Positions 1 to 64,000 of a stretch of 64,000 nt of DNA are shown piece after piece (position 1 is the first letter of the stretch; each line of letters begins with the position of its first letter). The DNA is from Nitrospina sp. LS_NOB (lineage in GTDB: Bacteria > Nitrospinota > Nitrospinia > Nitrospinales > VA-1). The position numbers and the translations under genes were made by a program. Location: assembly GCA_001542995.1 (NCBI GenBank), contig LFLA01000003.1, positions 78,195 through 142,194 on the forward strand. Reading direction: 5' to 3'. The notes beneath the pieces were generated by a model. It made no database searches, was not told where the DNA came from, and worked only from the letters and a program-made list of their open reading frames with translations.

Positions 1-396
1 ATTGCCGATGCAATAGAAGATTTGGCCGTTTTACTGCGTATCAAAAACCTGGATACCCCAGATGAAATCAAGCCCCTTTTAAAGGATTTGGTGAGCCATA
101 TTGTCAATACGGCGCATATGGGTTGTGATCTGATTTCCGAGTTGGAAGCTTTGCTGGAGGCTTCTTTCGGTGGCGCTGAAGCGGAAAAAGTGGAAAGGGC
201 TACTCAGGAACTTGGTGCTGCCGAATGGGAAGCCGACCGCAAGCAGTTTCTACTGGCGAAAAAGTTGTTTGCATTGGGCAATGATTTAGGTCCTGCAGAC
301 TTGTTGTTATGGAATGAAGTGATCAAAAAGCTTGGTGCTGTTGCAGACAAGACGGAACAAATCGGTAAAACTCTTAGGATATTCCTTTCTCAATAA
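1..396 (+). CDS. DUF47-family (PhoU-like) phosphate-transport regulator, 5'-truncated by the window edge
   Basis: Frame 1 is open from nt 1 (IADAIEDLAVLLRIKN...) to the stop at 394-396. The C-terminus is helical and acidic, PhoU/DUF47-like. It lies 46 nt upstream of a PiT transporter, the usual DUF47-PiT pairing. Confidence 0.7.
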   Translation: MADAIEDLAVLLRIKNLDTPDEIKPLLKDLVSHIVNTAHMGCDLISELEALLEASFGGAEAEKVERATQELGAAEWEADRKQFLLAKKLFALGNDLGPADLLLWNEVIKKLGAVADKTEQIGKTLRIFLSQ

Positions 397-442
397 TTTA
401 ATTTCCCTTTAGCTTGTTTTCAATCTCGGCAAGGAGCCTGGT

Positions 443-1693
443 TTGGATTTAGACACCTTCCTGCTTTCATTCGCGGTGATCGCCTGTATCTATATGGCCT
501 GTAATATTGGGGCCAACGATGTTGCCAATGCGATGGGTACCAGCGTAGGCTCCAAAGCGTTGACCTTTAAACAGGCGATCATGATTGCTGCCGTCGCTGA
601 ATTTATCGGCGCTTTTTTTGTCGGAGGCCATGTTTCCGATACCATTCGCAAGGGGATGCTCGACCCAGCCGTGTTTGAGGCGGTTCCTTATCATTTAGTT
701 TATGGAATGATTTCTGCTTTGCTTGCGGCGGCGCTCTGGTTACATATTGCCAGTTATCTTGGGTGGCCAGTTTCTACAACCCATTCCATTGTGGGCGGTG
801 TTGTGGGATTTGGCGTCATCGCCGGAGGTATGGATGTCATACACTGGGGGAAAGTTGGCCAGGTAGTTTTGAGCTGGGTGGTGTCGCCGCTTATGGGTGG
901 GTTGGTTGCTTTTCTGGTATTTAAGTTTATCAATAGAACCGTTTTCAGCAAGCGAACTCCACTGGTCTATGCTAAAAACCTGCTTCCTTACATGGTGTTT
1001 TTTGTATTTGTGATTCTTTCCAACGCCATGGTTTATAAGGGACTGAAAAATCTTCATCTGGATCTTTCCTTTGGTCAGGCTTTGATTCTTTCTCTTATCG
1101 TGGGAGCTCTGGCTTTTACCGTTACAAAATTTTTGGCGCAAAAAATTCCTTACAACGCTTCCTGGGATCTCCAGAAACAATTCCATGAAACAGAAAAAGT
1201 ATTTAAATACTTGCAGATTTTAACCGCGTTTTATGTGGCTTTTGCTCATGGTTCCAACGATGTAGCTAATGCCGTCGGACCTTTGGCGGCTGTGGTGTCA
1301 ATTCTCAAAGATGGACAGGTGCATATGGAAGTTGTCATGCCGACCTGGATATTGGGAATGGGCGGGGGATTCATCGTTTTCGGGTTATTGATTTGGGGTG
1401 CCAAGGTTATGGCCACCATTGGAGAAAAAATTACGGAGCTCACTCCCTCAAGGGGATTTGCTGCGACGTTTGGTGCTGCAACAGTGGTATTGATCTGTTC
1501 CAAAATGGGACTGCCTATTTCAACCACGCATACCTTGGTGGGATCAGTGATTGGAGTGGGGCTGGCCAGAGGCTTGCCAACTCTGAATTTGGATATTATT
1601 AAAATGATCGCAATTTCCTGGATCTCGACCATTCCGTTTACGTCCATAATCTCGATGCTGTGTTACAAAATATTCTTGGTCTTTTTGCCCTAG
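443..1693 (+). CDS. pit: PiT-family inorganic phosphate transporter
   Basis: 416 aa and polytopic. It has the duplicated PiT signature GANDVANAMGTSVGS (N-terminal half) and GSNDVANAVGP (C-terminal half). TTG start as in the ORF track. Confidence 0.9.
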   Translation: MDLDTFLLSFAVIACIYMACNIGANDVANAMGTSVGSKALTFKQAIMIAAVAEFIGAFFVGGHVSDTIRKGMLDPAVFEAVPYHLVYGMISALLAAALWLHIASYLGWPVSTTHSIVGGVVGFGVIAGGMDVIHWGKVGQVVLSWVVSPLMGGLVAFLVFKFINRTVFSKRTPLVYAKNLLPYMVFFVFVILSNAMVYKGLKNLHLDLSFGQALILSLIVGALAFTVTKFLAQKIPYNASWDLQKQFHETEKVFKYLQILTAFYVAFAHGSNDVANAVGPLAAVVSILKDGQVHMEVVMPTWILGMGGGFIVFGLLIWGAKVMATIGEKITELTPSRGFAATFGAATVVLICSKMGLPISTTHTLVGSVIGVGLARGLPTLNLDIIKMIAISWISTIPFTSIISMLCYKIFLVFLP

Positions 1694-1724
1694 CACCATT
1701 TAGTTACCCAAAGGAGATAAAAAC

Positions 1725-1764
1725 AAAACCCCCCCTGGCCTTTCGGCCAAGGGGGGGGTTTTTA
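1725..1764. terminator. Bidirectional rho-independent terminator between convergent genes
   Basis: The stem pairs cccccccTGGCC with GGCCAagggggggg around a tttc loop. It is flanked by an A-run upstream and a T-run downstream. Confidence 0.75.
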
Positions 1765-1785
1765 TGGGATATGAAAAATCCCGGG

Positions 1786-2010
1786 TCAGTTGTAATTTTG
1801 TTTTTGCAGGTATTCCGGTAGAGCCCATTCCAGCTTATCTAAATCTGGATTGTAGTGAGCTAAAGCTCCGCAGAAGGAACAATACTCGATCCCAACTTCG
1901 TAGTCCAGGGTGACAGTGTTGACCCTGTGCTCACAAAACTTCTTTTTTATTGCCGGGGATTCGCCGTCCTTACCTTCAAACCATCCTTTAGAAATTGTTA
2001 AGTCTTCCAT
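1786..2010 (-). CDS. Hypothetical small Cys/His-containing protein (74 aa)
   Basis: The ATG at 2010 is preceded by AAGGAG at about 6 nt, while the ORF-track start at 2037 is a TTG without an SD. The protein (MEDLTISKGWF...) contains FCEH...CSFCG, a possible zinc knuckle. I recognise no family. Confidence 0.5.
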   Translation of the reverse strand: MEDLTISKGWFEGKDGESPAIKKKFCEHRVNTVTLDYEVGIEYCSFCGALAHYNPDLDKLEWALPEYLQKQNYN

Positions 2011-2202
2011 TACATCTCCTTGTTCTTGCGAGTTCAAAGATCACTGTCACTCTTAACTTTGATAGTGTCCCCTATGTTGAGGCACAATTCAAGCTTTTAA
2101 ATTAATCTCTGGTAAATTTTTATAGACTCATTTATTGATGCTTTTTTGTTGACAGAGGTGGTAGAAAATGGTTTTGCGGAGAGTGTTTGAAGGGCCGGTT
2201 TG

Positions 2203-3054
2203 TTAGACGGTTTGAAGAAAAATTTGGCTGACTTCTTCAAATTGAGCCTCTGCTTGCTCAATAATTAGTTCCAGGTGCGAGTCTTCGGATAACTGAACCG
2301 CGTCCCAAGCACTTTTCGTAAGCAAATATTTTTCTGATTCGTTATCAGAACCAAAAATAATCTTATGGCTGATGCTATCTGCCAGATGAATGGTGGCGGC
2401 TTCAAGGGGGAAATTTTGAGCCGATGAAGGAAAGTGATGATGGGCAACGGCTTCCTGTAAACTTTCAGGGAGATGCCAGGCTCTGAGGAGAGCACCGCCG
2501 ACACCACCATGGTCAAAACCAAAGTATTTGGCTTCGGCTTTATGCCAGCGGTTGCCGCTTTTTTCAGCAAAGTCATATACAATCTTGAGTTGATCGGGAA
2601 CTTTTAGGCACATTACCAAGCGGCCGATATCGTGTAGGAGTCCTGCTACAAATAATCTTTCCCCATCGTATTCTCCACGTGCTTCATGAATAGCCCGGGC
2701 AGACAACCCACAAGCAACACTGTGCTTCCAGAAAGACTCCATGTCTATCACGTCTATGCCCCTAAATTGCCCTATGACTGTTGTGGCCAAGACCAACTGC
2801 ATCAGTTGTTCTGTTCCCACAACTCCCAGTGCGTGCGTAACCGTATCAATTTCTCCACGGTAGCCATAAAATGCACTGTTAATAATTTTTAAGAGACGTA
2901 AGGTCAGGGATGGATCAATGCTGATTATTTCGGCAATGTCATCAAAGTCGAAGTTCTGGTCATCAACCACTTCCCGCAACTTATAGAAAGTGTTGGGAAG
3001 AGAAGCGAGCGGCTCATTTTCGTTTACTAAATCTTGAATATCAATCAAACTCAT
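2203..3054 (-). CDS. HDOD domain signalling protein
   Basis: MSLIDIQDL...LASLPNTFYKLREVV...IISIDPSLTLRLLKIINSAFYG...LHDIGRLV matches the HDOD/HD-related pattern. I chose the internal ATG (ORF residue 42) because the upstream extension is non-homologous. Confidence 0.8.
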   Translation of the reverse strand: MSLIDIQDLVNENEPLASLPNTFYKLREVVDDQNFDFDDIAEIISIDPSLTLRLLKIINSAFYGYRGEIDTVTHALGVVGTEQLMQLVLATTVIGQFRGIDVIDMESFWKHSVACGLSARAIHEARGEYDGERLFVAGLLHDIGRLVMCLKVPDQLKIVYDFAEKSGNRWHKAEAKYFGFDHGGVGGALLRAWHLPESLQEAVAHHHFPSSAQNFPLEAATIHLADSISHKIIFGSDNESEKYLLTKSAWDAVQLSEDSHLELIIEQAEAQFEEVSQIFLQTV

Positions 3055-3354
3055 AATAGAACAAATAAAGGAGGTATTTATAAATATCCCAAGTGGGATA
3101 AATTTGTTTTTATTTGTTCTCCCCAATTCTGATTCTAGCCTAAAAGGTAAATCTGTTCCACTTGTCAATTGTGCCAATCGTGTAAATTTTTAAAAGGGTA
3201 GGGATATTGAAGCAGGGAGGTGCGGAAAATCATTGATATTTTGTCAATTATCCGTGTTCATGTAAGTCTTTGGAGTTGGGATTTTTGCACTCATTTGTTG
3301 CAAGAATTTAATTGTTGTCCCCATCTTTGAGTGCCATGAAACTTCTTCCCCTGT

Positions 3355-3588
3355 TTGTGGGGGTTATTCTTTTCTCTCATGATTTTTGCGGTAGAGAATC
3401 GAGTGACTTATAATCATGTCATGTTCTTCACGGATCAAAATAAAGTATTGAGAATTTTTCTTTACCTCCTTTTATTTTTGATCAGTTTTCTGGTTTTTGA
3501 TTCTATAACCGTGGTGACAACGGTTTTTTTTGCGGTGGGAGCTCTGGATTATTTTTTGTTCAAGGCCTATCAGAAAGAGAGTCGTTGA
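3355..3588 (+). CDS. Possible small membrane protein (weak call)
   Basis: 77-aa ORF with two hydrophobic stretches in an AT-rich region. It has a non-ATG start and no recognisable family. Confidence 0.25.
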   Translation: MWGLFFSLMIFAVENRVTYNHVMFFTDQNKVLRIFLYLLLFLISFLVFDSITVVTTVFFAVGALDYFLFKAYQKESR

Positions 3589-3605
3589 TTCATGGAGATT
3601 TTTTG

Positions 3606-4406
3606 ATGAAAGTTTTGGGTCAGCTCCGCAAAATGAGCGTGGAAGTTCAGAATCCAATTGCTTATTTTTTAAGCCTGGATAAAAAGCCCTATCCCTTGAA
3701 TCCACATATTGGCAAGACTGTGGATTTAAAATGGTCGGGCACCATAACCTGCATCGAATGCGGCCGGAAGACCCGTAAATCTTATGATCAGGGCTATTGT
3801 TTTGTTTGTTCCCGGGACCTTCCTGAAAATGCCATGTGTTCGGTTCGACCGGAACTTTGCCAACACGAAAAAGGCAATGAGGCCGATCGTGAGTTTTGGC
3901 GCACCTATTGCAATATCGATCACTTTGTTTATCTTTCATTGACCAGCGGAGTGAAGGTCGGCATCACCCGACACTACAATATTCCAGACCGCTGGATCGA
4001 TCAGGGAGCTGTCAAAGGATTGATCATTGCCAAAGTTCCTGAAAGGGTTCTGTGCGGCCAGATTGAAGTGGCTCTGGCCAAACATTTTGCCGACAAAACC
4101 AATTGGCGTAAAATGTTGAAAGGGGAGGTGGGAGAGGTTGACCTGCTGGCTTTCCGTGACGAGGCGCACCAGCTTTTTCCGCAAGCATTAAAAGGATATG
4201 CCGTGACGGATGGGCAAGTTGAAGAGTTGGCTTATCCGGTTGAATCGGTTCCTGAAAAAATCTCCAGCCATAATCTCGATAAAATCCCGGAATTCACGGA
4301 TCGATTGACAGGCATCAAAGGCCAGTACCTGATTTTCGAACACAGGGTGATCAATATGCGCAAATACGCGGGTTACCATATGGAGTTCGATTTTCGGGAG
4401 GGATAA
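3606..4406 (+). CDS. DUF2797-like protein
   Basis: The ATG at 3606 has GGAG 8 nt upstream. Motifs CIECGRKT...GYCFVC, PELCQHEKG, KVGITR and RWIDQGA are typical of DUF2797. Confidence 0.7.
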   Translation: MKVLGQLRKMSVEVQNPIAYFLSLDKKPYPLNPHIGKTVDLKWSGTITCIECGRKTRKSYDQGYCFVCSRDLPENAMCSVRPELCQHEKGNEADREFWRTYCNIDHFVYLSLTSGVKVGITRHYNIPDRWIDQGAVKGLIIAKVPERVLCGQIEVALAKHFADKTNWRKMLKGEVGEVDLLAFRDEAHQLFPQALKGYAVTDGQVEELAYPVESVPEKISSHNLDKIPEFTDRLTGIKGQYLIFEHRVINMRKYAGYHMEFDFREG

Positions 4407-4420
4407 ATGCCAAAGGAATA

Positions 4421-4451
4421 AAAAAGCCGCGCTAAAAAAGCGCGGCTTTTC
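4421..4451. terminator. Bidirectional rho-independent terminator
   Basis: The sequence aaaaaGCCGCGC-taaaaaa-GCGCGGCtttt lies between convergent DUF2797 and the desaturase. Confidence 0.75.
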
Positions 4452-4474
4452 ATTAAATTTATAAGTGTGATAAG

Positions 4475-5389
4475 TCAGGCTGTCTGAGTGACAACTTTTC
4501 CGATAAATGCAGGGGCTTCCTTTTCTCCCTGATCCGGATTGGGGATCAACTGAGCCACTTTAATATCTTTGGCGAGGCCGAGTTTTTCCAGAACACAAAG
4601 GGCCCACCAGGTCATGTCAATTTCCCAGGGCCGCAAACCATGCCGGGCAGACTTGGGAAATGCGTGGTGATTATTGTGCCAGCCTTCCCCCCAAGCCAAA
4701 AGCCCAACCCACCAGCAATTGGTGGAAAGGTCGTCTTTGAGCGGAAAGGTCACATAGCCAAAATAATGTGCTGCGCTGTTCACCAGCCAGGTGGAATGGT
4801 AGGTCACCACTAACCGGACGAAGACTCCCCAAACAACCCAGGGAAGTCCGCCGATGGCGAGCAACATAAAGCCAAAGGCAAATTGAACTGAAATAAAATG
4901 TTTGTCGAGAAATTTGTAAAACGGGTCTTCACAAAAATCCTTGGTGTAGTCTCGAAGCACCTGTTCGTCATCAAACTTGGAATGGGTATGAAACATCCAG
5001 TTAAGATGTGCCCACCAGAAACCTTTTTTGGCGCTGTGCGGGTCTTCCAGCGTGTCTGAACCGGCGTGGTGCATGCGGTGTTGCCCGACCCATTTGATGG
5101 GGCCGTTCTGGCAGGCCAGTGTCCCAAACAAAACGATAATGTTTGCCATCCACTTGGGCGCGGTAAAACCCCGATGCGTGAGATAGCGATGGTAGCCCAG
5201 GCAGATGCCCAGTGAAGCGGTGACCCAGTATAGAAAAAACATCACTGCTACCGCGCTCCAGGAAAACGCAAACGGAAAAAAAGCGAGCAACGCCATGCCA
5301 TGCACAACGGCGAGCACGGTCGTGGCGATCGGGTTAAATTTGATTTGGTGTTTCTCAGCAGAATCACTGGTCATGGAAAGGCTCCCCAT
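4475..5389 (-). CDS. Acyl-CoA/acyl-lipid delta-9-type fatty acid desaturase
   Basis: It carries three histidine boxes, HRYLTH, HRMHH and HNNHHAF, plus N-terminal TM helices. An alternative ATG at 5374 has a better SD (GGGAG). Confidence 0.9.
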   Translation of the reverse strand: MGSLSMTSDSAEKHQIKFNPIATTVLAVVHGMALLAFFPFAFSWSAVAVMFFLYWVTASLGICLGYHRYLTHRGFTAPKWMANIIVLFGTLACQNGPIKWVGQHRMHHAGSDTLEDPHSAKKGFWWAHLNWMFHTHSKFDDEQVLRDYTKDFCEDPFYKFLDKHFISVQFAFGFMLLAIGGLPWVVWGVFVRLVVTYHSTWLVNSAAHYFGYVTFPLKDDLSTNCWWVGLLAWGEGWHNNHHAFPKSARHGLRPWEIDMTWWALCVLEKLGLAKDIKVAQLIPNPDQGEKEAPAFIGKVVTQTA

Positions 5390-5458
5390 TTAAAGGTTCT
5401 TACACAGATTCATGATATCCCGACTCGACAAAACGCTTTGTAAAAGTTATGTAATATC

Positions 5459-5595
5459 CTGCTAGCGCAGGGCCAACTGCAATAGCCCATTGGGCTGATA
5501 AACCGATTGGGCGCATGTGATATCGCCACACTTGCTTCATGCCCCGAAGGGGTAAAATAAAGACATTGCAAGTTGCCAGCGGAGGTATTCCGCAT
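5459..5595. repeat. Dispersed mosaic intergenic repeat, copy R1
   Basis: It contains ttcatgccccgaaggggta (also at 41669-41687, with one mismatch) and ccagcggaggtattccgc (also at 10724-10741, with one mismatch), plus attgc-containing segments shared with the other copies. Confidence 0.5.
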
Positions 5596-5686
5596 AATTA
5601 AGCTTTCAATTTAGGTCTGTAGCTTGGTAAAGTGGTAGAAATCAGAGGGTTGTGGGAAATGCAGGGTTATCGGAACTGGAAGGTGA

Positions 5687-6649
5687 GTGGCAATGGGTAA
5701 ATTACGAGCTTTGTTCCATCCCATCATGGTGTTTATCGGGGTTCAGATTGCCTGGATCGTGCTCATGGCGGTCTGGATCAACTGGTACCTGGAAAATAAC
5801 CTGGCGATCAAGGAGTTTGCCCAGGAAATCCGCCCGGATTTGTTCACTGCCGAAATTCAGTGGCTGATTTTGTTTGAAGGTTGTTTCCTGATGCTCCTGA
5901 TTCTCGCTGGGGTCTACGTGATCTTTGTTTACTGGAACAAGCAGAGCCGTTTGAACCAGATGCAAAGCAATTTTGTCGCCAGTGTTTCGCATGAGTTGAA
6001 ATCTCCGCTCGCTTCCATCCAACTCTACCTTGAGACTCTGAAGTACCAGGATGTCTCGAAGGAGGAAGAAAAAGATTTTGTCGAAACCATGTTGTCGGAC
6101 ACTCAACGCCTTTCCGGCTTGATCGATAACATTTTGCAATCGAGCAAGGCCGATCCCAAGAGTATGGCCTTGCAGTTCCAGCCTGTGAATCTTGGTGAAT
6201 TCCTTGAAGAAGTGGTTCAGGGTCATAAACGCCAGTTGGAGGAAAAAAATTGTCTGGTGGATTTAAAATTGGAAGCTTCTCCCACGCTGAACCTGGACCA
6301 AAAGGCCCTGCGTATGGTGTTCAATAACCTTATTAGCAATGCTATCCGGTATTCTCCTGTGGGTTGTCCGCTGAATATACATCTCCACAAAACTGGCAAT
6401 TACTGGGAAGTGAATTTTGCGGATCAGGGATTCGGATTTGACAAAAAAGACATGAAAAAGATTTTCAGAAAATTTTATCGAGTGCAGAATACAGACACGC
6501 AGAATATTGAAGGGGCCGGGTTGGGTCTGTTCATTTCCAGTGAAATTGTTAAAAACCATAAAGGCCGGTTGAAAGTTTCCAGTCCGGGCAGAGGGAAAGG
6601 TGCAATATTTTCCGTCTTGCTTCCGGTCAGCCGGGAAGTTGAGGCTTAA
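5687..6649 (+). CDS. Sensor histidine kinase (HisKA + HATPase_c, two N-terminal TM helices)
   Basis: H-box SHELKSPLASI, N-box NLISNAIRY and G-boxes DQGFGF...GAGLGL are present. GTG at 5687 or ATG at 5693. Confidence 0.85.
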   Translation: MAMGKLRALFHPIMVFIGVQIAWIVLMAVWINWYLENNLAIKEFAQEIRPDLFTAEIQWLILFEGCFLMLLILAGVYVIFVYWNKQSRLNQMQSNFVASVSHELKSPLASIQLYLETLKYQDVSKEEEKDFVETMLSDTQRLSGLIDNILQSSKADPKSMALQFQPVNLGEFLEEVVQGHKRQLEEKNCLVDLKLEASPTLNLDQKALRMVFNNLISNAIRYSPVGCPLNIHLHKTGNYWEVNFADQGFGFDKKDMKKIFRKFYRVQNTDTQNIEGAGLGLFISSEIVKNHKGRLKVSSPGRGKGAIFSVLLPVSREVEA

Positions 6650-6650
6650 A

Positions 6651-6735
6651 CCGGCTAGCCGCCGGGGGCGATTAGCGATAGCTTTAGTTGGCTGGCAAAG
6701 AGTTGTCTCGGCTTAATGAGTTGTTGCCACTAGAG
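6651..6735. repeat. Dispersed mosaic intergenic repeat, copy R2 (between the kinase and regulator genes)
   Basis: ggctggcaaagagttgtctcggctt is the reverse form of the AAGCCGAGA...TTGCCAGC module. It ends in gccactag as in the 8.7-kb array. Confidence 0.5.
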
Positions 6736-6790
6736 AAAAACTGAATAAATAGATACTTGCTTGAAGTAGTTATGAGAATCTGGATGAGTG

Positions 6791-7504
6791 ATGAATAATA
6801 GCGGAAAAAAAATTCTAGTCGTCGAAGATGAAGTCCATCTTGCCAAGGGATTGCAGTTCAACCTGGAACGAGAGGGGTATCGGGTCACTCTCGTTGATAA
6901 CGGTCAGTCGGCTGTGGATATTCTGGGGAAAGAGGATTTTGATCTGATGATCCTCGATATCATGCTTCCCAAGTTGAGCGGGCTGGAAGTGGCCAGGCGG
7001 ATTCGCAGTACCGACATGCGCTTCCCGATTTTGATGCTGTCTGCCAAGTCCGCCGACGAAGACCGGGAACTGGGGCTCGCCGCCGGGGCCGATGATTATC
7101 TGGCTAAGCCGTTCCACCTGCCGGAACTCCTGCTCAGGGTCAAAGGAATCCTGCGCCGCTGGGAATGGTACAAGGAACCGGTGCACGATCAGGAGACTTT
7201 TCAGTTTGGCGACAGTTGGATCAACTTTGCCAGCGGCAAAGCCAAAGGCTGTTCCGGGGAATTTTACCTGACAGCAAAAGAAGCGTTACTAATGAAGCTG
7301 CTGGTGTCACAAAAGGGAAATATCGTGACCCGCGAGGAGTTATTGGAAAAAGTTTGGGGTTATGACCCGCAGACCGAAACTCGCACGGTGGATAATTTTG
7401 TAGCTCGCCTGCGCAAATATTTTGAGAAGAAACCCCAGTCCCCCAAACACATCATCACCCATCGCGAAAAAGGCTACGAGTTTAAGTCTGACCCAAAGAA
7501 ATAA
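6791..7504 (+). CDS. OmpR-family response regulator (REC + winged helix)
   Basis: KILVVEDE...DLMILDIMLP...KPF receiver, with a C-terminal trans_reg_C pattern (VTREELLEKVWGYD...RTVDNFVARLRKY). Confidence 0.9.
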   Translation: MNNSGKKILVVEDEVHLAKGLQFNLEREGYRVTLVDNGQSAVDILGKEDFDLMILDIMLPKLSGLEVARRIRSTDMRFPILMLSAKSADEDRELGLAAGADDYLAKPFHLPELLLRVKGILRRWEWYKEPVHDQETFQFGDSWINFASGKAKGCSGEFYLTAKEALLMKLLVSQKGNIVTREELLEKVWGYDPQTETRTVDNFVARLRKYFEKKPQSPKHIITHREKGYEFKSDPKK

Positions 7505-7510
7505 ATTTTT

Positions 7511-8224
<714 letters not shown>

Positions 8225-8307
8225 TTATTCTCAACCTATAAATCTGATATAATTAATAACGGCTTCCCAGTGAGGAGGCAAGTTATTAATGACTTAGTTT
8301 TGGGTTG

Positions 8308-8601
8308 ATGATGGGATCAAAAAAGCTTGAAGTTATCTGCCCCTGTTGTGAAACCAAGCTGCAGGTGGACAAAAAAACCGGTGACGTGATCCGGGAAGAA
8401 AGAAAGCCCAAGCCCGAAGTCTCCCTCACCGATATGGTGAAGGGTCTGGAAAACCAAAAAAAAGAACAGCAGAACATGTTTAAGAAAAACAGTGAGAACC
8501 AGAAGGAACGGGGTCGGGTTCTCGATGAAATTTTTAAAGAATCGCAAAAGCATGTCGATAAATCCGGCGAAAGACCTCTGCGTGATTTCGATCTGGATTA
8601 G
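8308..8601 (+). CDS. Hypothetical Lys/Glu-rich protein with an N-terminal CPCC knuckle
   Basis: The sequence MMGSKKLEVICPCCETKLQV is followed by a charged tail. I recognise no family. Confidence 0.5.
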   Translation: MMGSKKLEVICPCCETKLQVDKKTGDVIREERKPKPEVSLTDMVKGLENQKKEQQNMFKKNSENQKERGRVLDEIFKESQKHVDKSGERPLRDFDLD

Positions 8602-8700
8602 TTCAGCACGACTACGAAAACCCGTCATCGCGAGCTCCTGGAAGGAGCGCGGCGAACCAGGTTTCTTGGGCCATAAAAAATCCAACCCTCCCTCAATCCC

Positions 8701-8927
8701 TCCCTATGAAGGGAGGGATGTTATTGTCTCTGGCCACTAGAAGCCGAGAGCATTGTTGCCAGCAGTAAAAAGATATTGCCCATTGAGTCCAGCGTCACGC
8801 TGGTCCCTATGAAGGGAGGGATGTTATTGTCTCCGGCCACTAGAAGCCGAGAGCATTGTTGCCAGCAGTAAAAAGATATTGCCCATTGAGTCCAGCGTCA
8901 CGCTAGTCCCTATGAAGGGAGGGAAGA
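8701..8927. repeat. Tandem array, 2.2 copies of a 103-bp unit (copy R3 of the dispersed family)
   Basis: Units start at 8701, 8804 and 8907 (the third is partial). Units 1 and 2 differ at only 2 positions. Each begins with the hairpin tccctatgaaggga and ends with tccagcgtcacgctgg. Confidence 0.9.
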
Positions 8928-8995
8928 TATAAATTTTTCAGAGGCCCGTGAGCAAAGCGAGCGTTGGCCTCCCATTGCCCCCGGCGGTTCGCCGG

Positions 8996-9760
8996 TTAGA
9001 GGGCGATCCGCATTCCATCGACAGCCAGTTCCACTCCCTCCGGCAGGTCCCGGGATACTTTTTCGTGATCGTAATGATGGTTGATGTGGGTCAGGATGGT
9101 TCTTTCCGGTTTAAGGTCTTTGACGGCTTCCAGAGCCTGGCTGAGGTTGAAATGGGTCGGGTGCGGTTTGAATCCGAGAGCATTCAGGATCAGAACCTTC
9201 AATCCTTTTAACTTTTCCCGCGTACTGTCCGGGATGCCGCTACAGTCAGTGATGTAGGCGCAGTTCTTAAAGCGGAACCCATTGATAATCAGCTTGCCGT
9301 GCTGAATGTCGAGAGGAGTGACGGGGATGCCGCCGAAGCTATAGGTTTTATCTTCCAACTGTGTTGGAATCAATTGCGGAATACCACCCCCGATTTGCTC
9401 GGCCTCTCCAAAAATATAGCTGAAATTTTTATTCAGGTGGTGCAACGTTTGTGCGTTGCCATAAACGGGTATTGCAGTTTTGTTGAAGAAGTTAAAACTG
9501 CGCAGTTCATCAATTCCGTGGACATGGTCGGCATGATGATGGGTGTAAATAACAGTATTGATTTCCCGGATTCCGTAGAGCAGGCATTGTTGCCTGAGAT
9601 CGGTAGTGGTATCGACTAGAATGGTATGGTCGTTTTGCCGCACCAGAATCGACGAGCGCAAGCGCTTGTTCCTCGGATCTTTTGACAGGCAGACCTCGCA
9701 GTCGCAACACAGGGAAGGAACCCCCGTCGAGGTTCCGGTTCCTAAAAACAGTATTTCCAT
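8996..9760 (-). CDS. MBL-fold metallo-hydrolase (PhnP-like)
   Basis: MEILFLGTGTSTGVP, a CxC...C cluster and THHHADHVHG (the HxHxDH motif). Confidence 0.8.
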   Translation of the reverse strand: MEILFLGTGTSTGVPSLCCDCEVCLSKDPRNKRLRSSILVRQNDHTILVDTTTDLRQQCLLYGIREINTVIYTHHHADHVHGIDELRSFNFFNKTAIPVYGNAQTLHHLNKNFSYIFGEAEQIGGGIPQLIPTQLEDKTYSFGGIPVTPLDIQHGKLIINGFRFKNCAYITDCSGIPDSTREKLKGLKVLILNALGFKPHPTHFNLSQALEAVKDLKPERTILTHINHHYDHEKVSRDLPEGVELAVDGMRIAL

Positions 9761-9770
9761 AAAAATATTC

Positions 9771-9885
9771 CAGCCAGCGTGACGCTGGACTCATTAGCAA
9801 TGTCTTTACTGTGTGAACAAGCGTTATCTTGGCCCAAAGAGCCGCTGCTAGTTGCTGCCACGGCTAGTGGGTGGAGTGGGCCACC
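9771..9885. repeat. Dispersed mosaic intergenic repeat, copy R4 (inverted orientation)
   Basis: ccagcgtgacgctggactcattagcaatgtctttactg is the reverse complement of the 3' module of the 103-bp unit. It ends with ggctagtgg. Confidence 0.55.
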
Positions 9886-10057
9886 TAAAGTATTGTAAGT
9901 AGGGTGTTCCAATGTGTCAAGGCAGGGAGGGGGATGAGTGGGATTAAAACCACCCTACGAGCTCGACAAAAATTGCTGATGGTAATTGAATGCCCTGTGG
10001 GGATTGTGATAGAGTAACCCGTCCATTAAACACTGATTCTATTTAGAGGAGCTATAT

Positions 10058-10645
10058 ATGTCAGCATTAGTTGCTAAACCTGCCCCGGCTTTCACTGCTC
10101 AGGCCGTGATGCCTGATGGCAGTTTCAAGGAAATCAAACTTTCCGACTATAAGGGAAAATATGTCATTCTGTTTTTCTATCCGTTGGACTTCACCTTTGT
10201 TTGCCCGACCGAGATCATCGCTTTCAGCACCAGTATGGATGAGTTCAAGAAACGCAATACCGAAGTGCTGGGGGTTTCCATCGACAGCCATTTCTCGCAT
10301 CTGGCCTGGAGAAATACCGATCGTAAAAAGGGCGGACTCGGTGATATTGCCTATCCACTCGTTGCCGATGTGAACAAGAAAATCACCTACGATTACGGGG
10401 TTATGCATGAGGCGGGAATAGCTTTCCGTGGACTGTTCCTGATTGATAAGGAAGGTGTGGTCCAGCATCAGCTCATCAACAACCTGCCTTTGGGAAGAAA
10501 TATCGACGAAGCTTTGAGGATGATAGATGCTTTGCAGTTCCACGAGAACAATGGCGAAGTGTGCCCGGCGAACTGGAAAGAAGGCGATGATGGTATGAAG
10601 CCGGATCCTAAAGGATCGCAAGATTATTTCGGCAAACATAACTAA
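10058..10645 (+). CDS. Typical 2-Cys peroxiredoxin (AhpC/Tsa family)
   Basis: Peroxidatic motif FTFVCPTEI and resolving Cys in EVCPANW. 195 aa. Confidence 0.92.
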
Positions 10646-10750
10646 CCACTCGGCGTGGGGCCAGTGAGCAAATGCCTCAAGCCGAGAGTATTGTTGCCAG
10701 CTGCAAAAGATATTGCTCATTACCAGCGGAGGTACTCCGCCCACTCGGCG
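10646..10750. repeat. Dispersed mosaic repeat, copy R5, bracketed by 10-bp direct repeats
   Basis: CCACTCGGCG occurs at 10646-10655 and again at 10741-10750. The interior has aagccgagagtattgttgccagc and ccagcggaggtactccgc. Confidence 0.55.
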
Positions 10751-10770
10751 GTTACGTCGGTCTTGAAATT

Positions 10771-10805
10771 TGGGGGCGTTTCCAACAGGGGACGCCCCTT
10801 TTTCT
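10771..10805 (+). terminator. Rho-independent terminator of the peroxiredoxin gene
   Basis: GGGGCGT-ttccaacaggg-ACGCCCC is followed by tttttc. It lies inside the ORF-track 5' extension of surE. Confidence 0.7.
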
Positions 10806-10829
10806 ACTTACATATTCCCGAAACTCTAT

Positions 10830-11579
10830 ATGATCGTGCTTTGTAATGATGATGGATTTAACGCCGGTGGCTTGAGAACTCTATACCGGGAACTCAGTCA
10901 GGAGGATGATGTGATCATTGTTGCGCCGGAAACGGAGCAAAGCGCCATGGGCCACGCCATCACCCTGACCCAGCCGCTCAAGGTGAGGAAGGTGGAGGAG
11001 GAAGGCCGGCTCATTGGTTATGCCGTCAATGGAACCCCGGCGGACTGCGTCAAGCTGGCCATCGCCGTATTGCTGGATGAACCGCCCCGGATGGTGGTTT
11101 CGGGGATCAATCTGGGCGGGAATCTCGGCATTTGCGCGCTTTATTCCGGAACCGTTTCTGCCGCGACCGAAGCGATGATTATGGGGGTTCCCGGTATCGC
11201 AGTTTCTTTGGACACCTATGAGAAGCCGGATTTTAATCCCGCTGCAAAGTTCACCCGCAAGTTGATCAAAAAAGTCTTGGAAAAAGGATTGCCCGAGGGC
11301 GTTGTTCTGAACGTCAATATTCCACCTGTCCCTGAAGATGAAATTGCCGGGGTGGCCATCACCCGTCAAGGCAAGTCACGGGTGGTTGAATCGTTTGATC
11401 AACGGGTGGACCCGAGAAACAATACCTATTATTGGATGGCGGGTGAGATGCGGTTCGATGAAGTCGAAGAAGGTGCCGACTGCGTGATGGTGGGTAAAAA
11501 CTATATTTCGGTAACGCCGATCCATTTCGACCTCACCCATCACCCATCCATCAATGTGATCAAAGACTGGGGCCTTTGA
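10830..11579 (+). CDS. surE: 5'/3'-nucleotidase SurE
   Basis: MIVLCNDDGFNAGGL is the SurE N-terminal signature, with GINLGGNLG also present. The start is set at the ATG matching the family N-terminus. Confidence 0.9.
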   Translation: MIVLCNDDGFNAGGLRTLYRELSQEDDVIIVAPETEQSAMGHAITLTQPLKVRKVEEEGRLIGYAVNGTPADCVKLAIAVLLDEPPRMVVSGINLGGNLGICALYSGTVSAATEAMIMGVPGIAVSLDTYEKPDFNPAAKFTRKLIKKVLEKGLPEGVVLNVNIPPVPEDEIAGVAITRQGKSRVVESFDQRVDPRNNTYYWMAGEMRFDEVEEGADCVMVGKNYISVTPIHFDLTHHPSINVIKDWGL

Positions 11580-11580
11580 T

Positions 11581-11676
11581 CGGCGTAGCCGCCGTGCAGA
11601 TAGCAATAGATTGCCTGGCTGGCAACGGTGCTCTCGGCTTAAAAGCTTATTGCTTACTGGGTCCAGCGTTACGCTT
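11581..11676. repeat. Dispersed mosaic intergenic repeat, copy R6
   Basis: ggctggcaacggtgctctcggctt (reverse module) is followed by attgcttactgggtccagcgttacgct (forward module). Confidence 0.5.
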
Positions 11677-11722
11677 AAAATACAAACGGGATGGGCATAA
11701 AGCCCATCCCGTTTGTATTTTA
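11677..11722. terminator. Bidirectional terminator, perfect 16-bp stem
   Basis: TACAAACGGGATGGGC-ataaa-GCCCATCCCGTTTGTA is flanked by aaaa and tttt. It lies between convergent surE and pnp. Confidence 0.8.
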
Positions 11723-11732
11723 AGCGATTGAA

Positions 11733-13826
11733 TCAAGCCGTAGGAACTGCTTCGCGCAGGGCTTCTTTACGGCTAAGTTTGACCTTGCCTTGTTGATCCA
11801 CATCAATGACCTTGACTCTGATTTCATCACCTTCCTGAATCTCGTCACTGACATTTTTGATCCGGCGGTCGCAAATTTGCGAGATATGTACCAGGCCATC
11901 GGTGCCGGGGAAGATTTCCACGAAGGCTCCGAAGTCGACGATCTTTTTGACCTTGCCGAGATAGATTTTCCCGACCTCGACTTCCTGGACCAGGTTTTCC
12001 ACATACTCGATGGCCTTCTTGGCGGCTTCCTCATCGGCGGAGGCTATTGAAACCACCCCATCATCGTTGATGTCGATGGTGACGCCGGTTTTATCAATGA
12101 TATCGCGGATGACTTTGCCACCCGGTCCAATAACGTCGCGAATTTTATCTTTTGGAACCGTAATCTGGACGATTCTAGGAGCGTATTTGGACAGTTCATC
12201 TCTCGGGCTTTGCAGAGCTTTATCCATTTCACCGAGGATATGCATTCTCCCTTCTTTCGCTTGCTCGAGGGCTTTGCCCATGAGTTCACGGTCCAGGCCT
12301 GCGATTTTGATGTCCATTTGCAGGGCGGTGATACCGTTGCTGGTTCCCGCCACTTTAAAGTCCATATCACCTAGATGATCTTCGGAGCCGAGAATGTCAG
12401 AAAGAATCGCCACCCGGTCCCCGTCCTTAATCAGTCCCATAGCGATGCCTGCAACAGGAGCTTTGATGGGAACACCTGCATCCATCATTGAGAGCGAACC
12501 GCCACACACTGAAGCCATGGAAGAGGAACCGTTGGATTCAAGAATCTCGGAAACTATTCGGATGGTGTAAGGGAATTTTTCCCTGCTCGGCAGGATGGGT
12601 ATGAGAGCTCGTTCGGCGAGCATGCCGTGGCCTATCTCGCGTCGTCCGGGGCCGCCAATAAACTTGACCTCACCGGTACAGAATGCCGGGAAGTTGTAGT
12701 GCAGGAGAAAAGACTTGGTGCCCTTAAACTCCAAACTGTCCATTCGTTGCTCATCCACCGAAGTCCCCATGGTGGCGGTGACAAGAGCCTGGGTTTCGCC
12801 ACGGGTGAAAACAGCGGAACCGTGCACGCGCGGCAAATAGCCGACCATGATGCTGATGGGTCGGACATCGGCCAGGCCTCTACCATCTACCCGATACTGC
12901 TTGTCGAGAACAAGGTTGCGCACAATGTCTTTTTCCAAGTCATGGAAAATATCTTTTACCTCACCTTTTTTCTCTTCCTGCTCTTCAGGGCTTAATGCTT
13001 CGGTGAGATCATTTTTAATTTTCTTGATGGCATCGCTACGTTCGTGTTTGCCTGCGATTTGCATCGCATCATTCAGACTGGATGCAGCCTGTGTGTGAAT
13101 TTTGCTTTTCAGTGCTTCATCCACTTTTGGCGCTTCTACCACAAGTTTTTCCTTGCCGAGAAGTTCGCGGAGCTTGATCTGAATTTCGATCACTTTTTTA
13201 ATTCTTTCGTGACCGAACTCAAGAGCTGCCATCATATCTTCTTCACTCACTTCTTTGGCGCCGGCTTCAACCATTACGATTCCGTCGGATGTTCCCGCTA
13301 TGATCAGGTTCAGGTCACTGTTCGCCGTGTCGTCGTAAGTGGGATTAAAAATCAGCTTGCCCTCCACCCGGGAAATGCGAGCCCCGGCAATGGGGGTTTC
13401 AAACGGAATGTCAGAGATCATCAACGCGGCGGAAGCACCGGTGATGGCATTGACATCCGGGGGATTGACCTGGTCATGCGAGACAACCAGTCCGACAACC
13501 TGAGTTTCGTTTTTGAATGCTTTCGGGAACAACGGCCTGATAGGCCTGTCGATCAACCGGCAGATCAGGGTTTCGATTTCTCCGGGGCGGGCTTCCCGCT
13601 TAAAAAAACTGCCGGGGATTTTTCCGGCGGCATAGGTTTTTTCCCGATAGTCTACAGTCAGGGGAAAGAAATCGATTCCCTCCCGAGGCTCTTTAGCCAT
13701 GGTGGCGGTCACCAGCACCATGGTGTCGCCTTGCCGGACAACGACTGCGCCGCCGGCTTGCCGGGCTAGATCGCCTGCTTCCAGTGAAATTACTTTTCCA
13801 TCTATGTCTACTTCAACTTTTTCCAT
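11733..13826 (-). CDS. pnp: Polyribonucleotide nucleotidyltransferase (PNPase)
   Basis: 697 aa. Two RNase PH domains, then a KH domain and an S1 domain (GKVKKIVDFGAFVEI). Confidence 0.97.
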   Translation of the reverse strand: MEKVEVDIDGKVISLEAGDLARQAGGAVVVRQGDTMVLVTATMAKEPREGIDFFPLTVDYREKTYAAGKIPGSFFKREARPGEIETLICRLIDRPIRPLFPKAFKNETQVVGLVVSHDQVNPPDVNAITGASAALMISDIPFETPIAGARISRVEGKLIFNPTYDDTANSDLNLIIAGTSDGIVMVEAGAKEVSEEDMMAALEFGHERIKKVIEIQIKLRELLGKEKLVVEAPKVDEALKSKIHTQAASSLNDAMQIAGKHERSDAIKKIKNDLTEALSPEEQEEKKGEVKDIFHDLEKDIVRNLVLDKQYRVDGRGLADVRPISIMVGYLPRVHGSAVFTRGETQALVTATMGTSVDEQRMDSLEFKGTKSFLLHYNFPAFCTGEVKFIGGPGRREIGHGMLAERALIPILPSREKFPYTIRIVSEILESNGSSSMASVCGGSLSMMDAGVPIKAPVAGIAMGLIKDGDRVAILSDILGSEDHLGDMDFKVAGTSNGITALQMDIKIAGLDRELMGKALEQAKEGRMHILGEMDKALQSPRDELSKYAPRIVQITVPKDKIRDVIGPGGKVIRDIIDKTGVTIDINDDGVVSIASADEEAAKKAIEYVENLVQEVEVGKIYLGKVKKIVDFGAFVEIFPGTDGLVHISQICDRRIKNVSDEIQEGDEIRVKVIDVDQQGKVKLSRKEALREAVPTA

Positions 13827-13880
13827 TAATATATCTCCAGTATCTTTTTGTCCTGAGAATTCAGGGTAGGTTGGGCGCGA

Positions 13881-14150
13881 TTATCTGCGTATGCCGAGCT
13901 TTGAAATGATGCTCTGGTAACGGCTAATATCTTCTTTTTTGAGGTGATCCAATAATTTTCGTCTCTGGCTCACCAGCTTGAGTAGTCCGCGCCGGGAATG
14001 GTGGTCTTTGGAATGCGTCTTGAAATGTTCCGTCAAATAGGTAACGCGTTTTGTCAGTAATGCGATCTGCACTTCTGAAGACCCCGTGTCTTTTTCATGA
14101 ATCTTGTAATCGGTAATAACCGTAGTTTTTTGTTCTGCACTCATTGTCAT
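13881..14150 (-). CDS. rpsO: 30S ribosomal protein S15
   Basis: 89 aa with [13 protein letters not shown]...[12 protein letters not shown]...RR. Confidence 0.97.
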
Positions 14151-14188
14151 GATTTTTTCTCCAACTCGTTAAATGCGGGAAAACGATT

Positions 14189-14248
14189 GGAAAATGTTTT
14201 CGTAGAGACACACCATAACTTTATGCGGTGTCTCTGCGAAAACATTCC
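14189..14248 (-). promoter_or_regulatory. Long hairpin in the truB-rpsO spacer (truB terminator and/or rpsO leader)
   Basis: About 20-bp stem: aatgttttcgTagagacac pairs with gtgtctctGcgaaaacatt, with a single U-G pair. It lies 39 nt upstream of the rpsO ATG. Confidence 0.45.
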
Positions 14249-14281
14249 AACCTTCTTCCGTCAAATTCCAAATGTTTAGTA

Positions 14282-15223
14282 CTAAATTAAAACACGTTTT
14301 AATTTAAACGCGATATCTTCTGGTGCCAGCCGACTAAATAGATCCTGATCGACAATAGGCTCAACGATGGCGAGTACCTTGTCACTGTCGTTGCAAACAC
14401 GTAACATCATCCCTGGTTTGAATTCCCCTGGATAAGCTTTCAGGGAAAATTTGGGCAGGGCGTTGCCATTGGCAATAGACTCTATGAAATCATCATTGAC
14501 ACGGACTTTAGGAAGAAATTCCAAAGCTTTTTCCACAGGAAAAAGCACTCCGGCCAGATTTCCGTTATTGTTTGCGGTTTCCAATGCTTCGGGAGTGATT
14601 GAACAGTTTTGGGCAAACACTCCCACCCGTTTCCGGATCAACCCGGACATATGCGCACCGCAACCCAAACTTTGCCCAATATCATGGCACAGGGTGCGGA
14701 TGTAAGTTCCCGCAGAACAATGCACTTCAAATTCTACCCGATTTTCATCCATATTAATAAAATCAATGGAATAAAAATGGACTGAGACGGGTTTCCTCTC
14801 GATAGTAATACCATTTCTGGCTAATTTGTAAAGAGGAATTCCCTTGCTTTTCTTTGCCGAGTACATGGGAGGCACCTGTTTTTGCTCCCCTTTAAAGCTC
14901 ATGAGCAGGTTCCGGATCTGGATCTCGGTGACCTCGGAGGGGTCTCTCTCAAAAAGAGTCTTGCCGGTGGAGTCCTGAGTGTCGGTGGCCGCTCCCAGTG
15001 TCATAGTACATTGATAATGCTTGGATAAAGGGCTTAGGAACCGAATAATCCGGGTCGATTGGTTGAGGCAGATTGGCAAAATACCCTCCGCCATGGGGTC
15101 CAGGGTGCCTATATGCCCCGCTTTTTTTACGCCCAGAATCCTCTTTACCGTATGAACCATGGAAAACGAAGTAGGGCCAGACGGTTTATAGAGGTTGACC
15201 ACCTGATTCAGAGTGCAGTCCAT
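14282..15223 (-). CDS. truB: tRNA pseudouridine(55) synthase TruB
   Basis: VVNLYKPSGPTSF...GHIGTLDPMAEGILPI contains the catalytic Asp motif. The start is taken at an internal ATG (MDCTLNQ). It overlaps the rbfA end. Confidence 0.9.
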   Translation of the reverse strand: MDCTLNQVVNLYKPSGPTSFSMVHTVKRILGVKKAGHIGTLDPMAEGILPICLNQSTRIIRFLSPLSKHYQCTMTLGAATDTQDSTGKTLFERDPSEVTEIQIRNLLMSFKGEQKQVPPMYSAKKSKGIPLYKLARNGITIERKPVSVHFYSIDFINMDENRVEFEVHCSAGTYIRTLCHDIGQSLGCGAHMSGLIRKRVGVFAQNCSITPEALETANNNGNLAGVLFPVEKALEFLPKVRVNDDFIESIANGNALPKFSLKAYPGEFKPGMMLRVCNDSDKVLAIVEPIVDQDLFSRLAPEDIAFKLKRVLI

Positions 15224-15548
15224 TGAGTATCCTTGATATCTTTTCAACATGATCGGCATTATCATCCCGCCGAAATTCCAGTTCAGGAAGATACCTTAAA
15301 TAAAGGTTCTTGCCCAACGCATTACGGATGAAGCCTTTAGCATTGATCAGTCCATCCAGGGTATCCTTTTTTTCTTGTTCAGAGCCCATCACGCTGACAA
15401 ATATTTTAGCGTGTTTGAGATTGTCAGAAACTTCCACCTTGGTGATGGTGGTAAAGCCTATCCGGGGATCTTTCAATCCACTCTGGACCAGCTTTGATAT
15501 TTCTTCAAGAAGTAGTTCCTGAATTCTAAGAGAACGCTTGAACCGCAT
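15186..15548 (-). CDS. rbfA: Ribosome-binding factor A
   Basis: MRFKRSLRIQELLLEEISKLV...DPRIGFTTITKVEVSDNLKHAKIFVS matches the family. Confidence 0.9.
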   Translation of the reverse strand: MRFKRSLRIQELLLEEISKLVQSGLKDPRIGFTTITKVEVSDNLKHAKIFVSVMGSEQEKKDTLDGLINAKGFIRNALGKNLYLRYLPELEFRRDDNADHVEKISRILNGLHSESGGQPL

Positions 15549-15564
15549 GAAAACACCTGCTGTT

Positions 15565-15867
15565 TTAAAAGTTTCCGGGGCCAAGATGCATAGTCTCTGT
15601 TTTACAATCGGTGATCTCGGCCAGATTCATTCGGTCGATGGCGTCGACGACCTTGGTCAACAACCCATCCATGTATGGGCGGTCAGATCCCACAGCGGCG
15701 ATTCCGATGTGGAGACTTTGCCAATTGTCCTGATCCCCAACTTCCGCGACCGACACATTAAAGTTATTCTTGAGCCGGTCTTTAATGGCTCTGACGACTT
15801 GGCGCTTACCCTTTAAAGATCGGTTTCCGTGCAAATAAAACTTGATGGAGCAACAACCGATAACCAT
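15565..15867 (-). CDS. DUF503 (YlxP-like) protein
   Basis: 100 aa with IKFYLHGNRSLKGKRQVVRAIKDRL...VAEVGDQD. It sits in the conserved position between infB and rbfA. Confidence 0.75.
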   Translation of the reverse strand: MVIGCCSIKFYLHGNRSLKGKRQVVRAIKDRLKNNFNVSVAEVGDQDNWQSLHIGIAAVGSDRPYMDGLLTKVVDAIDRMNLAEITDCKTETMHLGPGNF

Positions 15868-15890
15868 TTTTTTTTGCGGAAAACTGCATA

Positions 15891-18209
15891 TCAGTTTGTG
15901 ATCTCTTCCAGCACAAACGGTTCGACCACATCGCCCTGTTTCACATCCTGGAACTTTTCAATAGAAAGACCGCAATCATAACCTGCGGCGACTTCTTTTA
16001 CATCGTCCTTAAACCTTCTGATGGACGCGATCTTGCCTTGGTAGATCACCACATTGTCTCGAATCAGGCGGGCTTCCATATTGCGCTCTACTTTTCCTGA
16101 CAGCACATGGCATCCGGCAATGGTGCCGACTTTGGGAATGGTGAACACCTCGCGGATTTCGGCCTTGCCGATAATTCGTTCTTTGTATTTTGGTGCCAGC
16201 ATTCCTTCCAAGGCCAGTTTCATATCATTGATGGCATCGTAAATAATGCTGTAGAGGCGAATATCTACCTGATCCCGGGTGGCCAGTCTGGTGGCCTGGT
16301 CTGTGGGACGCACGTTGAATCCGATAATGATTGCGTTGGACGCGCTGGCCAGAAGAACATCCGACTCGGTGATGCCACCGACAGCATCATGAATGCATTT
16401 GATGCGGACCTCTTTGTCGCCCAGTTTACCGAAGGCCTCCTGGACCGCATGAATCGAGCCCTGGACGTCTGCCTTGATTATCAGATTAAGTTCTTTAATC
16501 TGACCTTCAACAATCTGCTGGTGCAGGTCGTCCATGGTGATGCGTGTGGATTTGGCCAGTTGGATTTCCCGCTGTTCCTGTAGTCTCAGGTTGCTGAGTT
16601 GCCGGGCCTTTTTTTCGTCCCGAACTACCATGAAGTGGTCGCCGGGCTGCGGAACATCCGGCAAACCCACGACCTCTACAGGAGTGGAAGGAATGGCTTT
16701 TTTAATTTTTTTGCCATTGTCATCGATCAATGCCCGGACCTTGCCGAAATAGCAACCGACGATAAAAGGTTCTCCGACTTTCAAGGTGCCGCTTTCAACA
16801 ACCAAGGTGGCGATGGGTCCACGTCCTTTATCCAGTTTGGACTCGATGACCACTCCTCTGCCGCGGAGTGTCGGGTTGGCTTTCAGTTCCATGACTTCCG
16901 CCTGCAGGAGCAAATTTTCAAGCAGGTGGTCAATTCCCGTTCCGTTTAAGGCCGAGACTTCGACGTAGATTGTTTGTCCACCCCAGTCCTCAGGCAGAAG
17001 GCCCAGGTCGGCCAATTGTTTTTTGACCTCTTCGGGTTTCGCGTCCGGTTTGTCAATTTTATTGATGGCCACAAGAATCGGAACTCCCGCCGCCTCGGCA
17101 TGGTGAATCGCTTCTTTGGTTTGCGGTTTGATTCCGTCATCAGCGGCCACAACCAGAACGACAATGTCTGTCACCTGTGCACCCCTGGCTCTCATGGCTG
17201 TGAAGGCTTCGTGCCCCGGTGTGTCGAGGAAAGTGATGGGCGATCCCTTGATGCGAGCCTGATAGGCGCCAATATGCTGGGTGATTCCACCCGCTTCCAG
17301 TTTGGTCACATCGGTTTTACGGATGGCATCAAGAAGGGAGGTCTTGCCGTGATCGACATGCCCCATGATGGTTACAATCGGAGCTCGGGTGACATGGTCT
17401 TCGCTGTTGTCTTCTTCTTCTTCCGAGAAATCCAGTTCAGATTTTTCAATATGGAGTTCAACCTCGAACCCGAGTTTATCGGCAACCTTGCTGGCAAGAT
17501 CAAAGTTCAGAGTCTGGTTGATATTGGCCAGGATTCCGAAAATCATTAATTCCTTAATGATTTCATTCGGTGGGCATTTCATTTTTTCTGCCAGTTCGCG
17601 CACCGGGATGTTCTCTCCAATTTGAACGACCTCGAAACCTTCCTCTGGAACAACAGGTTCTGGAGCCGGTTTGGGAGCAACAGGGGGTGCGGTTACTTTA
17701 GCGGGTTTTTCTTTCGCCGCCGAGGTTGGTTTTTCTTTTGCTACTGGGGCCGGTTTTTTCTCGACGGGTTTCGGTTTGTCTTCTTTTTTGACAATTTTAA
17801 GCCCGAGTTTTTTCCCTACTTTACTTTCCTGTATTTCCTTGGTTTTTTCCGCAGGTTTAGCCTTTGCTGTGGATTTGGCTGTGGTTTTAGTCTTTGGGGT
17901 TTTTTCGTCCTTGTTGTCTGATTTCTTCGCGGCCTTTTTTGCGGCGGTAGATTTGGCCTGGGTTTTTGCGGTTGTAACTTTTACCTTGGAGGGAACCTTG
18001 ATTTTAATTTTTGCCTTGGTTTTTTTCACCACCTTTTTGGTGGTGGCGGGTTTAGGCGCAAAGAGATCACGGATGTATTGCGTGGCTTCTTCATCAATGG
18101 AACTCATATGATTTTTTACAGCTACGCTATGTTTTTGCAGAGCCTCAATGATCTGATCATTCTGGATATTGAGTTCCAAGGCCAGCTTGTTGATGCGAAT
18201 CTTAGCCAA
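15891..18209 (-). CDS. infB: Translation initiation factor IF-2
   Basis: GTPase motifs [20 protein letters not shown] and NKID follow a K/A/P-rich N-terminus. The likely start is TTG at 18209, directly preceded by AGGAGG. The track ATG at 18236 lacks an SD. Confidence 0.96.
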
Positions 18210-18325
18210 ATTTCCTCCTGTTAGACAACACTGCAATTTTCTTAAGACCCGGAGTCGATAAATGGCTCACGGGTTTGGGTAAAGTTTTTCTATCTTGAAA
18301 GAAGGAGATGGATTTGATTTGAGTT

Positions 18326-19957
18326 TTAAACATTTTCAAGATTCTCCAGGCGTTGCTTGACCTGTGCCAGAATGGACTTGCCCATCTCCTCATCAATACT
18401 TTCCATGGCTATTAACTCCTCCAGCGGAGTGATAGAAAGCTCGGCCATTGTTTCAAATCCGTTATTGGCCAAGGTTTGCAGAACCTCAGGGGTCAGCCCT
18501 GTTAGTTCCTGTATGAGGATTTCTTCCTCCTCCTCTTCTGCGGAGATTTCTTCTCCCTGATCTTCAACCTCAGTTACAGGGCTTTCTTCTTCCTGAACCG
18601 GTGTCTCAGGTTCGGGGGTTTCTGTAGCTGCTGGTTCTTCAACCTCAGGGGTTTTCTTTTTGGCTGCTTTCTGCTCCAGTTTTAACTGCTTCATATATTC
18701 TTCGGATAACTGGAATAGGGCTTCAGCTTTTTTTGGGCCAATGCCTGGCAGCTGGATCAAGCCTTTCACTCCCTGCTTCAGCGCCCCTTCATAGGTAACA
18801 AGGTCATTATTGAAGAGGATGGTCATCACCTTTTCACCCAGACCTTTGGCGTTTTTCACGTCATCGAGAAAGTCCACCGTGGAAATCTCGGAGGGAGCCA
18901 AAAATGGATGCTGCACACCCAGGTCCATAGCTTCTGAAGGGCCTTTTATATCTACTTTCCAGCGGACCAGTTTGGCGGCCAGCCGCACGTTCTGGCCTTT
19001 TTTTCCTATAGCCAGCGACATCTGGTCTTCGGCCACGATGATCGTCATTTGTTTTTCATCGGGATTCATGATGATTCTTGAAACCTTGGCCGGACTCAAC
19101 GCATTTTTGATATAGGTTTCCGGGTCTTCAGAAAACTCAACGATATCTATTTTTTCGCCACGCAGTTCCTGCACGATAGATTGAACTCTCATTCCGCGCA
19201 TGCCGACACAAGCGCCCACCGCGTCGATTTCCCGGTCGTTGGTTCTCACCGAAATTTTGGTGCGACCGTTAGGCTCGCGAACCACTCCCATGATTTCAAC
19301 CATCCCCTCGCTGATTTCGGGAACTTCCATTTCGAACAAACTCTTGATCAATCCAATATGGGTGCGGGAAAGAATGACCAAAGCGTTCTTGGGCGTTTTC
19401 CGGACATCCAGGACATATGCTCGTATCCGTTCTCCACGATTGAAACTTTCCCGGAAAACCTGTTCCCGTCGAGGCAGAATGCCTTCGGCTTTTCCCAGAT
19501 CAACGATAAGGTCGCCATGTTCCATTCTTTGAACCATGCCGTTGATCAACTCACCTTTTTTTTCGATGTATTCAGCGTAGATCAAATCAATTTCCGCTTC
19601 GCGTACTTTTTGTACGATCACCTGCTTGGCGAGTTGGGCGGCAATCCGCCCATAATTTTCCAGAACCTGCTGGACCAGAACCTGTTCGCCGACATGGACA
19701 TCGTCGGCAAGTGCCGAAGCGTCCTTCAGGCTGATTTGTTCATCCGGCAGATCAACTTCTTCAACCACTGTTTTTTCCAGGTAAACTTCGACTTCCCCAG
19801 TGGCTTCGTTGAATTCAGTTTGCAGCTCCTTGATCGCCGGGTACCTTTTTCGTGCAGCAACTTCGACCGCAGCCTTCAATGCATCAATCAGGATGTCTTT
19901 ATCGATACCCTTATCGCGACTGATTTGCTCCAGAATACTGAGTGTTTCCATGCTCAT
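18326..19957 (-). CDS. nusA: Transcription termination/antitermination factor NusA
   Basis: 543 aa. N-terminal domain, S1, two KH domains (GACVGMRGMRVQ, IGKKGQNVRLA), an acidic linker and a C-terminal HhH repeat. Confidence 0.97.
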   Translation of the reverse strand: MSMETLSILEQISRDKGIDKDILIDALKAAVEVAARKRYPAIKELQTEFNEATGEVEVYLEKTVVEEVDLPDEQISLKDASALADDVHVGEQVLVQQVLENYGRIAAQLAKQVIVQKVREAEIDLIYAEYIEKKGELINGMVQRMEHGDLIVDLGKAEGILPRREQVFRESFNRGERIRAYVLDVRKTPKNALVILSRTHIGLIKSLFEMEVPEISEGMVEIMGVVREPNGRTKISVRTNDREIDAVGACVGMRGMRVQSIVQELRGEKIDIVEFSEDPETYIKNALSPAKVSRIIMNPDEKQMTIIVAEDQMSLAIGKKGQNVRLAAKLVRWKVDIKGPSEAMDLGVQHPFLAPSEISTVDFLDDVKNAKGLGEKVMTILFNNDLVTYEGALKQGVKGLIQLPGIGPKKAEALFQLSEEYMKQLKLEQKAAKKKTPEVEEPAATETPEPETPVQEEESPVTEVEDQGEEISAEEEEEEILIQELTGLTPEVLQTLANNGFETMAELSITPLEELIAMESIDEEMGKSILAQVKQRLENLENV

Positions 19958-19966
19958 GTGCTTGAC

Positions 19967-20428
19967 CTAAATTTCAATGACTAAACTTGCTTTGCCAACC
20001 TGACGCAACGGAATTTCAAAAAGCTTTCCGTCTACTTCCATAAATACGGTTTGATCTTTAAAATCTGTAAGGATGCCGGTAAATTTTCTTCTGTTGTCAA
20101 TCGGGGAAAGGCTGTGCAGGCGGATTCGCCTTCCCTTGAATTTTAAAAAATCTTTTTCCCGTTTCAGAACCCGATCCAGTCCCGGGGATGAGACTTCCAG
20201 GCTATAGGGGGTGGTGATGGTTTCCTCGACTTCAATGAGATCGCCGGTCAGGTGGCTGATTTTCTGGCAGTCCGCAACCGTGATTCCCTCTTCCTTGTCG
20301 ATAAATATCCTTAGAACCCAGTTCTTGCCTTCTTTTTTATATTCAACATCTACCAGTTCCAATCCCTCTGTTATAAGGACCGGTTCGATTAAATCCGTAA
20401 TCGCTTGCAAAACGGGGACTTTTGCCAT
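19967..20428 (-). CDS. rimP: Ribosome maturation factor RimP
   Basis: 153 aa with LELVDVEYKKEGKNWVLRIFID...LEVSSPGLDRVL. It is immediately upstream of nusA. Confidence 0.92.
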   Translation of the reverse strand: MAKVPVLQAITDLIEPVLITEGLELVDVEYKKEGKNWVLRIFIDKEEGITVADCQKISHLTGDLIEVEETITTPYSLEVSSPGLDRVLKREKDFLKFKGRRIRLHSLSPIDNRRKFTGILTDFKDQTVFMEVDGKLFEIPLRQVGKASLVIEI

Positions 20429-20504
20429 TTAAACCTCTGCGCCGAGTGGATCCTGTGACTTTTGCATTCTATTGAAACAGGTGAACCCATGCCGCTAAAA
20501 TGGC

Positions 20505-20541
20505 CTAAAAAAAAATAAAAAAAGCGGGCTCAAAGCCCGCG
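20505..20541 (-). terminator. Rho-independent terminator downstream of proS
   Basis: On the minus strand GCGGGCT-ttg-AGCCCGC is followed by a run of about 16 nt that is almost all T. Confidence 0.7.
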
Positions 20542-20631
20542 ATGCAGGACCCTAGATGTCATGGGGATTGTACAAGAACTTAATGTCTGATTTCAAGGGA
20601 AAACTGGGGAACTCGGGGGCCGACCGGTTTT

Positions 20632-22341
20632 TTATAAGTCTTTTAAAATATTAGGGATATCCTCAATGACCTGGGGGTAGGGGCGTAGATCAGACTCATT
20701 GGTCTTGCGGATTTTGATCTCAACTTGTCCGGCAGAAAGGTTTTTGGGCCCCACAATGATTTGCAGGGGAATTCCTATCAGGTCAGCATCCTTCAATTTG
20801 ACCCCCAGCCGATCTGACCGGTCATCGAGCAGGGTTTCCAGTCCGGTTTCCTGGAGCCGGTTATAAATAGTGTCGCAGGCAGTTTTTAATTCATCATTGG
20901 AATAGTTAACCGGGATGATAATGACTTGAAAAGGAGCCAGGTTCCGAGGCCAGACAATTCCTCTGTCGTCATGATTTTGTTCAATGGCGGCGGCGGCGGT
21001 GCGCCCGACTCCGATTCCATAGCAGCCCATGACCATTGCATTTTCCTTGCCTTGCTGGTCCAGATAAGCCGCTTTCATTGCCGAGGAATATTTGGTGCCA
21101 AGAATGAAAATGTGGCCAACTTCGATTCCGCGTTTGACCTGGTATTTTCCGTCCTCGCAATGCGGGCAGGGGTCGTTGGCCTTGACGGTTCTGAGATCGC
21201 CGAATTGTTTGATTTTCAAGTCCCGTTTGACTTGAACACCGGTAAAGTGTGTGGAGGGTTTGTTGGCGCCGGTAACAAAATCATGCATGGCGGAAATTTC
21301 ACAGTCCGCATAAACTGGAAGATGGAGTCCCACGGGCCCGACATACCCGCAATGCAGTTCGGGATGTTTGGAGATGGCTTCCTCGCCTGCCGGTTGCAAC
21401 CATTCACAACCGATCAGGTTTTTCATTTTGACGGGACTGATTTCATGGTCACCGCGAACCAGCCCTGCTACCAGTCCGTTCTCATTTTCAAGAAGAATGG
21501 TTTTTACGATTTGCCGGGCAGGCAGGTTGAGAAACCCAGCTACATCCTCCACTGATTTTTTTCCGGGCGTCTCCACTTCTTTTAGATCCTGTGGTGCGGC
21601 AGGAGGTGGGGAGGGGGAAGGTGGTTTCGATTTCGCAAGTTCCAGGTTCGAGGCCTGGCCGCACGACTCGCAAAAACCTATTTCATCTTCTCCTGAATCG
21701 GCGAGTACTGCGAACTCATGCGAAAAGCTGCCCCCGATAGTTCCCGGGTCGGCCTGAACCTGCTTGAAGTCCAAACCGCACCTGTTGAAAATATTGGTGT
21801 AGGCCTGCGCCATCTGGTTGTAAGTATGTTGGGTGTCCTTTTCATCGGCGTGAAAACTGTAGGCATCTTTCATCATGAATTCCCGCCCGCGCATGATGCC
21901 AAACCGAGGCCGAACTTCGTCGCGAAACTTGGTCTGAATCTGATACAGCAAAATGGGTAGCTGGCGATAGGACCTGACTTCCTTTCTCACGATATCGGTG
22001 ATGACCTCCTCATGAGTGGGGCCGTAGCAGAATTCCCGATTATGCCGGTCTTTAATCCGCAATAATTCCTTGCCATAAAAATCCCAGCGCTTGCTTTCTA
22101 CCCACAATTCAGCAGGTTGAATGCTTGGCAGAAAAACTTCCTGTCCGTCGATTTTATTCATCTCTTCGCGGATGATTTGTTCCACCTTCCTTAAGACCCG
22201 AAGTCCCAATGGCAGGATGGAGTAAATTCCCGAGGCAAGCTGCCGGATCATTCCTGCGCGTACCATGAGCTTGTGGCTGATGACTTCTGCATCAGCAGGA
22301 GATTCTTTAAGTGTTGGAATGAAAAGTTTTGAAAAACGCAT
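20632..22341 (-). CDS. proS: Proline--tRNA ligase (bacterial type with editing insertion)
   Basis: 569 aa with class II motifs (RPRFGIMRGREFMMKDAYSF, GCYGIGVGR) and an INS domain. Confidence 0.97.
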   Translation of the reverse strand: MRFSKLFIPTLKESPADAEVISHKLMVRAGMIRQLASGIYSILPLGLRVLRKVEQIIREEMNKIDGQEVFLPSIQPAELWVESKRWDFYGKELLRIKDRHNREFCYGPTHEEVITDIVRKEVRSYRQLPILLYQIQTKFRDEVRPRFGIMRGREFMMKDAYSFHADEKDTQHTYNQMAQAYTNIFNRCGLDFKQVQADPGTIGGSFSHEFAVLADSGEDEIGFCESCGQASNLELAKSKPPSPSPPPAAPQDLKEVETPGKKSVEDVAGFLNLPARQIVKTILLENENGLVAGLVRGDHEISPVKMKNLIGCEWLQPAGEEAISKHPELHCGYVGPVGLHLPVYADCEISAMHDFVTGANKPSTHFTGVQVKRDLKIKQFGDLRTVKANDPCPHCEDGKYQVKRGIEVGHIFILGTKYSSAMKAAYLDQQGKENAMVMGCYGIGVGRTAAAAIEQNHDDRGIVWPRNLAPFQVIIIPVNYSNDELKTACDTIYNRLQETGLETLLDDRSDRLGVKLKDADLIGIPLQIIVGPKNLSAGQVEIKIRKTNESDLRPYPQVIEDIPNILKDL

Positions 22342-22386
22342 ACGCAGTATCCCGATGGTTAATGCAGATAAAGAGGAAGGATGATT

Positions 22387-24120
22387 TTATGCGCTAAAAG
22401 ATTTTTGAGCAAGAGCAATATGATCTGCGTTATGGATTTCCAGCCAGCCTTTGTGGATCTCCATATAGTGGACGGCGAAACCCCGATCGATCATTTCCTG
22501 AATGAGGTCGGTGAAATTCAGTTTGGAAATATCCTCTGATTCCTGAAAGCGGCCGGTAAAATTTTTGAGCACATCGTTATAGGTTTCGAGAAACTGCTCG
22601 GCGCCAGTTTTGCTGAACCGGGCAAGACCTATGAACTCGTGGGTTGCGGTTTCCGGGTTTATCTTATTGCCAATCTTTGCCACGGTATTTTCACTGATGA
22701 AGCGGATTTCCCGGCGCGTCGGCTTGTAGCGGTTCCTGGTGATAATGTAGTCGAGAATGTTTCCCTTTTCCGGCTGGTGATACTGGGTTGAATTGTCGGC
22801 AACGAGAACAATGTCTTCCTTGCACTCTGTCAGCTTGCTGAGAATCTGGTCCTCCATGAGGATGTCGGAATACAACATGATGAATCCATTGGTCATTTTT
22901 TCTTTCGCAACGACCAGTGAATTGAGCACGGACCCTTTCTGGTAGTCGGGGTTCTCTAGAATATTGATGCCCTCTGCATGCAGGTGGTCCTTGCCATACC
23001 CTGCGATGAGTGTGATGTCTGCGAGATTGGCGTTACTCAGGGCTTGAATTTGATGGTCGAGAAGGGTCTTGCCGCAAATTTCGAGCATGGCCTTGGGCTT
23101 GCCGTTCAATATTTGCTTGAAAACAGGATCTTCCCCGGCGGCAGGAATAATCACCGGAATATTGGTCGTCTGTTCATCCTGTTGGTCTTTTTCCTTAACG
23201 TCCAGAAACCCGACGGTTTTAAAAATTTCCCGGACGGGTGTGCATAAAGGATCGGCTTCCAGAGATCTCTGATTGCGAAGTAGGGTCTTTGCAGTTTCCG
23301 TCATCGCTTGGTAGGCGCTGCGTAAAAGATGATTGGCATAAATGACGATGCTGAATCCGGCGGCGCTCAGTTCGTCCTCGGTGATTCGGTTATAAGTGGT
23401 GGGCACGCACACCAGTGGTTTGTTCAATTGGAGGTTTTTTAAAATAACCTGGTACTTTTCAGCAAACTCCAGGATTTCATCCGGGCTTTTGGACTTGGAG
23501 TGGATCATGATCCCATCGACTCCAGCTTGCAGGTATTGCGTGGCCCTGTTGAGTGCGTCTTCCATGGGTTTTCCGGATATGAGGCTTTCAATGCGGGCGA
23601 TAATCATAAACTCACTGCTTTTCTGAACACTTTTTCCTCGCCGGATTTTCTGGGCGAAGACTTCCGGTTCTTGCAGGTTTTGCTGGACCCCAGCCTCCAG
23701 GCTATTGCGTTTTGGAAAAACCTTATCTTCTATAATTACCGCAGATACACCCGCCCGCTCAAGTTTGGAGACGGTGTATTCGAAGGAGTTCGCGCCCCCT
23801 CCCGTATCTCCGTCAACGATCATGGGTTTGTCGGTCACAGCAAGAATTTCGTTGATGGTATGGAGCCGGGAGTCGAAGGTAACGACCTCGATATCGGGGT
23901 GGCCTTTCGAGGCCGAGTCGGTGAGACTGCTTTCCCAGATGGCATCGAATTGGCGGACAACGGTTTGTCTATCCGAATCTCCAGTCACTTCAACTGTATT
24001 GGCGATGATGCCGCTCAACCCATTATGAGCTTCAAGCACCCGCACTGTTTTTCCTTCTTCCAGCAGGGCCTTGAGTTTTCCCCGGCGATGTTCGGGAAGA
24101 ATAGTGTTAAGAAGGGTCAT
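22387..24120 (-). CDS. pepM: Phosphoenolpyruvate mutase fused to a C-terminal nucleotidyltransferase domain
   Basis: The N-terminal 300 aa have the ICL/PEPM fold with EDKVFPKRNS (EDKX5NS, aa 131-140). Residues 320-577 are an NTP-transferase fold (IPVIIPAAGE...GKPKAMLEI). Confidence 0.85.
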   Translation of the reverse strand: MTLLNTILPEHRRGKLKALLEEGKTVRVLEAHNGLSGIIANTVEVTGDSDRQTVVRQFDAIWESSLTDSASKGHPDIEVVTFDSRLHTINEILAVTDKPMIVDGDTGGGANSFEYTVSKLERAGVSAVIIEDKVFPKRNSLEAGVQQNLQEPEVFAQKIRRGKSVQKSSEFMIIARIESLISGKPMEDALNRATQYLQAGVDGIMIHSKSKSPDEILEFAEKYQVILKNLQLNKPLVCVPTTYNRITEDELSAAGFSIVIYANHLLRSAYQAMTETAKTLLRNQRSLEADPLCTPVREIFKTVGFLDVKEKDQQDEQTTNIPVIIPAAGEDPVFKQILNGKPKAMLEICGKTLLDHQIQALSNANLADITLIAGYGKDHLHAEGINILENPDYQKGSVLNSLVVAKEKMTNGFIMLYSDILMEDQILSKLTECKEDIVLVADNSTQYHQPEKGNILDYIITRNRYKPTRREIRFISENTVAKIGNKINPETATHEFIGLARFSKTGAEQFLETYNDVLKNFTGRFQESEDISKLNFTDLIQEMIDRGFAVHYMEIHKGWLEIHNADHIALAQKSFSA

Positions 24121-24401
24121 GACTGAGCTCCAGCGATTTTATCGGCTTGAATTTTTTCTCGTATCCAGTCAGCCACATAGATATTGTCGAGATCAAATTT
24201 TTTCAGCGTATTTAAAATAACGATCACGTGCTCTTCGTCCGGAAGATTTTTATCCAGAATAATGAGGTCCTCGCCATTGAGTTTGCAGTAGCCGCCTTGT
24301 ATGGCAAACTCCTGATCGTTGAGGTTGGAGATTTCAATTTTTATGGATAACTTATCTGCGGCTTCCTTGAGGTCCTGAATCCGGCTCTCAATGTTTTGCA
24401 T
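24117..24401 (-). CDS. Hypothetical 94-aa protein, translationally coupled to pepM
   Basis: Its stop overlaps the pepM start (ATGA), and it lies 14 nt downstream of rseP. I recognise no family. Confidence 0.55.
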   Translation of the reverse strand: MQNIESRIQDLKEAADKLSIKIEISNLNDQEFAIQGGYCKLNGEDLIILDKNLPDEEHVIVILNTLKKFDLDNIYVADWIREKIQADKIAGAQS

Positions 24402-24415
24402 AGTAGAAGATGTTT

Positions 24416-25786
24416 TCAGGTAATGATTCGCATAATATCATTATAAAACGCGAACACCATGAGGCTGAGCAACATGAATATCCCAACTTGCTGTGCCCGT
24501 TCCTGGTTTCTTTCACTGACAGGTTTGCCTTTGAGAATTTCTATCAGGAAAAAGAAAATATGGCCGCCATCCAGAACCGGAATTGGCAACAGGTTGAGTA
24601 GCCCCAGGTTGATGCTCAAAAGTGCGGTCAACCGAACCAGCTCACTAAGGCCTTGTTCGGTATATTCCCCGTAAATTTGAAAAATCAGGATAGGGCCGCC
24701 GATGGAGTCTGCGGGGATGGAGCCCATAACCATTTTTTTGATGCTAACAGCGATCAGGTAAATCAGCCGCCTTGTTTCTTCAATGGCCCTTTTAAGGGCT
24801 CCGAAAACGCCGTATCTTTCCGTTGCCATTTCTCCGGCCATGCCGATGCCGAGCAGGCCCACTTCTGCACTTTTGCCTTCAAGGTCTTTGACAACCTTGG
24901 ATTCGGGTGTCAGTGTGGTTACGATTTCTGTTCCGTTTCTGAGGACTCTGAAGGTCAGTTCTTGGCCAGGCTTGTCGATGGCCGCTGTCTTCAGGTCTCC
25001 CCAGCCAAAAATAATAGTATTGTCCACCGAAACCAAAATGTCGCCTTCTTGAATTCCAGCACGGTCAGCCGGGGAGCCTTCTTTAACATGAAACACATTT
25101 CGTACCAGCGGCGTGATTCCGATCAGTCCAACGTTTTCTTTGTCACCAAAAAGATCGCTGATTTCCTCGGAGATGGGGGTGATGGGAACATGGGCGATGC
25201 TTCCGGAGCTTCTTTCCACCTGGAAATCCAGGGAACGGCCTGGAGACTTATGCACAATTTTCTGTAGTTGTTCCCAATAAAGTATTTTTTCATCGCCAAT
25301 GGCTAAAATGCGGTCGCCGGTTTGAAGCCCCGCAACCAGTGCCGGAGACTCATCCTTAACCGTGCCAACAACAGGAGCCAATGCGGGAACCCCTACCAGA
25401 TAGACGCAATAATAAATGGCAATGGCAAAAAGAATATTGAAGAGCGGACCCGCGAAGGCAATGGCCAGCCGGTCCAGAACCGGAGCTGCTGCAAAGGACC
25501 CCTGTTCGTCTGTGGTTTCTTCCCCGACTTCTTCCCCTTTCATTTTTACGTAGCCGCCAAGGGGAATCCAGGCGAGGAGATATTCGGTGCCTCCGCGTGT
25601 GAAGCTCACAATTTTAGGCCCAAAACCGAGGGAAAACTTTTCCACCACGACGCCCACCTTCCGGGCAACGAGAAAATGCCCCAGTTCATGGACGAAGATG
25701 AGAGCGGCCAGGCCACCCAGAAAAGCCAGCATTTTGATCCCGAAACTGAGGATTGCATCTAAAGAAAATATTGAAAGTTCAAACAT
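24416..25786 (-). CDS. rseP: RIP metalloprotease RseP (site-2 protease)
   Basis: HELGHFLVAR (HExxH) in TM1, two PDZ-like segments and a C-terminal NLLPIPVLDGGH motif. Confidence 0.92.
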   Translation of the reverse strand: MFELSIFSLDAILSFGIKMLAFLGGLAALIFVHELGHFLVARKVGVVVEKFSLGFGPKIVSFTRGGTEYLLAWIPLGGYVKMKGEEVGEETTDEQGSFAAAPVLDRLAIAFAGPLFNILFAIAIYYCVYLVGVPALAPVVGTVKDESPALVAGLQTGDRILAIGDEKILYWEQLQKIVHKSPGRSLDFQVERSSGSIAHVPITPISEEISDLFGDKENVGLIGITPLVRNVFHVKEGSPADRAGIQEGDILVSVDNTIIFGWGDLKTAAIDKPGQELTFRVLRNGTEIVTTLTPESKVVKDLEGKSAEVGLLGIGMAGEMATERYGVFGALKRAIEETRRLIYLIAVSIKKMVMGSIPADSIGGPILIFQIYGEYTEQGLSELVRLTALLSINLGLLNLLPIPVLDGGHIFFFLIEILKGKPVSERNQERAQQVGIFMLLSLMVFAFYNDIMRIIT

Positions 25787-25791
25787 GAGAT

Positions 25792-26472
25792 TTAAGGAGT
25801 TTGTGTGTAATCCAAAACCTCCACGCCGGGTGGAGTCTTGAGTTGGAATTGTTCTTCCGGGATTTCCCGGTTAACCCGAATACGGGTGAAGCGAATTTCT
25901 GTTTTGTTCCCTAATTTATCATACACGGTCGATCCGGTGATTTGGAAGTTTTTCTTGTCAGCTAGAAGGACCAGTCTTGCCATCCCCTGCTCCTCGTTTT
26001 TTGGGACAAGGGTGACAACAATATTCTGGCTTTCCTCAATCACACTTTCAACATTAAAGGCATGGGTCAACTTTCCCTTTCCTGCCAGAAAAAGCGCTGG
26101 TGTGTTGGAAGAGTAGATGCTTTCAACCGGTACCTTGGTGGCTTGCTCCTCGTCAGGGACATAAAGCCAAAGGGTTTTCTCATTGCTGATTAAAATTTGT
26201 GTGTCCGGAGCCCCGTAGACCCATCTCATTTTTCCGGGTTTCTTGATTTGCACCGTGCCTTTGACGCTTTGGGTCTGGTCCATCATTTTGATGTAAGACT
26301 GCTGGGTGAAGTCGGCTTCAAAGGTAACAACCTTTTCATATTGGTTTTGAATGGCATCCAGCGCTTTCTGTTTGGAGGTCTCCGCAAAGAGAACCCCCGG
26401 CAGTGTCAGGACTGCGAATAAAGCTAAAAGTTTTTGCAGGAGGTTCAAGAAAGTTTTCTCTCTATTTGTCAT
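25792..26472 (-). CDS. lolA: Outer-membrane lipoprotein carrier LolA-like
   Basis: Signal peptide, then FEADFTQQS...GTVQIKKPGKMRWVY...LWLYVPDEEQ. The start is taken at MTNREK, so it overlaps the purN end by 11 nt. Confidence 0.8.
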   Translation of the reverse strand: MTNREKTFLNLLQKLLALFAVLTLPGVLFAETSKQKALDAIQNQYEKVVTFEADFTQQSYIKMMDQTQSVKGTVQIKKPGKMRWVYGAPDTQILISNEKTLWLYVPDEEQATKVPVESIYSSNTPALFLAGKGKLTHAFNVESVIEESQNIVVTLVPKNEEQGMARLVLLADKKNFQITGSTVYDKLGNKTEIRFTRIRVNREIPEEQFQLKTPPGVEVLDYTQTP

Positions 26473-27079
26473 GCAGGACCCTTCGGCCCGAAAGGGCCAG
26501 CCTGTCTTCAAGGATCAGTCGAATAGCTTCGAGGTAAATAATGTGTTCCTGTTCAAGAATTCTTTCGGAAAGGGAAGCCTCATCGTCATCATCAATAATG
26601 GGAACCACCGCTTGCAAAATGATAGGGCCGCCATCCACTTCCTCGTTGACATAATGCACCGTGCATCCTGAAAACCGGGCTCCATGCTCCAAGGCTCGTT
26701 TTTGCACGTTTAATCCGGGAAACGCGGGAAGTAACGAGGGGTGAATATTAATGATTCGACCTGAAAAAGTTTCGATAAAATGTTTGCCCAGAACACGCAT
26801 GTAGCCGGCGAGACAAATCAGATTAACGGATTTGGATTGGATTTGTTCTACCAGGCCCTGCTCGTAGCTGTTTCGGTCCGGAAAAGATTTAGGGTCCAGA
26901 AAAAGTCCCTCAAGACCATGCTTGCGTGCTCGTTCAAGAGCGTAGGCATCTTTCACATTACTAATCACTATGGCAATTTCGGCCTGCAGGTCATTTTTTT
27001 CAATACTGTCGATGATGGCCTGCAGGTTAGAACCTCGTCCTGAAACCAAAACGGCGAGTTTAAATTTGTCGGGTGCCAT
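26462..27079 (-). CDS. purN: Phosphoribosylglycinamide formyltransferase
   Basis: KLAVLVSGRGSNLQAII...NIHPSLLPAFPG...GCTVHYV are present. Confidence 0.93.
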   Translation of the reverse strand: MAPDKFKLAVLVSGRGSNLQAIIDSIEKNDLQAEIAIVISNVKDAYALERARKHGLEGLFLDPKSFPDRNSYEQGLVEQIQSKSVNLICLAGYMRVLGKHFIETFSGRIINIHPSLLPAFPGLNVQKRALEHGARFSGCTVHYVNEEVDGGPIILQAVVPIIDDDDEASLSERILEQEHIIYLEAIRLILEDRLALSGRRVLHDK

Positions 27080-27340
27080 TTAAAGGGGTTGTAAAGGTTT
27101 GTTGGGGACGGGTGATAACACCTGTTGAGCTTATCATTAAATGGTGTTTTAAATCAATGATTTCGATAATCAATGGAGAAGTGTAGGGGATTGAATTCTA
27201 TCTCATCCGTTTTGTGCGCGGGAGCCCCGAGAAGAAAGATAGATTTTGCCTCAAAACAGAAAAAAAATTTATTTTCCGGGAATAACTCGATGGCAAAGGT
27301 GATCTAACATTACGGAATTCACATCCCACCCCTTTTTGCG

Positions 27341-27386
27341 ATCCGTCCGCCTGTTCTACCTCCCTGGCGGGCGGATTTCTTTTTCC
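27341..27386 (+). terminator. Orphan terminator-like hairpin in the purN-ankyrin spacer
   Basis: ATCCGTCCGCC, a 14-nt loop, GGCGGGCGGAT, then ttctttttcc. No annotated plus-strand gene lies upstream. Confidence 0.4.
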
Positions 27387-27567
27387 TCCGGTATCTCTTC
27401 CATTTTGCTAATTATAAAATCGTGAATGTTGAGCCTTTTATTGGAAATACTTCCACTGTTTTAACACGTTGGTGATGTTTTTTCTTGAAGAAATAGTTTG
27501 TTTGCCCTGTGGATACTTTATTTGTCTAATGGGTATCCGGTAGAAATTTGTGCTACTTTTGCAAGTC

Positions 27568-28597
27568 ATGAAAAACTTTCCTTTGCCCAGACAGCTTCCC
27601 TTCATCCTTTGGATTTTTTTAACAGGAGGGGTGGGGTCTGCATTTGCGGATGTGGACGAAGCATTTTTGCAATCTGTTCTTGAGGGAGACCGTAAAGAGG
27701 CGGAGTCTCTGCTTGAACGGGGTGCCGATATTGAAACCCGTACTAAAAGAGGCAGCACGGCTTTGATCGTTGCTGCGGCCCAAAAGCATACTTCCCTGCT
27801 GGAGTTTTTGTTAAAGCGGGGTGCCAATGTCAACGCCCGGAACCGCTATGATGACACCGCTTTATTATTATGTGCAATGGTAGGTGATGTGAAGTGTATG
27901 GAATTGGTCATCGCCAAGGGAGGTGATGTCAACGTAAAGAATATGCTTGGCTGGAGTCCCCTTTCGAGAGCCGCGAGATATGGTCACCTATCGGCACTTA
28001 GATTCCTGATCAAGCGGGGTGCTAAGATCGATATTCGTTTGAACGATGGCGCAATCCCGCTAATCATTTCCGTGGGAGAACAACATTCCGGAGCAATTCA
28101 TTTATTGTTAGAAAATGGGGCAACGTCTCTTATGATGGCGGCCGAGCGAGGCAGAATGGAAATGGTCCGGCTTTTGATCGAACATAGGGTGGACATTAAT
28201 GCTAAAAGCCGAAATGGCGCTACTCCATTAATTAGCGCATCCGCTGGTGGGCATGAAGAAATCGTAAAACTTCTTCTCCAGCAAGGGGCGAAACAGGATG
28301 CCGCGATTGCCAATGGTTCAACATCTTTAATGGTTGCGACCGAACGGGGTCATTTGCCTACCGTTGAGGTCCTGCTACGTCATGGCGCAAATATCCAGGC
28401 ACGCAGTAAAAGAGGGTGGCAGCCTTTATGGTTGCTGCGGCAGGGGGGGGCACACAAAAATTATCCGGCTTTTTCTGGAGAAGGGGGCAAGCACAAAGCC
28501 GGTGACTAAAAGCGGGTGGACCGCACTCAAGGTTGCGCTTCAATTAGACAGGCATGCAGTGGTTCGGCAACTTAAACTGGCGGGAGCCAAAGAATAA
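27568..28597 (+). pseudogene. Secreted ankyrin-repeat protein, reading frame broken near the 3' end
   Basis: A signal peptide (MKNFPL...GSAFA) is followed by about 8 ANK repeats. Repeat homology moves from frame 1 to frame 3 (VAAFMVAAAGGG) at GGG 28414-16, then to frame 2 (GHTKIIRLFLEKGA...) at the G8 run 28443-50. Confidence 0.75.
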
Positions 28598-28619
28598 ATG
28601 AGGTTCGGCTGCGCAGAAG

Positions 28620-30815
28620 TCAGTTTTTCTGAAGCAGGTTTTCCTGGATGTTTTGAAGAAGGCCTATATTCTGGGTGTGTCCTGATCTGTAGGCTTTGAC
28701 GTGCCCCCGTATGGGTTTTCCCAGTAAATAAAAATCCCCGAGTATATCCAGAATTTTATGTCGGGGGAACTCATCTTTAAAGCGGAGTTTGGTGTTCAAG
28801 ACTTTTTTGTCGCCAAGCAATATAAAGTTGTCAAGTTTGCCTCCAGACGCATAACCCATTTTGGTCAATTGCGCCACCTCTTCCATGAAGCCGAAGGTTC
28901 TTGCCGGGGCAATCTCCTTTTTAAAACTTTCACCTCCTTTGAACTCATATGTGTAGTCCTGAATGCCAATTGGTTCCGGATATTCCATGTGGTAACTGAC
29001 GCTAAAGTTATCGCTGGGTTCGATGGAAATATACGGCTCACCTTGCTCCTTGTTGCCAAAAGTGTAGCTTTTATCGATCACGATTTCTTCATAAAAACCA
29101 TCTTGGTCTTCGAACTCTCCATCTTCTATAAGGTCACAAAAATCTTTTGCGGAACCATCCATCACCGGTGCTTCATCGCCGATTTTAATGAGCAGGTTGG
29201 TGATCCGGTACATGTGAAGAGCCGCCATAATATGTTCAATGGTTCCGACCGAGACCCTGTCTTTACGTAAGCGGGTGGCATAATCTGTGGACTGGACATT
29301 TTCCAGCCGGGCGGGAATGGTTTTGCCGGTGGAAATATCCCCAAATATGATTCCGCTTCCCGGAGGCATGGGTTGCAGAATCAATCCTGTTTTAATACCC
29401 GAATGTAAACCGCTTCCGCATAACACCACACTGCGCTTGAGGGTGCGCTGTTGGTGGCGGTATCCACTATTGATTTTTTCTGGATCTGGTATTTCAATGG
29501 AATGGAGCACAATTTTTTCTTTAAGTTGTTTTTTTTCTGTGCTCAGAGATTTGCAGGTTTTTTTGATGTCCCAGTTGTTGCGCTTAAGGTGGTGAATAAT
29601 GAAATGCTTTTCCCAAATCAGTTCTGCTTCCTGAAGAGACCCGGCCTGATCAATATCGTTAATTTCTATTTTGGGTTGCCAGATTTCCGAAGGCAGATCC
29701 TGGGCAGTTATTTTTTTCTGGTTAGCGCCGATAAGAATCAATTTATTCAGCACAGATATCAACTCTTTCACATTTTCGGGCCAGGTATAACGGCATAGAG
29801 CGGCCAGGGCGTCCTCGCCTATTTCAGGGATGGAAGTTTTCTGTGTTTGCCGGATTTCATCCAGATAATCTTTTGCCATAGCGGGGATATTCACGGCATA
29901 GTTGCGCAAAGGCGGAACAAATAAAGTGGAGTCTTTGAACGCGTTCAGTAATGCAGGATGAAACTGGCCTTTTGCGGACAGGGCTGCCAAATCTTTAGTG
30001 GATGACGCAAAAATCCGGATGGGTATCAATCCTGAATGGGAGCCCGCCGATTGCGAACCGTTGGAGTGCAGGGCTTCCGCGAGTTTTTCCTGCAGGCCTT
30101 TGCTCAATGATTCAATATTGCTGAGATAGATTACTTTTTCCTCGCCAGCCTGGTTGGAAGCACGGGTATTTTTCCGGGGTCGCTTAAAAAGTTGGGAGTG
30201 AATGGCCCGTTCCTGGCGAAACGAGCAATTTATTTTAACGAAGGAACGGTCGCTTTTACTGCTCTGCCCATGGATGGCCTGGGCGATGAACTCTTTGCCG
30301 GTCCCATTCTCGCCACGCACTAAAACCGGTTTCATATGCCGCGAAAACTCTTTCACCGCCTTTTTCACTTCCACCATGGACTCAAAACAAAGAGGGAGTT
30401 CCCCTCTGGAGGAAGGCGTCAGTTTTTCCTCAGCCTTGAATTTCGAGCGTTTGTTGCCCAACACTTCTGCAATCGATTGGGTGATCCGGTCCAGGGAAAA
30501 AGGTTTTTCTATAAAGTCCTGAGCCCCGAGTTTGGTTGCCTTGACCGCCGTGTCAATGGTTCCGTGGCCGGACATAATCAGGACTTCAATTTCAGGGTGA
30601 TAAGATTTTACCGTTTTTAAAACTTCAATTCCGTCCATCCCCGGCAACCAGATATCCAGTAAAACCAGGTCGGGGGGGTCTGCTTGGATAATTTCCAATG
30701 CTTCAATGCCATCCCCTGTCTCGGCGACTTCATAACCTTCATCTGCGAGAATTCCGGTCAAGGAACTGACAATATTTTTTTCGTCATCGACGATGAGAAT
30801 ACGTGCTTTAGGCAA
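28620..30815 (-). CDS. lpxC: Fusion protein: receiver domain + degenerate NtrC-type AAA+ domain + Fis-like HTH remnant + UDP-3-O-acyl-GlcNAc deacetylase (LpxC)
   Basis: Continuous 731-aa ORF. REC has DD10-11, D54 and K104. Walker A GENGTGKE is kept but GAFTGA and Walker B are lost. The LpxC part runs from QRTLK (aa 456) and has E527/H528, T640, H686/K687/D690 and H713. Confidence 0.85.
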   Translation of the reverse strand: MPKARILIVDDEKNIVSSLTGILADEGYEVAETGDGIEALEIIQADPPDLVLLDIWLPGMDGIEVLKTVKSYHPEIEVLIMSGHGTIDTAVKATKLGAQDFIEKPFSLDRITQSIAEVLGNKRSKFKAEEKLTPSSRGELPLCFESMVEVKKAVKEFSRHMKPVLVRGENGTGKEFIAQAIHGQSSKSDRSFVKINCSFRQERAIHSQLFKRPRKNTRASNQAGEEKVIYLSNIESLSKGLQEKLAEALHSNGSQSAGSHSGLIPIRIFASSTKDLAALSAKGQFHPALLNAFKDSTLFVPPLRNYAVNIPAMAKDYLDEIRQTQKTSIPEIGEDALAALCRYTWPENVKELISVLNKLILIGANQKKITAQDLPSEIWQPKIEINDIDQAGSLQEAELIWEKHFIIHHLKRNNWDIKKTCKSLSTEKKQLKEKIVLHSIEIPDPEKINSGYRHQQRTLKRSVVLCGSGLHSGIKTGLILQPMPPGSGIIFGDISTGKTIPARLENVQSTDYATRLRKDRVSVGTIEHIMAALHMYRITNLLIKIGDEAPVMDGSAKDFCDLIEDGEFEDQDGFYEEIVIDKSYTFGNKEQGEPYISIEPSDNFSVSYHMEYPEPIGIQDYTYEFKGGESFKKEIAPARTFGFMEEVAQLTKMGYASGGKLDNFILLGDKKVLNTKLRFKDEFPRHKILDILGDFYLLGKPIRGHVKAYRSGHTQNIGLLQNIQENLLQKN

Positions 30816-30841
30816 AATGGTCGCCTTTCGTGATGCAGGTC

Positions 30842-31486
30842 TTAGGTCGCGGGTGTGGCAATGCCTAGCCGTGAATATTCGAGGTAATAAATTTTATGAC
30901 CCGCATTGATAAAGTTTTTTTCATATTTGGTTTTGGGCAAGTCTGTGCGGCTCTCAAGAAAGCCTGACCCATGGTCCTGATTTTGAAACTGGGGTTCAGA
31001 GTTAAAGTATTCCAGCATTTCAATGGCGTAGGGTTCGCTATCGGTCGCCAGGTAAACTTGCCCCTCGGGAGCTAATTTTTGCCCAATTAGTTTAACAAAA
31101 TCGGGCTTGATCAACCTTCTTTTAATATGCCTTTTTTTGGGCCAGGGATCGGGGAAGTTGATATATGCGGTTTCCAGCTCCCCATCCTTGAACAAGTGAG
31201 GAATCTTAAAACGCACATCTCCATAGGCCACCCGGATATTTTCCAACTGCAGTTTTTTTATCCGTGTCATTAATTTCCGAATTCCCTTATGGTAGAAATC
31301 CATGCCGATGAAATTGGTCCGGGGTTCCTGGGCGGCCATTTCAATAAGGAAATTTCCCATTCCAAAGCCGATCTCCAGTTTTAGTGGTTGACGGTTCCCG
31401 AATTGGGCTTGCCAATCGGGCCACTCGTCAATATCAAGGAAATAAGAATCTTCTTCTTCAATTTTAGCAAAAGATATAAGGGCCAT
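30842..31486 (-). CDS. trmB: tRNA (guanine-N7)-methyltransferase
   Basis: EIGFGMGNF is the SAM-binding motif, and FPDPWPKKRHIKRRL is the TrmB signature. Confidence 0.9.
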   Translation of the reverse strand: MALISFAKIEEEDSYFLDIDEWPDWQAQFGNRQPLKLEIGFGMGNFLIEMAAQEPRTNFIGMDFYHKGIRKLMTRIKKLQLENIRVAYGDVRFKIPHLFKDGELETAYINFPDPWPKKRHIKRRLIKPDFVKLIGQKLAPEGQVYLATDSEPYAIEMLEYFNSEPQFQNQDHGSGFLESRTDLPKTKYEKNFINAGHKIYYLEYSRLGIATPAT

Positions 31487-31977
31487 TAAGTAGATGCAGA
31501 GTCGCCGGGGTTGTCATGAATAGTGATCACTTCTAAAACTTCAAATTCCATTTTACCGTCAGGTAGTGAAACGCTGATTTCATCGCCTTTCTGTTTACCG
31601 ACCATGGCTCTTCCAACCGGTGAGGCGGTGGAAATTTTTCCCTCATCAGGGTTGACTTCCTCCGGGAAAACCAAATGGTACTGGGTCTCTTTACCGCTAT
31701 CCATATCTTTCAACTTCAAAGTGCTTCCAAGGCCGGAACGGTCTTTCGGAATCTGGTTGACGTTGATGGCCATGATGTCACTGATGCGTTTTTGCAAAAG
31801 GGAAATGCGGGATTCCAAAAACATCTGTCGTTCCTTCGCCGCTTTAAATTCCGCGTTTTCGCTCAGGTCTCCATGTTCCCGAGCTGTTAAAATGGCTTTG
31901 GGAATGTCCACCTGAAGTTCTCTTTGTGATACTTCTAAATCCTTATCCAACTTGTCCAAAATGGGAAGCCGCTTCAT
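31486..31977 (-). CDS. greA: Transcription elongation factor GreA family
   Basis: Coiled-coil tip GDLSENAEFKAAKE with a C-terminal globular domain (SPVGRAMVGKQKGDEI). It overlaps the trmB start by 1 nt. Confidence 0.85.
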   Translation of the reverse strand: MKRLPILDKLDKDLEVSQRELQVDIPKAILTAREHGDLSENAEFKAAKERQMFLESRISLLQKRISDIMAINVNQIPKDRSGLGSTLKLKDMDSGKETQYHLVFPEEVNPDEGKISTASPVGRAMVGKQKGDEISVSLPDGKMEFEVLEVITIHDNPGDSAST

Positions 31978-32444
31978 TGCGAATTCATCTCCATGATTTA
32001 AAAAATGGTTAAATTCGGTTTATTGCCCAGGCAAATGGAGGATGATGTCCATCGACCTGCATTTCTAAGAGCTAAAACCAGAAGTCATGCATGGCTAGGG
32101 TTGGATAATCTGTAACTCGAGGAAACCAGTTGAAAATTTCTAAGGGGTTTAAATGTTATGCCTTACACGTTCTCTAGTGTGCCATTGTAGGGGGTGAATC
32201 ACTACCGGGTCAACAAAAATTTGTGGTACATAAGTCCCGGCTGGGTCGAGCCCCCCCACCCCGCAAGAAGGCTATAAAGGCTTGATGAATAAGGGAATAA
32301 GTGGATAATGCTTGATATTGGTCAAATCAGGCAATTTAGCGTTGCGGGTTTATTGTGACGAGGGTTCCAAAAACAACTTGGATGTGGCTCCGTGAAAGAA
32401 AAACTCTTGAAATTGCTGGAAACCAAAGGTGACCTCCCTCCTTC

Positions 32445-33248
32445 ATGTCCGACATTCTCCTTAATTTTGGAAGCCGGATCAATAATCCCGAAACCGATAT
32501 TGAAGAAATATCGGACCTGATCCAAACGGAACCTGTCCTGTCAGGACGCTTGATCAAACTTTCCAATAGTGTGCTTTTTGGCGGTGGACGTGATGAGGTT
32601 CTGGACTTGAACTCAGCTATTATGCGGCTGGGACTCAAAATGGTTCTCGATTTGGCCTACACTCTTGAACTACCCAGCGCATTTAAAAAACCCAAGTCTT
32701 TCAGCCATATGGAACTCTGGAAACATTCTCTGGGCGTGGCTTATTTATCCAGAGCCCTTGTTTTGCATGCGGGAGGGAGTAAGGAAGAATTGGAGATCAG
32801 CTATCCCTCTGGTTTGATGCACGATGTGGGAATTCTGGTTTTCGATTATTTGAGCCCTGTTGAATATGAAAAATTTATAAAAAACATGGGTGACACAGAA
32901 AAAGGCTTGGATGAATTGGAGTTAGAGACCTTTGGCATTTCCCATCCTGAACTGGGAGCCCGGTTTGTTGAAAAATGGTGGCCCGTTTCAAAACAAGTTG
33001 TGTCGTCGCTCAGGAAGCACCACGGTCCCTTATCAGGCAGCATGAACTCTCCTGGAATTCCCCGATTCATAACTTGTGCCAACCAGATTGCCAATAACCA
33101 CGAGATTCGCAATGGGATTTCTCCCTATATTTCCCCAATGGGCACTAATTTAATGAAAATATTGAAACTAACCGATGAGAGCCTGGGTGGTTTTGTGGAA
33201 AACACCCGTGAAGGGGTGGCAGAGGCTGAGTCGATTCTGATGGGATAA
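32445..33248 (+). CDS. HDOD domain protein (N-terminus possibly displaced into another frame)
   Basis: EEISDLIQTEPVLSGRLIKLSNSVLFG...GLMHDVGILVF. A further 18 HDOD-like codons (VKEKLLKLLETKGDLPP) lie in frame 1 from GTG 32392. Confidence 0.8.
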   Translation: MSDILLNFGSRINNPETDIEEISDLIQTEPVLSGRLIKLSNSVLFGGGRDEVLDLNSAIMRLGLKMVLDLAYTLELPSAFKKPKSFSHMELWKHSLGVAYLSRALVLHAGGSKEELEISYPSGLMHDVGILVFDYLSPVEYEKFIKNMGDTEKGLDELELETFGISHPELGARFVEKWWPVSKQVVSSLRKHHGPLSGSMNSPGIPRFITCANQIANNHEIRNGISPYISPMGTNLMKILKLTDESLGGFVENTREGVAEAESILMG

Positions 33249-33350
33249 CGTTCAGATAAACAACTATTTAAATTTTAGTTGTGAATGCTATAATAGTCAG
33301 CTAACCCTAAAACTCTCAAAAAACCAATTATTTGGTTGATACTTAATTTT

Positions 33351-34352
33351 ATGGCAGAAAACTTGTTTAAAGTTAAATTCCATGGTGTTAGAGGGTCGAT
33401 TCCAAGTCCTCTGGTGAATGCAGAGGTCGAAGAGAAGTTGGTACGGGCTTTTCAGGAGGCCAAGCCTGAAAACCTGACCGATGAGGACTCTATTAAATCG
33501 TTCGTGCAGGGCTTGCCCCATGAAATCCGTGGTACGTTTGGTGGCAACTCTTCCTGTGTATCCATGCAAGTGGGTGACGAATGGTTGATCTTTGATGCCG
33601 GGTCCGGAATTCGGATGCTGGGGCAGGATCTGATGGCGACCGAGTTTGGCCGTGGACAGGGAAAGGCCAGCCTTTTCTTTTCACATACCCATTGGGATCA
33701 TATTCTGGGGATCCCATTTTTTGTCCCTTTCTACATCAATGGCAACAAGTTTACCGTTCATAGTCCGCTACCGGATATCAAGGAACGGCTGGAGGGCCAA
33801 CAAAAATTCGAATACTTTCCCATCCCCTTCAGCATTTATGCCTCGGACATAGATTTTGTCGTTCTGGAAAACAAGACCGAACAAAAAATCGGCGACTTGA
33901 CGGTCACTTGGAAATCGATGTATCACCCAGGTCAATGTTTTGCTTACCGGGTGGACTATAAAGGCAAGTCAGTCGTTTACGCCACCGATGTGGAATATAA
34001 AAAACTGGGTTCTTCAGATTTAAAACCTGCGGTTGAGTTTTTCCGCGATGCCGACTTGCTGATCTTTGATTCCATGTACACCTTCAGCGAAGGCCTCGAA
34101 AAAGAAGATTGGGGGCATAGCTCCACGTTCATTGGCGTTGATCTGGCCGTAGAAGCTAATGTGAAGCAGATCGCTTTCTTTCATCATGAACCCACCTACA
34201 GCGATTTCAAACTGATGGACATTTTCCGTCAGACAGAAAAATACCTCAAACTCGTCGCTCCCAAGAACGATCTAAAAATGTTCCTGTCCTACGAAGGCCT
34301 TTCGGTAGACCTCCTCACAGACTGCTCACTAAGCCGACATGGCGGATCCTGA
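33351..34352 (+). CDS. MBL-fold metallo-hydrolase
   Basis: FHGVRGSIPSP...SHTHWDHILGIPFF...FFHHEP. Its 3' end overlaps the next gene by 14 nt. Confidence 0.75.
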   Translation: MAENLFKVKFHGVRGSIPSPLVNAEVEEKLVRAFQEAKPENLTDEDSIKSFVQGLPHEIRGTFGGNSSCVSMQVGDEWLIFDAGSGIRMLGQDLMATEFGRGQGKASLFFSHTHWDHILGIPFFVPFYINGNKFTVHSPLPDIKERLEGQQKFEYFPIPFSIYASDIDFVVLENKTEQKIGDLTVTWKSMYHPGQCFAYRVDYKGKSVVYATDVEYKKLGSSDLKPAVEFFRDADLLIFDSMYTFSEGLEKEDWGHSSTFIGVDLAVEANVKQIAFFHHEPTYSDFKLMDIFRQTEKYLKLVAPKNDLKMFLSYEGLSVDLLTDCSLSRHGGS

Positions 34353-37300
34353 AAAGTTCAGGTTTTCCATTGACCGGGGTGGAACGTTTACAGATATTTA
34401 CGCCGAAACGCCTAAAGGCCCAAGAGTTCTTAAGCTCCTTTCAGAAAATCCGGACCATTATTCCGACGCGCCGCTTGAGGGCATTCAAAGAATCCTCCGT
34501 GAAGTGAAGGGAACCGGAGAGATCGACCCCGGTTGCATTGAGTGGGTTCGTATGGGGACCACTATTGCCACCAACGCGCTTCTGGAAAGAAAAGGTGCCC
34601 GTACCGCCCTCATCATCACAAAAGGATTTGGCGATTTACTGCGCATTGGAAAACAAAACCGGCCGCAGATTTTTGATCTGAAAATTACTAAGACCCAACC
34701 GCTTTATGAAACGGTGGTGGAAATTGATGAGCGTGTCCACCCGGTTCAGCAGCCTGCGAATTCTCAACAATCCGGGGTGGAAATTTTGCGATCCCCAAAT
34801 CGAGAAATCGTACGCCAACAACTTCAGGGATTGCGTGAGCAGGGCATTGAAAGCCTTGCCATTGCCCTTATGCATGCTTGTATTTTTCCAGATCACGAGC
34901 AATGGGTTGCTGAGGAAGCTGTAAAAATCGGGTTTCAAAATATTTCCCTTTCCAGTGTGGTCATGCCCAGGTCCAGGCTGGTGGACCGGGGCCACACCAC
35001 CTGCCTCGATGCTACCCTGAACCCGCATATCCAAAATTATTTGAAAAAATTTCGAGCCGGACTGGGTGAATGCGACCTGTTCCTCCTGCAATCAGATGGG
35101 GGACTTGTGGATGCCGACTCTTTTACCGGGAGCCGTGCCATTCTTTCCGGTCCGGCGGGCGGAGTGGTGGGCTATGCCCGGACAACGAAAAATGTGCCGG
35201 TGATTGGGTTTGATATGGGAGGCACCTCCACCGATGTGTCCAGGTTTGACGGCAACTATGAATGGCAGTTTGAAAGCGAGGCGCAAGGCATTCCCAACCT
35301 TGTCCCTCAATTAAACATCCACACCGTGGCGGCGGGAGGTGGCTCCAGATTGTTGTTTGAAAACGGCATGTTTCAGGTTGGCCCGTTGTCTTCGGGGGCT
35401 TGGCCTGGTCCCGCCTGTTATAGAAACGGAGGTCCACTCTCTCTGACCGATGCCAACCTGGTTTTAGGAAGGCTCGTTCCAGAACACTTTCCCAGTGTGT
35501 TTGGGAAAAATGAAGACCAGCCTTTATCGATCCTTGCGTCCAGGAAAGTTTTTGAGGAATTAATGGAGCGCATTCATTTCTTAACTGGCAAGAAACGATC
35601 AATGGAAGAAGTCGCCTATGGCTTTATAGAAGTTGCCAATGAAAACATGGCTCGGGCCATTCATGAAATCACTGCCTCACGGGGATACGATGCTCGCGAT
35701 CATGTCCTATCTTGCTTTGGAGGAGCTGGAGGCCAGCATGCCTGCGCCATCGCCCGGACTCTTGGCATCTCCCGGATTTTCATCAGCCGTTTTGCCGGGG
35801 TGCTCTCGGCTTATGGAATGGGACTGGCCGATATCACCGTTGATAAAGAGGAACCGGTAATCCACGAAACCCAGGCCGGGTTGGAGCAAAAGCTCCAGGC
35901 TCTGGCAGATAAAGCAGTCGCCGAGCTCAAGCAGAAAGGGAGTTTTTCCATCAACGTCCAACGCTATTTGAATATGCGTTATGAAGGTTCTGATACGACC
36001 TTGATGGTGAGGGAGTCGAACGAGGAAAACTTTGCGGAATCGTTCAGCAAAATGCACCAGCAGGAGTTTGGTTTTAATCCATCGAATCGTAAAATCCGGG
36101 TGGAGGCGATCCGGGTTCGGGCAGAAGGGAAATCCCCGCCACCTGTCCAAACGCCACTTGCCAGAAAACAGTCCCCACTGAATCCTATCATGCAAAAGGA
36201 TTGCTACTTCACCGAAGGCTGGCAGGAGACCCCCGTCTACGCTTTGGATTCGATCGGTGCGGGTCAGTCCCTGGAAGGCCCGGCGATTCTCATTCAGGAC
36301 ACTTCAACCATTCTGATAGGGCCTTCCTGTAAAGCTACCGTTACAAATTACGGCGATGTCGAAATAGAAGTGCAAACCCAGTCGGCACGTCCGGTTGGGA
36401 CGGAACTCGATGCGGTGCAATTGTCGCTGTTTGGGTCGCGGTTTATGTCCATTGCAGAGCAAATGGGCCGCGTCCTGCAACGCACCGCTGTTTCCACAAA
36501 CATTAAAGAACGATTGGATTTTTCCTGCGCCATCTTCGGTCCGGAGGGAGATCTCGTGGCCAACGCCCCGCACCAGCCGGTTCATCTTGGTTCGATGGGC
36601 GAAGCGGTGCGACATCAGATCAGGTTAAACGGTCCTCCGATTACCGAGGGCGAAGTCTGGGTCACCAACCATCCTGCGACAGGAGGAAGCCACCTGCCGG
36701 ATATCACGGTCATCACTCCGGTTGTGAAAGAAGGGAAGCTGATCTTCTTTGTCGCCAGCCGTGGCCACCACGCTGATATCGGTGGCAGTACCCCCGGCTC
36801 CATGCCGCCATTTTCCAGATCGCTGGATGAAGAGGGTGCCAGCATTAAAAGCTTCAAGCTGGTGGAGAACGGAGAGTTCCAGGAAAAAGGAATTACCGGG
36901 ATATTGACCAGGGCGGGAACCCGGGCTCTAGCCGATAACCTGTCGGACCTGAAAGCACAGGTGTCCGCCAACCAACAGGGCATTGCCCTGTTGAACGAAC
37001 TGGTTGAAGTGCATTCACTAAAAGTAGTGCAGGCTTATATGAAACATCTGCGCGACAACGCCGGGCAATCGGTGCGCGCTCTTCTAAAAAAGGTCGCCGG
37101 AAAAAAAGAAAAACACGTTCACCTGCAGGCGGAAGATTTTATGGATGAAGGAAGCCGCATTGCTTTAACCATTAATATTGACACCGTTGTCGGGTCGGCG
37201 TGCTTTGATTTCACCGGTACTTCAAAAGAACTGCCGAATAATTTAAACACCCCGTGCGCGGTGACGTTGTCCGCCATTCTCTATTGCCTGCGTTGTCTGA

Positions 37301-37977
37301 TCGATAGCGATATTCCTTTAAACCAGGGTTGTCTCGAACCGATTGAAGTGTTGATTCCACCGGATTGTTTTCTGGCGCCTTCCGACAATGCGGCAGTTGT
37401 GGCGGGTAATGTTCTGACCTCTCAACGCATCACCGATGTTATTTTTAAAGCTTTCAATGCTTGCGCCGCTTCACAAGGGTGCATGAATAACCTCACCTTT
37501 GGCAACGATCAGTTTGCCTACTACGAAACTATAGCAGGCGGCGCGGGCGCGGGACCGGGCTGGCACGGTCAGTCTGCCGTGCACACGCATATGACCAATA
37601 CCCGCATCACCGATCCGGAAGTGCTGGAACAACGTTATCCTGTTCTCCTGCGCGAGTTTTCTATCCGCAAAGGTTCGGGGGGAAGAGGAAAGTTCAACGG
37701 CGGTGATGGAGTGATCCGGGAAATCGAGTTTCTCGTTCCCTTAAAAGTGGCTGTTCTCTCAGAGCGCAGGGTCTACGCTCCTTACGGACTCGATGGTGGA
37801 GAACCGGGAGGGAAAGGTAAAAACCTGCTGATAAAGAGTGATGGCACCGCCCACGATGTAGGAGGCAAATGCCAACTTGATGTCCAACCCGGTGACCGAC
37901 TACGCATCCTCACCCCCGGCGGTGGAGGCGCTGGGCTCCAGCGTGACCGGCGAATCGCCGGTGGCAAATTGCAATAG
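34339..37977 (+). CDS. Fused hydantoinase A/B-type 5-oxoprolinase (ATP-hydrolysing)
   Basis: 1212 aa. N-terminal FSIDRGGTFTD and DMGGTSTDV (HyuA) are followed by a HyuB half (GGSHLPDITVITPV, FGNDQFAYYETIAGGAGAG). Confidence 0.9.
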   Translation: MADPEKFRFSIDRGGTFTDIYAETPKGPRVLKLLSENPDHYSDAPLEGIQRILREVKGTGEIDPGCIEWVRMGTTIATNALLERKGARTALIITKGFGDLLRIGKQNRPQIFDLKITKTQPLYETVVEIDERVHPVQQPANSQQSGVEILRSPNREIVRQQLQGLREQGIESLAIALMHACIFPDHEQWVAEEAVKIGFQNISLSSVVMPRSRLVDRGHTTCLDATLNPHIQNYLKKFRAGLGECDLFLLQSDGGLVDADSFTGSRAILSGPAGGVVGYARTTKNVPVIGFDMGGTSTDVSRFDGNYEWQFESEAQGIPNLVPQLNIHTVAAGGGSRLLFENGMFQVGPLSSGAWPGPACYRNGGPLSLTDANLVLGRLVPEHFPSVFGKNEDQPLSILASRKVFEELMERIHFLTGKKRSMEEVAYGFIEVANENMARAIHEITASRGYDARDHVLSCFGGAGGQHACAIARTLGISRIFISRFAGVLSAYGMGLADITVDKEEPVIHETQAGLEQKLQALADKAVAELKQKGSFSINVQRYLNMRYEGSDTTLMVRESNEENFAESFSKMHQQEFGFNPSNRKIRVEAIRVRAEGKSPPPVQTPLARKQSPLNPIMQKDCYFTEGWQETPVYALDSIGAGQSLEGPAILIQDTSTILIGPSCKATVTNYGDVEIEVQTQSARPVGTELDAVQLSLFGSRFMSIAEQMGRVLQRTAVSTNIKERLDFSCAIFGPEGDLVANAPHQPVHLGSMGEAVRHQIRLNGPPITEGEVWVTNHPATGGSHLPDITVITPVVKEGKLIFFVASRGHHADIGGSTPGSMPPFSRSLDEEGASIKSFKLVENGEFQEKGITGILTRAGTRALADNLSDLKAQVSANQQGIALLNELVEVHSLKVVQAYMKHLRDNAGQSVRALLKKVAGKKEKHVHLQAEDFMDEGSRIALTINIDTVVGSACFDFTGTSKELPNNLNTPCAVTLSAILYCLRCLIDSDIPLNQGCLEPIEVLIPPDCFLAPSDNAAVVAGNVLTSQRITDVIFKAFNACAASQGCMNNLTFGNDQFAYYETIAGGAGAGPGWHGQSAVHTHMTNTRITDPEVLEQRYPVLLREFSIRKGSGGRGKFNGGDGVIREIEFLVPLKVAVLSERRVYAPYGLDGGEPGGKGKNLLIKSDGTAHDVGGKCQLDVQPGDRLRILTPGGGGAGLQRDRRIAGGKLQ

Positions 37978-37999
37978 CTTAATTCGGCAAACAAAACTT

Positions 38000-38070
38000 G
38001 TCACCCTGAGGCTCTCGAAGGGTGAGAGAAGCATTTTAATATGGTGATCCTTCGACAAGCTCAGGATGAC
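38000..38070. repeat. 71-bp nested palindromic element downstream of the oxoprolinase gene
   Basis: Outer arms gtcaccctgag / ctcaggatgac and inner arms ctcgaaggg / ccttcgac. Confidence 0.6.
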
Positions 38071-38074
38071 GATT

Positions 38075-38145
38075 AATGGCTCATAAAGCCGAGACAACTT
38101 CTTGCTAGCCAGCAAAAGCTATTGCTAGGTGGCCCCGCGCCTAGC
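38075..38145. repeat. Dispersed mosaic repeat, copy R7
   Basis: aagccgagacaacttcttgctagccagcaaaagctattgctagg is followed by cgcctagcgg, which supplies the stop codon of the minus-strand gene ending at 38141. Confidence 0.5.
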
Positions 38146-38854
38146 GGTTCTTCTGTTTCCAAAGAATCAACCAGTGCTGCAGGAGTTTGATCGGTTGTGT
38201 GCCGCGAAACTTTCGGCGTTTGATTTTCGGGGTCTGGTCGTGTTGCAGTTTGGCGATCACGGTGGCGCCCACCGCTTCTTCCAGCACCACACCGCGTTGA
38301 GCGTGTTCCAGTTTTTTTGATTCGCAGACGCCGCGAAACGCCACCACCATGCGGCAGTCCAGAGGCCGGTCTTCATACACTTCGCAGGCACCTTCTTCAC
38401 TGAGAAAGGGGCAGGGTTGATTGATGACCAGTCTATGCCAGTCCACCTGATCGAGATTTTTTTCGGATTTAAGAACTTCGTCCACTTTATTGATGGTTCG
38501 TTGTGAACGTTCCAGCACGGCGTTGAGGTCGACCCCGTTTTCTTCGGCGTTTTTCAGGATGCCGTCCCATTCCAACTGGGTGCAGGAAACTCCGGTATGA
38601 CAACAGTGGGAACATCCGCGATGACATTGCAGGGGAGGCACGCCTTCGTTAAAAACTTTTTTCAGGTGTTGCCAGAACACCCGAAGCGGTGATATTTTTT
38701 CGTCGCGACCTTTTCCTTCAGAAAACTCAACCAGATATTCGTAAGCTTGCTGGATTTGCTGTTCAGAAAACTTATGTTTTAAGAAACCGCTCAGTTCATC
38801 GGTATTGGTCATACCGTAGATGAACATTCCGTTTTTATCAGTTTGGAGAGACAC
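38141..38854 (-). CDS. YkgJ-family (CxxCxxCC-type) cysteine-cluster protein
   Basis: CHRGCSHCC plus CPFL...GACEVYEDRPLDCR, as in the putative zinc/iron-chelating domain family. Confidence 0.7.
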   Translation of the reverse strand: MSLQTDKNGMFIYGMTNTDELSGFLKHKFSEQQIQQAYEYLVEFSEGKGRDEKISPLRVFWQHLKKVFNEGVPPLQCHRGCSHCCHTGVSCTQLEWDGILKNAEENGVDLNAVLERSQRTINKVDEVLKSEKNLDQVDWHRLVINQPCPFLSEEGACEVYEDRPLDCRMVVAFRGVCESKKLEHAQRGVVLEEAVGATVIAKLQHDQTPKIKRRKFRGTQPIKLLQHWLILWKQKNR

Positions 38855-38869
38855 AGCTAAAGAGGGGGT

Positions 38870-39259
38870 TTATTTTTTATTTTTTGCTACAAACTTCATC
38901 TGCAGTTCATAGATGAGTTGTTCCAGCAGTTTGCCTTCTTCTTCGTTAAGGTTGCCTTGGGTTTTCTCTTTCAGCATGATCAGCATGTCAATAGTTTGCT
39001 GGACAGCGGGCAGATTGGTTTCGGTTTTCCCGGTTTCAGGATCAGCGATGTCGCCGAGATGATAAAAGGCCGATGAAGTCAGTGACATGATAAAAGTGGA
39101 AAAATCGATCTTGAAGGGTTGCTGAGCTTGCTCCTGCGAAGGTTGTCCCGGCTGGGCTTCTGTCTTGGAATCCTGATCTAGCGCTTCGTCTTCGGAAAGT
39201 TGTGAAGAACGGCTGTCTTTGAATACGAATCCTTCTCCTTCAATTTCTTCATCACTCAT
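38870..39259 (-). CDS. DUF1844 domain protein
   Basis: Acidic N-terminus, then FSTFIMSLTSSAFYHLG...LPAVQQTIDMLIMLKEKTQGNL. Confidence 0.75.
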   Translation of the reverse strand: MSDEEIEGEGFVFKDSRSSQLSEDEALDQDSKTEAQPGQPSQEQAQQPFKIDFSTFIMSLTSSAFYHLGDIADPETGKTETNLPAVQQTIDMLIMLKEKTQGNLNEEEGKLLEQLIYELQMKFVAKNKK

Positions 39260-39306
39260 GGCGCACCTTCAAATTTGAGATTAGCATCTAATATCCGGTA
39301 ATTTTA

Positions 39307-39528
39307 TTAGCTGTCTTCTTCTTCGCCCATCAGCAGGGGAACCGAGAAACCCAATACGATCATGATCAATCCCAGCATGAGGGCGAGATAACCTTTTCCT
39401 TCTATAAACTCCATATAGGTTTTTCCCGCCAGCGGCCATTGCAGGACGACCCCCACCACAACAAATACTGCACCCAGCACGAAAAGAAATTTTTTCATCC
39501 AATTGGCATTTTGCTCATGGGTGTTCAA
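39307..39528 (-). CDS. Small two-TM membrane protein, hypothetical
   Basis: 73 aa with two hydrophobic helices and an acidic tail. An alternative start is at MKKFLF. Confidence 0.45.
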   Translation of the reverse strand: MNTHEQNANWMKKFLFVLGAVFVVVGVVLQWPLAGKTYMEFIEGKGYLALMLGLIMIVLGFSVPLLMGEEEDS

Positions 39529-39660
39529 TTTTCACCGGAGTGTGGGATTCTTCTTGTTGAATCACGGGCAGGGCATAACCCTTTCGGATGGTAGCAAAAG
39601 GCCCATTTTATGTCAAAATATTAGTCGCCTGTTGTTGGGCCGTTCTGCTAAGATTGACCC

Positions 39661-40518
39661 ATGAAACCTTATGCGTTGTTATTTATAGGTTTGCTGTTGG
39701 TCGCTTGTTCTCCTAGTCGCATGGCGCTTCAGGCCACATTGCCCCTTGTCGAGAGCCAGATTCTGGCCATGCATGAGGAAAGGGATCCGGAACTTGCCGA
39801 ACAGGCCATCCCGGCTAACTTAAAAATCCTCGAAGGACTCCTCAAACAGGACCCCGATAACACCTGGATACTGGAAAACCTCGCTGAAGGTTTTTGCGGT
39901 TACGCCTTCAGCTTTCTGGAAGATACAGAACCGGCACGCGCCTCTTCCTTATATGAAAGGGGTAAGGATTATGCCCTGCGCGCGACTATTCTGAGGACGG
40001 GAAGGGAAAAATGGCAAGGCCTTTCTTTGGATGAGTGGTCCCACGCGCTTAATGAAGTGGATGTTTCACACCAGCCGGCTTTGTTCTGGATGGGGCAATG
40101 CTGGGGAAGTTGGTTGATGCAGAATTTGGACTCGGTTGAGGCTTTTGCCGACATTCCCCGTTTGGAAAGCCTGATGGTAAAAGTCCATGATTTGGACCCC
40201 GCTTTTCATCACGCCGGACCACATTTGTTTCTCGGTGCTTTTTATGGTGGGCGGAGTAAAATGCTCGGTGGCAATCCGGAGAAATCCCGTCACCATTTTG
40301 AAAAGGCGCTGGAGTTAACCGATAACAAATATTTACTGGTGCGTTTGTTTTTTGCCAAAACCTATGCGGTGCAGAATCAGGATCGGAAATTGTTTGAATC
40401 GCAATTGCAGGCAGTTTTGCAGGCTCCCGTCGATCTTTTTCCCGAGCAGCGTCTCGCCAACCAAGTGGCCCGCCAAAAGGCCACCAAACTCTTAGGGCAA
40501 ATTGATGAACTATTTTAA
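39661..40518 (+). CDS. TatT-like TPR lipoprotein (TRAP-transporter-associated)
   Basis: Lipobox LLLVAC. Helical-repeat protein with FLGAFYGGRSKMLGGNPEKSRHHFEKALEL, typical of the TatT family. Confidence 0.7.
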   Translation: MKPYALLFIGLLLVACSPSRMALQATLPLVESQILAMHEERDPELAEQAIPANLKILEGLLKQDPDNTWILENLAEGFCGYAFSFLEDTEPARASSLYERGKDYALRATILRTGREKWQGLSLDEWSHALNEVDVSHQPALFWMGQCWGSWLMQNLDSVEAFADIPRLESLMVKVHDLDPAFHHAGPHLFLGAFYGGRSKMLGGNPEKSRHHFEKALELTDNKYLLVRLFFAKTYAVQNQDRKLFESQLQAVLQAPVDLFPEQRLANQVARQKATKLLGQIDELF

Positions 40519-41629
40519 GAGGGTCTCTGTTTATTCGGCGACTTTCTCTATGGCAATTCGCAGATCCTTATTTTATAAGGACTGCTCATGGCCAAAAGCA
40601 ATTTTTAGAAGTGCCCTTAATTTTACCACCCGCGCCCTGATTGTGCTGGTGGTGTTGCTGACCGTTGCTGGGGCAAGCCCGGCCGAAGCCGACAAAAAAC
40701 ATATTATCAAGTTTGCCACGCTAGCCCCCGAGGGCTCATCGTGGATGAAGTCCATGCGCAGGCTTTCTGACAAAATCAAAAAAGCCACCGACGGCAATGT
40801 GGCGTTTCGGTTTTATCCCGGCGGTGTGTCTGGCGATGAAAAGGACGTGATTCGTAAAATGAGGATAGGTCAGTTGCACGGTGCCGGCTTTACAGGGGTA
40901 GGGCTTGGAGAGATTCTGCCGGAGGTGAGGGTTCTTGATCTTCCTTTCCTGTTCGATAACGATGAAGAAATCCAGTACGTATACAACAAAATGAATGCCT
41001 ACTTTAAAGGTCGGTATGAAGAGAAGGGCTATGTGTTGTTGGGTTGGGTCCCGGTAGGGTGGGTGCATTTTTTTCCCCAGAAACCCATTCGTTCGGTAGA
41101 TGATCTGCGTCAGTCCAAACCCTGGATGTGGGAGGGCGATCCGCTGGTGGAACAGGCTTATAAAGGGCTGGGTGTCCGGCCGATTCCTCTTTCCATCACC
41201 GATGTCCTGCTCTCTTTGCAAACAGGCATGGTGAATACAGTTTATTCGTCAACGCAAGGGGCTCTGGCTTTGCAATGGTTCACCAAAGTGAAGCATGTTA
41301 CGCGATTGAAGATGGGCTACGCGACCGGCGGGGTTTTGATCTCTAAAAAGAAATTCGATAAGCTACCCAAGCCTTATCAGGAAGCGGTGAAAAAAATCGG
41401 TGCCGAGTGCCTGCAGGAACTGGTTGAACTCATCCAGAAGGACAACCTGAAAGCGCATGAGGTTCTAGAGAAAAACGATGTGAAATGGGTGGCGCTTCCC
41501 GATGAAAAAGAAATGGGCCGGTTTCAGGAAGCAGGGGTTGCGGCACGAAAAAACCTGGCGGGAAAATATTTCCCCTCCAAGCTCCTCGATGAGGTTCTCG
41601 GCCACCTCAAAGATTTCCGCAACCACTAG
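40502..41629 (+). CDS. TRAP-transporter solute-binding protein (DctP family)
   Basis: Signal peptide, then IKFATLAPEGSSWMKSM...FYPGGVSGDE...LDLPFLF. An alternative start is at 40550. Confidence 0.85.
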   Translation: MMNYFKRVSVYSATFSMAIRRSLFYKDCSWPKAIFRSALNFTTRALIVLVVLLTVAGASPAEADKKHIIKFATLAPEGSSWMKSMRRLSDKIKKATDGNVAFRFYPGGVSGDEKDVIRKMRIGQLHGAGFTGVGLGEILPEVRVLDLPFLFDNDEEIQYVYNKMNAYFKGRYEEKGYVLLGWVPVGWVHFFPQKPIRSVDDLRQSKPWMWEGDPLVEQAYKGLGVRPIPLSITDVLLSLQTGMVNTVYSSTQGALALQWFTKVKHVTRLKMGYATGGVLISKKKFDKLPKPYQEAVKKIGAECLQELVELIQKDNLKAHEVLEKNDVKWVALPDEKEMGRFQEAGVAARKNLAGKYFPSKLLDEVLGHLKDFRNH

Positions 41630-41812
41630 GCCGGCGCCGCCGGTGGCTGTGATAGACCCATCCTTAACTTCATGCCCCGGAGGGGTACAACTAGCAATAA
41701 ATAGCGTTAATGGGCTTGTGCAGGTTAGCTCGGCTTTATAAGCCGAGCTAATTTTTGTTAGCTCTGAGAGACATTGCTAATGGGGTCCAGCGTCACACTG
41801 GTGGGCTAGCGG
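41630..41812. repeat. Dispersed mosaic repeat, copy R8 (composite)
   Basis: It contains ttcatgccccggaggggta, the perfect palindrome ttagctcggctt-tat-aagccgagctaa, and gacattgctaatggggtccagcgtcacactgg. It ends in ggctagcgg, overlapping the stop of the gene ending at 41806. Confidence 0.55.
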
Positions 41813-42831
41813 AAGAAAGTTTCGATGTTCGCCTGTTTTCTCAGGTCTTCAATATAGACTTCTACCAGTTTTTTGGCTTCTTCCATGAACAGGTATTTTT
41901 GGATGGTTTTTTCCATTTCATCGAAAGGTGCTTGTTCAGAGGGACGTTTTTCAATGAGTTTGATGACGTGGAACCCGAACTGGGTTTCTACTTTTCCGCT
42001 GATTTCACCAGGATTTAATTTTGAGACGGCATCGTCAAAAGACGGATCAAAAATCCCTTTATAAATAACGTCCAGATCTCCGCCGCTTTTCCGGCTGGCT
42101 TCGTCGTCCGATTTTTTCTTTGCCAGTTCCTCAAAGTCCGCGCCTTCTTTAATCTCTTTAAGAATTTCGTCTATCCTTGCTTCCGCCTTTCGGGTCAGTT
42201 CTTCCTTTCTGTTTTGCAGTTCCGCGACGGGGGTGGATTTCAATAGTTCTGGAGGAAAGATCGCTGCGAGAATGTGGTGAGCGCGATAAGATTCGGGACG
42301 GTGGAATTTTTGCTTGTTATCTTCATAGTATTTTTTAACGTCCGCGTCTGCAATGGTGATCTTGCCTTTAATTTGCTCGTTCAATAACTTCCGGGCATTG
42401 ATATCCACGGTCGTGGAATGTTTAAGATCCTCCAGAGTGATGTTTCTTACGCCCAGGGCTTTTTCAAATTCTTCGTCGCTGGCATAAGGTTCGCGAAGGG
42501 CTGCCATCTCTTTCTCGATCAGGTCGGAGTCCACTTCCAGGTTCTTTTTTTCACCCTGTTGGTGGACCAGTTCCCGCACCACTTCTTTTTCTATCAGGTC
42601 TTTCACGATACTGGTTTTTTCGCGGGGGGTCAGCGGTCGTTTGACGTTTCTCAAAATCTGATTCAACCGGAACTCAATATATTTTGATTGGATTTCCACT
42701 CCATTGACCTTTGCCACGATTTCGGGAATATTCAGGCTTTGTGGAGAAGATTGCGCGAACGCTTTTTCTGCCATCGGAAAAATGAAAGTGAAAAGGGATA
42801 AGACAGCTAAAAGGTGGAATCTGTTTTTCAT
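41806..42831 (-). CDS. SurA/PrsA-like periplasmic peptidyl-prolyl isomerase (parvulin domain)
   Basis: Signal peptide, SurA_N-like helices and a rotamase core (YRAHHILA...SGGDL...FGFHVIKL). Confidence 0.85.
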   Translation of the reverse strand: MKNRFHLLAVLSLFTFIFPMAEKAFAQSSPQSLNIPEIVAKVNGVEIQSKYIEFRLNQILRNVKRPLTPREKTSIVKDLIEKEVVRELVHQQGEKKNLEVDSDLIEKEMAALREPYASDEEFEKALGVRNITLEDLKHSTTVDINARKLLNEQIKGKITIADADVKKYYEDNKQKFHRPESYRAHHILAAIFPPELLKSTPVAELQNRKEELTRKAEARIDEILKEIKEGADFEELAKKKSDDEASRKSGGDLDVIYKGIFDPSFDDAVSKLNPGEISGKVETQFGFHVIKLIEKRPSEQAPFDEMEKTIQKYLFMEEAKKLVEVYIEDLRKQANIETFFR

Positions 42832-42953
42832 AATTTCGTCAAAGGGTAAAAGGATTGGTTAGGAGTGACTTTAATATCAGGTGCCGGGGATTCACGGGAG
42901 AATAACACTCATGAAATCACGTTGCAATACCTGTCCCTTAAATTGACGGATCG

Positions 42954-45617
42954 GTGAGGCTGTGGGAAAATCCCCCCTTTATGACGACGCACCCTGCATT
43001 CAGAGTTTCATGGATTGCCTACGCCTGCCTTTTTGCTTCAGGAGCCGCCAGCCTGGTTTATGAGTTGATATGGTTTCGGCATTTGACTCTGGTTTTTGGA
43101 GCCAGTTTGTATGCGCTGAGTGCGGTGTTGTGCGCGTTCATGATGGGGCTTGCTGGCGGAGCCTGGGCCATGGGCCAGGTGCTGACTCGTGCTGACATGG
43201 AACCGGGAAAACTGATTCGCGTTTATGGATTGCTCGAAGGCTTGATCGGACTTTACGCTCTCTGTTTTCCTTTGGGGCTGGAGTTTCTGGAAAAACTGTA
43301 TCCCTTGATTTTGCCCGCAAGCGGCCAGGTCGGCTTGACCGTACACCTGCTTGAGTTTTTTCTGAGCACGCTCCTGATGTTTCCCGCAACTTTATTGATG
43401 GGGGCCACCTTGCCGCTGGTGGGGTGCTGGGCTACAGGCAATCAGACTGAGAAGGTTTTCACTCAGGTATCCTTATTATATGGGGTCAATACCTTCGGCG
43501 CGGTTTTTGGTTGTTTGTTCACCCAGTTTTTCGCCATTCGACTCTGGGGGGTCCAGGGGGCGACAGTATTCGCAATAGGTCTCAATGTGGTGGTTTTTGT
43601 ACTGTGTTATTGCAGGCCCCGAATTTTTTATGCGGTGGAACCCAGCCAGACTGAAACCAAAAAACATAAAAGGGAAAAGGAGGCGGATACGGAAGTCTCG
43701 CCCGCCATCGGCATTCTGGTTTTTATCATGTTTGCCTATTCCGGGTTGGCTTCCTTATCCAGTGAGATTTTATGGACGCGGATTCTTGTTTTCCCTATGG
43801 GCAGCACCCTGTATTCGTTCGCGCTTATCCTGGCCACATTTTTACTGGGAATAGCGTTGGGCAGCCTGACGGCCAACAAACTTTTGGGGCGGTCGCACCG
43901 GGTGCTAAAGTTTATCGGAATAGAGATTGCCATTGGTGTTTTTTGCATTGCCATTCTTCCCGTGCTGGCAAACCTGACGGAATGGACCTCGCTGGCGGAT
44001 CGTTATTTTTACAGCCTGGATAGCTCTCCCGAGAATATCCTTTTGATTCGATCCTTATTTGCCTTCGCGTTGATGTTCCTTCCCACTTTTGGGTTTGGCC
44101 TGCTTTTTCCTTTAGCCAACCATATTTATTCTTACCGATTCGAGGGAGTCGAAAAAGGAGTCGGGAAAATTCTCGGCAATACCTACTCCATCAATACGGT
44201 GGGCGCGGTATTGGGAACCATCCTGACACCCTTTGTGTTCATTCCATTTTGGGGAATCCGTTTGTCCCTGTATGGGATTTATGCAGTATTGATCCTGTTC
44301 GGGGTTTACGTCATGGCAAGAGTCCGCGAGTTCAGGTCAGCGACTACGGTGATGACGTTGGGTGCGGTGTTTTTTTTCCTGGTATTGGGGAAAGGGTATT
44401 GGGTGCCGAACATAGAGACCCAAAAAGCCGGACAGGGCAACTTTGCCCGTCTGGAAATCAATGTTCCTGCAGACCGGATAAGCCTGTTGGATTACAAAGA
44501 GGGCGAATATTCCACCATCAGCGTTGTGGAGGATAAAGAAAGCCGGGCGCGCACAATTTATCTCGATGGATTCAGCACCGCCACGGTGTCCAGTTCGTTT
44601 TCCGGCAGCACTTATATGCAGGCCATGGGGTTTGTGCCGATGGCTTTGCACCCTGCGCCGAAACGTGTTTTGGTGATCGGGTTTGGCACTGGCAACACCA
44701 TGGGAACGGCGTCCCTGTTTCCGGGTGCAGAGGTTCACGGAGTTGAAATTGATAAAAATGTCCTGGAGTTTTCCAAATGGTTTTCCCAGTGGAACCACGA
44801 TGTCTTAAACCGGGCCAATACGAAAATGTATATTCAGGATGGCAGAACCTTTTTGAAATGGTCGAAGTCCGCTTATGATGTCATCATTATGGAACCGATG
44901 TCTCCGCTGCAGGCCGGAGTGGTGAATCTTTATTCCAAGGAATTTTATGAGTTGGCTTTAAGTCGATTAAAGGAAGACGGCTTGCTGGTGCAATGGTTGC
45001 CTTTGCATCTGGTCGGGCCGGAAGATGCCCGGTCTATCACCCATACCTTTCGTCAGGTCTTTCCGGAGTTTTCGGTATGGAACAGTTTTCTCACGCGGAT
45101 TGTTATGCTGGTAGGAAGTCGCAACCCGGTAACACTGGATAAAAATCATTTTGAAACGCTCATGGGCAATGCGAAAATAAAAGAGATCGCCGAGGAAATG
45201 AAGGTAAACTCTTTTCTGGATTTTGCGGATTTTTATATTGCTGATGGAAAACGCCTCTCTCCCTTTCTGGAAGGCGCTGGTGAGATCACCGATGACTCAC
45301 CCCTGTTGGAGTTTTCTTCTGTTTCGCTCCTGCCTCCATTACAATGGGAGACCGATGAAAGTTTTTTGAACCTCTTGCGTTATCGGCTGGATCAGGTGCC
45401 CGAAGTCAAAGGAATGCCGGTTGGGGAGCAGGAGGTTTTTAAACAGGATTATGCTATTCGAACGGCGCAAAGGTTTGGCCTGTTTGCGCGCCGTTATCAT
45501 GGGCCGGGAGAAAACTTTTTTGCCTCCGGCAATTATTTTGCCGGGCTGGAAGCGCTGAGAGTTTCTTTTGAATCGCAACAAACAATTCATTTGCGAGATG
45601 CGAAGTGGGCTGACTAA
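42954..45617 (+). CDS. Polytopic membrane domain fused to a spermidine-synthase-like methyltransferase fold
   Basis: About 480 aa of TM helices, then VLVIGFGTGNT...DVIIMEPMSPL...LYSKEFYE (SpeE-like), then a helical tail. GTG start, with ATG at 42981 as an alternative. Confidence 0.8.
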   Translation: MRLWENPPFMTTHPAFRVSWIAYACLFASGAASLVYELIWFRHLTLVFGASLYALSAVLCAFMMGLAGGAWAMGQVLTRADMEPGKLIRVYGLLEGLIGLYALCFPLGLEFLEKLYPLILPASGQVGLTVHLLEFFLSTLLMFPATLLMGATLPLVGCWATGNQTEKVFTQVSLLYGVNTFGAVFGCLFTQFFAIRLWGVQGATVFAIGLNVVVFVLCYCRPRIFYAVEPSQTETKKHKREKEADTEVSPAIGILVFIMFAYSGLASLSSEILWTRILVFPMGSTLYSFALILATFLLGIALGSLTANKLLGRSHRVLKFIGIEIAIGVFCIAILPVLANLTEWTSLADRYFYSLDSSPENILLIRSLFAFALMFLPTFGFGLLFPLANHIYSYRFEGVEKGVGKILGNTYSINTVGAVLGTILTPFVFIPFWGIRLSLYGIYAVLILFGVYVMARVREFRSATTVMTLGAVFFFLVLGKGYWVPNIETQKAGQGNFARLEINVPADRISLLDYKEGEYSTISVVEDKESRARTIYLDGFSTATVSSSFSGSTYMQAMGFVPMALHPAPKRVLVIGFGTGNTMGTASLFPGAEVHGVEIDKNVLEFSKWFSQWNHDVLNRANTKMYIQDGRTFLKWSKSAYDVIIMEPMSPLQAGVVNLYSKEFYELALSRLKEDGLLVQWLPLHLVGPEDARSITHTFRQVFPEFSVWNSFLTRIVMLVGSRNPVTLDKNHFETLMGNAKIKEIAEEMKVNSFLDFADFYIADGKRLSPFLEGAGEITDDSPLLEFSSVSLLPPLQWETDESFLNLLRYRLDQVPEVKGMPVGEQEVFKQDYAIRTAQRFGLFARRYHGPGENFFASGNYFAGLEALRVSFESQQTIHLRDAKWAD

Positions 45618-45625
45618 GGTGAAGC

Positions 45626-45994
45626 ATGAAATTTAACCGCTCCGATAAATTTTTGATCGTCCTGTTGGTTTTTCTGAACGCCGGTCTTTTTTATTATTTC
45701 GGTAGCGGATTCAACCGTGGCGACTGGGTCGTTATTGAAGTGGACGCAAAAAGAGTGGCCCGTTTCCCGCTCATGACAGACCATGTTGCTCATGTGCAAG
45801 GTCCTTTGGGAACCACAGAGGTGGAAATCAAAAAGGGCAGGGCAAGAATCGTCCGCTCCCCCTGCAAACTCAAGGTCTGCATCAAGTCGGGTTACATTCA
45901 GTATGCCGACCGTCTCTCAGCCTGCCTGCCGAACAAGGTGGTGGTGAGGATTGAGGGGGAATCTCAACGCGGCCTCGACGCGGTTGTGGGATGA
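45626..45994 (+). CDS. NusG domain II-containing (DUF1312-like) membrane-anchored protein
   Basis: N-terminal TM helix, then a beta-rich domain with SPCKLKVCIKSG...SACLPNKVVV. Confidence 0.7.
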   Translation: MKFNRSDKFLIVLLVFLNAGLFYYFGSGFNRGDWVVIEVDAKRVARFPLMTDHVAHVQGPLGTTEVEIKKGRARIVRSPCKLKVCIKSGYIQYADRLSACLPNKVVVRIEGESQRGLDAVVG

Positions 45995-48075
45995 ATTTTT
46001 CAACCAAAGTTTCAAGGTGCCTGGTGTTATTGCTGGTTCTGGCCGCGACCCCGAATGAGGCCTGGTCTTTTTCCTCGATCCACCACCAGTTGCAAATTGA
46101 ACTGGAACCCTCTACCCGCTTTGCCAGAATCGAAGACACGGTTTATTTTAAAAATTCGCAGGGGAATTGTGACTCCCTTTTCCTTCATGCTGACCTGAAA
46201 CTGAACTCGGTTCCAGCGGGTTGGCAGGTGGAAACCTCACACGGACTCCTTAAGATAGAGTTCATCAAAAGCAGTTCCACAACCTGCCCTGAAACAGTGA
46301 CGTTGAATTATTCCGGTATTCTTCACGACCCTTCTCTTGGTCCAGATGACTCCACAGATTCCAGCGGCTTCTTTTTTTCCAGCGAGAGTTATTTTTATCC
46401 GCAGTCCAAGGCAAATGTCCTCACATTTGAAATGCGAGTTTCCCTTCCCGAACCCTGGCAGGCGGTGAGTCAGGGGAAACGATTCGGCGCTCAGCTTTCA
46501 GGGGAAAGGCGGATTGTGTCCTGGAAGTCTTCCAACCCTTTGGAAGAAATTTATTTGATCGGCAACAAGTTCCATATTTATGAAGTGGAGCATAACGGAC
46601 TCAACCTGTACGCGTTTTTATTGCAAAAAGAGGATGTTCTGGCCGATCGTTACCTTGAAATCGCTAAAGGCTACATCGATTTTTATTCCAAACTAATCGG
46701 GCCGTACCCGTATGAAAAGTTTGCCCTGGTGGAAAACTCCCGGCAGACCGGTTATGGCATGCCTTCTTTCACCTTGTTGGGATCGCGGATCATCCGCTTC
46801 CCGTTTATTCTGCACAGTTCTTATCCACATGAAATTCTACATAACTGGTGGGGCAACGGCGTGTTTCCTGATCTAAAGCAGGGCAACTGGTCGGAGGGGT
46901 TGACCGCTTATCTCGCCGATCATCTTCTTCTGGAATTGCAAGGCAAGGGCGCTCCTTATCGTTTTCAGGAAATGATGAAATTTTTGAACTATGTCAACGA
47001 AGAGAATGATTTCCCCCTGAGCGAATTTCGCTATCGCGACAGCATGGCCTCTCAGGCTATTGGCTATACCAAGCTTCTGATGGTATTTCATATGCTGCGC
47101 ACAGAAATCGGCGATGAAAATTTTTTAAAAGGTTTACAGAAATTTTATGTGACCTACAAGTATCGCCATGTGGGTTATGAGGAGATGCGTAAAAATTTTG
47201 AGGAGGTGTCAGGCCAAAGCTTGAATGGATTCTTTGAGCAATGGGTTCATCGAAAAGGGGCGCCGGCAATTGGCTTGCAGCAGGCGTCCTATGTTTCCGA
47301 TAAGGGCCGGCATGATCTTAAATTGACGGTGGAGCAATCCAATCCGGCTTTTAAGCTGAAACTTCCCATTGCCATCTGGACTGCGGACTCGCAGGTTGCC
47401 GAGATTTACTATGTAGAACTTGTCGCAGACAAGCAGGATTTTAATTTCCAGTTGTCGGTGGAACCGATTGCGGTTCGGCTCGATCCTTATAACGATGTGT
47501 TTCGCCGGCTGGGGGCTGAGGAAGCCCCTGCCAGCCTGGGGCAGACCTACGGTGCCCAAACCGTGACCGCGCTCCTGCCGGAAAAGGAAAAACCTGATTA
47601 CCGGATATTTGCACAATCGGTGGCAAAACGGATTTTCACCGGTGATGAAAACGCCTCATTTCCTGAGGGCAGTTTATGGGTTTTCGGGCGGGGTCATCCA
47701 ATGAGAAAAGCATTCATCGAACCACTGAAGAAATCCGGTGTTGTAGTGACTGAAAGGGGAATTCAAATTCATGACAAGTCCTATCCATGGGACGACCACA
47801 GCTTTGTCTTCACTTTACCCAGAACAGATCAGAAAAAAGGAACCATGACCTGGGTTGTCACCGAAAATGCTAAAAGCATTCCCGGCTTGATGCGCAAGCT
47901 ACCGCATTACGGTAAATACGGATATCTGGTGTTTGAGGGGTCGGCCCCTGACAACCGCGCTAAGGGCATTTGGCTTTCCAATCCGGTCGGACTACAAAAG
48001 GTTTTTAAGGGTGGGCATCCGCGTCTTTTACCCGAGCAAAAGCCTTTGGTTTCATTCAAGCCATTCCCAAAATAG
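45991..48075 (+). CDS. Secreted M1-family zinc aminopeptidase
   Basis: Signal peptide, HEILHNWWGN (HExxH) and a downstream WSEGLTAY glutamate. The start overlaps the previous stop (ATGA). Confidence 0.88.
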   Translation: MNFSTKVSRCLVLLLVLAATPNEAWSFSSIHHQLQIELEPSTRFARIEDTVYFKNSQGNCDSLFLHADLKLNSVPAGWQVETSHGLLKIEFIKSSSTTCPETVTLNYSGILHDPSLGPDDSTDSSGFFFSSESYFYPQSKANVLTFEMRVSLPEPWQAVSQGKRFGAQLSGERRIVSWKSSNPLEEIYLIGNKFHIYEVEHNGLNLYAFLLQKEDVLADRYLEIAKGYIDFYSKLIGPYPYEKFALVENSRQTGYGMPSFTLLGSRIIRFPFILHSSYPHEILHNWWGNGVFPDLKQGNWSEGLTAYLADHLLLELQGKGAPYRFQEMMKFLNYVNEENDFPLSEFRYRDSMASQAIGYTKLLMVFHMLRTEIGDENFLKGLQKFYVTYKYRHVGYEEMRKNFEEVSGQSLNGFFEQWVHRKGAPAIGLQQASYVSDKGRHDLKLTVEQSNPAFKLKLPIAIWTADSQVAEIYYVELVADKQDFNFQLSVEPIAVRLDPYNDVFRRLGAEEAPASLGQTYGAQTVTALLPEKEKPDYRIFAQSVAKRIFTGDENASFPEGSLWVFGRGHPMRKAFIEPLKKSGVVVTERGIQIHDKSYPWDDHSFVFTLPRTDQKKGTMTWVVTENAKSIPGLMRKLPHYGKYGYLVFEGSAPDNRAKGIWLSNPVGLQKVFKGGHPRLLPEQKPLVSFKPFPK

Positions 48076-48140
48076 CAAGCCCACCCTATAATAATGTAAG
48101 ACTATACTGGAGTTTTAAAAGTTTCAAACAGGAGGGTACG

Positions 48141-48452
48141 ATGACGAGAATATCTCGAACAAGTTTATTGGGAATAATGTTGGTTTTATTTTGTTTTCTC
48201 ACTGGAGGCATTGCCTCAGCGGGAGATGCAGTCTCATTTTCCGGGATCGTTAAAAAAGTGATTGCGGATAAAAACAAGGTTGGGATTAAAGACCCTGAAA
48301 CTAAAAAACGGTTCACGGTGATCGTCAACGCAGAAACGAAACCGGATGGTCTTAAAACTTCAACCAGCTTGAAAAAGAAAGATAAGGTCGAAGGCAAATA
48401 TACCGTGACCGATGCCGGACTCTATGTTGCTCTGGAACTGGTGAAAAAATAA
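48141..48452 (+). CDS. Small secreted protein, hypothetical
   Basis: Strong SD (AGGAGG) and signal peptide ...GGIASA. 103 aa and Lys-rich. Confidence 0.55.
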   Translation: MTRISRTSLLGIMLVLFCFLTGGIASAGDAVSFSGIVKKVIADKNKVGIKDPETKKRFTVIVNAETKPDGLKTSTSLKKKDKVEGKYTVTDAGLYVALELVKK

Positions 48453-48454
48453 GG

Positions 48455-50074
48455 TCAATCATCTTCGTAGGGTGGGAGTGTTGTGAGGCGGGTGTCTTCC
48501 ACCGCCCCTCCAACCGTGAAATGATACAAGCTCTGATAGCTTCGGTTTTCAATGCCGAAGACATCGTGTACCGGATCATCAAAGAAGCACCCGATCCCCG
48601 TGCTGCGGATGCCGCTGACCTCTGCCTGCAGGTAAAGCATCTGCCCGATAGCCCCACATTCCCAATAAAGACGGGGATACATCCAGGGGCCATAGTTCAA
48701 GGATGCATTTTCAAAAGCGCTGATCATACCCAGGCTGAAGCAACCTTTTCCCGCGATTTCCTGTCCGCACGAAACGGAAGTGGCAATGCCTCGAACATCA
48801 CCCTCCTGCAATAAAAATAAGTCCAAGTTTTCGGGGCAATTTTCAGGTTTGGCCCAGACGAAATCTTTTTTCAACTTGGTTTTTAAGTCACTCAGATGAT
48901 TATTATTGCGCACCAAAAAATACAAGCCTTCTGCAAGACCGTCCACTCTATGGATAAAAAGTCCTAAATGGATTTGTGGGTCCCATGGAAAAGTTTGAAA
49001 AGGGAGAGGGCAAGCCTCTGGAATAGTTTTTGCCATAAACTGATAAAACGTTTCACTTGTAATCCGGGTCTTTCCGTCCATGGCAACGGCACTTCTCCGT
49101 TGATGAATGGCTTTCCTTATGGGAAAGGGATCCTCCTGCAAAAGGTCTGGCAGCGCTCCCCGTTTGAAATTTTGGGAGTTCTCTGTGTGCGGTTTTTGAG
49201 TAGCTTGTGAGACTTCCGTTATGCCGTGCCAATCCATATGGTCGTTGCTCAAAGTATTGGGTTCCCCCAGCCATTTCAAATCGGAAAAGCCAGCGACAAA
49301 ATCCCTGCTTTTTATAGTTATCACGTCTTCTTGAGGCGTGACAGCGATCAGACAATTTGGAACTTCAATCTCATCTGCATTCTTTTTATTTAATCCCAAA
49401 ACAATTTCCAGCTCTTCACCACCGAGATGGTCCATCAATTGAGTCCTCCAACCCAAAACTGCGCCCGCTATGTTTATGGCTGCCAAAGCATGACCCATAT
49501 CATGGTGACAGTATCTAAAAGCTCTTAGACCGTATTTCCATGCTTCTCTCCAATAAATAGAACTCAAACCGATGAAGAAGGTGTTTTCATGAAAACCCAT
49601 TTGCTTCCAGGTTTGATTTGAAAAGGTCGTTCGAATTTCCAATCCGTGAGTTCTGGGGCAGTAGTGGGAAACGGATGGAGAGCTGTTGATCCCCTCTATG
49701 GGGCCGCAGATTAAATAACCTTCTGTCGGATGCAGGTTTCCGCTTGAGGGATTAACCCGAAGAGCCCACTTCGATCCTTGAAAACTCTTCCATGCTGAAA
49801 TAGCAAGGCTGTCAAAGAACAACTGGGAGAGAGTTGTGAAATTTAAGGGAAAAGCTGGGATTTCTTTGGGCTGTAAAGCTTCGTAAAAAAGAGGTCCTTC
49901 ATTCAGGGAGATTTTTTTTAATTTAATTTTTTCTGTACCGTCATAACGACGGAATGGATCGGGTTGGTTTTCCCAATCCATATAACCGGGGCCGGGAGCC
50001 GACCTATGATAACCGTGCTTGGAGTATTGGTGGTACTGCTTGGTTTCATCCCAGTTAGACATAATTTTTAACAA
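48455..50074 (-). CDS. Two-lobed nitroreductase-fold protein (SagB/ThcOx-like dehydrogenase family)
   Basis: 539 aa. N-terminus ...YHQYSKHGYHRSAPGPGYMDWENQPDPFR, HQRRSAVAMDG in the second lobe, and C-terminus GIGCFFDD...LYHFTVGG. Confidence 0.7.
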   Translation of the reverse strand: MLKIMSNWDETKQYHQYSKHGYHRSAPGPGYMDWENQPDPFRRYDGTEKIKLKKISLNEGPLFYEALQPKEIPAFPLNFTTLSQLFFDSLAISAWKSFQGSKWALRVNPSSGNLHPTEGYLICGPIEGINSSPSVSHYCPRTHGLEIRTTFSNQTWKQMGFHENTFFIGLSSIYWREAWKYGLRAFRYCHHDMGHALAAINIAGAVLGWRTQLMDHLGGEELEIVLGLNKKNADEIEVPNCLIAVTPQEDVITIKSRDFVAGFSDLKWLGEPNTLSNDHMDWHGITEVSQATQKPHTENSQNFKRGALPDLLQEDPFPIRKAIHQRRSAVAMDGKTRITSETFYQFMAKTIPEACPLPFQTFPWDPQIHLGLFIHRVDGLAEGLYFLVRNNNHLSDLKTKLKKDFVWAKPENCPENLDLFLLQEGDVRGIATSVSCGQEIAGKGCFSLGMISAFENASLNYGPWMYPRLYWECGAIGQMLYLQAEVSGIRSTGIGCFFDDPVHDVFGIENRSYQSLYHFTVGGAVEDTRLTTLPPYEDD

Positions 50075-50234
50075 GATGGATTGATGAAGAAGAGAGATAG
50101 AATTCTTGGTCAGAGGACTTTCGGTCAGAAAATAAGTTCTTTCCCAATTATAGCGGGGAAGTCGATATACAATGGAAGAGAAAAGGGGATTCGGGGGTGG
50201 AAACTTTTTGTGATTCCAGAAATATGGGTTGAGG

Positions 50235-51932
50235 TCAACGCAATCGGTGCAAGACGGCCATCACATCCTGGAATCTAGGGAGGGCTAGGAGGCCATTGTT
50301 GAAAGGCGTGATCGATTCCAGTTCGCCATTTTCAATCTTTTCGAGAATGTCTTCAATCGCATCCCTGTTGGACACACGGGGATCAGTCTGCTGTAGGTCT
50401 TTAAGTTGTTTCAGAATCCAGCCGCAGAGTTCCAGTTGTCCCGGTTCGACAAGGTGTTCGACATAGCGCACATCGATCTCGGTGCGCCCCAGAATAAGTG
50501 CGATCAAACCTTGAGTTTGAATCACATAAGGCTTTTTGCCTCGGCTAAAATCCAATGCAGATAAATTGCGGCTTCTCATTGGCACTTTGGGAAGCGGTGC
50601 GCTGGTTTCGGTTTTGCGACTGCCTGGGTTGTCCCGAACAATCTGTTTTGCTTTTGCCGTTACCAGTCGGGGTTGAAATGAATCCATGGCGATGACCTGA
50701 TCGACCGTATCAAAATAATCCCCGCTTCCTCCCATCACCAGAAGGGTGCTGACTCCGAAATCCTTATGCAATTCTTCAATCCGATCAACCAGTGGCGTGA
50801 TTGGTTCCTGATCGGAGGCGATCAGGGTCTGCATTCTGGCGTCACGGATCATAAAATTGGTGGCGCAGGTGTCTTCATCCATAAGGAGAAGGGAAGAGCC
50901 AGACTCAATGGCTTCGAGAATATTTACCGCTTGCGAGGTGGAGCCGCTGGCCGAGACGGTGGAGAAATTTTCCGTCGATGGAATGAGTGGCAGATTGTCC
51001 ATGAATCCGGATACGTTGATCGGCTGGACGGAGCGACCGTCCTCAGCCCGAATTTTTACCGCCGTGGATTGGGTGGCGATGCGTTCTCGTCCGTCTCCTG
51101 TTACATGCGGGTAGACCGCATCCTGAATGGCTTTCAGCAAAGTGCTTTTGCCGTGGAACCCGCCTCCCACGATCAGGGTGATTCCCAACGGAACAGGCAT
51201 GCCGCGAATTTTTCCGCCATGTGGCAGTTGTACTTCGGCGCTGAGTTCTTTTGGTGCGGAGAAAAGCACTCCTCCATTTTTAAGCGGCAGGTCGCTGATG
51301 CCTGAGGCGCGGGGAAGCAGCGATCCGTCTGCCACAAAACTGGCCCAGTGATTTTGGCTTAACAACTGGCTCAACGTGGAATAGTCTTCCAGAGTTTCGA
51401 GGGCTTGTTGCACTTTATTCAGGTCGAGGGATTTAGCCAGCAGGCATTCTTCCCAGACCGGAGGCAGGACTTCGGAAAAAAGTTTGACGCATTCTTCGGC
51501 CAGCACCCTGCGCCCATCTCCTGGGAGCCCGGCGAACAGGGTCAGGATCAAAACGCCATTTTTAATTTGCATGCCGCTTCGGCGAATTATTTTTTGTCCC
51601 GGTGATTGCACGGCGATTTCGCCGCTTCGCCCGGAACCTGTGATCCTGCCCCGGCATTGCTGGACACGGCGGTCCACCTCTCTTAAGAGATAGTCTTCGA
51701 GAGCCAGTTTTCTTAAAGGGCTTTTAGTGTGCGCTTTTGCAAATCCGGCGGAAGGAAGCTCGATCCTTATAGATAACCGCGAAGGTGCGGCAAAAGGATC
51801 ACCCTGCACATGTTCAAAGGTGAGTTGAAACAGGCCAAAGGCGAAGCTTTTGCCCTGCAGGCTTTTATAGGCTTTGTAACCTTTGCCATCCAGAGGTGTG
51901 ATCTGGTTTATGAGTTCTTTTGGGGCCGGCAT
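50235..51932 (-). CDS. Predicted ABC-class ATPase (ABC_ATPase/PF09818-like), function unknown
   Basis: N-terminus LDGKGYKAYKSLQG...FEHVQGDPFAAPS, Walker A GGGFHGKSTLL and Walker B SLLLMDEDT. Confidence 0.75.
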   Translation of the reverse strand: MPAPKELINQITPLDGKGYKAYKSLQGKSFAFGLFQLTFEHVQGDPFAAPSRLSIRIELPSAGFAKAHTKSPLRKLALEDYLLREVDRRVQQCRGRITGSGRSGEIAVQSPGQKIIRRSGMQIKNGVLILTLFAGLPGDGRRVLAEECVKLFSEVLPPVWEECLLAKSLDLNKVQQALETLEDYSTLSQLLSQNHWASFVADGSLLPRASGISDLPLKNGGVLFSAPKELSAEVQLPHGGKIRGMPVPLGITLIVGGGFHGKSTLLKAIQDAVYPHVTGDGRERIATQSTAVKIRAEDGRSVQPINVSGFMDNLPLIPSTENFSTVSASGSTSQAVNILEAIESGSSLLLMDEDTCATNFMIRDARMQTLIASDQEPITPLVDRIEELHKDFGVSTLLVMGGSGDYFDTVDQVIAMDSFQPRLVTAKAKQIVRDNPGSRKTETSAPLPKVPMRSRNLSALDFSRGKKPYVIQTQGLIALILGRTEIDVRYVEHLVEPGQLELCGWILKQLKDLQQTDPRVSNRDAIEDILEKIENGELESITPFNNGLLALPRFQDVMAVLHRLR

Positions 51933-52831
51933 GGCTGGGTATAGTGTCCTGCAAAACCTTGAGCCGAAACTCCTACGGGAAGATAATTGCGGGCAATATT
52001 GACGATATGGTCTCGGTATGGAAGGCGGACCGAATCTTCCTGGACCTGGCTCATGGCTAAAGGGAGACGGGTTTTTAAAGTCCGCGAACCTTCGGCGGTT
52101 CCATCGCCTTCTATAAAATGATCGATGATGACTGCGGAAGCTCCGGCATTTTTCAGACGTTCAAAAAAACGTTGTGGATTTTCCAACGGGTATAAGGGCG
52201 ATAGGCAGGCCACGGTTTTGAGGCCTTGGGCTGACAGTTGTTCCAGAGCGGAAATCCGTTTCTCAATACTACACGGGGGAGGCGGCAGCCCGGGCAGGCG
52301 ATTCCTGTCCCCTTCTATAGAAATGTGGATTCTGAGCGAGCAGAGTCGGGAGAGTTCCAGCAGGAGTTTTTGATCGTCCAGAATGCTTGCACTGTGGGTT
52401 TGCAGGATCAATGTGTCGGGCGGGCAGGTCGTCATGGCCTGAAGGACAGCTCGGGTCACCCGGTATTTTTTTTCAGCGGGTTGCCAGGGGTCGGTGGCAC
52501 TGGACATGAAAATCGTGAAAGGGATGGAACGTTGATGGGCCCAGTTTTTTCCCCTTTGTGCCGATTGTAGGTACAAATCTGAAGCGTTGACCTTAACATC
52601 GACAAATTTGCCCCACTCACGGCCTCGTGTCAGCCAATGATTAAAGCGGACATAGCAACCTTCACCGCAGGAGGAAAGGCCGTAGCCGCAACCGCTATAC
52701 GGATTCAGCGAGTGCGAGCAGACTTCCTTGAGATAGCCGCTTGCGCGGGTCAACAGGGTTTTGCTTTGAATCAGGTTAATCTCTTTACTCAAAGGAAGGT
52801 TGGGGTATGTCTGTGAGTCAGAGGGTTTCAT
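51908..52831 (-). CDS. SplB/COG1533-like radical-SAM-fold protein with atypical Cys spacing
   Basis: SLNPYSGCGYGLSSCGEGCY (C48-x6-C55-x3-C59) and SSATDPWQP. It overlaps the downstream ATPase gene by 25 nt. Confidence 0.6.
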   Translation of the reverse strand: MKPSDSQTYPNLPLSKEINLIQSKTLLTRASGYLKEVCSHSLNPYSGCGYGLSSCGEGCYVRFNHWLTRGREWGKFVDVKVNASDLYLQSAQRGKNWAHQRSIPFTIFMSSATDPWQPAEKKYRVTRAVLQAMTTCPPDTLILQTHSASILDDQKLLLELSRLCSLRIHISIEGDRNRLPGLPPPPCSIEKRISALEQLSAQGLKTVACLSPLYPLENPQRFFERLKNAGASAVIIDHFIEGDGTAEGSRTLKTRLPLAMSQVQEDSVRLPYRDHIVNIARNYLPVGVSAQGFAGHYTQPCRPQKNS

Positions 52832-52886
52832 TCCACTTGACCGATCCCAGGTTCATTTTGAAATTGTGGCCGACGCGATAAACACT

Positions 52887-53264
52887 TCATAAGCCCCTGT
52901 ATCCTTGTTGGCCTCTGCGACTGCCCATTTGCGGTGGGGAGTCTTCCAGGTCCCATATCCAAACCTGTCGGTGATCGGTCTTGGTCAGAGTCAAATAACT
53001 GCGATCTTCCCCAAAAAAACTGTCCGTATAGGGTCAGGGAGTATTCGCCCTCGCAGAAATAACTTGTTGCCTCCCGGAGGTCTGGGGTGTCTTGGCCTTT
53101 TTTAATATAAAAAACTTTTTACAGTTGCGACCTTGGCTGAACAGGGCTTCGGGATCCGACATCTCCTTTAGCAGTATCAGTTTGGTTCTGGTTTCTTCTG
53201 CCCAATTGACACTGGGAAAACCAAAAGCTACTATCATCAGAACCCAAATGGCTTTTATAGTCAT
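52887..53264 (-). pseudogene. Possible small secreted-protein gene interrupted by an in-frame TGA or two compensating 1-nt indels
   Basis: MTIKAIWVLMIVAFGFPSVNWA signal-like start. The ORF frame stops at 53034-36 but resumes open in the same frame to 52887. A more protein-like middle (KVFYIKKGQDTPDLREATSYFCEGEYSLTLYGQFF) is in another frame, between the T5 run 53116-20 and the A7 run 53013-19 (plus-strand coordinates). Confidence 0.3.
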
Positions 53265-53468
53265 TGCGAAAATATTTAAAGAATCCTCTAATAATTGCTG
53301 GGGCTTTATAAGCCGCCATTCCTTAATCATTTTATCATTTTTTGCCGAACTGCGGTATTCTCTCTGCCTGCCTCCTGTTTGTGGAGGCAAAAACCAGGCT
53401 TTTTACTGGGGCTCGAGGAGTTTGACTGTTGTTGATATGGCATCTCGCTGGAATCGATGGTTTGAATT

Positions 53469-53727
53469 ATGGAACAAGAAACAAAAACTAAAAAAGATCC
53501 TTCCCTGATATATTTGGTTGTCGGCTTGGTCCTATCGGGATTGATCTTTGTGATTGATACCCAGATCCCTCTCGGGATTAAGGAGGTTCCCTCACTGAGA
53601 TTGGCAAAGAGTTATCCCTGAGCGTCAAAACATCAGCACGCATCGTTCCAGGATTCTGGAGAAAATGCAAATGAAGAAAAATGCTGAGTTGATCCATTAC
53701 GCGATTTCGCAACGGCTTATTCAATAA
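53469..53727 (+). pseudogene. Remnant of a LuxR/FixJ-family HTH protein (internal deletion plus frameshift)
   Basis: An ATG ORF gives MEQETKTKKDPSLIYLVVGLVLSGLIFVIDTQIPLGI (sensor-like TM start). LTEIGKELSLSVKT follows in a second frame and STHRSRILEKMQMKKNAELIHYAISQRLIQ* in a third. Together these make the C-terminal half of a LuxR HTH. Confidence 0.5.
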
Positions 53728-53940
53728 GACTTTTCAGCTTAGCTCCCTCCCGACCCTCGGCAAATATGATCCCTACCTAACCATAGGATAAAAACTTGGA
53801 GGGAATACCCTTATTAAAAATAAGGTTTTGCGCCTATATCTACGACCAGCCCTATCCATTAAACTTCTCGGAAAATCGGATATTAAAAAATAGTCCGTTG
53901 CACGCGAGTGCTTTTAATAAACAAAACTAATGAGAGGGTT

Positions 53941-54342
53941 ATGAAAAAGATTTTCGCTTTAACGGCACTATTTATCGCAGGTCTGGCGTTTTCCGTCAAC
54001 GCGGCACAGATCAGCAATGGCCAAACAGCAAAATGTAACGATGCAAAAAGCATCACACTGGAAACCGCAGGTGTGCCTAATTCTGTTGGCAGCGACGGCT
54101 ACACCAACAATGATCGTGGTAGCGCTAACTTGAGCTTGTGGAAGTCCTCCAACTTTACCACAATTCCTATCACTTTAGGACCGAACGACAATAATGCCAG
54201 TCTAAACGGTACCGATGGTGGAAGAACCGGTCTGCCCCAGAGAGGCGGAATGGGTAAACACAAAGTGACCCTCGTTTCTCAGCCATATTTTAGCCGTGGC
54301 GACTCCATTGGTGATATCAATGGATTAGTTAAGATCACTTGA
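53941..54342 (+). CDS. Secreted Asn/Gly/Ser-rich protein, hypothetical
   Basis: The ATG at 53941 follows GAGAGGG. Signal peptide MKKIFALTALFIAGLAFSVNA. I recognise no family. Confidence 0.55.
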   Translation: MKKIFALTALFIAGLAFSVNAAQISNGQTAKCNDAKSITLETAGVPNSVGSDGYTNNDRGSANLSLWKSSNFTTIPITLGPNDNNASLNGTDGGRTGLPQRGGMGKHKVTLVSQPYFSRGDSIGDINGLVKIT

Positions 54343-54453
54343 GCGATTCATCGCGCCCTGCTGATTGCGCTTAATTTTTCCCAGCTAATTTGTTACCCTT
54401 AGCCGTTTCTTACACCCTCGGATAATAGAAGGTCTTTTTTGTAGAGAGAAAAA

Positions 54454-55857
54454 ATGAGTGAACCCATCAAAGTTCGTTTTGCGCCCAGTCCAACCGGGTT
54501 TTTACATATCGGTGGGGTGAGGACGGCCCTGTTCAACTGGTTGTTCGCCCGCCACCATGGCGGTCAGTTCGTTTTACGCATTGAAGATACGGACCATGAG
54601 CGCTCGACGGAAGAATCGATCACTGAAATTCTCGAATCCATGCGGTGGCTGGGGCTGGACTGGGACGAAGGTCCGTACCGGCAAACCGAGCGGCAGCAAC
54701 TTTATTCCGAAAAGGTCGATCAGCTTTTCAAGGAAGGCAAAGCCTACCGTTGCACCTGCACGCCGGAAGAGTTAGACCAAAAACGTAGCGAAGCTCAGAA
54801 AAAAGGACTCAAACCCAAATATGACGGAACCTGCCGGGAACGAACCGACCAGCCAGAAGGGGCTCCATCCGTGATCCGGTTCAAGGCACCGCTTGAGGGT
54901 TCAGTGGTGGTGGAAGATATGTTGCGCGGTAAGGTGGTGTTTGACATTGCCGAACTGGACGACCTGATTCTGCTGAGGACCGACGGTTCTCCTACCTATA
55001 ACTTTGTCGTCGTGGTCGATGATGCCGACATGGGAATCACCCACGTGGTACGCGGGGACGACCATCTTTCCAATACGCCGCGACAATGTTTGTTGTATGA
55101 CGCCTTAGGCTTTCCCCGGCCCCGGTTCGCCCATATTTCCATGATCCTGGGGCAGGACAAGGCTCGCCTGAGCAAGCGTCATGGAGCGACTTCGGTGCTG
55201 GCTTACCGGGACATGGGTTACCTGCCTGCTGCCATCATCAATTATCTGGCCAGGTTGGGTTGGTCGCATGGCGATCAGGAAATCTTTTCACGCGAAGAAA
55301 TGATCCAGCATTTTTCCTTCGACTCGGTGCATACCTCGGCAGCGGTGTTTGATCCCGACAAGCTTTCCTGGCTGAATGAACATTATATAAAGACCACCCC
55401 GCCGGAAGAACTGGCTCGGCATTTGGAGCCGTTTCTTATCCGTTCTGGAATCCTTGAAGAAGGTCACGGTCTGGACTTTGCGGAAATCGCCAGGGTTATC
55501 CCGTCCTTGAACCAGCGCGCCAAAACTCTTGTGGAGATGGCAGAAAAGTCAGCCTTCTATTTTAAAAAAGAAGTTGAGTTTGATGAAAAGGCGAAGGCCA
55601 AGTTTCTCACCGGTGAGGCAAAACCGTTACTGGAAAAAGCCATTTCCGGACTTTCCCAGTTGGATAACTTTTCTGCAGAAGAGATTGAGGCTCTGTTCAA
55701 GAAAGTTGTGGAAGAAGAGGGGACGAAGCTCGGCAAGCTGGCGCAACCGGTTCGTGTGGCCCTCACCGGCACCACCGTGAGCCCCGGAATTTATGACGTC
55801 ATTCTGCTTCTGGGAAAAGAAGAAACCCTAAAGCGATTAAACCATGTCCTTCCATAG
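54454..55857 (+). CDS. gltX: Glutamate--tRNA ligase
   Basis: [14 protein letters not shown] (HIGH motif) and RLSKRHG (KMSKS motif). 467 aa. Confidence 0.97.
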
Positions 55858-55952
55858 AAGGCTGGTTTCTGGTCAGAATGTGAGCAATTGCTGGCAGGTC
55901 TAACCCGGATGTTGCATAAACAAATGAGTAAGGAGTAGATTATATATATTGG

Positions 55953-56039
55953 TCCCCCTCACCCTAACCTTCTCCCTCCAGGGGAGAAGGAACTTTTTGC
56001 TCCCTCGCCCTTGAAGGGAGAGGGCTGGGGTGAGGGTGG
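55953..56039. repeat. Nested palindromic element (5' flank of the AT-rich islet)
   Basis: Outer arms ccctcaccctaacc...ctggggtgagggtgg. Inner hairpins ttctccc-tcca-ggggagaa and ctccctcgccc-ttga-agggagaggg. Confidence 0.7.
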
Positions 56040-56145
56040 TTTTATAGTATTTTCTAAATCCCGAATAAAATACTCATGCAATACCTAGCTAGATTTGAGG
56101 TTCACAAATTCCAAAATGTAATAACTGTGACCATTAGTTTTTGGA

Positions 56146-56700
56146 ATGACACAGTGGAGAGGTGAAAAAATAGCTGAAGTAAATGAAGAAATACTTGAGC
56201 AATACCTAAAGGTTGTAAAAAAGTGGTTCTATGTAACTGATATTGGATTCGTTGTTCCAAGAAACTACAGTAATATTGATGTTCTTGGCTATGGCCACAT
56301 CAAATATAAATATTACGATTTTGAAGTAAAATACAGGTCTGCATATTCTCTTGCCAATAACGGCGAGGACATATTTTATTTGGTCCAGCAGTTTACTAAA
56401 TTCAAAGAGCAGAGAGAAGAAAAACTAAAAGAATATATTGGTAAAAATAAGTCCGTAAAAGTTGTGGTTACCACGCACAAAATGATGGGGAAAAAAATAA
56501 AGAAGAGAAATGAGATGGAAAAGTCTTTTAAGGATGCCATGAAAAAGGAAGGCTTCCATAGATCTGAGATTTGGTACTTTGATAATATGATTCCTGAGCT
56601 CGTTGAGGCAGTCCCTGAAAAGGGTAAATACAATACTCAACTACTTCAGACAATAAGAATGTTGAAAATTTATAGGGCCAAAGAGATGCCAGTACAGTAA
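56146..56700 (+). CDS. Hypothetical protein with a PD-(D/E)xK nuclease-like core, in an AT-rich islet
   Basis: 184 aa. Acidic helix EVNEEILEQY, a beta-strand WFYVTDIGFVV, D45 in NIDVLGY, and E60-x-K62 in YYDFEVKY. The C-terminus is Lys-rich. GC is visibly lower than in the flanks. Confidence 0.5.
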   Translation: MTQWRGEKIAEVNEEILEQYLKVVKKWFYVTDIGFVVPRNYSNIDVLGYGHIKYKYYDFEVKYRSAYSLANNGEDIFYLVQQFTKFKEQREEKLKEYIGKNKSVKVVVTTHKMMGKKIKKRNEMEKSFKDAMKKEGFHRSEIWYFDNMIPELVEAVPEKGKYNTQLLQTIRMLKIYRAKEMPVQ

Positions 56701-56789
56701 TAAAATCCACTTCTTTTCACAATGACTTTGTCTTGAAACGGCAGGACATTAGTTGAAATATAGCCGAGGTACGAAGTGGTCAAAAACAA

Positions 56790-56855
56790 ATCTCCCCAAC
56801 CCCCTTCGTAGAAGGGGGAGCTTCAATGAACCCCTCTTTTTTAAAGAGGGGCTGG
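56790..56855. repeat. Twin-hairpin element (3' flank of the AT-rich islet)
   Basis: cccccttc-gta-gaaggggg and cccctcttt-ttt-aaagagggg. Confidence 0.6.
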
Positions 56856-56917
56856 TGTGATTTACAACTTGTCATAATATTCAGGTTCGTGTTCACCTGG
56901 GTTGCGGAGGTTCCCCG

Positions 56918-58885
56918 CTACTTTATCATTTCCCCAATATCGCGGACCTTTACTTTTTTCTCAAGGCCTTTGGCTTTCACCGCGTCTTCCAGCATCAATA
57001 CACAGTAGGGGCAGGATACGGCGATGGTGTCAGGATTGGTGACCATTAACTCATCCAGTCTATGATGGCTCATTCGGGTGCCGATATTTTCCTCAAGCAG
57101 GAACCGGGCACCGCCAGCCCCGCAGCAGGTGCCGGTTTCACGGCTTTGTTCCACTTCCTGAACTTTTATTACTTCTGCGGCAAGCACTTTGCGAGGTGCA
57201 TCGTAGATTCCATTATGCCGGCCCAGATAGCAGGAGTCATGCACCACCACATTGGCGTCGGTTTTTTCTCCGAGTGATAATTTTCCTTCGGCGATCAAGG
57301 TTTCCAGCAATTCAGAATGGTGGATCACTTCCAGATAAACTCCGAATTCGGGATACTCGTTTTTCAGTGAGTTGAGACAATGGGGGCAGTGGGTGATGAC
57401 TTTCAGCACAGCATTTTGCTGGAAGGTCTCAGCATTTTGTCTGGCCAGCATGTCGAATAAATATTCGTTGCCGGCTCTGCGGGCCGGGTCACCAGTGCAA
57501 CCCTCACCGTTACCCAAAATGGAAAAGCTGACTCCCGCTTGTTTCAGAGCCTTGACCACTGCCTCGGAAATTTTTTTGCCGCGCGTATCGAAAGACCCGT
57601 TGCATCCGACGAAATACAAATATTCAGTGGGATGGGTCTTATCCCAGATAGGGATGTTCAAAGCTTTGGCCCAGTCGGCGCGTGAGTTTTTAGGGAATCC
57701 CCACGGATTGGACTGGGTTTCCAATGATTTGAAAGCGGACTCCAACTCTTTCGGGTAGCGATCTTCGGTCAGCACCAGTCCGCGTCTTAGGTCGATCACT
57801 TTGTCGACGTATTCAATCATCACCGGGCAGGCAGATTCGCAGGCTCCGCAAGTGGTGCAGGCCCAGAGGGTTTCATCTTTGATCACACCGCCCAGCAAGG
57901 GAATATCGGAAACGGAATGTCCATTAAGATGGTCTCTCAAATCCACCGTGAGTTGTTGCGGCGAGAGAGGTTTGCCGGTTGCCAGTGCCGGGCAGACCTG
58001 GTCGCACCGGCCGCATTGGGTGCAGGTATGCAGATCCAGCATTTGCTTCCAGGTGAAACTTTCAACTTCTGTAATGCCAAAGGTTTCTTTTTCTTCATCT
58101 TCAAAATCGATGCGATGCAGGCCGCTTCCGGGATTCAAGTTGGACAGGAAAACATTCGGGAGGGCTGTCACAATGTGAAAGTGCTTGCTACGTGGAAGAA
58201 GTGTCAGGAAATAGAGGATGGCAGAAACATGAGCCCAGTAGGCCAGGCTGTGCAGGTGCCCCGCCAAATCTTTTCCCAACGTGCTGACGAGGGGAGCGAA
58301 AAGGGCGGCCAACGGGCCGGATTTTTCAATATCCGGATTGAGAGCTAGAAAAGCAGCATCGAACAAAACGTCGCTGGCCACGATGATGAGTATCAGGTCG
58401 AGAATAATCAGGCCTTCGGTGGAGAGGGTGAGACGGTTGGGTTTAATCACCAGCCTGCGATATAGAGCATAGAGAACGGCGAGGGTGACCAGAAAGACCA
58501 CGCCATCCTTAACCCATAAATATGGCAGGATCAGGGGGGCGGTGGCGGAGAAATGAGACTCAATATTTGGCAAAAGGCCGATGAAAAAGAATTCCCCGGC
58601 ACGCACGAGAAGGATCAGGAATCCCCAGAAAATAACAGCATGCATCCAGCCAGACTTAGGTTCCTTAAGAAGCCTGGTTTGTCCAAAGCCGATGCTAAGA
58701 GTCGTGAAAATTCGTTTTAAGGGCTGGTCGGTGCGGTTTTCTTTCCCAGCTTTTAGCAGGAGGCGCAGTTTTGGCCACGCGCTCAAGGTGAAGGCCGTCA
58801 GTGATATCAGGATGAGAAAAACCAGAATCCAGGGTTGCAGGCTGGGGGGAATCCATTCGAACGCACGGTTAATATGTTGATCCAT
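56918..58885 (-). CDS. Membrane-anchored HdrD/DsrK/GlpC-like Fe-S oxidoreductase (NarI/DsrM-like TM domain fused to 2x[4Fe-4S] and CCG domains)
   Basis: About 6 TM helices with conserved His residues, CTQCGRCDQVCP and CTTCGACESACP, and CCG-type cysteine-rich repeats (...TGTCCGAGG). Confidence 0.85.
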   Translation of the reverse strand: MDQHINRAFEWIPPSLQPWILVFLILISLTAFTLSAWPKLRLLLKAGKENRTDQPLKRIFTTLSIGFGQTRLLKEPKSGWMHAVIFWGFLILLVRAGEFFFIGLLPNIESHFSATAPLILPYLWVKDGVVFLVTLAVLYALYRRLVIKPNRLTLSTEGLIILDLILIIVASDVLFDAAFLALNPDIEKSGPLAALFAPLVSTLGKDLAGHLHSLAYWAHVSAILYFLTLLPRSKHFHIVTALPNVFLSNLNPGSGLHRIDFEDEEKETFGITEVESFTWKQMLDLHTCTQCGRCDQVCPALATGKPLSPQQLTVDLRDHLNGHSVSDIPLLGGVIKDETLWACTTCGACESACPVMIEYVDKVIDLRRGLVLTEDRYPKELESAFKSLETQSNPWGFPKNSRADWAKALNIPIWDKTHPTEYLYFVGCNGSFDTRGKKISEAVVKALKQAGVSFSILGNGEGCTGDPARRAGNEYLFDMLARQNAETFQQNAVLKVITHCPHCLNSLKNEYPEFGVYLEVIHHSELLETLIAEGKLSLGEKTDANVVVHDSCYLGRHNGIYDAPRKVLAAEVIKVQEVEQSRETGTCCGAGGARFLLEENIGTRMSHHRLDELMVTNPDTIAVSCPYCVLMLEDAVKAKGLEKKVKVRDIGEMIK

Positions 58886-59086
58886 AAGCGATGTCGGGAA
58901 AGCGGTTGATATCCTTTGGGTTGACCGGCACCGGATTCCGGTCAGAATGTTAGATTATTGTTTTTATTCGCGGATTGCTATTTTATTCGTAGCCTGGGTA
59001 ATATATAATTACACAGCTAAAGATTATCCCTCATTTCAATCTGGTTTTGGAGGTTTTTGGTTTTGCTAAAAGTTATTGGAATTCAA

Positions 59087-59938
59087 ATGCGGATTTTGCC
59101 AATTTTGGTGTGTTTAGGGGTGGTGTTCCCCATCACTGTGCTTGCTGTTCCTTTTCAGGATGAATTTGACAGGAATCAGGCCGGGAACCGTCCCGGGGTC
59201 TTCCCTAAATGGCAAGGGACACCTCCGGTGAATCAGGATCTTCAACCAAACCTGACAAATGAGATCAACGAGCCACATCCTTTACCGTCTCATGTTAACC
59301 GTGATATTTACACTCAGTTGTTGAGAGTTGAGCCGGTAGATCAGGTGCAAAGCAAGGTATTCAATTCGGGCAGGTTTGACCGCCTCCAAAGGATCGGAGT
59401 TTTAGGCTTTGAAAACAAAACGTTTGCACCTTTTGAAGACCGGTCTGCCGGGGATGTTGTATCTCGACAGGCGTACCAGGAATTGAAAAGCAACAAGAGT
59501 TACTCCAGTATCATCCCTCCGCAGTTGATGGAGGATGTGCGGCTTAAAATTGTCAAATCCCCCGGCTCTGTTGTGGGTCAAAATTTTTCGAAGAGTGAGG
59601 AAACTGCGCCGCTAGTTTCCGGGGACAGGGTTGACGCAGTGATGATCGGAGCGGTCTCAAAATATACCGACAGGTATGTAGACCGGTATGGAAAAATTCA
59701 GAAAAGTATAGCCAGCGGTTTGGAGTTCACGGCATTTTTAGTAGACCCTCGGACCCGGGAAGTCATATGGGGTGCCCGTTTTGTGGGACGGCAAAGGCCG
59801 GGAGTTCAGAACCTAGGCCAACATAAGGGGCGCTGGTTGAGTAAAGAGGACTTCACCCGCTCTGCTATGAAATTTGTGTTAAAAGAATTTAGAAACCGGG
59901 TTGATGAACAACCACATAACGAAAATTTGGGACAATGA
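59087..59938 (+). CDS. Secreted protein with an LpoB/DUF799/CsgG-like C-terminal region, hypothetical
   Basis: Signal peptide MRILPILVCLGVVFPITVLA, then GVLGFENKT...VDAVMIGAVSKYT...FLVDPRTREVIW. Confidence 0.55.
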   Translation: MRILPILVCLGVVFPITVLAVPFQDEFDRNQAGNRPGVFPKWQGTPPVNQDLQPNLTNEINEPHPLPSHVNRDIYTQLLRVEPVDQVQSKVFNSGRFDRLQRIGVLGFENKTFAPFEDRSAGDVVSRQAYQELKSNKSYSSIIPPQLMEDVRLKIVKSPGSVVGQNFSKSEETAPLVSGDRVDAVMIGAVSKYTDRYVDRYGKIQKSIASGLEFTAFLVDPRTREVIWGARFVGRQRPGVQNLGQHKGRWLSKEDFTRSAMKFVLKEFRNRVDEQPHNENLGQ

Positions 59939-60723
59939 GTGAATCTTTCGATGGAACCCCCGTTCGGGAAATAGACAAAAAAAGGAAGCTTTGGCGCAAT
60001 ATTTTTTTGCTCAACCTCTGCGTTTCCTTGCTTTTGGTCGGTATTTTCTGGTTACCTGCAAAGCTGGATCAGGTGGCCAGTTTTCTCAATTCCCCCAGCG
60101 TTAACGTGCCTGGAGAAGGCAAAATGGCCGAGAAGCCTGTGGTGGAAGAGGAGGCGCCCGCACCAAAGGCACCCAGCAACATGTTGACAACCATGGTGAC
60201 CACCGTGAACGCTTCCTCAGAAAAAGAGTATGTGTACTTTGATTTTTCCAGCGGGAAGCCGGTTCGCATTCTGGACGCCTCATCTCTGGAATGGGATCTG
60301 GCATTTAGAAGGGGTAAGGTGATATCCAATGGTGGCGCTTCCAGCAAGTTGGGAAATGCCGGCCTCATTGATCTGGGTGTGATCGAGTTTGGCACGGTGA
60401 CGGAAGTGCCCATGGATAATTATTCCGTGGATGTAGCCGCGAAAACTGAAACGGAAAACCCGGTCCTGTTAAAATGGTACAATTATAATTATTTTACCCA
60501 CAAGTTGACCGCCAAGAAGAATAGTTATGCCGTGCGAACCGCGAATGGAAAATATGCCAAATTTCAGTTTCTGAGTTTCTATTGCGACAACAAGGAGGCG
60601 GGATGTATAAAAATTCGCTATGTGTATCAGGATAGTGGGTCCAATAGCTTTTTGAAAACAGGCGGCGCTTTCGCCACAACCTCGACGGCTTCCTCCTCGC
60701 CGGAGACCACGAACCCATCTTGA
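59935..60723 (+). CDS. HmuY-like domain protein with an N-terminal membrane anchor
   Basis: YVYFDFSSGKPV...SLEWDLAFRRGKVISNGGAS...YAVRTANGKYAKFQFLSFY resembles the HmuY family. The start overlaps the previous stop (ATGA). Confidence 0.5.
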   Translation: MSESFDGTPVREIDKKRKLWRNIFLLNLCVSLLLVGIFWLPAKLDQVASFLNSPSVNVPGEGKMAEKPVVEEEAPAPKAPSNMLTTMVTTVNASSEKEYVYFDFSSGKPVRILDASSLEWDLAFRRGKVISNGGASSKLGNAGLIDLGVIEFGTVTEVPMDNYSVDVAAKTETENPVLLKWYNYNYFTHKLTAKKNSYAVRTANGKYAKFQFLSFYCDNKEAGCIKIRYVYQDSGSNSFLKTGGAFATTSTASSSPETTNPS

Positions 60724-60874
60724 TATCTTAAAGAAAATTGCTGAAGTTACCAAGACCGCTCTTCCCAAGGCCGGTCTTTTCTGCTAAAAATGTACTTTAG
60801 CTCACTATTCCGGGATAGAAGAAACTAGTGACCATCATTAATTTTGATCAAAATTTGGATTTGGAGAAAAACGA

Positions 60875-61459
60875 ATGCCGACTTTAAAAGGTTTATTGTT
60901 CAACCAATATGCTGCTGAGGGGCTCACTGCACTGGTTGAAGAAATGCAGTCCAGTTATACCGCCAAAAAAGGGCGCCGATTTAACCATAATAATATTACC
61001 TACGAAATCAGCCGTCCTACCCTGAATGGCAATGCTATTGAATTTGAGATCAGCTCAAAAATCCCGGAGGATGAACTCAAAACGTCTAAAGATATGCAGT
61101 CTTATTTCCAGCAAATGAAAAAAATTCTGCAGAAGGGCAAGAACAAGCCTGAGTCCATTGAAATGGAAAATATAGTTTGGGATTCAAAAAAAGAAACCGA
61201 AAAAAAACGCGACTACGTAAAGCTTCAATACCGGTATCCCCTGGATGACTTGTTTGACAATAAGGTGGTGGCCAAACGGCACGAGAAAGTGATGAGTGGC
61301 CAGGCCGACCCTTCTGTGCCGGATTCTCCCAGTGCTTTCACTAAGGCGGGGCGGGTGGTGCTGGGTGTTGTTCGGGAAACCATGCAGCAGCTAGGTAAGG
61401 AAAGTTTGACCGAGTTAATGGATGTTAACAAAAAGGTCAAAGCCTCGCTGAAAGGCTAA
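60875..61459 (+). CDS. Hypothetical protein (194 aa)
   Basis: Clean ORF of normal composition. I recognise no family. Confidence 0.5.
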   Translation: MPTLKGLLFNQYAAEGLTALVEEMQSSYTAKKGRRFNHNNITYEISRPTLNGNAIEFEISSKIPEDELKTSKDMQSYFQQMKKILQKGKNKPESIEMENIVWDSKKETEKKRDYVKLQYRYPLDDLFDNKVVAKRHEKVMSGQADPSVPDSPSAFTKAGRVVLGVVRETMQQLGKESLTELMDVNKKVKASLKG

Positions 61460-61464
61460 GTCTG

Positions 61465-61644
61465 ATGGGTTCCGTAAAGTATTATCTGGGCAGGGCCTTG
61501 CAATTGATAGGTCTTGCCACCATCTCGGCAGTGGTGTTCATGTTTTTTACCCAGATGAGTATGGAGCCCCTGTTGATCTGGTCGTTGATCGGTGCGTCCG
61601 AGTTTTATGGCGGAACCTGGTTGCTGGGCAATGAGGAAAGGTGA
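61465..61644 (+). CDS. Unlisted 59-aa two-TM ORF
   Basis: MGSVKYYLGRALQLIGLATISAVVFMFFTQMSMEPLLIWSLIGASEFYGGTWLLGNEER. It starts 5 nt after the previous stop and is below the ORF-track length cutoff. Confidence 0.35.
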   Translation: MGSVKYYLGRALQLIGLATISAVVFMFFTQMSMEPLLIWSLIGASEFYGGTWLLGNEER

Positions 61645-61702
61645 TCGGCCCTTTCCCGCCTGAAAGCATAATATTCTTTCCCTTAAGCAATAATAATTAC
61701 CC

Positions 61703-62416
61703 GTGAAAACTCTTCTTGAACAACCTGGTTTTTTGGCCCCATCGGGAACGATTGGGGCTGATTTCAGTTACCTGCTGGCGCTTGTTTTTACCATCCTCTT
61801 TCTTGTGGCCTGGGGATTTGCTAAAAAGGCCCAGGGAACCCGGCATCATAAACTGGTCCTGGTCTCCATGGGGACGATGATGGTTTATTTCGTTGCCTAC
61901 TATTACGCCCGAAGTCTGGGGGTTCTGTCCTTTGAAGGCCGGGAAGGCTTTGGCGGTCCCGATGAGATTTACAAGAACGTTTTTGTACCGGTATTGACTA
62001 TCCATCTCATTCTGGTCACTTTGGGGATGATTCTTGCCTTTTACATGATTCCGCAGGGATTCCGTGCCAGCGACAGGACCGGTGGGGAATACCGCTTGAA
62101 ATCCGAGGAACTGAAGATGAAACCCCGGACATTCAAGATAATCATGTTCAGCATTCTCGGATGCTGGGCTCTGGTTCAAGCCCTCTTATTAGCGACTCGG
62201 CAGAATCCGTTTGGAGCCAGCGTGGCCTATGGCCTGATTTTCTTGACCGTGGCTTTGGTGGTCGGTCTGGAGAAATTGATCGAAAAACTGCTTCCTGATG
62301 GGGCGAGACGGCACCGGATTCTGGGCCGCACTACCATGATTATCTATGCCTTGATCCTGGTGACCAGCACCGCAACCTATCTCATGCTCTACGTCATTTA
62401 TCCGCTCAAACTTTGA
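61703..62416 (+). CDS. DUF420-like membrane protein
   Basis: TM pattern with HHKLV, ...LTIHLILV... and RRHRILGRTT...TSTATYLMLY, resembling DUF420 (CtaM-like) with an inserted loop. GTG start. Confidence 0.55.
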   Translation: MKTLLEQPGFLAPSGTIGADFSYLLALVFTILFLVAWGFAKKAQGTRHHKLVLVSMGTMMVYFVAYYYARSLGVLSFEGREGFGGPDEIYKNVFVPVLTIHLILVTLGMILAFYMIPQGFRASDRTGGEYRLKSEELKMKPRTFKIIMFSILGCWALVQALLLATRQNPFGASVAYGLIFLTVALVVGLEKLIEKLLPDGARRHRILGRTTMIIYALILVTSTATYLMLYVIYPLKL

Positions 62417-62542
62417 TTTGGGGGCTAAAAGTCAGGTAGACGGGATAAACCCCGAGAAAAGCACGCCCGAATGGGGGGAAATCTTTAAAACAAGGGGTTT
62501 TGCCCTTGACACCCCTTGTTTTAACTGATAAATTTCGCGGAA

Positions 62543-62650
62543 TTAAATGACTTCGAAGTACATGAGAAGGAGGTATATCGCGACCAGTCCGTTGACACTG
62601 AGACCGATGTAAACGATGGTATCAAAAATTTTTCCGTCTTTGCTGGCCAT
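62543..62650 (-). CDS. Possible 35-aa single-TM peptide
   Basis: MASKDGKIFDTIVYIGLSVNGLVAIYLLLMYFEVI, with GAGGA 5 nt upstream of the ATG. The longer track ORF to 62812 looks non-coding. Confidence 0.25.
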   Translation of the reverse strand: MASKDGKIFDTIVYIGLSVNGLVAIYLLLMYFEVI

Positions 62651-62933
62651 ATAATCCTCAAAAGTATTTTTTTTCTTTGAAATAAAAGAAATATACCCTA
62701 TCATCCAGATTTTAAAACTGTCAAGAATAAACTTTTTTGAATAGAGAATTAATTTAATTTTCCCGGAGCAGAAAATGGATTTAGAAAAGATTAAGGAAAA
62801 AGCAGGACCCATGATTTATATCGGAACCATTATTTTCTCTTTATGGTTTTTCTATTGGTTTGCATCCGTTTGGCGGTAATCGATTGGAAAGAGCAATCCA
62901 ATCATTAATTTTTTTGGGGGAGTTTAAGGAAAT

Positions 62934-63101
62934 ATGAACGATTTTTCGGCTAGCGAACAAAAAAAGTTTGTCACTCCAAAATCCATTATCTGGTTCATCA
63001 TTGCTTTAACCTGCATGGGCGGATATTACTTTCTCATCAACGTTGGGTTGATGAAAGTTCAGGGACTTGATTTCTTCTACCTTTGGAGCTCAGGTAGGTA
63101 G
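62934..63101 (+). CDS. Unlisted 55-aa membrane ORF
   Basis: An AAGGA SD precedes MNDFSASEQKKFVTPKSIIWFIIALTCMGGYYFLINVGLMKVQGLDFFYLWSSGR. A strong terminator follows at 63148. Confidence 0.35.
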   Translation: MNDFSASEQKKFVTPKSIIWFIIALTCMGGYYFLINVGLMKVQGLDFFYLWSSGR

Positions 63102-63147
63102 TGGCGGAGGCGGTGGCCATTAATCCTGAATAACGGATCTTGAACAG

Positions 63148-63180
63148 ATGACAAGCCCGGTGGGCTTGTCATTTTTTTTG
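63148..63180 (+). terminator. Rho-independent terminator
   Basis: GACAAGCCC-ggt-GGGCTTGTC is followed by aTTTTTTTT. Confidence 0.75.
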
Positions 63181-63215
63181 CCTGCTTCTCTAATAACCTC
63201 GAATAAATTTAAATC

Positions 63216-63869
63216 ATGAATGAAAACCCCTCCTGCCGGGTCTACCTTTTCCGTCATGGCGAAACCGCAAACTCAAAAGAAGTGCACTTCAATGGCCATT
63301 TTGATGTAGGGCTTTCCGTGAATGGGGAAGACCAGTTCAAAGAATGGGCTCAGGTTTTGAAAGACGAGCCCTTCAAAGCCATTTATTCCAGTGATCTTGA
63401 GCGAACCCGGTTGAGCGCCCGATTATTGGGAGAACCGCACCAGCTTGAACCTGTGTCCTTTCCTGAATTGAGGGAGTTATGTTTTGGCGTCTGGGAGGGG
63501 TTGAGCGTTACCGAGGTGGAGAAGAAATTCCCCCAGCAACTCGAAAAACGTATGAAGAATATCGAAGCGTTTCAAGTAGAAGGGGGCGAGACGTTTGAGC
63601 AACTTAAAGAACGAGTCGTGCCCCGCTTTGAGGAAATTATTGCCTACCATCCCAACGAACAGATTGCTCTGGTTTGCCACGGGGGCGTGAACCGGGTGAT
63701 TCTTTCCCATCTGCTTGAAGTGCCGATAAAAAGAATTTTCAGGATCAAGCAGGATTATGCGGCTCTCAATATTATTCAGTATTATGGCGATGAGCCTGTG
63801 GTGGAATTGGTGGGAGGGGCGACTCACCAGGCCACGGGTGCCCAAGACAAAAAAATAGCTATTCAGTAG
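63216..63869 (+). CDS. Histidine phosphatase family protein (phosphoglycerate mutase/CobC-like)
   Basis: RVYLFRHGET (RHG motif), a downstream LERTR, and CHGGVNRV. Confidence 0.85.
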   Translation: MNENPSCRVYLFRHGETANSKEVHFNGHFDVGLSVNGEDQFKEWAQVLKDEPFKAIYSSDLERTRLSARLLGEPHQLEPVSFPELRELCFGVWEGLSVTEVEKKFPQQLEKRMKNIEAFQVEGGETFEQLKERVVPRFEEIIAYHPNEQIALVCHGGVNRVILSHLLEVPIKRIFRIKQDYAALNIIQYYGDEPVVELVGGATHQATGAQDKKIAIQ

Positions 63870-63881
63870 AAAGGCTCTTGG

Positions 63882-64000
63882 ATGAAGAGTTTTCTGGTCC
63901 AGATCAAAAACGCAGATGTGTATGTGGGTGGCAACCCGGTTCTCAAATCTTTGAGCTGGACCATGAACGAAGGGGAAAACTGGGCTGTGGTGGGCAATAA
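63882..64000 (+). CDS. Probable ABC-transporter ATP-binding protein, 3'-truncated by the window edge
   Basis: MKSFLVQIKNADVYVGGNPVLKSLSWTMNEGENWAVVGN is the typical lead-in to a Walker A motif. Confidence 0.55.
   Translation, partial: MKSFLVQIKNADVYVGGNPVLKSLSWTMNEGENWAVVGN

Follow-up and report, generated by a model that had tools for sequence, protein, structure and literature searches.

The window, by which we mean the whole 64-kb stretch of DNA that was analysed, comes from a Nitrospinota bacterium and contains a gene that joins a PEP mutase (PepM), the enzyme that forms carbon-phosphorus bonds, to a nucleotidyltransferase (NTase). It sits between rseP and proS on the minus strand, directly behind a small ORF. 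The features of this region are listed below.

20524..20540, minus strand: terminator-like hairpin after proS, GCGGGC...GCCCGC followed by a T run (consensus scan only)
20632..22341, minus strand: proS, starting 45 nt downstream of pepM
22387..24120, minus strand: pepM-NTase fusion gene, 577 aa (ORF list; PF13714, PF12804 and TIGR02320 matches)
22387..23163, minus strand: NTase domain, aa 320-577 plus the stop codon (PF12804 match; LicC 1JYK the best PDB relative)
23206..24120, minus strand: PEP mutase domain, aa 1-305 (aligns with the solved PEP mutases 5UNC and 1M1B)
23701..23730, minus strand: EDKVFPKRNS, aa 131-140, the EDKX5NS motif diagnostic of true PEP mutases
24117..24401, minus strand: gene for a conserved small protein of 94 aa, its stop overlapping the pepM start (ATGA; ORF list and sequence)
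24416..25786, minus strand: rseP, the upstream neighbour, for a site-2 protease with M50 and PDZ domains (Pfam; synteny)
25792..26511, minus strand: lolA-like gene (PF03548), whose start may lie further in (218 aa in Logan contig L001)
26462..27079, minus strand: purN (Formyl_trans_N), which opens the conserved string (Pfam; synteny)

The junctions, read off the sequence, are as had been claimed in an initial sequence-only reading of this DNA: the rseP stop is followed after 14 nt by the ATG of the small ORF, the small ORF and pepM overlap by 4 nt (ATGA), and the proS ATG comes 45 nt after the pepM stop. A GGAG stands 8-12 nt ahead of the pepM ATG, so that the pepM ribosome-binding site falls within the 3' end of the small ORF. 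A scan limited to consensus terminators gave no terminator-like site on the minus strand from rseP to proS, in keeping with the earlier placement of pepM inside a lolA-rseP...proS string, and its only strong hit was the hairpin 3' of proS (20540-20524), which is likely the end of the transcription unit; pepM is probably co-transcribed with the lolA-rseP-small ORF unit and proS. Some 44 Nitrospinota loci, complete chromosomes among them, share the order purN-lolA-rseP-small ORF-pepM-proS-rimP-nusA, and in one clade inserts of 2-7 kb lie between pepM and proS.

We checked the assignment of the fusion as a true PepM with an NTase at its C-terminus, and the profile matches bear it out: PF13714 (PEP_mutase) matches aa 16-280 over 239 of its 240 positions (E 1.5e-54, Pfam scan), the PEP mutase equivalog TIGR02320 gives 357 bits against a curated cut-off of 319.55, and PF12804 (NTP_transf_3) gives 38.1 bits over aa 340-449 against a gathering score of 27 (Pfam scan). 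The N-terminal domain has solved PEP mutases as its top PDB matches, and among solved structures the C-terminal domain is closest to LicC (1JYK; E 6.7e-8, with ~120 residues aligned); the Pfam, TIGR02320 and LicC scores lie far beyond chance. The sister models for phosphonopyruvate hydrolase (167 bits, cut-off 374), prpB (104, cut-off 354) and CPEP mutase (45, cut-off 420) scored far lower. Identity as a phosphonopyruvate hydrolase or as a methylisocitrate lyase is ruled out by model scores far under cut-off and by the N kept in EDKX5NS, which is a T in phosphonopyruvate hydrolase when aligned with solved structures. Alignment to 1M1B shows that every catalytic and Mg-binding residue is present in the PEP mutase domain (S46, L48, D58, D85, D87, E114, K120, N122, S123, R159 and H190 in Mytilus numbering), so that no key residue is missing despite the EDKX5NS motif. 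EDK(V/I)FPKRNS is found in 45 of 45 aligned sequences, the PEP mutase motifs are near-invariant, and dN/dS values of 0.055 for the PEP mutase domain and 0.068 for the NTase domain indicate strong purifying selection on both. Orthologues in Nitrospinota MAGs (68-96% identity) are annotated 'phosphoenolpyruvate mutase' and Logan contig L001 encodes the fusion protein at 100% identity; an exact-protein database look-up with the 577-aa product gave no match. Judged by its sequence, the fusion gene is a genuine, well-conserved PEP mutase gene whose protein is ordinary for its family, and homology shows the N-terminal domain to be one predicted to turn PEP into phosphonopyruvate.

The fusion type is already known and is not unusual in itself. 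Ppm-PF12804 is the most frequent Ppm architecture, found in ~33% of Ppm enzymes (Rice et al., 2019; PMC6697681), and the protein described here has the same two domains in the same order and the EDKX5NS motif. The cases of Rice et al. (PMC6697681) lie in phosphonate clusters with ppd, AEPT or an alcohol dehydrogenase, often with a second NTase, whereas the Nitrospinota fusion is a lone gene in a housekeeping string, phylum-wide. Fom1 of fosfomycin biosynthesis shows that a bifunctional NTase-Ppm enzyme can be active (PMC6697681), but it has an N-terminal PF01467 domain and a full biosynthetic cluster, in contrast to the C-terminal PF12804 of the Nitrospinota fusion. Fold and catalytic residues are the same as in the solved PEP mutases (Mytilus edulis 1M1B; 5UNC), but these are single-domain proteins and the Nitrospinota fusion has a 13-residue insert at aa 42-54; G47 of the Mytilus enzyme is Ser (WESSL) across the whole subfamily, including the relatives in canonical clusters.

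The only unusual thing about the fusion gene is that it is solitary in a housekeeping operon of the marine nitrite-oxidising Nitrospinota, with its usual partners not nearby. The local lack of a coupling enzyme, noted from the sequence alone, was found again by Pfam analysis of all other sizeable ORFs in the window, which revealed no TPP decarboxylase, aminotransferase, Fe-ADH or LicD-type gene, and by tblastn of real Ppd and Fe-ADH sequences against the 64-kb window, which gave no match even at E<=1; no association of Ppd, PalB, VlpB or FrbC with pepM was seen in the window either. The check for a ppd gene just outside the window was extended to ±10 kb of pepM in ~44 Nitrospinota loci, and neither Ppd nor Fe-ADH was present in any of them. 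One pepM-proS insert in which ppd was sought (L038) contains, instead, genes on the opposite strand for a GAF protein, SulP, an antiporter, SPFH and NfeD. With a CPR Ppd as query, none of the best 120 matches was Nitrospinota-labelled (52-98%, other taxa), a list too shallow to address genome-wide presence. Phosphonate genes mostly occur in clusters, and few neighbourhoods lack Ppd (PMC8942020).

The closest relatives outside Nitrospinota are from Woesearchaeota (L045) and, among CPR bacteria, Peribacteria (L046) and Falkowbacteria (L047), at 47-52% identity over the full length. They have the WESSL, EDK and IHSK motifs and a degenerate NTase loop in common with the Nitrospinota fusion, but differ in their surroundings: ppd adjoins pepM in all three, these being the outside relatives with readable flanks, and small ORF, rseP and proS neighbours are lacking. 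A full operon of pepM-NTase, ppd, a PhpC-like Fe-ADH and a second NTase is present in L046 and L047, and a polysaccharide flippase gene in one. These ppd, Fe-ADH, NTase and flippase neighbours show that Ppd is the normal partner of the subfamily, which feeds glycan decoration.

The reading that we favour, and consider fairly probable, is that the gene encodes an active bifunctional enzyme of the Ppm-PF12804 type, fixed as a single gene across Nitrospinota, and that it would serve a split pathway yielding a CMP-phosphonate for the envelope, with the small protein as a separate entity. By homology, the N-terminal domain would convert PEP to phosphonopyruvate, and this product would have to be removed, because the reaction is unfavourable. 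The genes for its removal, most likely by a phosphonopyruvate decarboxylase together with a reductase or transaminase, would lie elsewhere in the genome, and the rest of the phosphonate pathway is assumed to exist in Nitrospinota. An NTase would then couple the phosphonate (HEP or AEP) to CMP, activating it for attachment to an envelope glycan or lipid, and we infer that constitutive surface phosphonate decoration, as suggested earlier for this locus, may result. The 94-aa protein would be a separate and older partner of the lolA-rseP unit, to which pepM may have become translationally coupled later. In the literature searched, we found no report of a phosphonate from Nitrospina and no paper linking Nitrospinota to phosphonate production.

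The fused NTase resembles LicC (1JYK/1JYL) and PntC (Tde1415, 6PD1/6PD2) in its predicted fold and in the kept PK Lys but differs in the absent GxGTR Arg; similarity to characterised PntC (6PD1/6PD2) was not significant (E 0.054, 16.3 bits). Its glycine-rich loop, IPAAGEDPVFKQILNGKPKAM, is without the GxGTR Arg and retains the PK Lys, and hence departs from the G-x-G-(T/S)-R ... P-K signature (loop AAGEDPVFKQILNGKPKAM, no Arg, PK Lys there); the fused domain reads IPAAGEDPV... and has no Arg of GxGxR. An AF2 model of the domain obtained from a shallow alignment had a pLDDT of 40.3 and was discarded. In the L046 and L047 clusters, the stand-alone NTases read SGSGNRL...PK (LASGSGNRL...PK) and SGTGSRL...HK, and since they keep the Arg that the fused NTase lacks, the catalytic competence and substrate of the latter are therefore uncertain. 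It is conceivable, if unlikely, that the fused NTase is not a phosphonate activator at all but is degenerate, or has an assembly or regulatory role, and that a PntC-type cytidylyltransferase is encoded elsewhere with ppd. Besides the missing Arg, which contrasts with the canonical stand-alone NTases of L046 and L047, the presence of both fused and stand-alone kinds in canonical clusters (L046/L047; PMC6697681) would accord with such a division of labour. The low dN/dS of the domain and its many invariant residues, including K26, P27 and K28 (domain numbering), argue against it, as does the precedent of Fom1, an active Ppm-fused cytidylyltransferase (PMC6697681).

The small ORF is a genuine gene, subject to purifying selection (dN/dS 0.12), and is not pepM-specific. 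It has 164 close homologues and its family 236 cluster representatives, G37, C39 and R81 are near-invariant or invariant, and an AF2 model (pLDDT 83.5) has an alpha-beta3-alpha2 topology; the Pfam scan assigned it to no Pfam family. A relationship to the ImmA/IrrE (Peptidase_M78) zincin-like fold was considered and is a lead only: PF06114 matches only 4 of 59 members, with a best E of 0.0094, the Foldseek matches to PrpR (6CZ6), IrrE (3DTI) and MATCAP were all at E 0.14 or worse, and the HEXXH motif is absent from the family. Co-occurrence of the small ORF with pepM is strict within Nitrospinota, where it lies directly upstream in 42 of 42 loci examined and overlaps pepM in 36 of them (in L021 its stop is 18 nt before the pepM ATG, from translation), but it does not extend further: seven contigs of another lineage carry lolA-rseP-small ORF with no pepM within 10 kb, other homologues adjoin unrelated genes, and the CPR and archaeal relatives of the pepM fusion are without a small ORF. 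Moreover, the small ORF diverges faster than PepM (40% versus 72% identity in L002). These findings speak against the 94-aa protein being an accessory factor of PepM, as the sequence-only reading had suggested. The protein is hence quite unlikely to serve the fusion as a dedicated subunit, whether accessory or regulatory, despite its constant position ahead of pepM in Nitrospinota, the selection acting on it and the pepM ribosome-binding site inside its 3' end.

Improbable, too, and very much so in our view, is that Nitrospinota make phosphonates without any phosphonopyruvate decarboxylase, with the orphan PepM-NTase being self-sufficient and its product pulled off and trapped by the fused NTase (for example, as CMP-phosphonopyruvate with PPi hydrolysis) or by an enzyme of central metabolism. 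Candidates for the latter are the reductive TCA malate dehydrogenase, which would give phosphonolactate, and an aspartate-type aminotransferase, which would give phosphonoalanine; reduction of the malate-dehydrogenase type has been proposed by Li & Horsman for another Ppd-less neighbourhood. The orphan state of pepM in ~44 genomes is consistent with such a sink, and so are the strong constraint on both fusion domains and the KPK lysines of the fused NTase, which are kept in Nitrospinota but lost in the CPR relatives that have a second NTase. However, Ppd is used by the nearest relatives, small genomes commonly have their pathway genes dispersed, and to our knowledge no enzyme acts on phosphonopyruvate by nucleotidyl transfer. 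A decarboxylase-free route, if true, would place a new branch point early in phosphonate biosynthesis and add a new source of phosphonates in the deep ocean.

The enzyme could also run in reverse and make PEP for central metabolism out of phosphonopyruvate derived from imported phosphonates (phosphonoalanine, or AEP once transaminated and oxidised), in line with the PEP mutase equilibrium, which lies towards PEP, and with the absence of a visible forward-pulling enzyme near pepM. PhnDEC for uptake and a system for degrading phosphonates have been reported in Nitrospina-like genomes (PMC5029188), which would suit such a use. We give this catabolic role little credence, since the conserved NTase fusion would then have no role, the protein falls in the biosynthetic PepM equivalog with EDKX5NS present, its relatives are in biosynthetic clusters with a flippase, and a phosphonopyruvate-generating enzyme is likewise absent nearby.

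Nitrospinota are the main marine nitrite oxidisers. Phosphonates account for a large part of the dissolved organic phosphorus in the sea, and little is known of where those in deep water come from. Should the conserved Nitrospinota gene be active, these nitrifiers, abundant in the mesopelagic, would be among the likely phosphonate producers, and the orphan context of the gene offers a clean test case for a split pathway versus an unrecognised phosphonopyruvate-consuming route. In the N. gracilis genome paper, the pepM gene appears solely as an entry in a supplementary table.

The window carries, on its minus strand, a pepM gene for a 577-aa PEP mutase (Ppm) fused to a C-terminal PF12804 nucleotidyltransferase (NTase), together with a small ORF, rseP and proS, placed in the ORF list as follows:

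24416-25786, minus strand, rseP
24117-24401, minus strand, small ORF, 94 aa
22387-24120, minus strand, pepM-NTase fusion, 577 aa
20632-22341, minus strand, proS

Direct reading of the sequence agreed with the spacings proposed in the sequence-only reading: 14 nt from the rseP stop to the small-ORF start, an ATGA overlap between the small-ORF stop and the pepM start, and 45 nt from the pepM stop to the proS start. Given an RBS-like GGAG 8-12 nt 5' of the pepM ATG, within the 3' end of the small ORF, and, in a consensus scan of the minus strand, no terminator-like site from rseP to proS and a strong one directly after proS, it is reasonable to read this gene string as a putative operon, on the basis of spacing and pattern matches only. 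The spacer before the small ORF (24402-24415, aaacatcttctact, 14 nt) is without a Shine-Dalgarno-like sequence, unlike the GGAG-preceded pepM, and the small ORF may rely on translational coupling to rseP.

The claimed identity as a PEP mutase-NTase fusion was upheld by domain scores and catalytic residues. Profile searches matched both domains: PEP_mutase at aa 16-280 (E 1.5e-54) and NTP_transf_3 at aa 340-449 (38.1 bits, Pfam cut-off 27). The NCBIfam PEP mutase equivalog TIGR02320 reached 357 bits (cut-off 319.55), and the sister models for phosphonopyruvate hydrolase, methylisocitrate lyase and CPEP mutase all fell far under their own cut-offs. The motif EDKVFPKRNS lies, as noted before, at aa 131-140 (nt 23701-23730), and alignment to Mytilus 1M1B showed that S46, L48, D58, D85, D87, E114, K120, N122, S123, R159 and H190 are all kept. 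Mytilus G47 is replaced by Ser (WESSL), which is characteristic of the subfamily rather than a defect, since relatives within canonical clusters carry the same change. Among Nitrospinota orthologues, both domains show strong purifying selection, with median dN/dS of 0.055 (mutase) and 0.068 (NTase).

Nitrospinota are the main marine nitrite oxidisers. The best 120 homologues of the fusion protein share 68-95% identity with it and are nearly all 573-587 aa long, those with names being phosphoenolpyruvate mutases of Nitrospina, Nitrospinaceae or Nitrospinota. Among species-representative genomes, a scan found 43 loci, 39 of them with the Nitrospinota arrangement, several on complete chromosomes; tblastn mapping gave purN-lolA-rseP-small ORF-pepM-proS-rimP-nusA as the gene order on every contig long enough to show it, more divergent members included. 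In one clade (Nitrospinota loci L034-L038 and L040), an insertion of 2-7 kb separates pepM from proS and leaves the small ORF-pepM overlap intact. The only insert read, that of L038 (11897-18238, opposite strand), encodes a GAF protein, a SulP transporter, an NhaD-like antiporter, SPFH and NfeD, and no phosphonate genes. The Nitrospinota-type small ORF-pepM-proS string is also found on two MAG contigs with other labels, Opitutia (L013) and Nitrospirae (L040), whose pepM is 92% and 69% identical, respectively, to that of the window; both are probably mis-binned or mislabelled.

The local absence of a coupling enzyme, also claimed earlier, held in both searches made. By Pfam, the other window ORFs comprise phosphate transport, two-component, tRNA/ribosome, envelope and assorted genes, with no TPP decarboxylase, aminotransferase, iron alcohol dehydrogenase (Fe-ADH) or LicD; and tblastn (E<=1; 63 sequences, 853 kb) with phosphonopyruvate decarboxylase (Ppd) and Fe-ADH queries from the closest extra-phylum relatives found no match in the window or at any Nitrospinota locus. 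A Ppd protein search, whose best 120 matches were all from other taxa, is uninformative on presence in Nitrospinota. Some phosphate-related genes (PhoU-like DUF47, a PHO4/PitA transporter and a histidine kinase/OmpR-type regulator pair) lie ~20 kb from pepM, at 1-1693 and 5687-7504 on the plus strand.

Relatives outside the phylum are organised as follows:

L046 (Peribacteria), 9989-15425: pepM-NTase/ppd/Fe-ADH/second NTase operon
L047 (Falkowbacteria), 10001-14668: same four-gene order
L045 (Woesearchaeota), 1-4997: pepM with adjacent ppd

In L046, 49% identical to the window protein, the fusion gene has a polysaccharide flippase upstream and is followed by a TPP enzyme, whose homologues are named phosphonopyruvate decarboxylase, an Fe-ADH and a stand-alone second NTase. 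The L046 and L047 operons look like a HEP-type phosphonoglycan pathway. These compact operons, with the ppd adjoining pepM in L045, suggest that these CPR and Woesearchaeota lineages, whose genomes are reduced, have phosphonate decoration. As ppd adjoins pepM in these relatives and has no match at Nitrospinota loci, Nitrospinota pepM has lost the adjacency to these partners that is retained in its relatives. A pathway split across the genome is favoured, because elsewhere the subfamily is demonstrably partnered by Ppd and because dispersal of the genes would take a simpler event; a different phosphonopyruvate sink is less favoured.

The C-terminal domain most closely matches LicC (1JYK, E 6.7e-8), whereas it has no significant likeness to the characterised PntC (6PD1, E 0.054); a structure prediction of the domain (pLDDT 40) was not usable. 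Its nucleotide-binding loop, IPAAGEDPVFKQILNGKPKAM, lacks the Arg of the usual GxGTR and retains the Lys of PK. We compared this domain (window 22387-23163) with the stand-alone NTases of the CPR clusters:

L046, 14727-15425: stand-alone NTase
L047, 13967-14671: stand-alone NTase

These have the canonical signature (LASGSGNRLLPLTQDRPK and LASGTGSRLKPLTENLHK), whereas the Arg is absent from every fused domain compared, Nitrospinota and CPR alike, giving two NTase classes in these pathways: stand-alone, with a GxGxR...PK loop, and Ppm-fused, with the Arg lost and in CPR the Lys too. The role of the fused class, the only one at the Nitrospinota locus, appears uncharacterised. The KPK lysines, lost by CPR relatives, are kept by Nitrospinota fused domains, which would fit an activity preserved where there is no adjoining second NTase.

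The small ORF is a real gene, with 164 close homologues and a dN/dS of 0.12. An exhaustive search gave a family of 236 cluster representatives, all ~85-135 aa, in which G37, C39 and R81 are invariant or near-invariant. The AF2 model is confident (pLDDT 83.5; a helix, three strands and two helices), with no Pfam or NCBIfam family in profile searches and no significant Foldseek neighbour. Sub-threshold hints of ImmA/IrrE (M78), namely PF06114 in 4/59 members and weak Foldseek matches to PrpR, IrrE and MATCAP, are only a lead, as the family has no HEXXH motif. The small ORF directly precedes pepM at all 42 Nitrospinota loci compared (ATGA overlap in 30, 17-nt overlap in four, 1-nt in two, a 6-229 nt gap in six), so co-occurrence with pepM fusions stands within the phylum; outside it the association is lost, weakening the proposal of an accessory factor. 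In a lineage from groundwater and metagenomes, seven contigs have the order (rhomboid-)lolA-rseP-small ORF, with rseP ~50% identical to that of the window, followed by genes that are unrelated or on the opposite strand, and pepM, proS and Ppd are all absent over as much as 10 kb; further homologues adjoin an alpha/beta hydrolase, an HD protein or an AP-endonuclease-fold protein. The simplest history would be an older lolA-rseP-small ORF unit behind which pepM was later placed, and for the small protein a link to the rseP unit, or a general function, is likelier than a role as a PepM subunit. Recruitment to a PepM-related role in Nitrospinota, which the tight coupling there would suit, has a minority chance, given the homologues without pepM outside the phylum and the CPR and archaeal pepM relatives whose loci lack the small ORF.

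Fusion of Ppm to PF12804 is not novel: fusions make up 59.5% of true Ppm enzymes, and those to PF12804 33% (Rice et al., 2019; PMC6697681), an architecture exactly that of the Nitrospinota gene, and Ppm is 'often' fused to PntC (Li & Horsman, 2022; PMC8942020). The latter authors found ~13% of ppm neighbourhoods without an assignable branch point, few of which lack Ppd. A supplementary table of the N. gracilis genome paper includes, with no comment, a 589-aa 'Phosphoenolpyruvate mutase', and the literature searched held no paper linking Nitrospinota to pepM or phosphonopyruvate. The unusual part is a phylum-wide, strongly conserved, orphan pepM-NTase embedded in a housekeeping operon, and it would be important only if whole Nitrospinota genomes proved to have no Ppd or other known sink.

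Two further genes lie near purN:

27550-28509, plus strand, 319-aa ankyrin-repeat protein with a hydrophobic N-terminus, between purN and the next gene
28620-30815, minus strand, 731-aa protein with response-regulator receiver, sigma-54-activator AAA and C-terminal LpxC domains (RR-AAA-LpxC)

The ankyrin-repeat gene, on the opposite strand, is found in L001, and L002 and L054 lack it at that position (all related loci). The RR-AAA-LpxC gene, with homologues at related loci L002 (4548-6719), L051 (127-2115) and L054 (3008-5221), is kept beside purN-lolA-rseP in divergent Nitrospinota, and by eye no GAFTGA loop was seen in its AAA part. LpxC, the lipid A deacetylase, catalyses the committed step of lipid A synthesis, and the predicted architecture is unusual in joining a signalling module to that step.

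What the first reader, a model, noticed from the sequence alone, without database searches (positions are those of the whole stretch)
28620..30815. Receiver domain, ATPase-dead NtrC scaffold and a complete LpxC fused in one 731-aa ORF
Seen in sequence:
- The ORF is uninterrupted.
- aa 1-120 are a receiver domain with D10-D11, phospho-acceptor D54 (LLDIWLPG), MSGHGT and K104 (EKPF).
- aa ~145-365 align with a sigma54-activator AAA+ domain. Walker A GENGTGKE is kept. The GAFTGA region reads KRPRKNTRASNQ, Walker B reads IYLSNI (DE lost), FReDL reads FHPAL, and WPGNVREL reads WPENVKEL.
- aa ~395-440 are a weak Fis-type HTH.
- aa 456-731 are a full LpxC beginning at its normal QRTLK N-terminus. It has E527-H528 (TIEHIMAAL), T640 (ARTFGF), H686-K687-xx-D690 (RHKILDILGD) and H713 (SGHTQN), so all zinc ligands and the acid/base residues are present.

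Established knowledge: LpxC catalyses the committed step of lipid A synthesis. In enterobacteria it is controlled by FtsH/LapB proteolysis. The LpxC fusion I know of is to FabZ.

Inference: a sigma54-blind, hydrolysis-dead NtrC scaffold may have been co-opted as a phosphorylation-driven oligomerisation switch for LpxC. That would be direct two-component control of outer-membrane biogenesis. No kinase gene is adjacent. greA-trmB lie directly upstream on the same strand. I am not aware of this architecture being described.
Basis: partly seen in the sequence, partly recalled or inferred. Interest (0 to 1): 0.85.

Follow-up and report, generated by a model that had tools for sequence, protein, structure and literature searches.

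The report
Response regulator fused to LpxC
A real, widely conserved gene fuses the phosphorylation-receiver end of an NtrX-type signalling protein to LpxC, the enzyme that commits cells to making lipid A, and in related bacteria its sensor kinase gene sits right next to it, so outer-membrane lipid synthesis is probably switched directly by a two-component signal.

Summary
The 731-aa ORF is real. It lies on the minus strand at 28620-30815. Pfam finds REC, a sigma54-type AAA+ domain, an AAA lid and a full LpxC. The first 435 aa align end to end with Brucella NtrX. The AAA+ domain is catalytically dead across the family: the Walker B Glu and both Arg fingers are lost, and there is no GAFTGA. All LpxC zinc and catalytic residues are present, and D54 is invariant.

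The fusion is not an artefact. The best 120 homologues (62-95% identity, Nitrospinota) have the same architecture, and long fusions continue down to 38% identity.

New findings:
- In Tectomicrobia-type and other Nitrospinota contigs, an NtrY-type kinase gene lies 33-85 bp upstream of the fusion.
- A second class, REC-short linker-LpxC (about 420-470 aa), occupies the same mutS...lolA-rseP locus. At least one member is a clean in-frame deletion of AAA+-lid-HTH.
- Two forms that lost the acceptor Asp also lost the adjacent kinase.

LpxC is therefore the output domain of an NtrY-type two-component system, and the dead AAA+ module is dispensable. Direct two-component control is supported by inference only. 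I found no literature on this architecture. Whether a second lpxC exists in these genomes was not tested.

The parts
28620..30815 (-). Whole fusion gene, 731 aa: REC - dead AAA+ - lid - HTH remnant - LpxC. TTG start at 30815, stop codon at 28620-28622.
30471..30800 (-). Receiver (REC) domain, aa 6-115. D10, D11, acceptor D54 (codon 30654-30656), S82 and K104 are all invariant or nearly invariant in the family.
30381..30470 (-). REC-to-AAA+ linker, aa 116-145. Poorly conserved; AF2 gives low confidence for 125-138.
29907..30380 (-). Sigma54-type AAA+ core, aa 146-303, catalytically dead. Walker A G168-E175 is kept. Walker B reads YLSN. The GAFTGA loop is replaced by KRPRKNTRASNQ. The Arg fingers are lost (FHPALLNAF).
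29673..29891 (-). AAA+ lid domain, aa 309-381. Sensor II Arg is replaced by Lys (WPENVKEL).
29505..29636 (-). Degenerate Fis/NtrX-type HTH remnant, aa 394-437, predicted as three helices.
   Evidence: (no HTH_8 hit)
29451..29504 (-). Variable, predicted-disordered junction, aa 438-455, between the HTH remnant and LpxC.
28644..29450 (-). Complete LpxC domain, aa 456-724. Zinc ligands H528, H686 and D690; catalytic E527 and H713; also T640, K687 and D694.
30842..31977 (-). greA (31486-31977) and trmB (30842-31486), directly upstream on the same strand. A 26-nt gap separates trmB from the fusion, so this is a likely operon.
24416..27079 (-). purN (26462-27079), lolA (25792-26511) and rseP (24416-25786), downstream on the same strand. 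The fusion-lolA-rseP linkage is conserved in Nitrospinota and Tectomicrobia-type loci, for both long and short forms.

Best explanation
The gene encodes the response regulator of an NtrY-type two-component system, and its output domain is the enzyme LpxC.

Origin. It arose when an NtrX-type regulator (REC - GAFTGA-less AAA+ - HTH) fused in frame to the lpxC gene downstream. Since then the REC and LpxC ends have been kept under strong constraint. The AAA+/lid/HTH middle has lost ATP hydrolysis and probably DNA binding. It survives in this lineage as an NtrX-like scaffold or spacer, possibly still binding nucleotide.

Proposed mechanism (inferred, not shown). Phosphorylation of D54 by an NtrY-type kinase changes how REC packs or dimerises. 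This opens or blocks the tethered LpxC, as in CheB-type receiver-enzyme regulators. [quoted passage not shown]

In this genome the kinase gene is not adjacent. A rearrangement has put greA-trmB upstream of the fusion.
For: Shown:
(1) Architecture and intact catalytic and phospho-acceptor residues.
(2) The fusion is conserved in all 120 best hits at 62-95% identity (Nitrospinota) and in long forms down to 38% identity.
(3) Per-domain constraint across 121 sequences, given as mean identity to the query and share of columns >=95% conserved: REC 84% and 62%; LpxC 87% and 67%; AAA+ 60% and 25%; lid 59% and 15%; HTH 60% and 2%.
(4) The Walker B Glu and both Arg fingers are absent in every fusion examined. 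The Walker A Lys or the HTH is also lost in some.
(5) An NtrY-type kinase (NtrY_N-HAMP-PAS-HisKA-HATPase) is encoded 33-85 bp upstream of long fusions (L008/L009; L010). In L012 its ORF overlaps the fusion's start. One also lies 35 bp upstream of a short REC-LpxC and directly upstream of another (L004). DUF4390, the usual third gene of ntrYX loci, lies 5' of it (PMC13001219).
(6) Short REC-LpxC proteins (Pfam finds only REC and LpxC) sit in the same mutS...lolA-rseP slot. One is a clean in-frame deletion of AAA+-lid-HTH from a long form. In both domains its nearest relatives are long forms. The REC-to-LpxC spacer is bimodal: 22-116 aa or 255-356 aa.
(7) The two acceptor-substituted forms whose loci were examined (D->N in P0143, D->E in P0400) have no kinase at the locus. 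The Asp-retaining short form P0296 has one.
(8) The AF2 model of a short form has pTM 0.85 despite a disordered linker, consistent with a defined REC/LpxC arrangement.

From literature:
- Deleting ntrYX in Rhodobacter sphaeroides raises lpxC mRNA 8.8-fold and raises LPS (PMC7240162).
- The Desulfovibrio vulgaris regulator DVU2934 has lpxC as its single target (PMC3333781).
Against: - No experiment bears on whether D54 phosphorylation changes LpxC activity.
- No kinase gene is adjacent in this window or in the 64%-identical Nitrospinaceae locus. None of the top-120 NtrY homologues shares a contig length with the megabase Nitrospinaceae contigs (2.3-3.3 Mb).
- The AF2 model of the full-length protein is poor (pTM 0.39), so the inter-domain geometry of the long form is unknown.
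- The interface in the short-form model could not be inspected.
- Walker A is invariant in Nitrospinaceae, so the AAA+ domain may still have a role there.
- Whether these genomes carry a second, free-standing lpxC was not tested.
Confidence: 0.6

Rival explanations
1. REC phosphorylation controls LpxC turnover rather than catalysis. The receiver, with or without the dead AAA+ module, exposes or hides a degron or docks a protease, as an in-cis version of the proteolytic control of LpxC known in proteobacteria.
For: LpxC is controlled mainly by proteolysis in E. coli, by FtsH (established knowledge; cited in PMC6339880 and PMC5007114). In both Spirochaetota-type loci examined, a gene for a LON_substr_bdg-domain protein lies immediately upstream of REC-LpxC. 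The junction and linkers are predicted to be disordered.
Against: The fusion ends only 7 residues after the LpxC domain, so it lacks a long C-terminal tail like the E. coli degron. The LON_substr_bdg adjacency is absent from the Nitrospinota and Tectomicrobia-type loci. There are no direct data.
Confidence: 0.2
2. In the long forms the dead AAA+ ring-former is the working part. Phosphorylation drives AAA+-mediated oligomerisation, with ATP binding but no hydrolysis, and oligomerisation switches LpxC.
For: Walker A (G168, E169, G171, G173, K174) is invariant in 57 Nitrospinaceae sequences, as are several lid residues (W345, P346, N348, E351, L352). The AAA+ and lid folds are predicted with good confidence. 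NtrC-family receivers are known to control AAA+ assembly (established knowledge).
Against: The AAA+ module has been deleted cleanly in related lineages that keep REC, LpxC, the locus and the kinase. It is the fast-evolving part of the protein. Some long forms have lost the Walker A Lys (P0134 and P0138). The closest solved relative over the N-terminal 435 aa is NtrX rather than a GAFTGA-bearing NtrC.
Confidence: 0.15
3. The protein is bifunctional with no coupling between its halves. The N-terminal part still works as an NtrX-like sigma70-type transcription factor, and LpxC is fused only for co-expression or co-localisation.
For: Some distant long forms still give an HTH_8 hit (P0125 and P0128; L012). 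GAFTGA-less bEBPs regulate sigma70 promoters without ATP hydrolysis (bioRxiv 10.1101/2023.06.06.543975). NtrX binds envelope-gene promoters (PMC7240162).
Against: The window protein has no HTH_8 hit. Only 2% of HTH columns are conserved, and 7 of 121 family members lack the segment. Many long forms and all short forms have lost the HTH while keeping REC-LpxC.
Confidence: 0.12
4. The LpxC domain is a non-catalytic ligand sensor (pseudoenzyme), or the ORF is an assembly or annotation artefact joining two genes.
For: None beyond the unusual architecture. Whether a second lpxC exists in these genomes was not tested.
Against: All zinc ligands and catalytic residues are invariant. The TIGR00325 score is above its cut-off. 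The modelled fold matches A. aeolicus LpxC with TM 0.94. The junction is read through in all 120 best homologues and in further long forms from independent assemblies, including contigs of 2.3-3.3 Mb.
Confidence: 0.02

Closest known systems
NtrX of the NtrY/NtrX two-component system (e.g. Brucella abortus NtrX, PDB 5m7n)
   Same: Same order REC - AAA+ without GAFTGA - lid - C-terminal HTH. Residues 4-435 align end to end with NtrX 4-449. NtrX is the best NCBIfam model. NtrY-type kinase and DUF4390 genes lie upstream in relatives. NtrYX affects the cell envelope and lpxC/LPS levels in R. sphaeroides (PMC7240162).
   Different: NtrX keeps the Walker B DE, FREDLxxRL and a recognisable HTH, and it ends after the HTH. 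Here those motifs are lost and a complete LpxC follows. The score of 257 bits is far below the NtrX cut-off of 600.
CheB-type response regulators with enzymatic output (REC - linker - enzyme)
   Same: A receiver domain tethered by a flexible linker to a hydrolase. The short family members have exactly this layout. This is the proposed working analogy.
   Different: The output domain is unrelated (LpxC rather than a methylesterase). The long forms carry an extra vestigial AAA+/HTH module. Regulation of the enzyme by REC is not demonstrated here.
Stand-alone LpxC (E. coli, P. aeruginosa, A. aeolicus) and the LpxC-FabZ fusion (NCBIfam PRK13188)
   Same: Full-length LpxC fold with all catalytic and zinc residues. 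The LpxC-FabZ fusion shows that LpxC tolerates fusion partners.
   Different: The known regulation is proteolytic (FtsH/LapB in enterobacteria) or transcriptional. No receiver domain is present in those proteins. There is no FabZ domain here.
GAFTGA-less bEBP-like regulators (VpsR, R. capsulatus and Caulobacter NtrC)
   Same: A sigma54-type AAA+ domain that no longer contacts sigma54 (bioRxiv 10.1101/2023.06.06.543975; PMC6158489).
   Different: Those proteins remain DNA-binding transcription factors. Here the HTH is degenerate and the C-terminus is an enzyme.
Transcriptional two-component control of lpxC (D. vulgaris DVU2934 -> lpxC)
   Same: A two-component system dedicated to lpxC (PMC3333781).
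   Different: That system acts on the lpxC promoter. Here the regulator and the enzyme are one polypeptide.

Membership tests
Response regulator receiver domain (PF00072) | Acidic pocket (DD), phospho-acceptor Asp, conserved Ser/Thr and Lys | tested here: met
   D10, D11, D54, S82 and K104 are present. Pfam E 3e-32. They are invariant or nearly invariant in the family.
Sigma54-dependent bEBP (NtrC family) | GAFTGA loop for sigma54 contact | tested here: not met
   The loop is replaced by KRPRKNTRASNQ. The region is variable and rich in indels across the family.
Sigma54-dependent bEBP (NtrC family) | Catalytic AAA+ motifs: Walker A, Walker B DE, Arg fingers (FREDLxxRL), sensor II Arg | tested here: not met
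   Walker A is kept (GENGTGKE). Walker B reads YLSN. Both Arg are lost (FHPALLNAF). Sensor II is R->K. No fusion examined has the Walker B Glu or the Arg fingers.
Sigma54-dependent bEBP (NtrC family) | C-terminal Fis-type HTH (PF02954) | tested here: inconclusive
   No HTH_8 hit at E<=1. The segment aligns with the NtrX HTH and is predicted as three helices. It is detectable in some distant long forms.
NtrX (NCBIfam NF051870, equivalog) | Score above the curated cut-off, meaning a full-length equivalog | tested here: not met
   257.3 bits against a cut-off of 600. It is the best-matching model and aligns over 5-435, so the relation is ancestry, not equivalence.
NtrX (NtrY/NtrX system) | Encoded next to an NtrY-type kinase (NtrY_N-HAMP-PAS-HisKA-HATPase) | tested here: not met
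   Not met in this window. The only kinase is a 320-aa HisKA+HATPase protein 22 kb away. The feature is met in relatives L008/L009, L010, L012, the contig and L004.
LpxC (TIGR00325 / PF03331) | Full-length domain scoring above the curated cut-off | tested here: met
   TIGR00325 scores 238.6 bits against a cut-off of 187.25. PF03331 covers 1-267 of 268, E 1.8e-81.
LpxC (TIGR00325 / PF03331) | Zinc ligands (His, His, Asp) and catalytic Glu/His, plus Thr and Lys | tested here: met
   H528, H686, D690; E527, H713; T640, K687. They align with the P. aeruginosa residues and are invariant in the family.
LpxC (TIGR00325 / PF03331) | UDP-3-O-acyl-GlcNAc deacetylase activity, and being the cell's only LpxC | not testable with these tools
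   This needs an enzyme assay and a whole-genome PF03331 count. No second LpxC was found among the window ORFs scanned, which were the 10 around the fusion and all ORFs of at least 300 aa.
Bifunctional LpxC/FabZ (NCBIfam PRK13188) | C-terminal FabZ hot-dog domain | tested here: not met
   Only the LpxC half matches, at 204 bits against a cut-off of 465. The ORF ends 7 residues after the LpxC domain.

The most novel reading that the evidence does not exclude
[quoted passage not shown] This would be a post-translational, two-component route of LPS control, found in Nitrospinota, Tectomicrobia-type lineages and some Spirochaetota-type and other lineages. The fusion would also act as a 'Rosetta stone'. 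It would show that the poorly understood link between NtrYX and the cell envelope, lpxC and LPS in alphaproteobacteria reflects an ancient functional pairing of NtrX with LpxC.
Probability: 0.45. Interest if true: 0.85.

Novelty: new variant of a known kind. Interest (0 to 1): 0.75.

Why it matters
LpxC sets the rate of lipid A synthesis and is a major antibiotic target. The controls described for it are proteolysis (FtsH/LapB in enterobacteria) and transcription. A receiver domain fused to LpxC, encoded in an operon with a sensor kinase, would be a third and much more direct kind of control.

The family offers a natural series of constructs for testing this: long forms, short forms, forms that keep the acceptor Asp and forms that have lost it. 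It also gives a concrete hypothesis for why NtrYX mutants in alphaproteobacteria have altered lpxC expression, LPS content and envelope properties. Finally, it is a clear case of an AAA+ enhancer-binding module decaying into a spacer and then being deleted.

Nitrospinota are the main marine nitrite oxidisers, so how they regulate their envelope has ecological interest.

Tried and rejected
- Reference-genome census with an alignment of short forms. Only L011 and L012 were fusions. There is therefore no usable taxonomic census and no test for a second lpxC.
- AF2 model of the full-length window protein. pTM was 0.39 and the LpxC half was poorly modelled with a 57-sequence alignment at 62-95% identity. 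It cannot be used for inter-domain geometry.
- Foldseek of the short-form model against the PDB. It recovers only LpxC; none of the 50 listed matches spans both domains.
- Promoter and terminator scan of 27000-32600. Counts equal the shuffled expectation, so it is uninformative.
- Nitrospina gracilis genome paper, main text and supplement. It says nothing on lpxC, NtrX/NtrY, two-component systems or LPS.
- Literature searches for REC-LpxC, LpxC domain architecture and Nitrospina lpxC. None describes the fusion.
- 'Stand-alone' LpxC proteins nearest to the fused domain. P0163 comes from a 902-bp contig and is probably truncated. P0168 is really a frameshifted REC-LpxC lying behind a kinase. They are not evidence for free-standing paralogues.
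- NJ tree of LpxC domains. It has no support values, so I used it only qualitatively. Pairwise identities and the deletion alignment carry the argument instead.
- Matching contig lengths to find an NtrY orthologue in the large Nitrospinaceae contigs. No match was found, which is inconclusive.
Full report
**1. The observation**

The ORF exists exactly at 28620-30815, but on the minus strand. It is 731 aa, starts with TTG and is uninterrupted. The plus strand is full of stops.

Pfam finds four domains:
- REC at 6-115 (E 3e-32)
- Sigma54_activat at 146-290 (6e-21)
- AAA_lid_14 at 309-381 (8e-13)
- a complete LpxC at 456-724, covering profile positions 1-267 of 268 (1.8e-81)

No HTH_8 hit appears even at E<=1. 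In NCBIfam, TIGR00325 (lpxC) scores 238.6 bits, above its cut-off of 187. The best N-terminal model is NtrX, matching residues 5-435 at 257 bits, well below the equivalog cut-off of 600. Among solved structures, residues 4-435 align end to end with full-length Brucella NtrX (5m7n, residues 4-449).

- AAA+ domain: Walker A GENGTGKE is kept. Walker B reads YLSNI where NtrX has YLDEV. FREDLxxRL has become FHPALLNAF, so both arginines are gone. WPGNVREL has become WPENVKEL. The GAFTGA loop is replaced.
- LpxC domain: E527/H528, T640, H686/K687/D690/D694 and H713 align with P. aeruginosa E77/H78, T190, H237/K238/D241/D245 and H264.

**2. Not an artefact and not a one-off**

All 120 best database hits (62-95% identity, about 670-750 aa) carry REC + Sigma54_activat + lid + LpxC. 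They come from many independent assemblies, including contigs of 2.3-3.3 Mb. Those with names are Nitrospinae, Nitrospinaceae, Nitrospina or Nitromaritima. They are annotated simply as LpxC, and occasionally as NtrX.

An exhaustive search of 1.84 billion cluster representatives finds long fusions down to 38% identity (Pfam check).

**3. Which parts are under selection**

Across 121 Nitrospinaceae-level sequences:

| Segment | Mean identity to the query | Columns >=95% conserved |
|---|---|---|
| REC | 84% | 62% |
| AAA+ core | 60% | 25% |
| Lid | 59% | 15% |
| HTH remnant | 60% | 2% |
| LpxC | 87% | 67% |

Family-wide motif states are as follows:
- The REC motifs are essentially invariant: IVDDEK, LLDIWLPGM, SGHGT, EKPF.
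- Walker A GxxGTGKE is kept.
- Walker B is YLSN or FLDN, and the catalytic Glu is always Asn.
- The Arg-finger region reads FH(P/Q)xLL or FNTDLL.
- 7 of 121 sequences lack the HTH segment altogether.

In the more distant long fusions, the Walker B Glu and the Arg fingers are again absent in every case. Two have also lost the Walker A Lys, and six have lost the HTH.

But the dead module is the fast-evolving part of the protein.

**4. A second, shorter class**

The representative search also returned many proteins of 419-483 aa in which Pfam finds only REC and LpxC.

It is 22-116 aa in 122 proteins and 255-356 aa in 166, with nothing in between.

The named members are:
- Candidatus Entotheonellaceae, Tectomicrobia or Tectimicrobiota, with long and short forms side by side
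- a Spirochaetota bacterium (BBM88387.1)
- a 'Deltaproteobacteria bacterium' with a 1.09 Mb chromosome (L011)

The nearest relative of short forms P0296 and P0297, in both LpxC (84-87% identity) and REC (84-87%), is the long form P0298.

The alignment of P0296 with P0298 shows a clean in-frame excision. The two are collinear up to the residue before the AAA+ domain begins ('...SQQQTH(V/A)L | LIGDSPQ...'). Collinearity resumes inside the last HTH helix ('...AAYNLQSAAL...QQKQRTLRRS'). P0297 has different breakpoints.

So the AAA+-lid-HTH module has been deleted, probably more than once, while REC and LpxC were kept.

**5. Genomic context and the kinase**

In this window the order on the minus strand is greA - trmB - (26 nt) - fusion, then purN - lolA - rseP - a 94-aa ORF - a PEP-mutase/nucleotidyltransferase fusion - proS - rimP - nusA - infB. 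An ankyrin-repeat gene lies on the other strand between the fusion and purN. Apart from the ankyrin gene, the same order is seen in a 64%-identical Nitrospinaceae homologue (L001). Neither locus has an adjacent kinase. The window's only kinase is a 320-aa HisKA+HATPase protein 22 kb away.

Relatives give a different picture.

| Locus | Gene order |
|---|---|
| L008/L009 (long form, 44% identity, HTH_8 still detectable) | glnD-phoH-ybeY-mutS-[750-aa HAMP-PAS-HisKA-HATPase kinase]-33 bp-[fusion]-lolA-rseP |
| L010 ('Nitrospinae bacterium' MAG) | DUF4390-[NtrY_N-HAMP-PAS-HisKA-HATPase]-85 bp-[long fusion] |
| L012 | DUF4390-NtrY-[long fusion], with overlapping ORFs |
| 37-kb JGI contig | mutS-NtrY-35 bp-[short REC-LpxC, 453 aa]-lolA-rseP-rimP-nusA |
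| L004 (frameshifted high-GC contig) | NtrY-like kinase directly followed by REC-short linker-LpxC |
| L005 and L093 (short forms) | same mutS...lolA-rseP slot, no kinase |
| L091 and L092 (Nitrospinota MAG contigs) | ybeY-mutS-DUF4390-NtrY |

The ancestral locus is therefore most simply mutS-(DUF4390)-ntrY-[ntrX::lpxC]-lolA-rseP. In Nitrospinaceae a rearrangement has separated the fusion-lolA-rseP half from the kinase half.

DUF4390 5' of ntrYX homologues matches the gene-cluster layout described for NtrYX-family loci (PMC13001219).

**6. The acceptor Asp tracks the kinase**

In 46 diverse short forms the acceptor is Asp in 41, Glu in 4 and Asn in 1. Two of the substituted forms had their loci examined: P0143 (D->N) and P0400 (D->E). 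Neither locus has a kinase. P0296, which keeps Asp, has NtrY adjacent.

This sample is small. It is nonetheless what one expects if the receiver is a real NtrY substrate wherever the kinase is present. In the Nitrospinaceae family D54 is invariant, which argues that a phosphodonor still exists in the source organism.

**7. Structure predictions**

The full-length model is poor (mean pLDDT 67.6, pTM 0.39). It gives only the REC and AAA+ folds, three helices at 394-437, and a disordered stretch beginning at 439, with low confidence continuing into the LpxC domain.

A short form modelled with a deeper alignment does much better (mean pLDDT 85.1, pTM 0.85), and only the 129-155 linker is disordered. 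LpxC makes up only about 64% of that chain. A pTM this high therefore suggests a defined REC/LpxC arrangement, but I could not inspect the interface.

Foldseek confirms a canonical LpxC fold (TM 0.94 to A. aeolicus LpxC, rmsd 1.9 A). None of the 50 listed matches aligns over more than about 285 columns, so none spans both domains.

**8. Mechanism**

Shown:
- The protein has NtrX ancestry.
- The AAA+ domain is dead.
- REC and LpxC are intact and strongly constrained.
- An NtrY-type kinase is operonic with the fusion in relatives.
- The middle module is dispensable.

Inferred: phosphorylation of D54 alters REC packing or dimerisation and thereby LpxC output, by analogy with CheB-like receiver-enzyme regulators. 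The direction of regulation is unknown.

Rivals:
- REC-controlled proteolysis of LpxC. Hints are the proteolytic control known in proteobacteria, and a LON_substr_bdg gene upstream in both Spirochaetota-type loci.
It remains possible within Nitrospinaceae, where Walker A is invariant. It cannot be the core mechanism of the family.
- An uncoupled bifunctional transcription factor plus enzyme. The decay and loss of the HTH argue against it.
- A pseudoenzyme or an artefact. Both are effectively excluded.

**9. Comparison with what is known**

The N-terminal 435 aa descend from NtrX but fail the NtrX equivalog cut-off, and they fail the defining catalytic and sigma54-contact features of bEBPs. The C-terminal domain passes every LpxC test available here.

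Two-component influence on lpxC is known at the transcript level:
- Deleting ntrYX in R. sphaeroides raises lpxC mRNA 8.8-fold and raises LPS. No NtrX site was found at lpxC, and the authors call the effect indirect (PMC7240162).
- D. vulgaris DVU2934 has lpxC as its single target (PMC3333781).

The fusion puts the same pairing into one polypeptide, which is a classic Rosetta-stone argument for a functional link between NtrX and LpxC.

I found no paper that describes a REC-LpxC or NtrX-LpxC protein. This search covers only the open-access library available here.

**10. Limits**

- I did not determine whether fusion-bearing genomes also have a free-standing lpxC.
- I did not determine whether Nitrospinaceae genomes encode an NtrY orthologue elsewhere.
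- The reference-genome census failed.
- No biochemical inference is tested.

**11. Verdict**

This is a new variant of a known kind: a response regulator with an enzymatic output, here the committed enzyme of lipid A synthesis. It is widespread in databases but apparently undescribed. Interest is 0.75.

Noticed in passing
window 27550-28509 (+): A 319-aa ankyrin-repeat protein gene lies between the fusion and purN on the opposite strand. It is absent from the otherwise syntenic Nitrospinaceae locus L001, so it looks like a lineage-specific insertion.
   Followed up: partly
window 22387-24120 (-): A 577-aa fusion of PEP mutase with a MobA-like/IspD-like nucleotidyltransferase (phosphonate biosynthesis plus nucleotidyl activation). 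It sits next to rseP-lolA and is conserved in L001, suggesting phosphonate decoration of a cell-surface molecule.
   Followed up: no
L002 9015-9812 and L007 6948-7940: In both Spirochaetota-type loci, a gene for a LON_substr_bdg-domain protein lies immediately upstream of the short REC-LpxC gene, in the order L31 - LON_substr_bdg - REC-LpxC - SMC_N. This may hint at a protease link.
   Followed up: no
proteins P0143, P0361, P0391, P0400, P0402; loci L005 and L093: In some short REC-LpxC proteins the phospho-acceptor Asp is replaced by Asn (P0143) or Glu (the other four). The two loci examined have lost the adjacent NtrY kinase. These may be pseudo-receivers locked in one state.
   Followed up: partly
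L089 2330-5583, L090 2885-5927, L067 3175-5909: Other phyla have a two-component system directly upstream of a stand-alone lpxC. In Nitrospirota it is a HisKA_3 kinase with an N-terminal Rossmann-like domain plus a NarL-type regulator. In an uncultured deltaproteobacterium it is a REC-PAS-LuxR regulator.
   Followed up: partly
L092 2311-2694: A LapA_dom (LPS assembly protein A domain) gene lies just upstream of mutS-DUF4390-NtrY in a Nitrospinota MAG contig. A REC-encoding gene begins at the contig end after an EamA gene.
   Followed up: no
window 2203-3177 (-) and 32445-33248 (+): The window holds two HDOD-domain (HD-related signalling) proteins, one of them just beyond greA. A small cytoplasmic histidine kinase is at 5687-6649 (+).
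   Followed up: no
window 34339-37977 (+): A 1212-aa single-polypeptide hydantoinase/oxoprolinase (A and B subunits fused). It is conserved next to a beta-lactamase-fold gene in L001.
   Followed up: no
L004 4300-6900: This high-GC ENA contig has several frameshifts that split one kinase gene and one REC-LpxC gene into fragments. As a result the database lists a 'stand-alone' 292-aa LpxC (P0168) that is really part of a fusion.
   Followed up: yes
window 51908-52831 (-): A 307-aa ORF with no Pfam match at E<=1e-4, adjacent to an ABC_ATPase/MRB1590-type P-loop protein gene.
   Followed up: no
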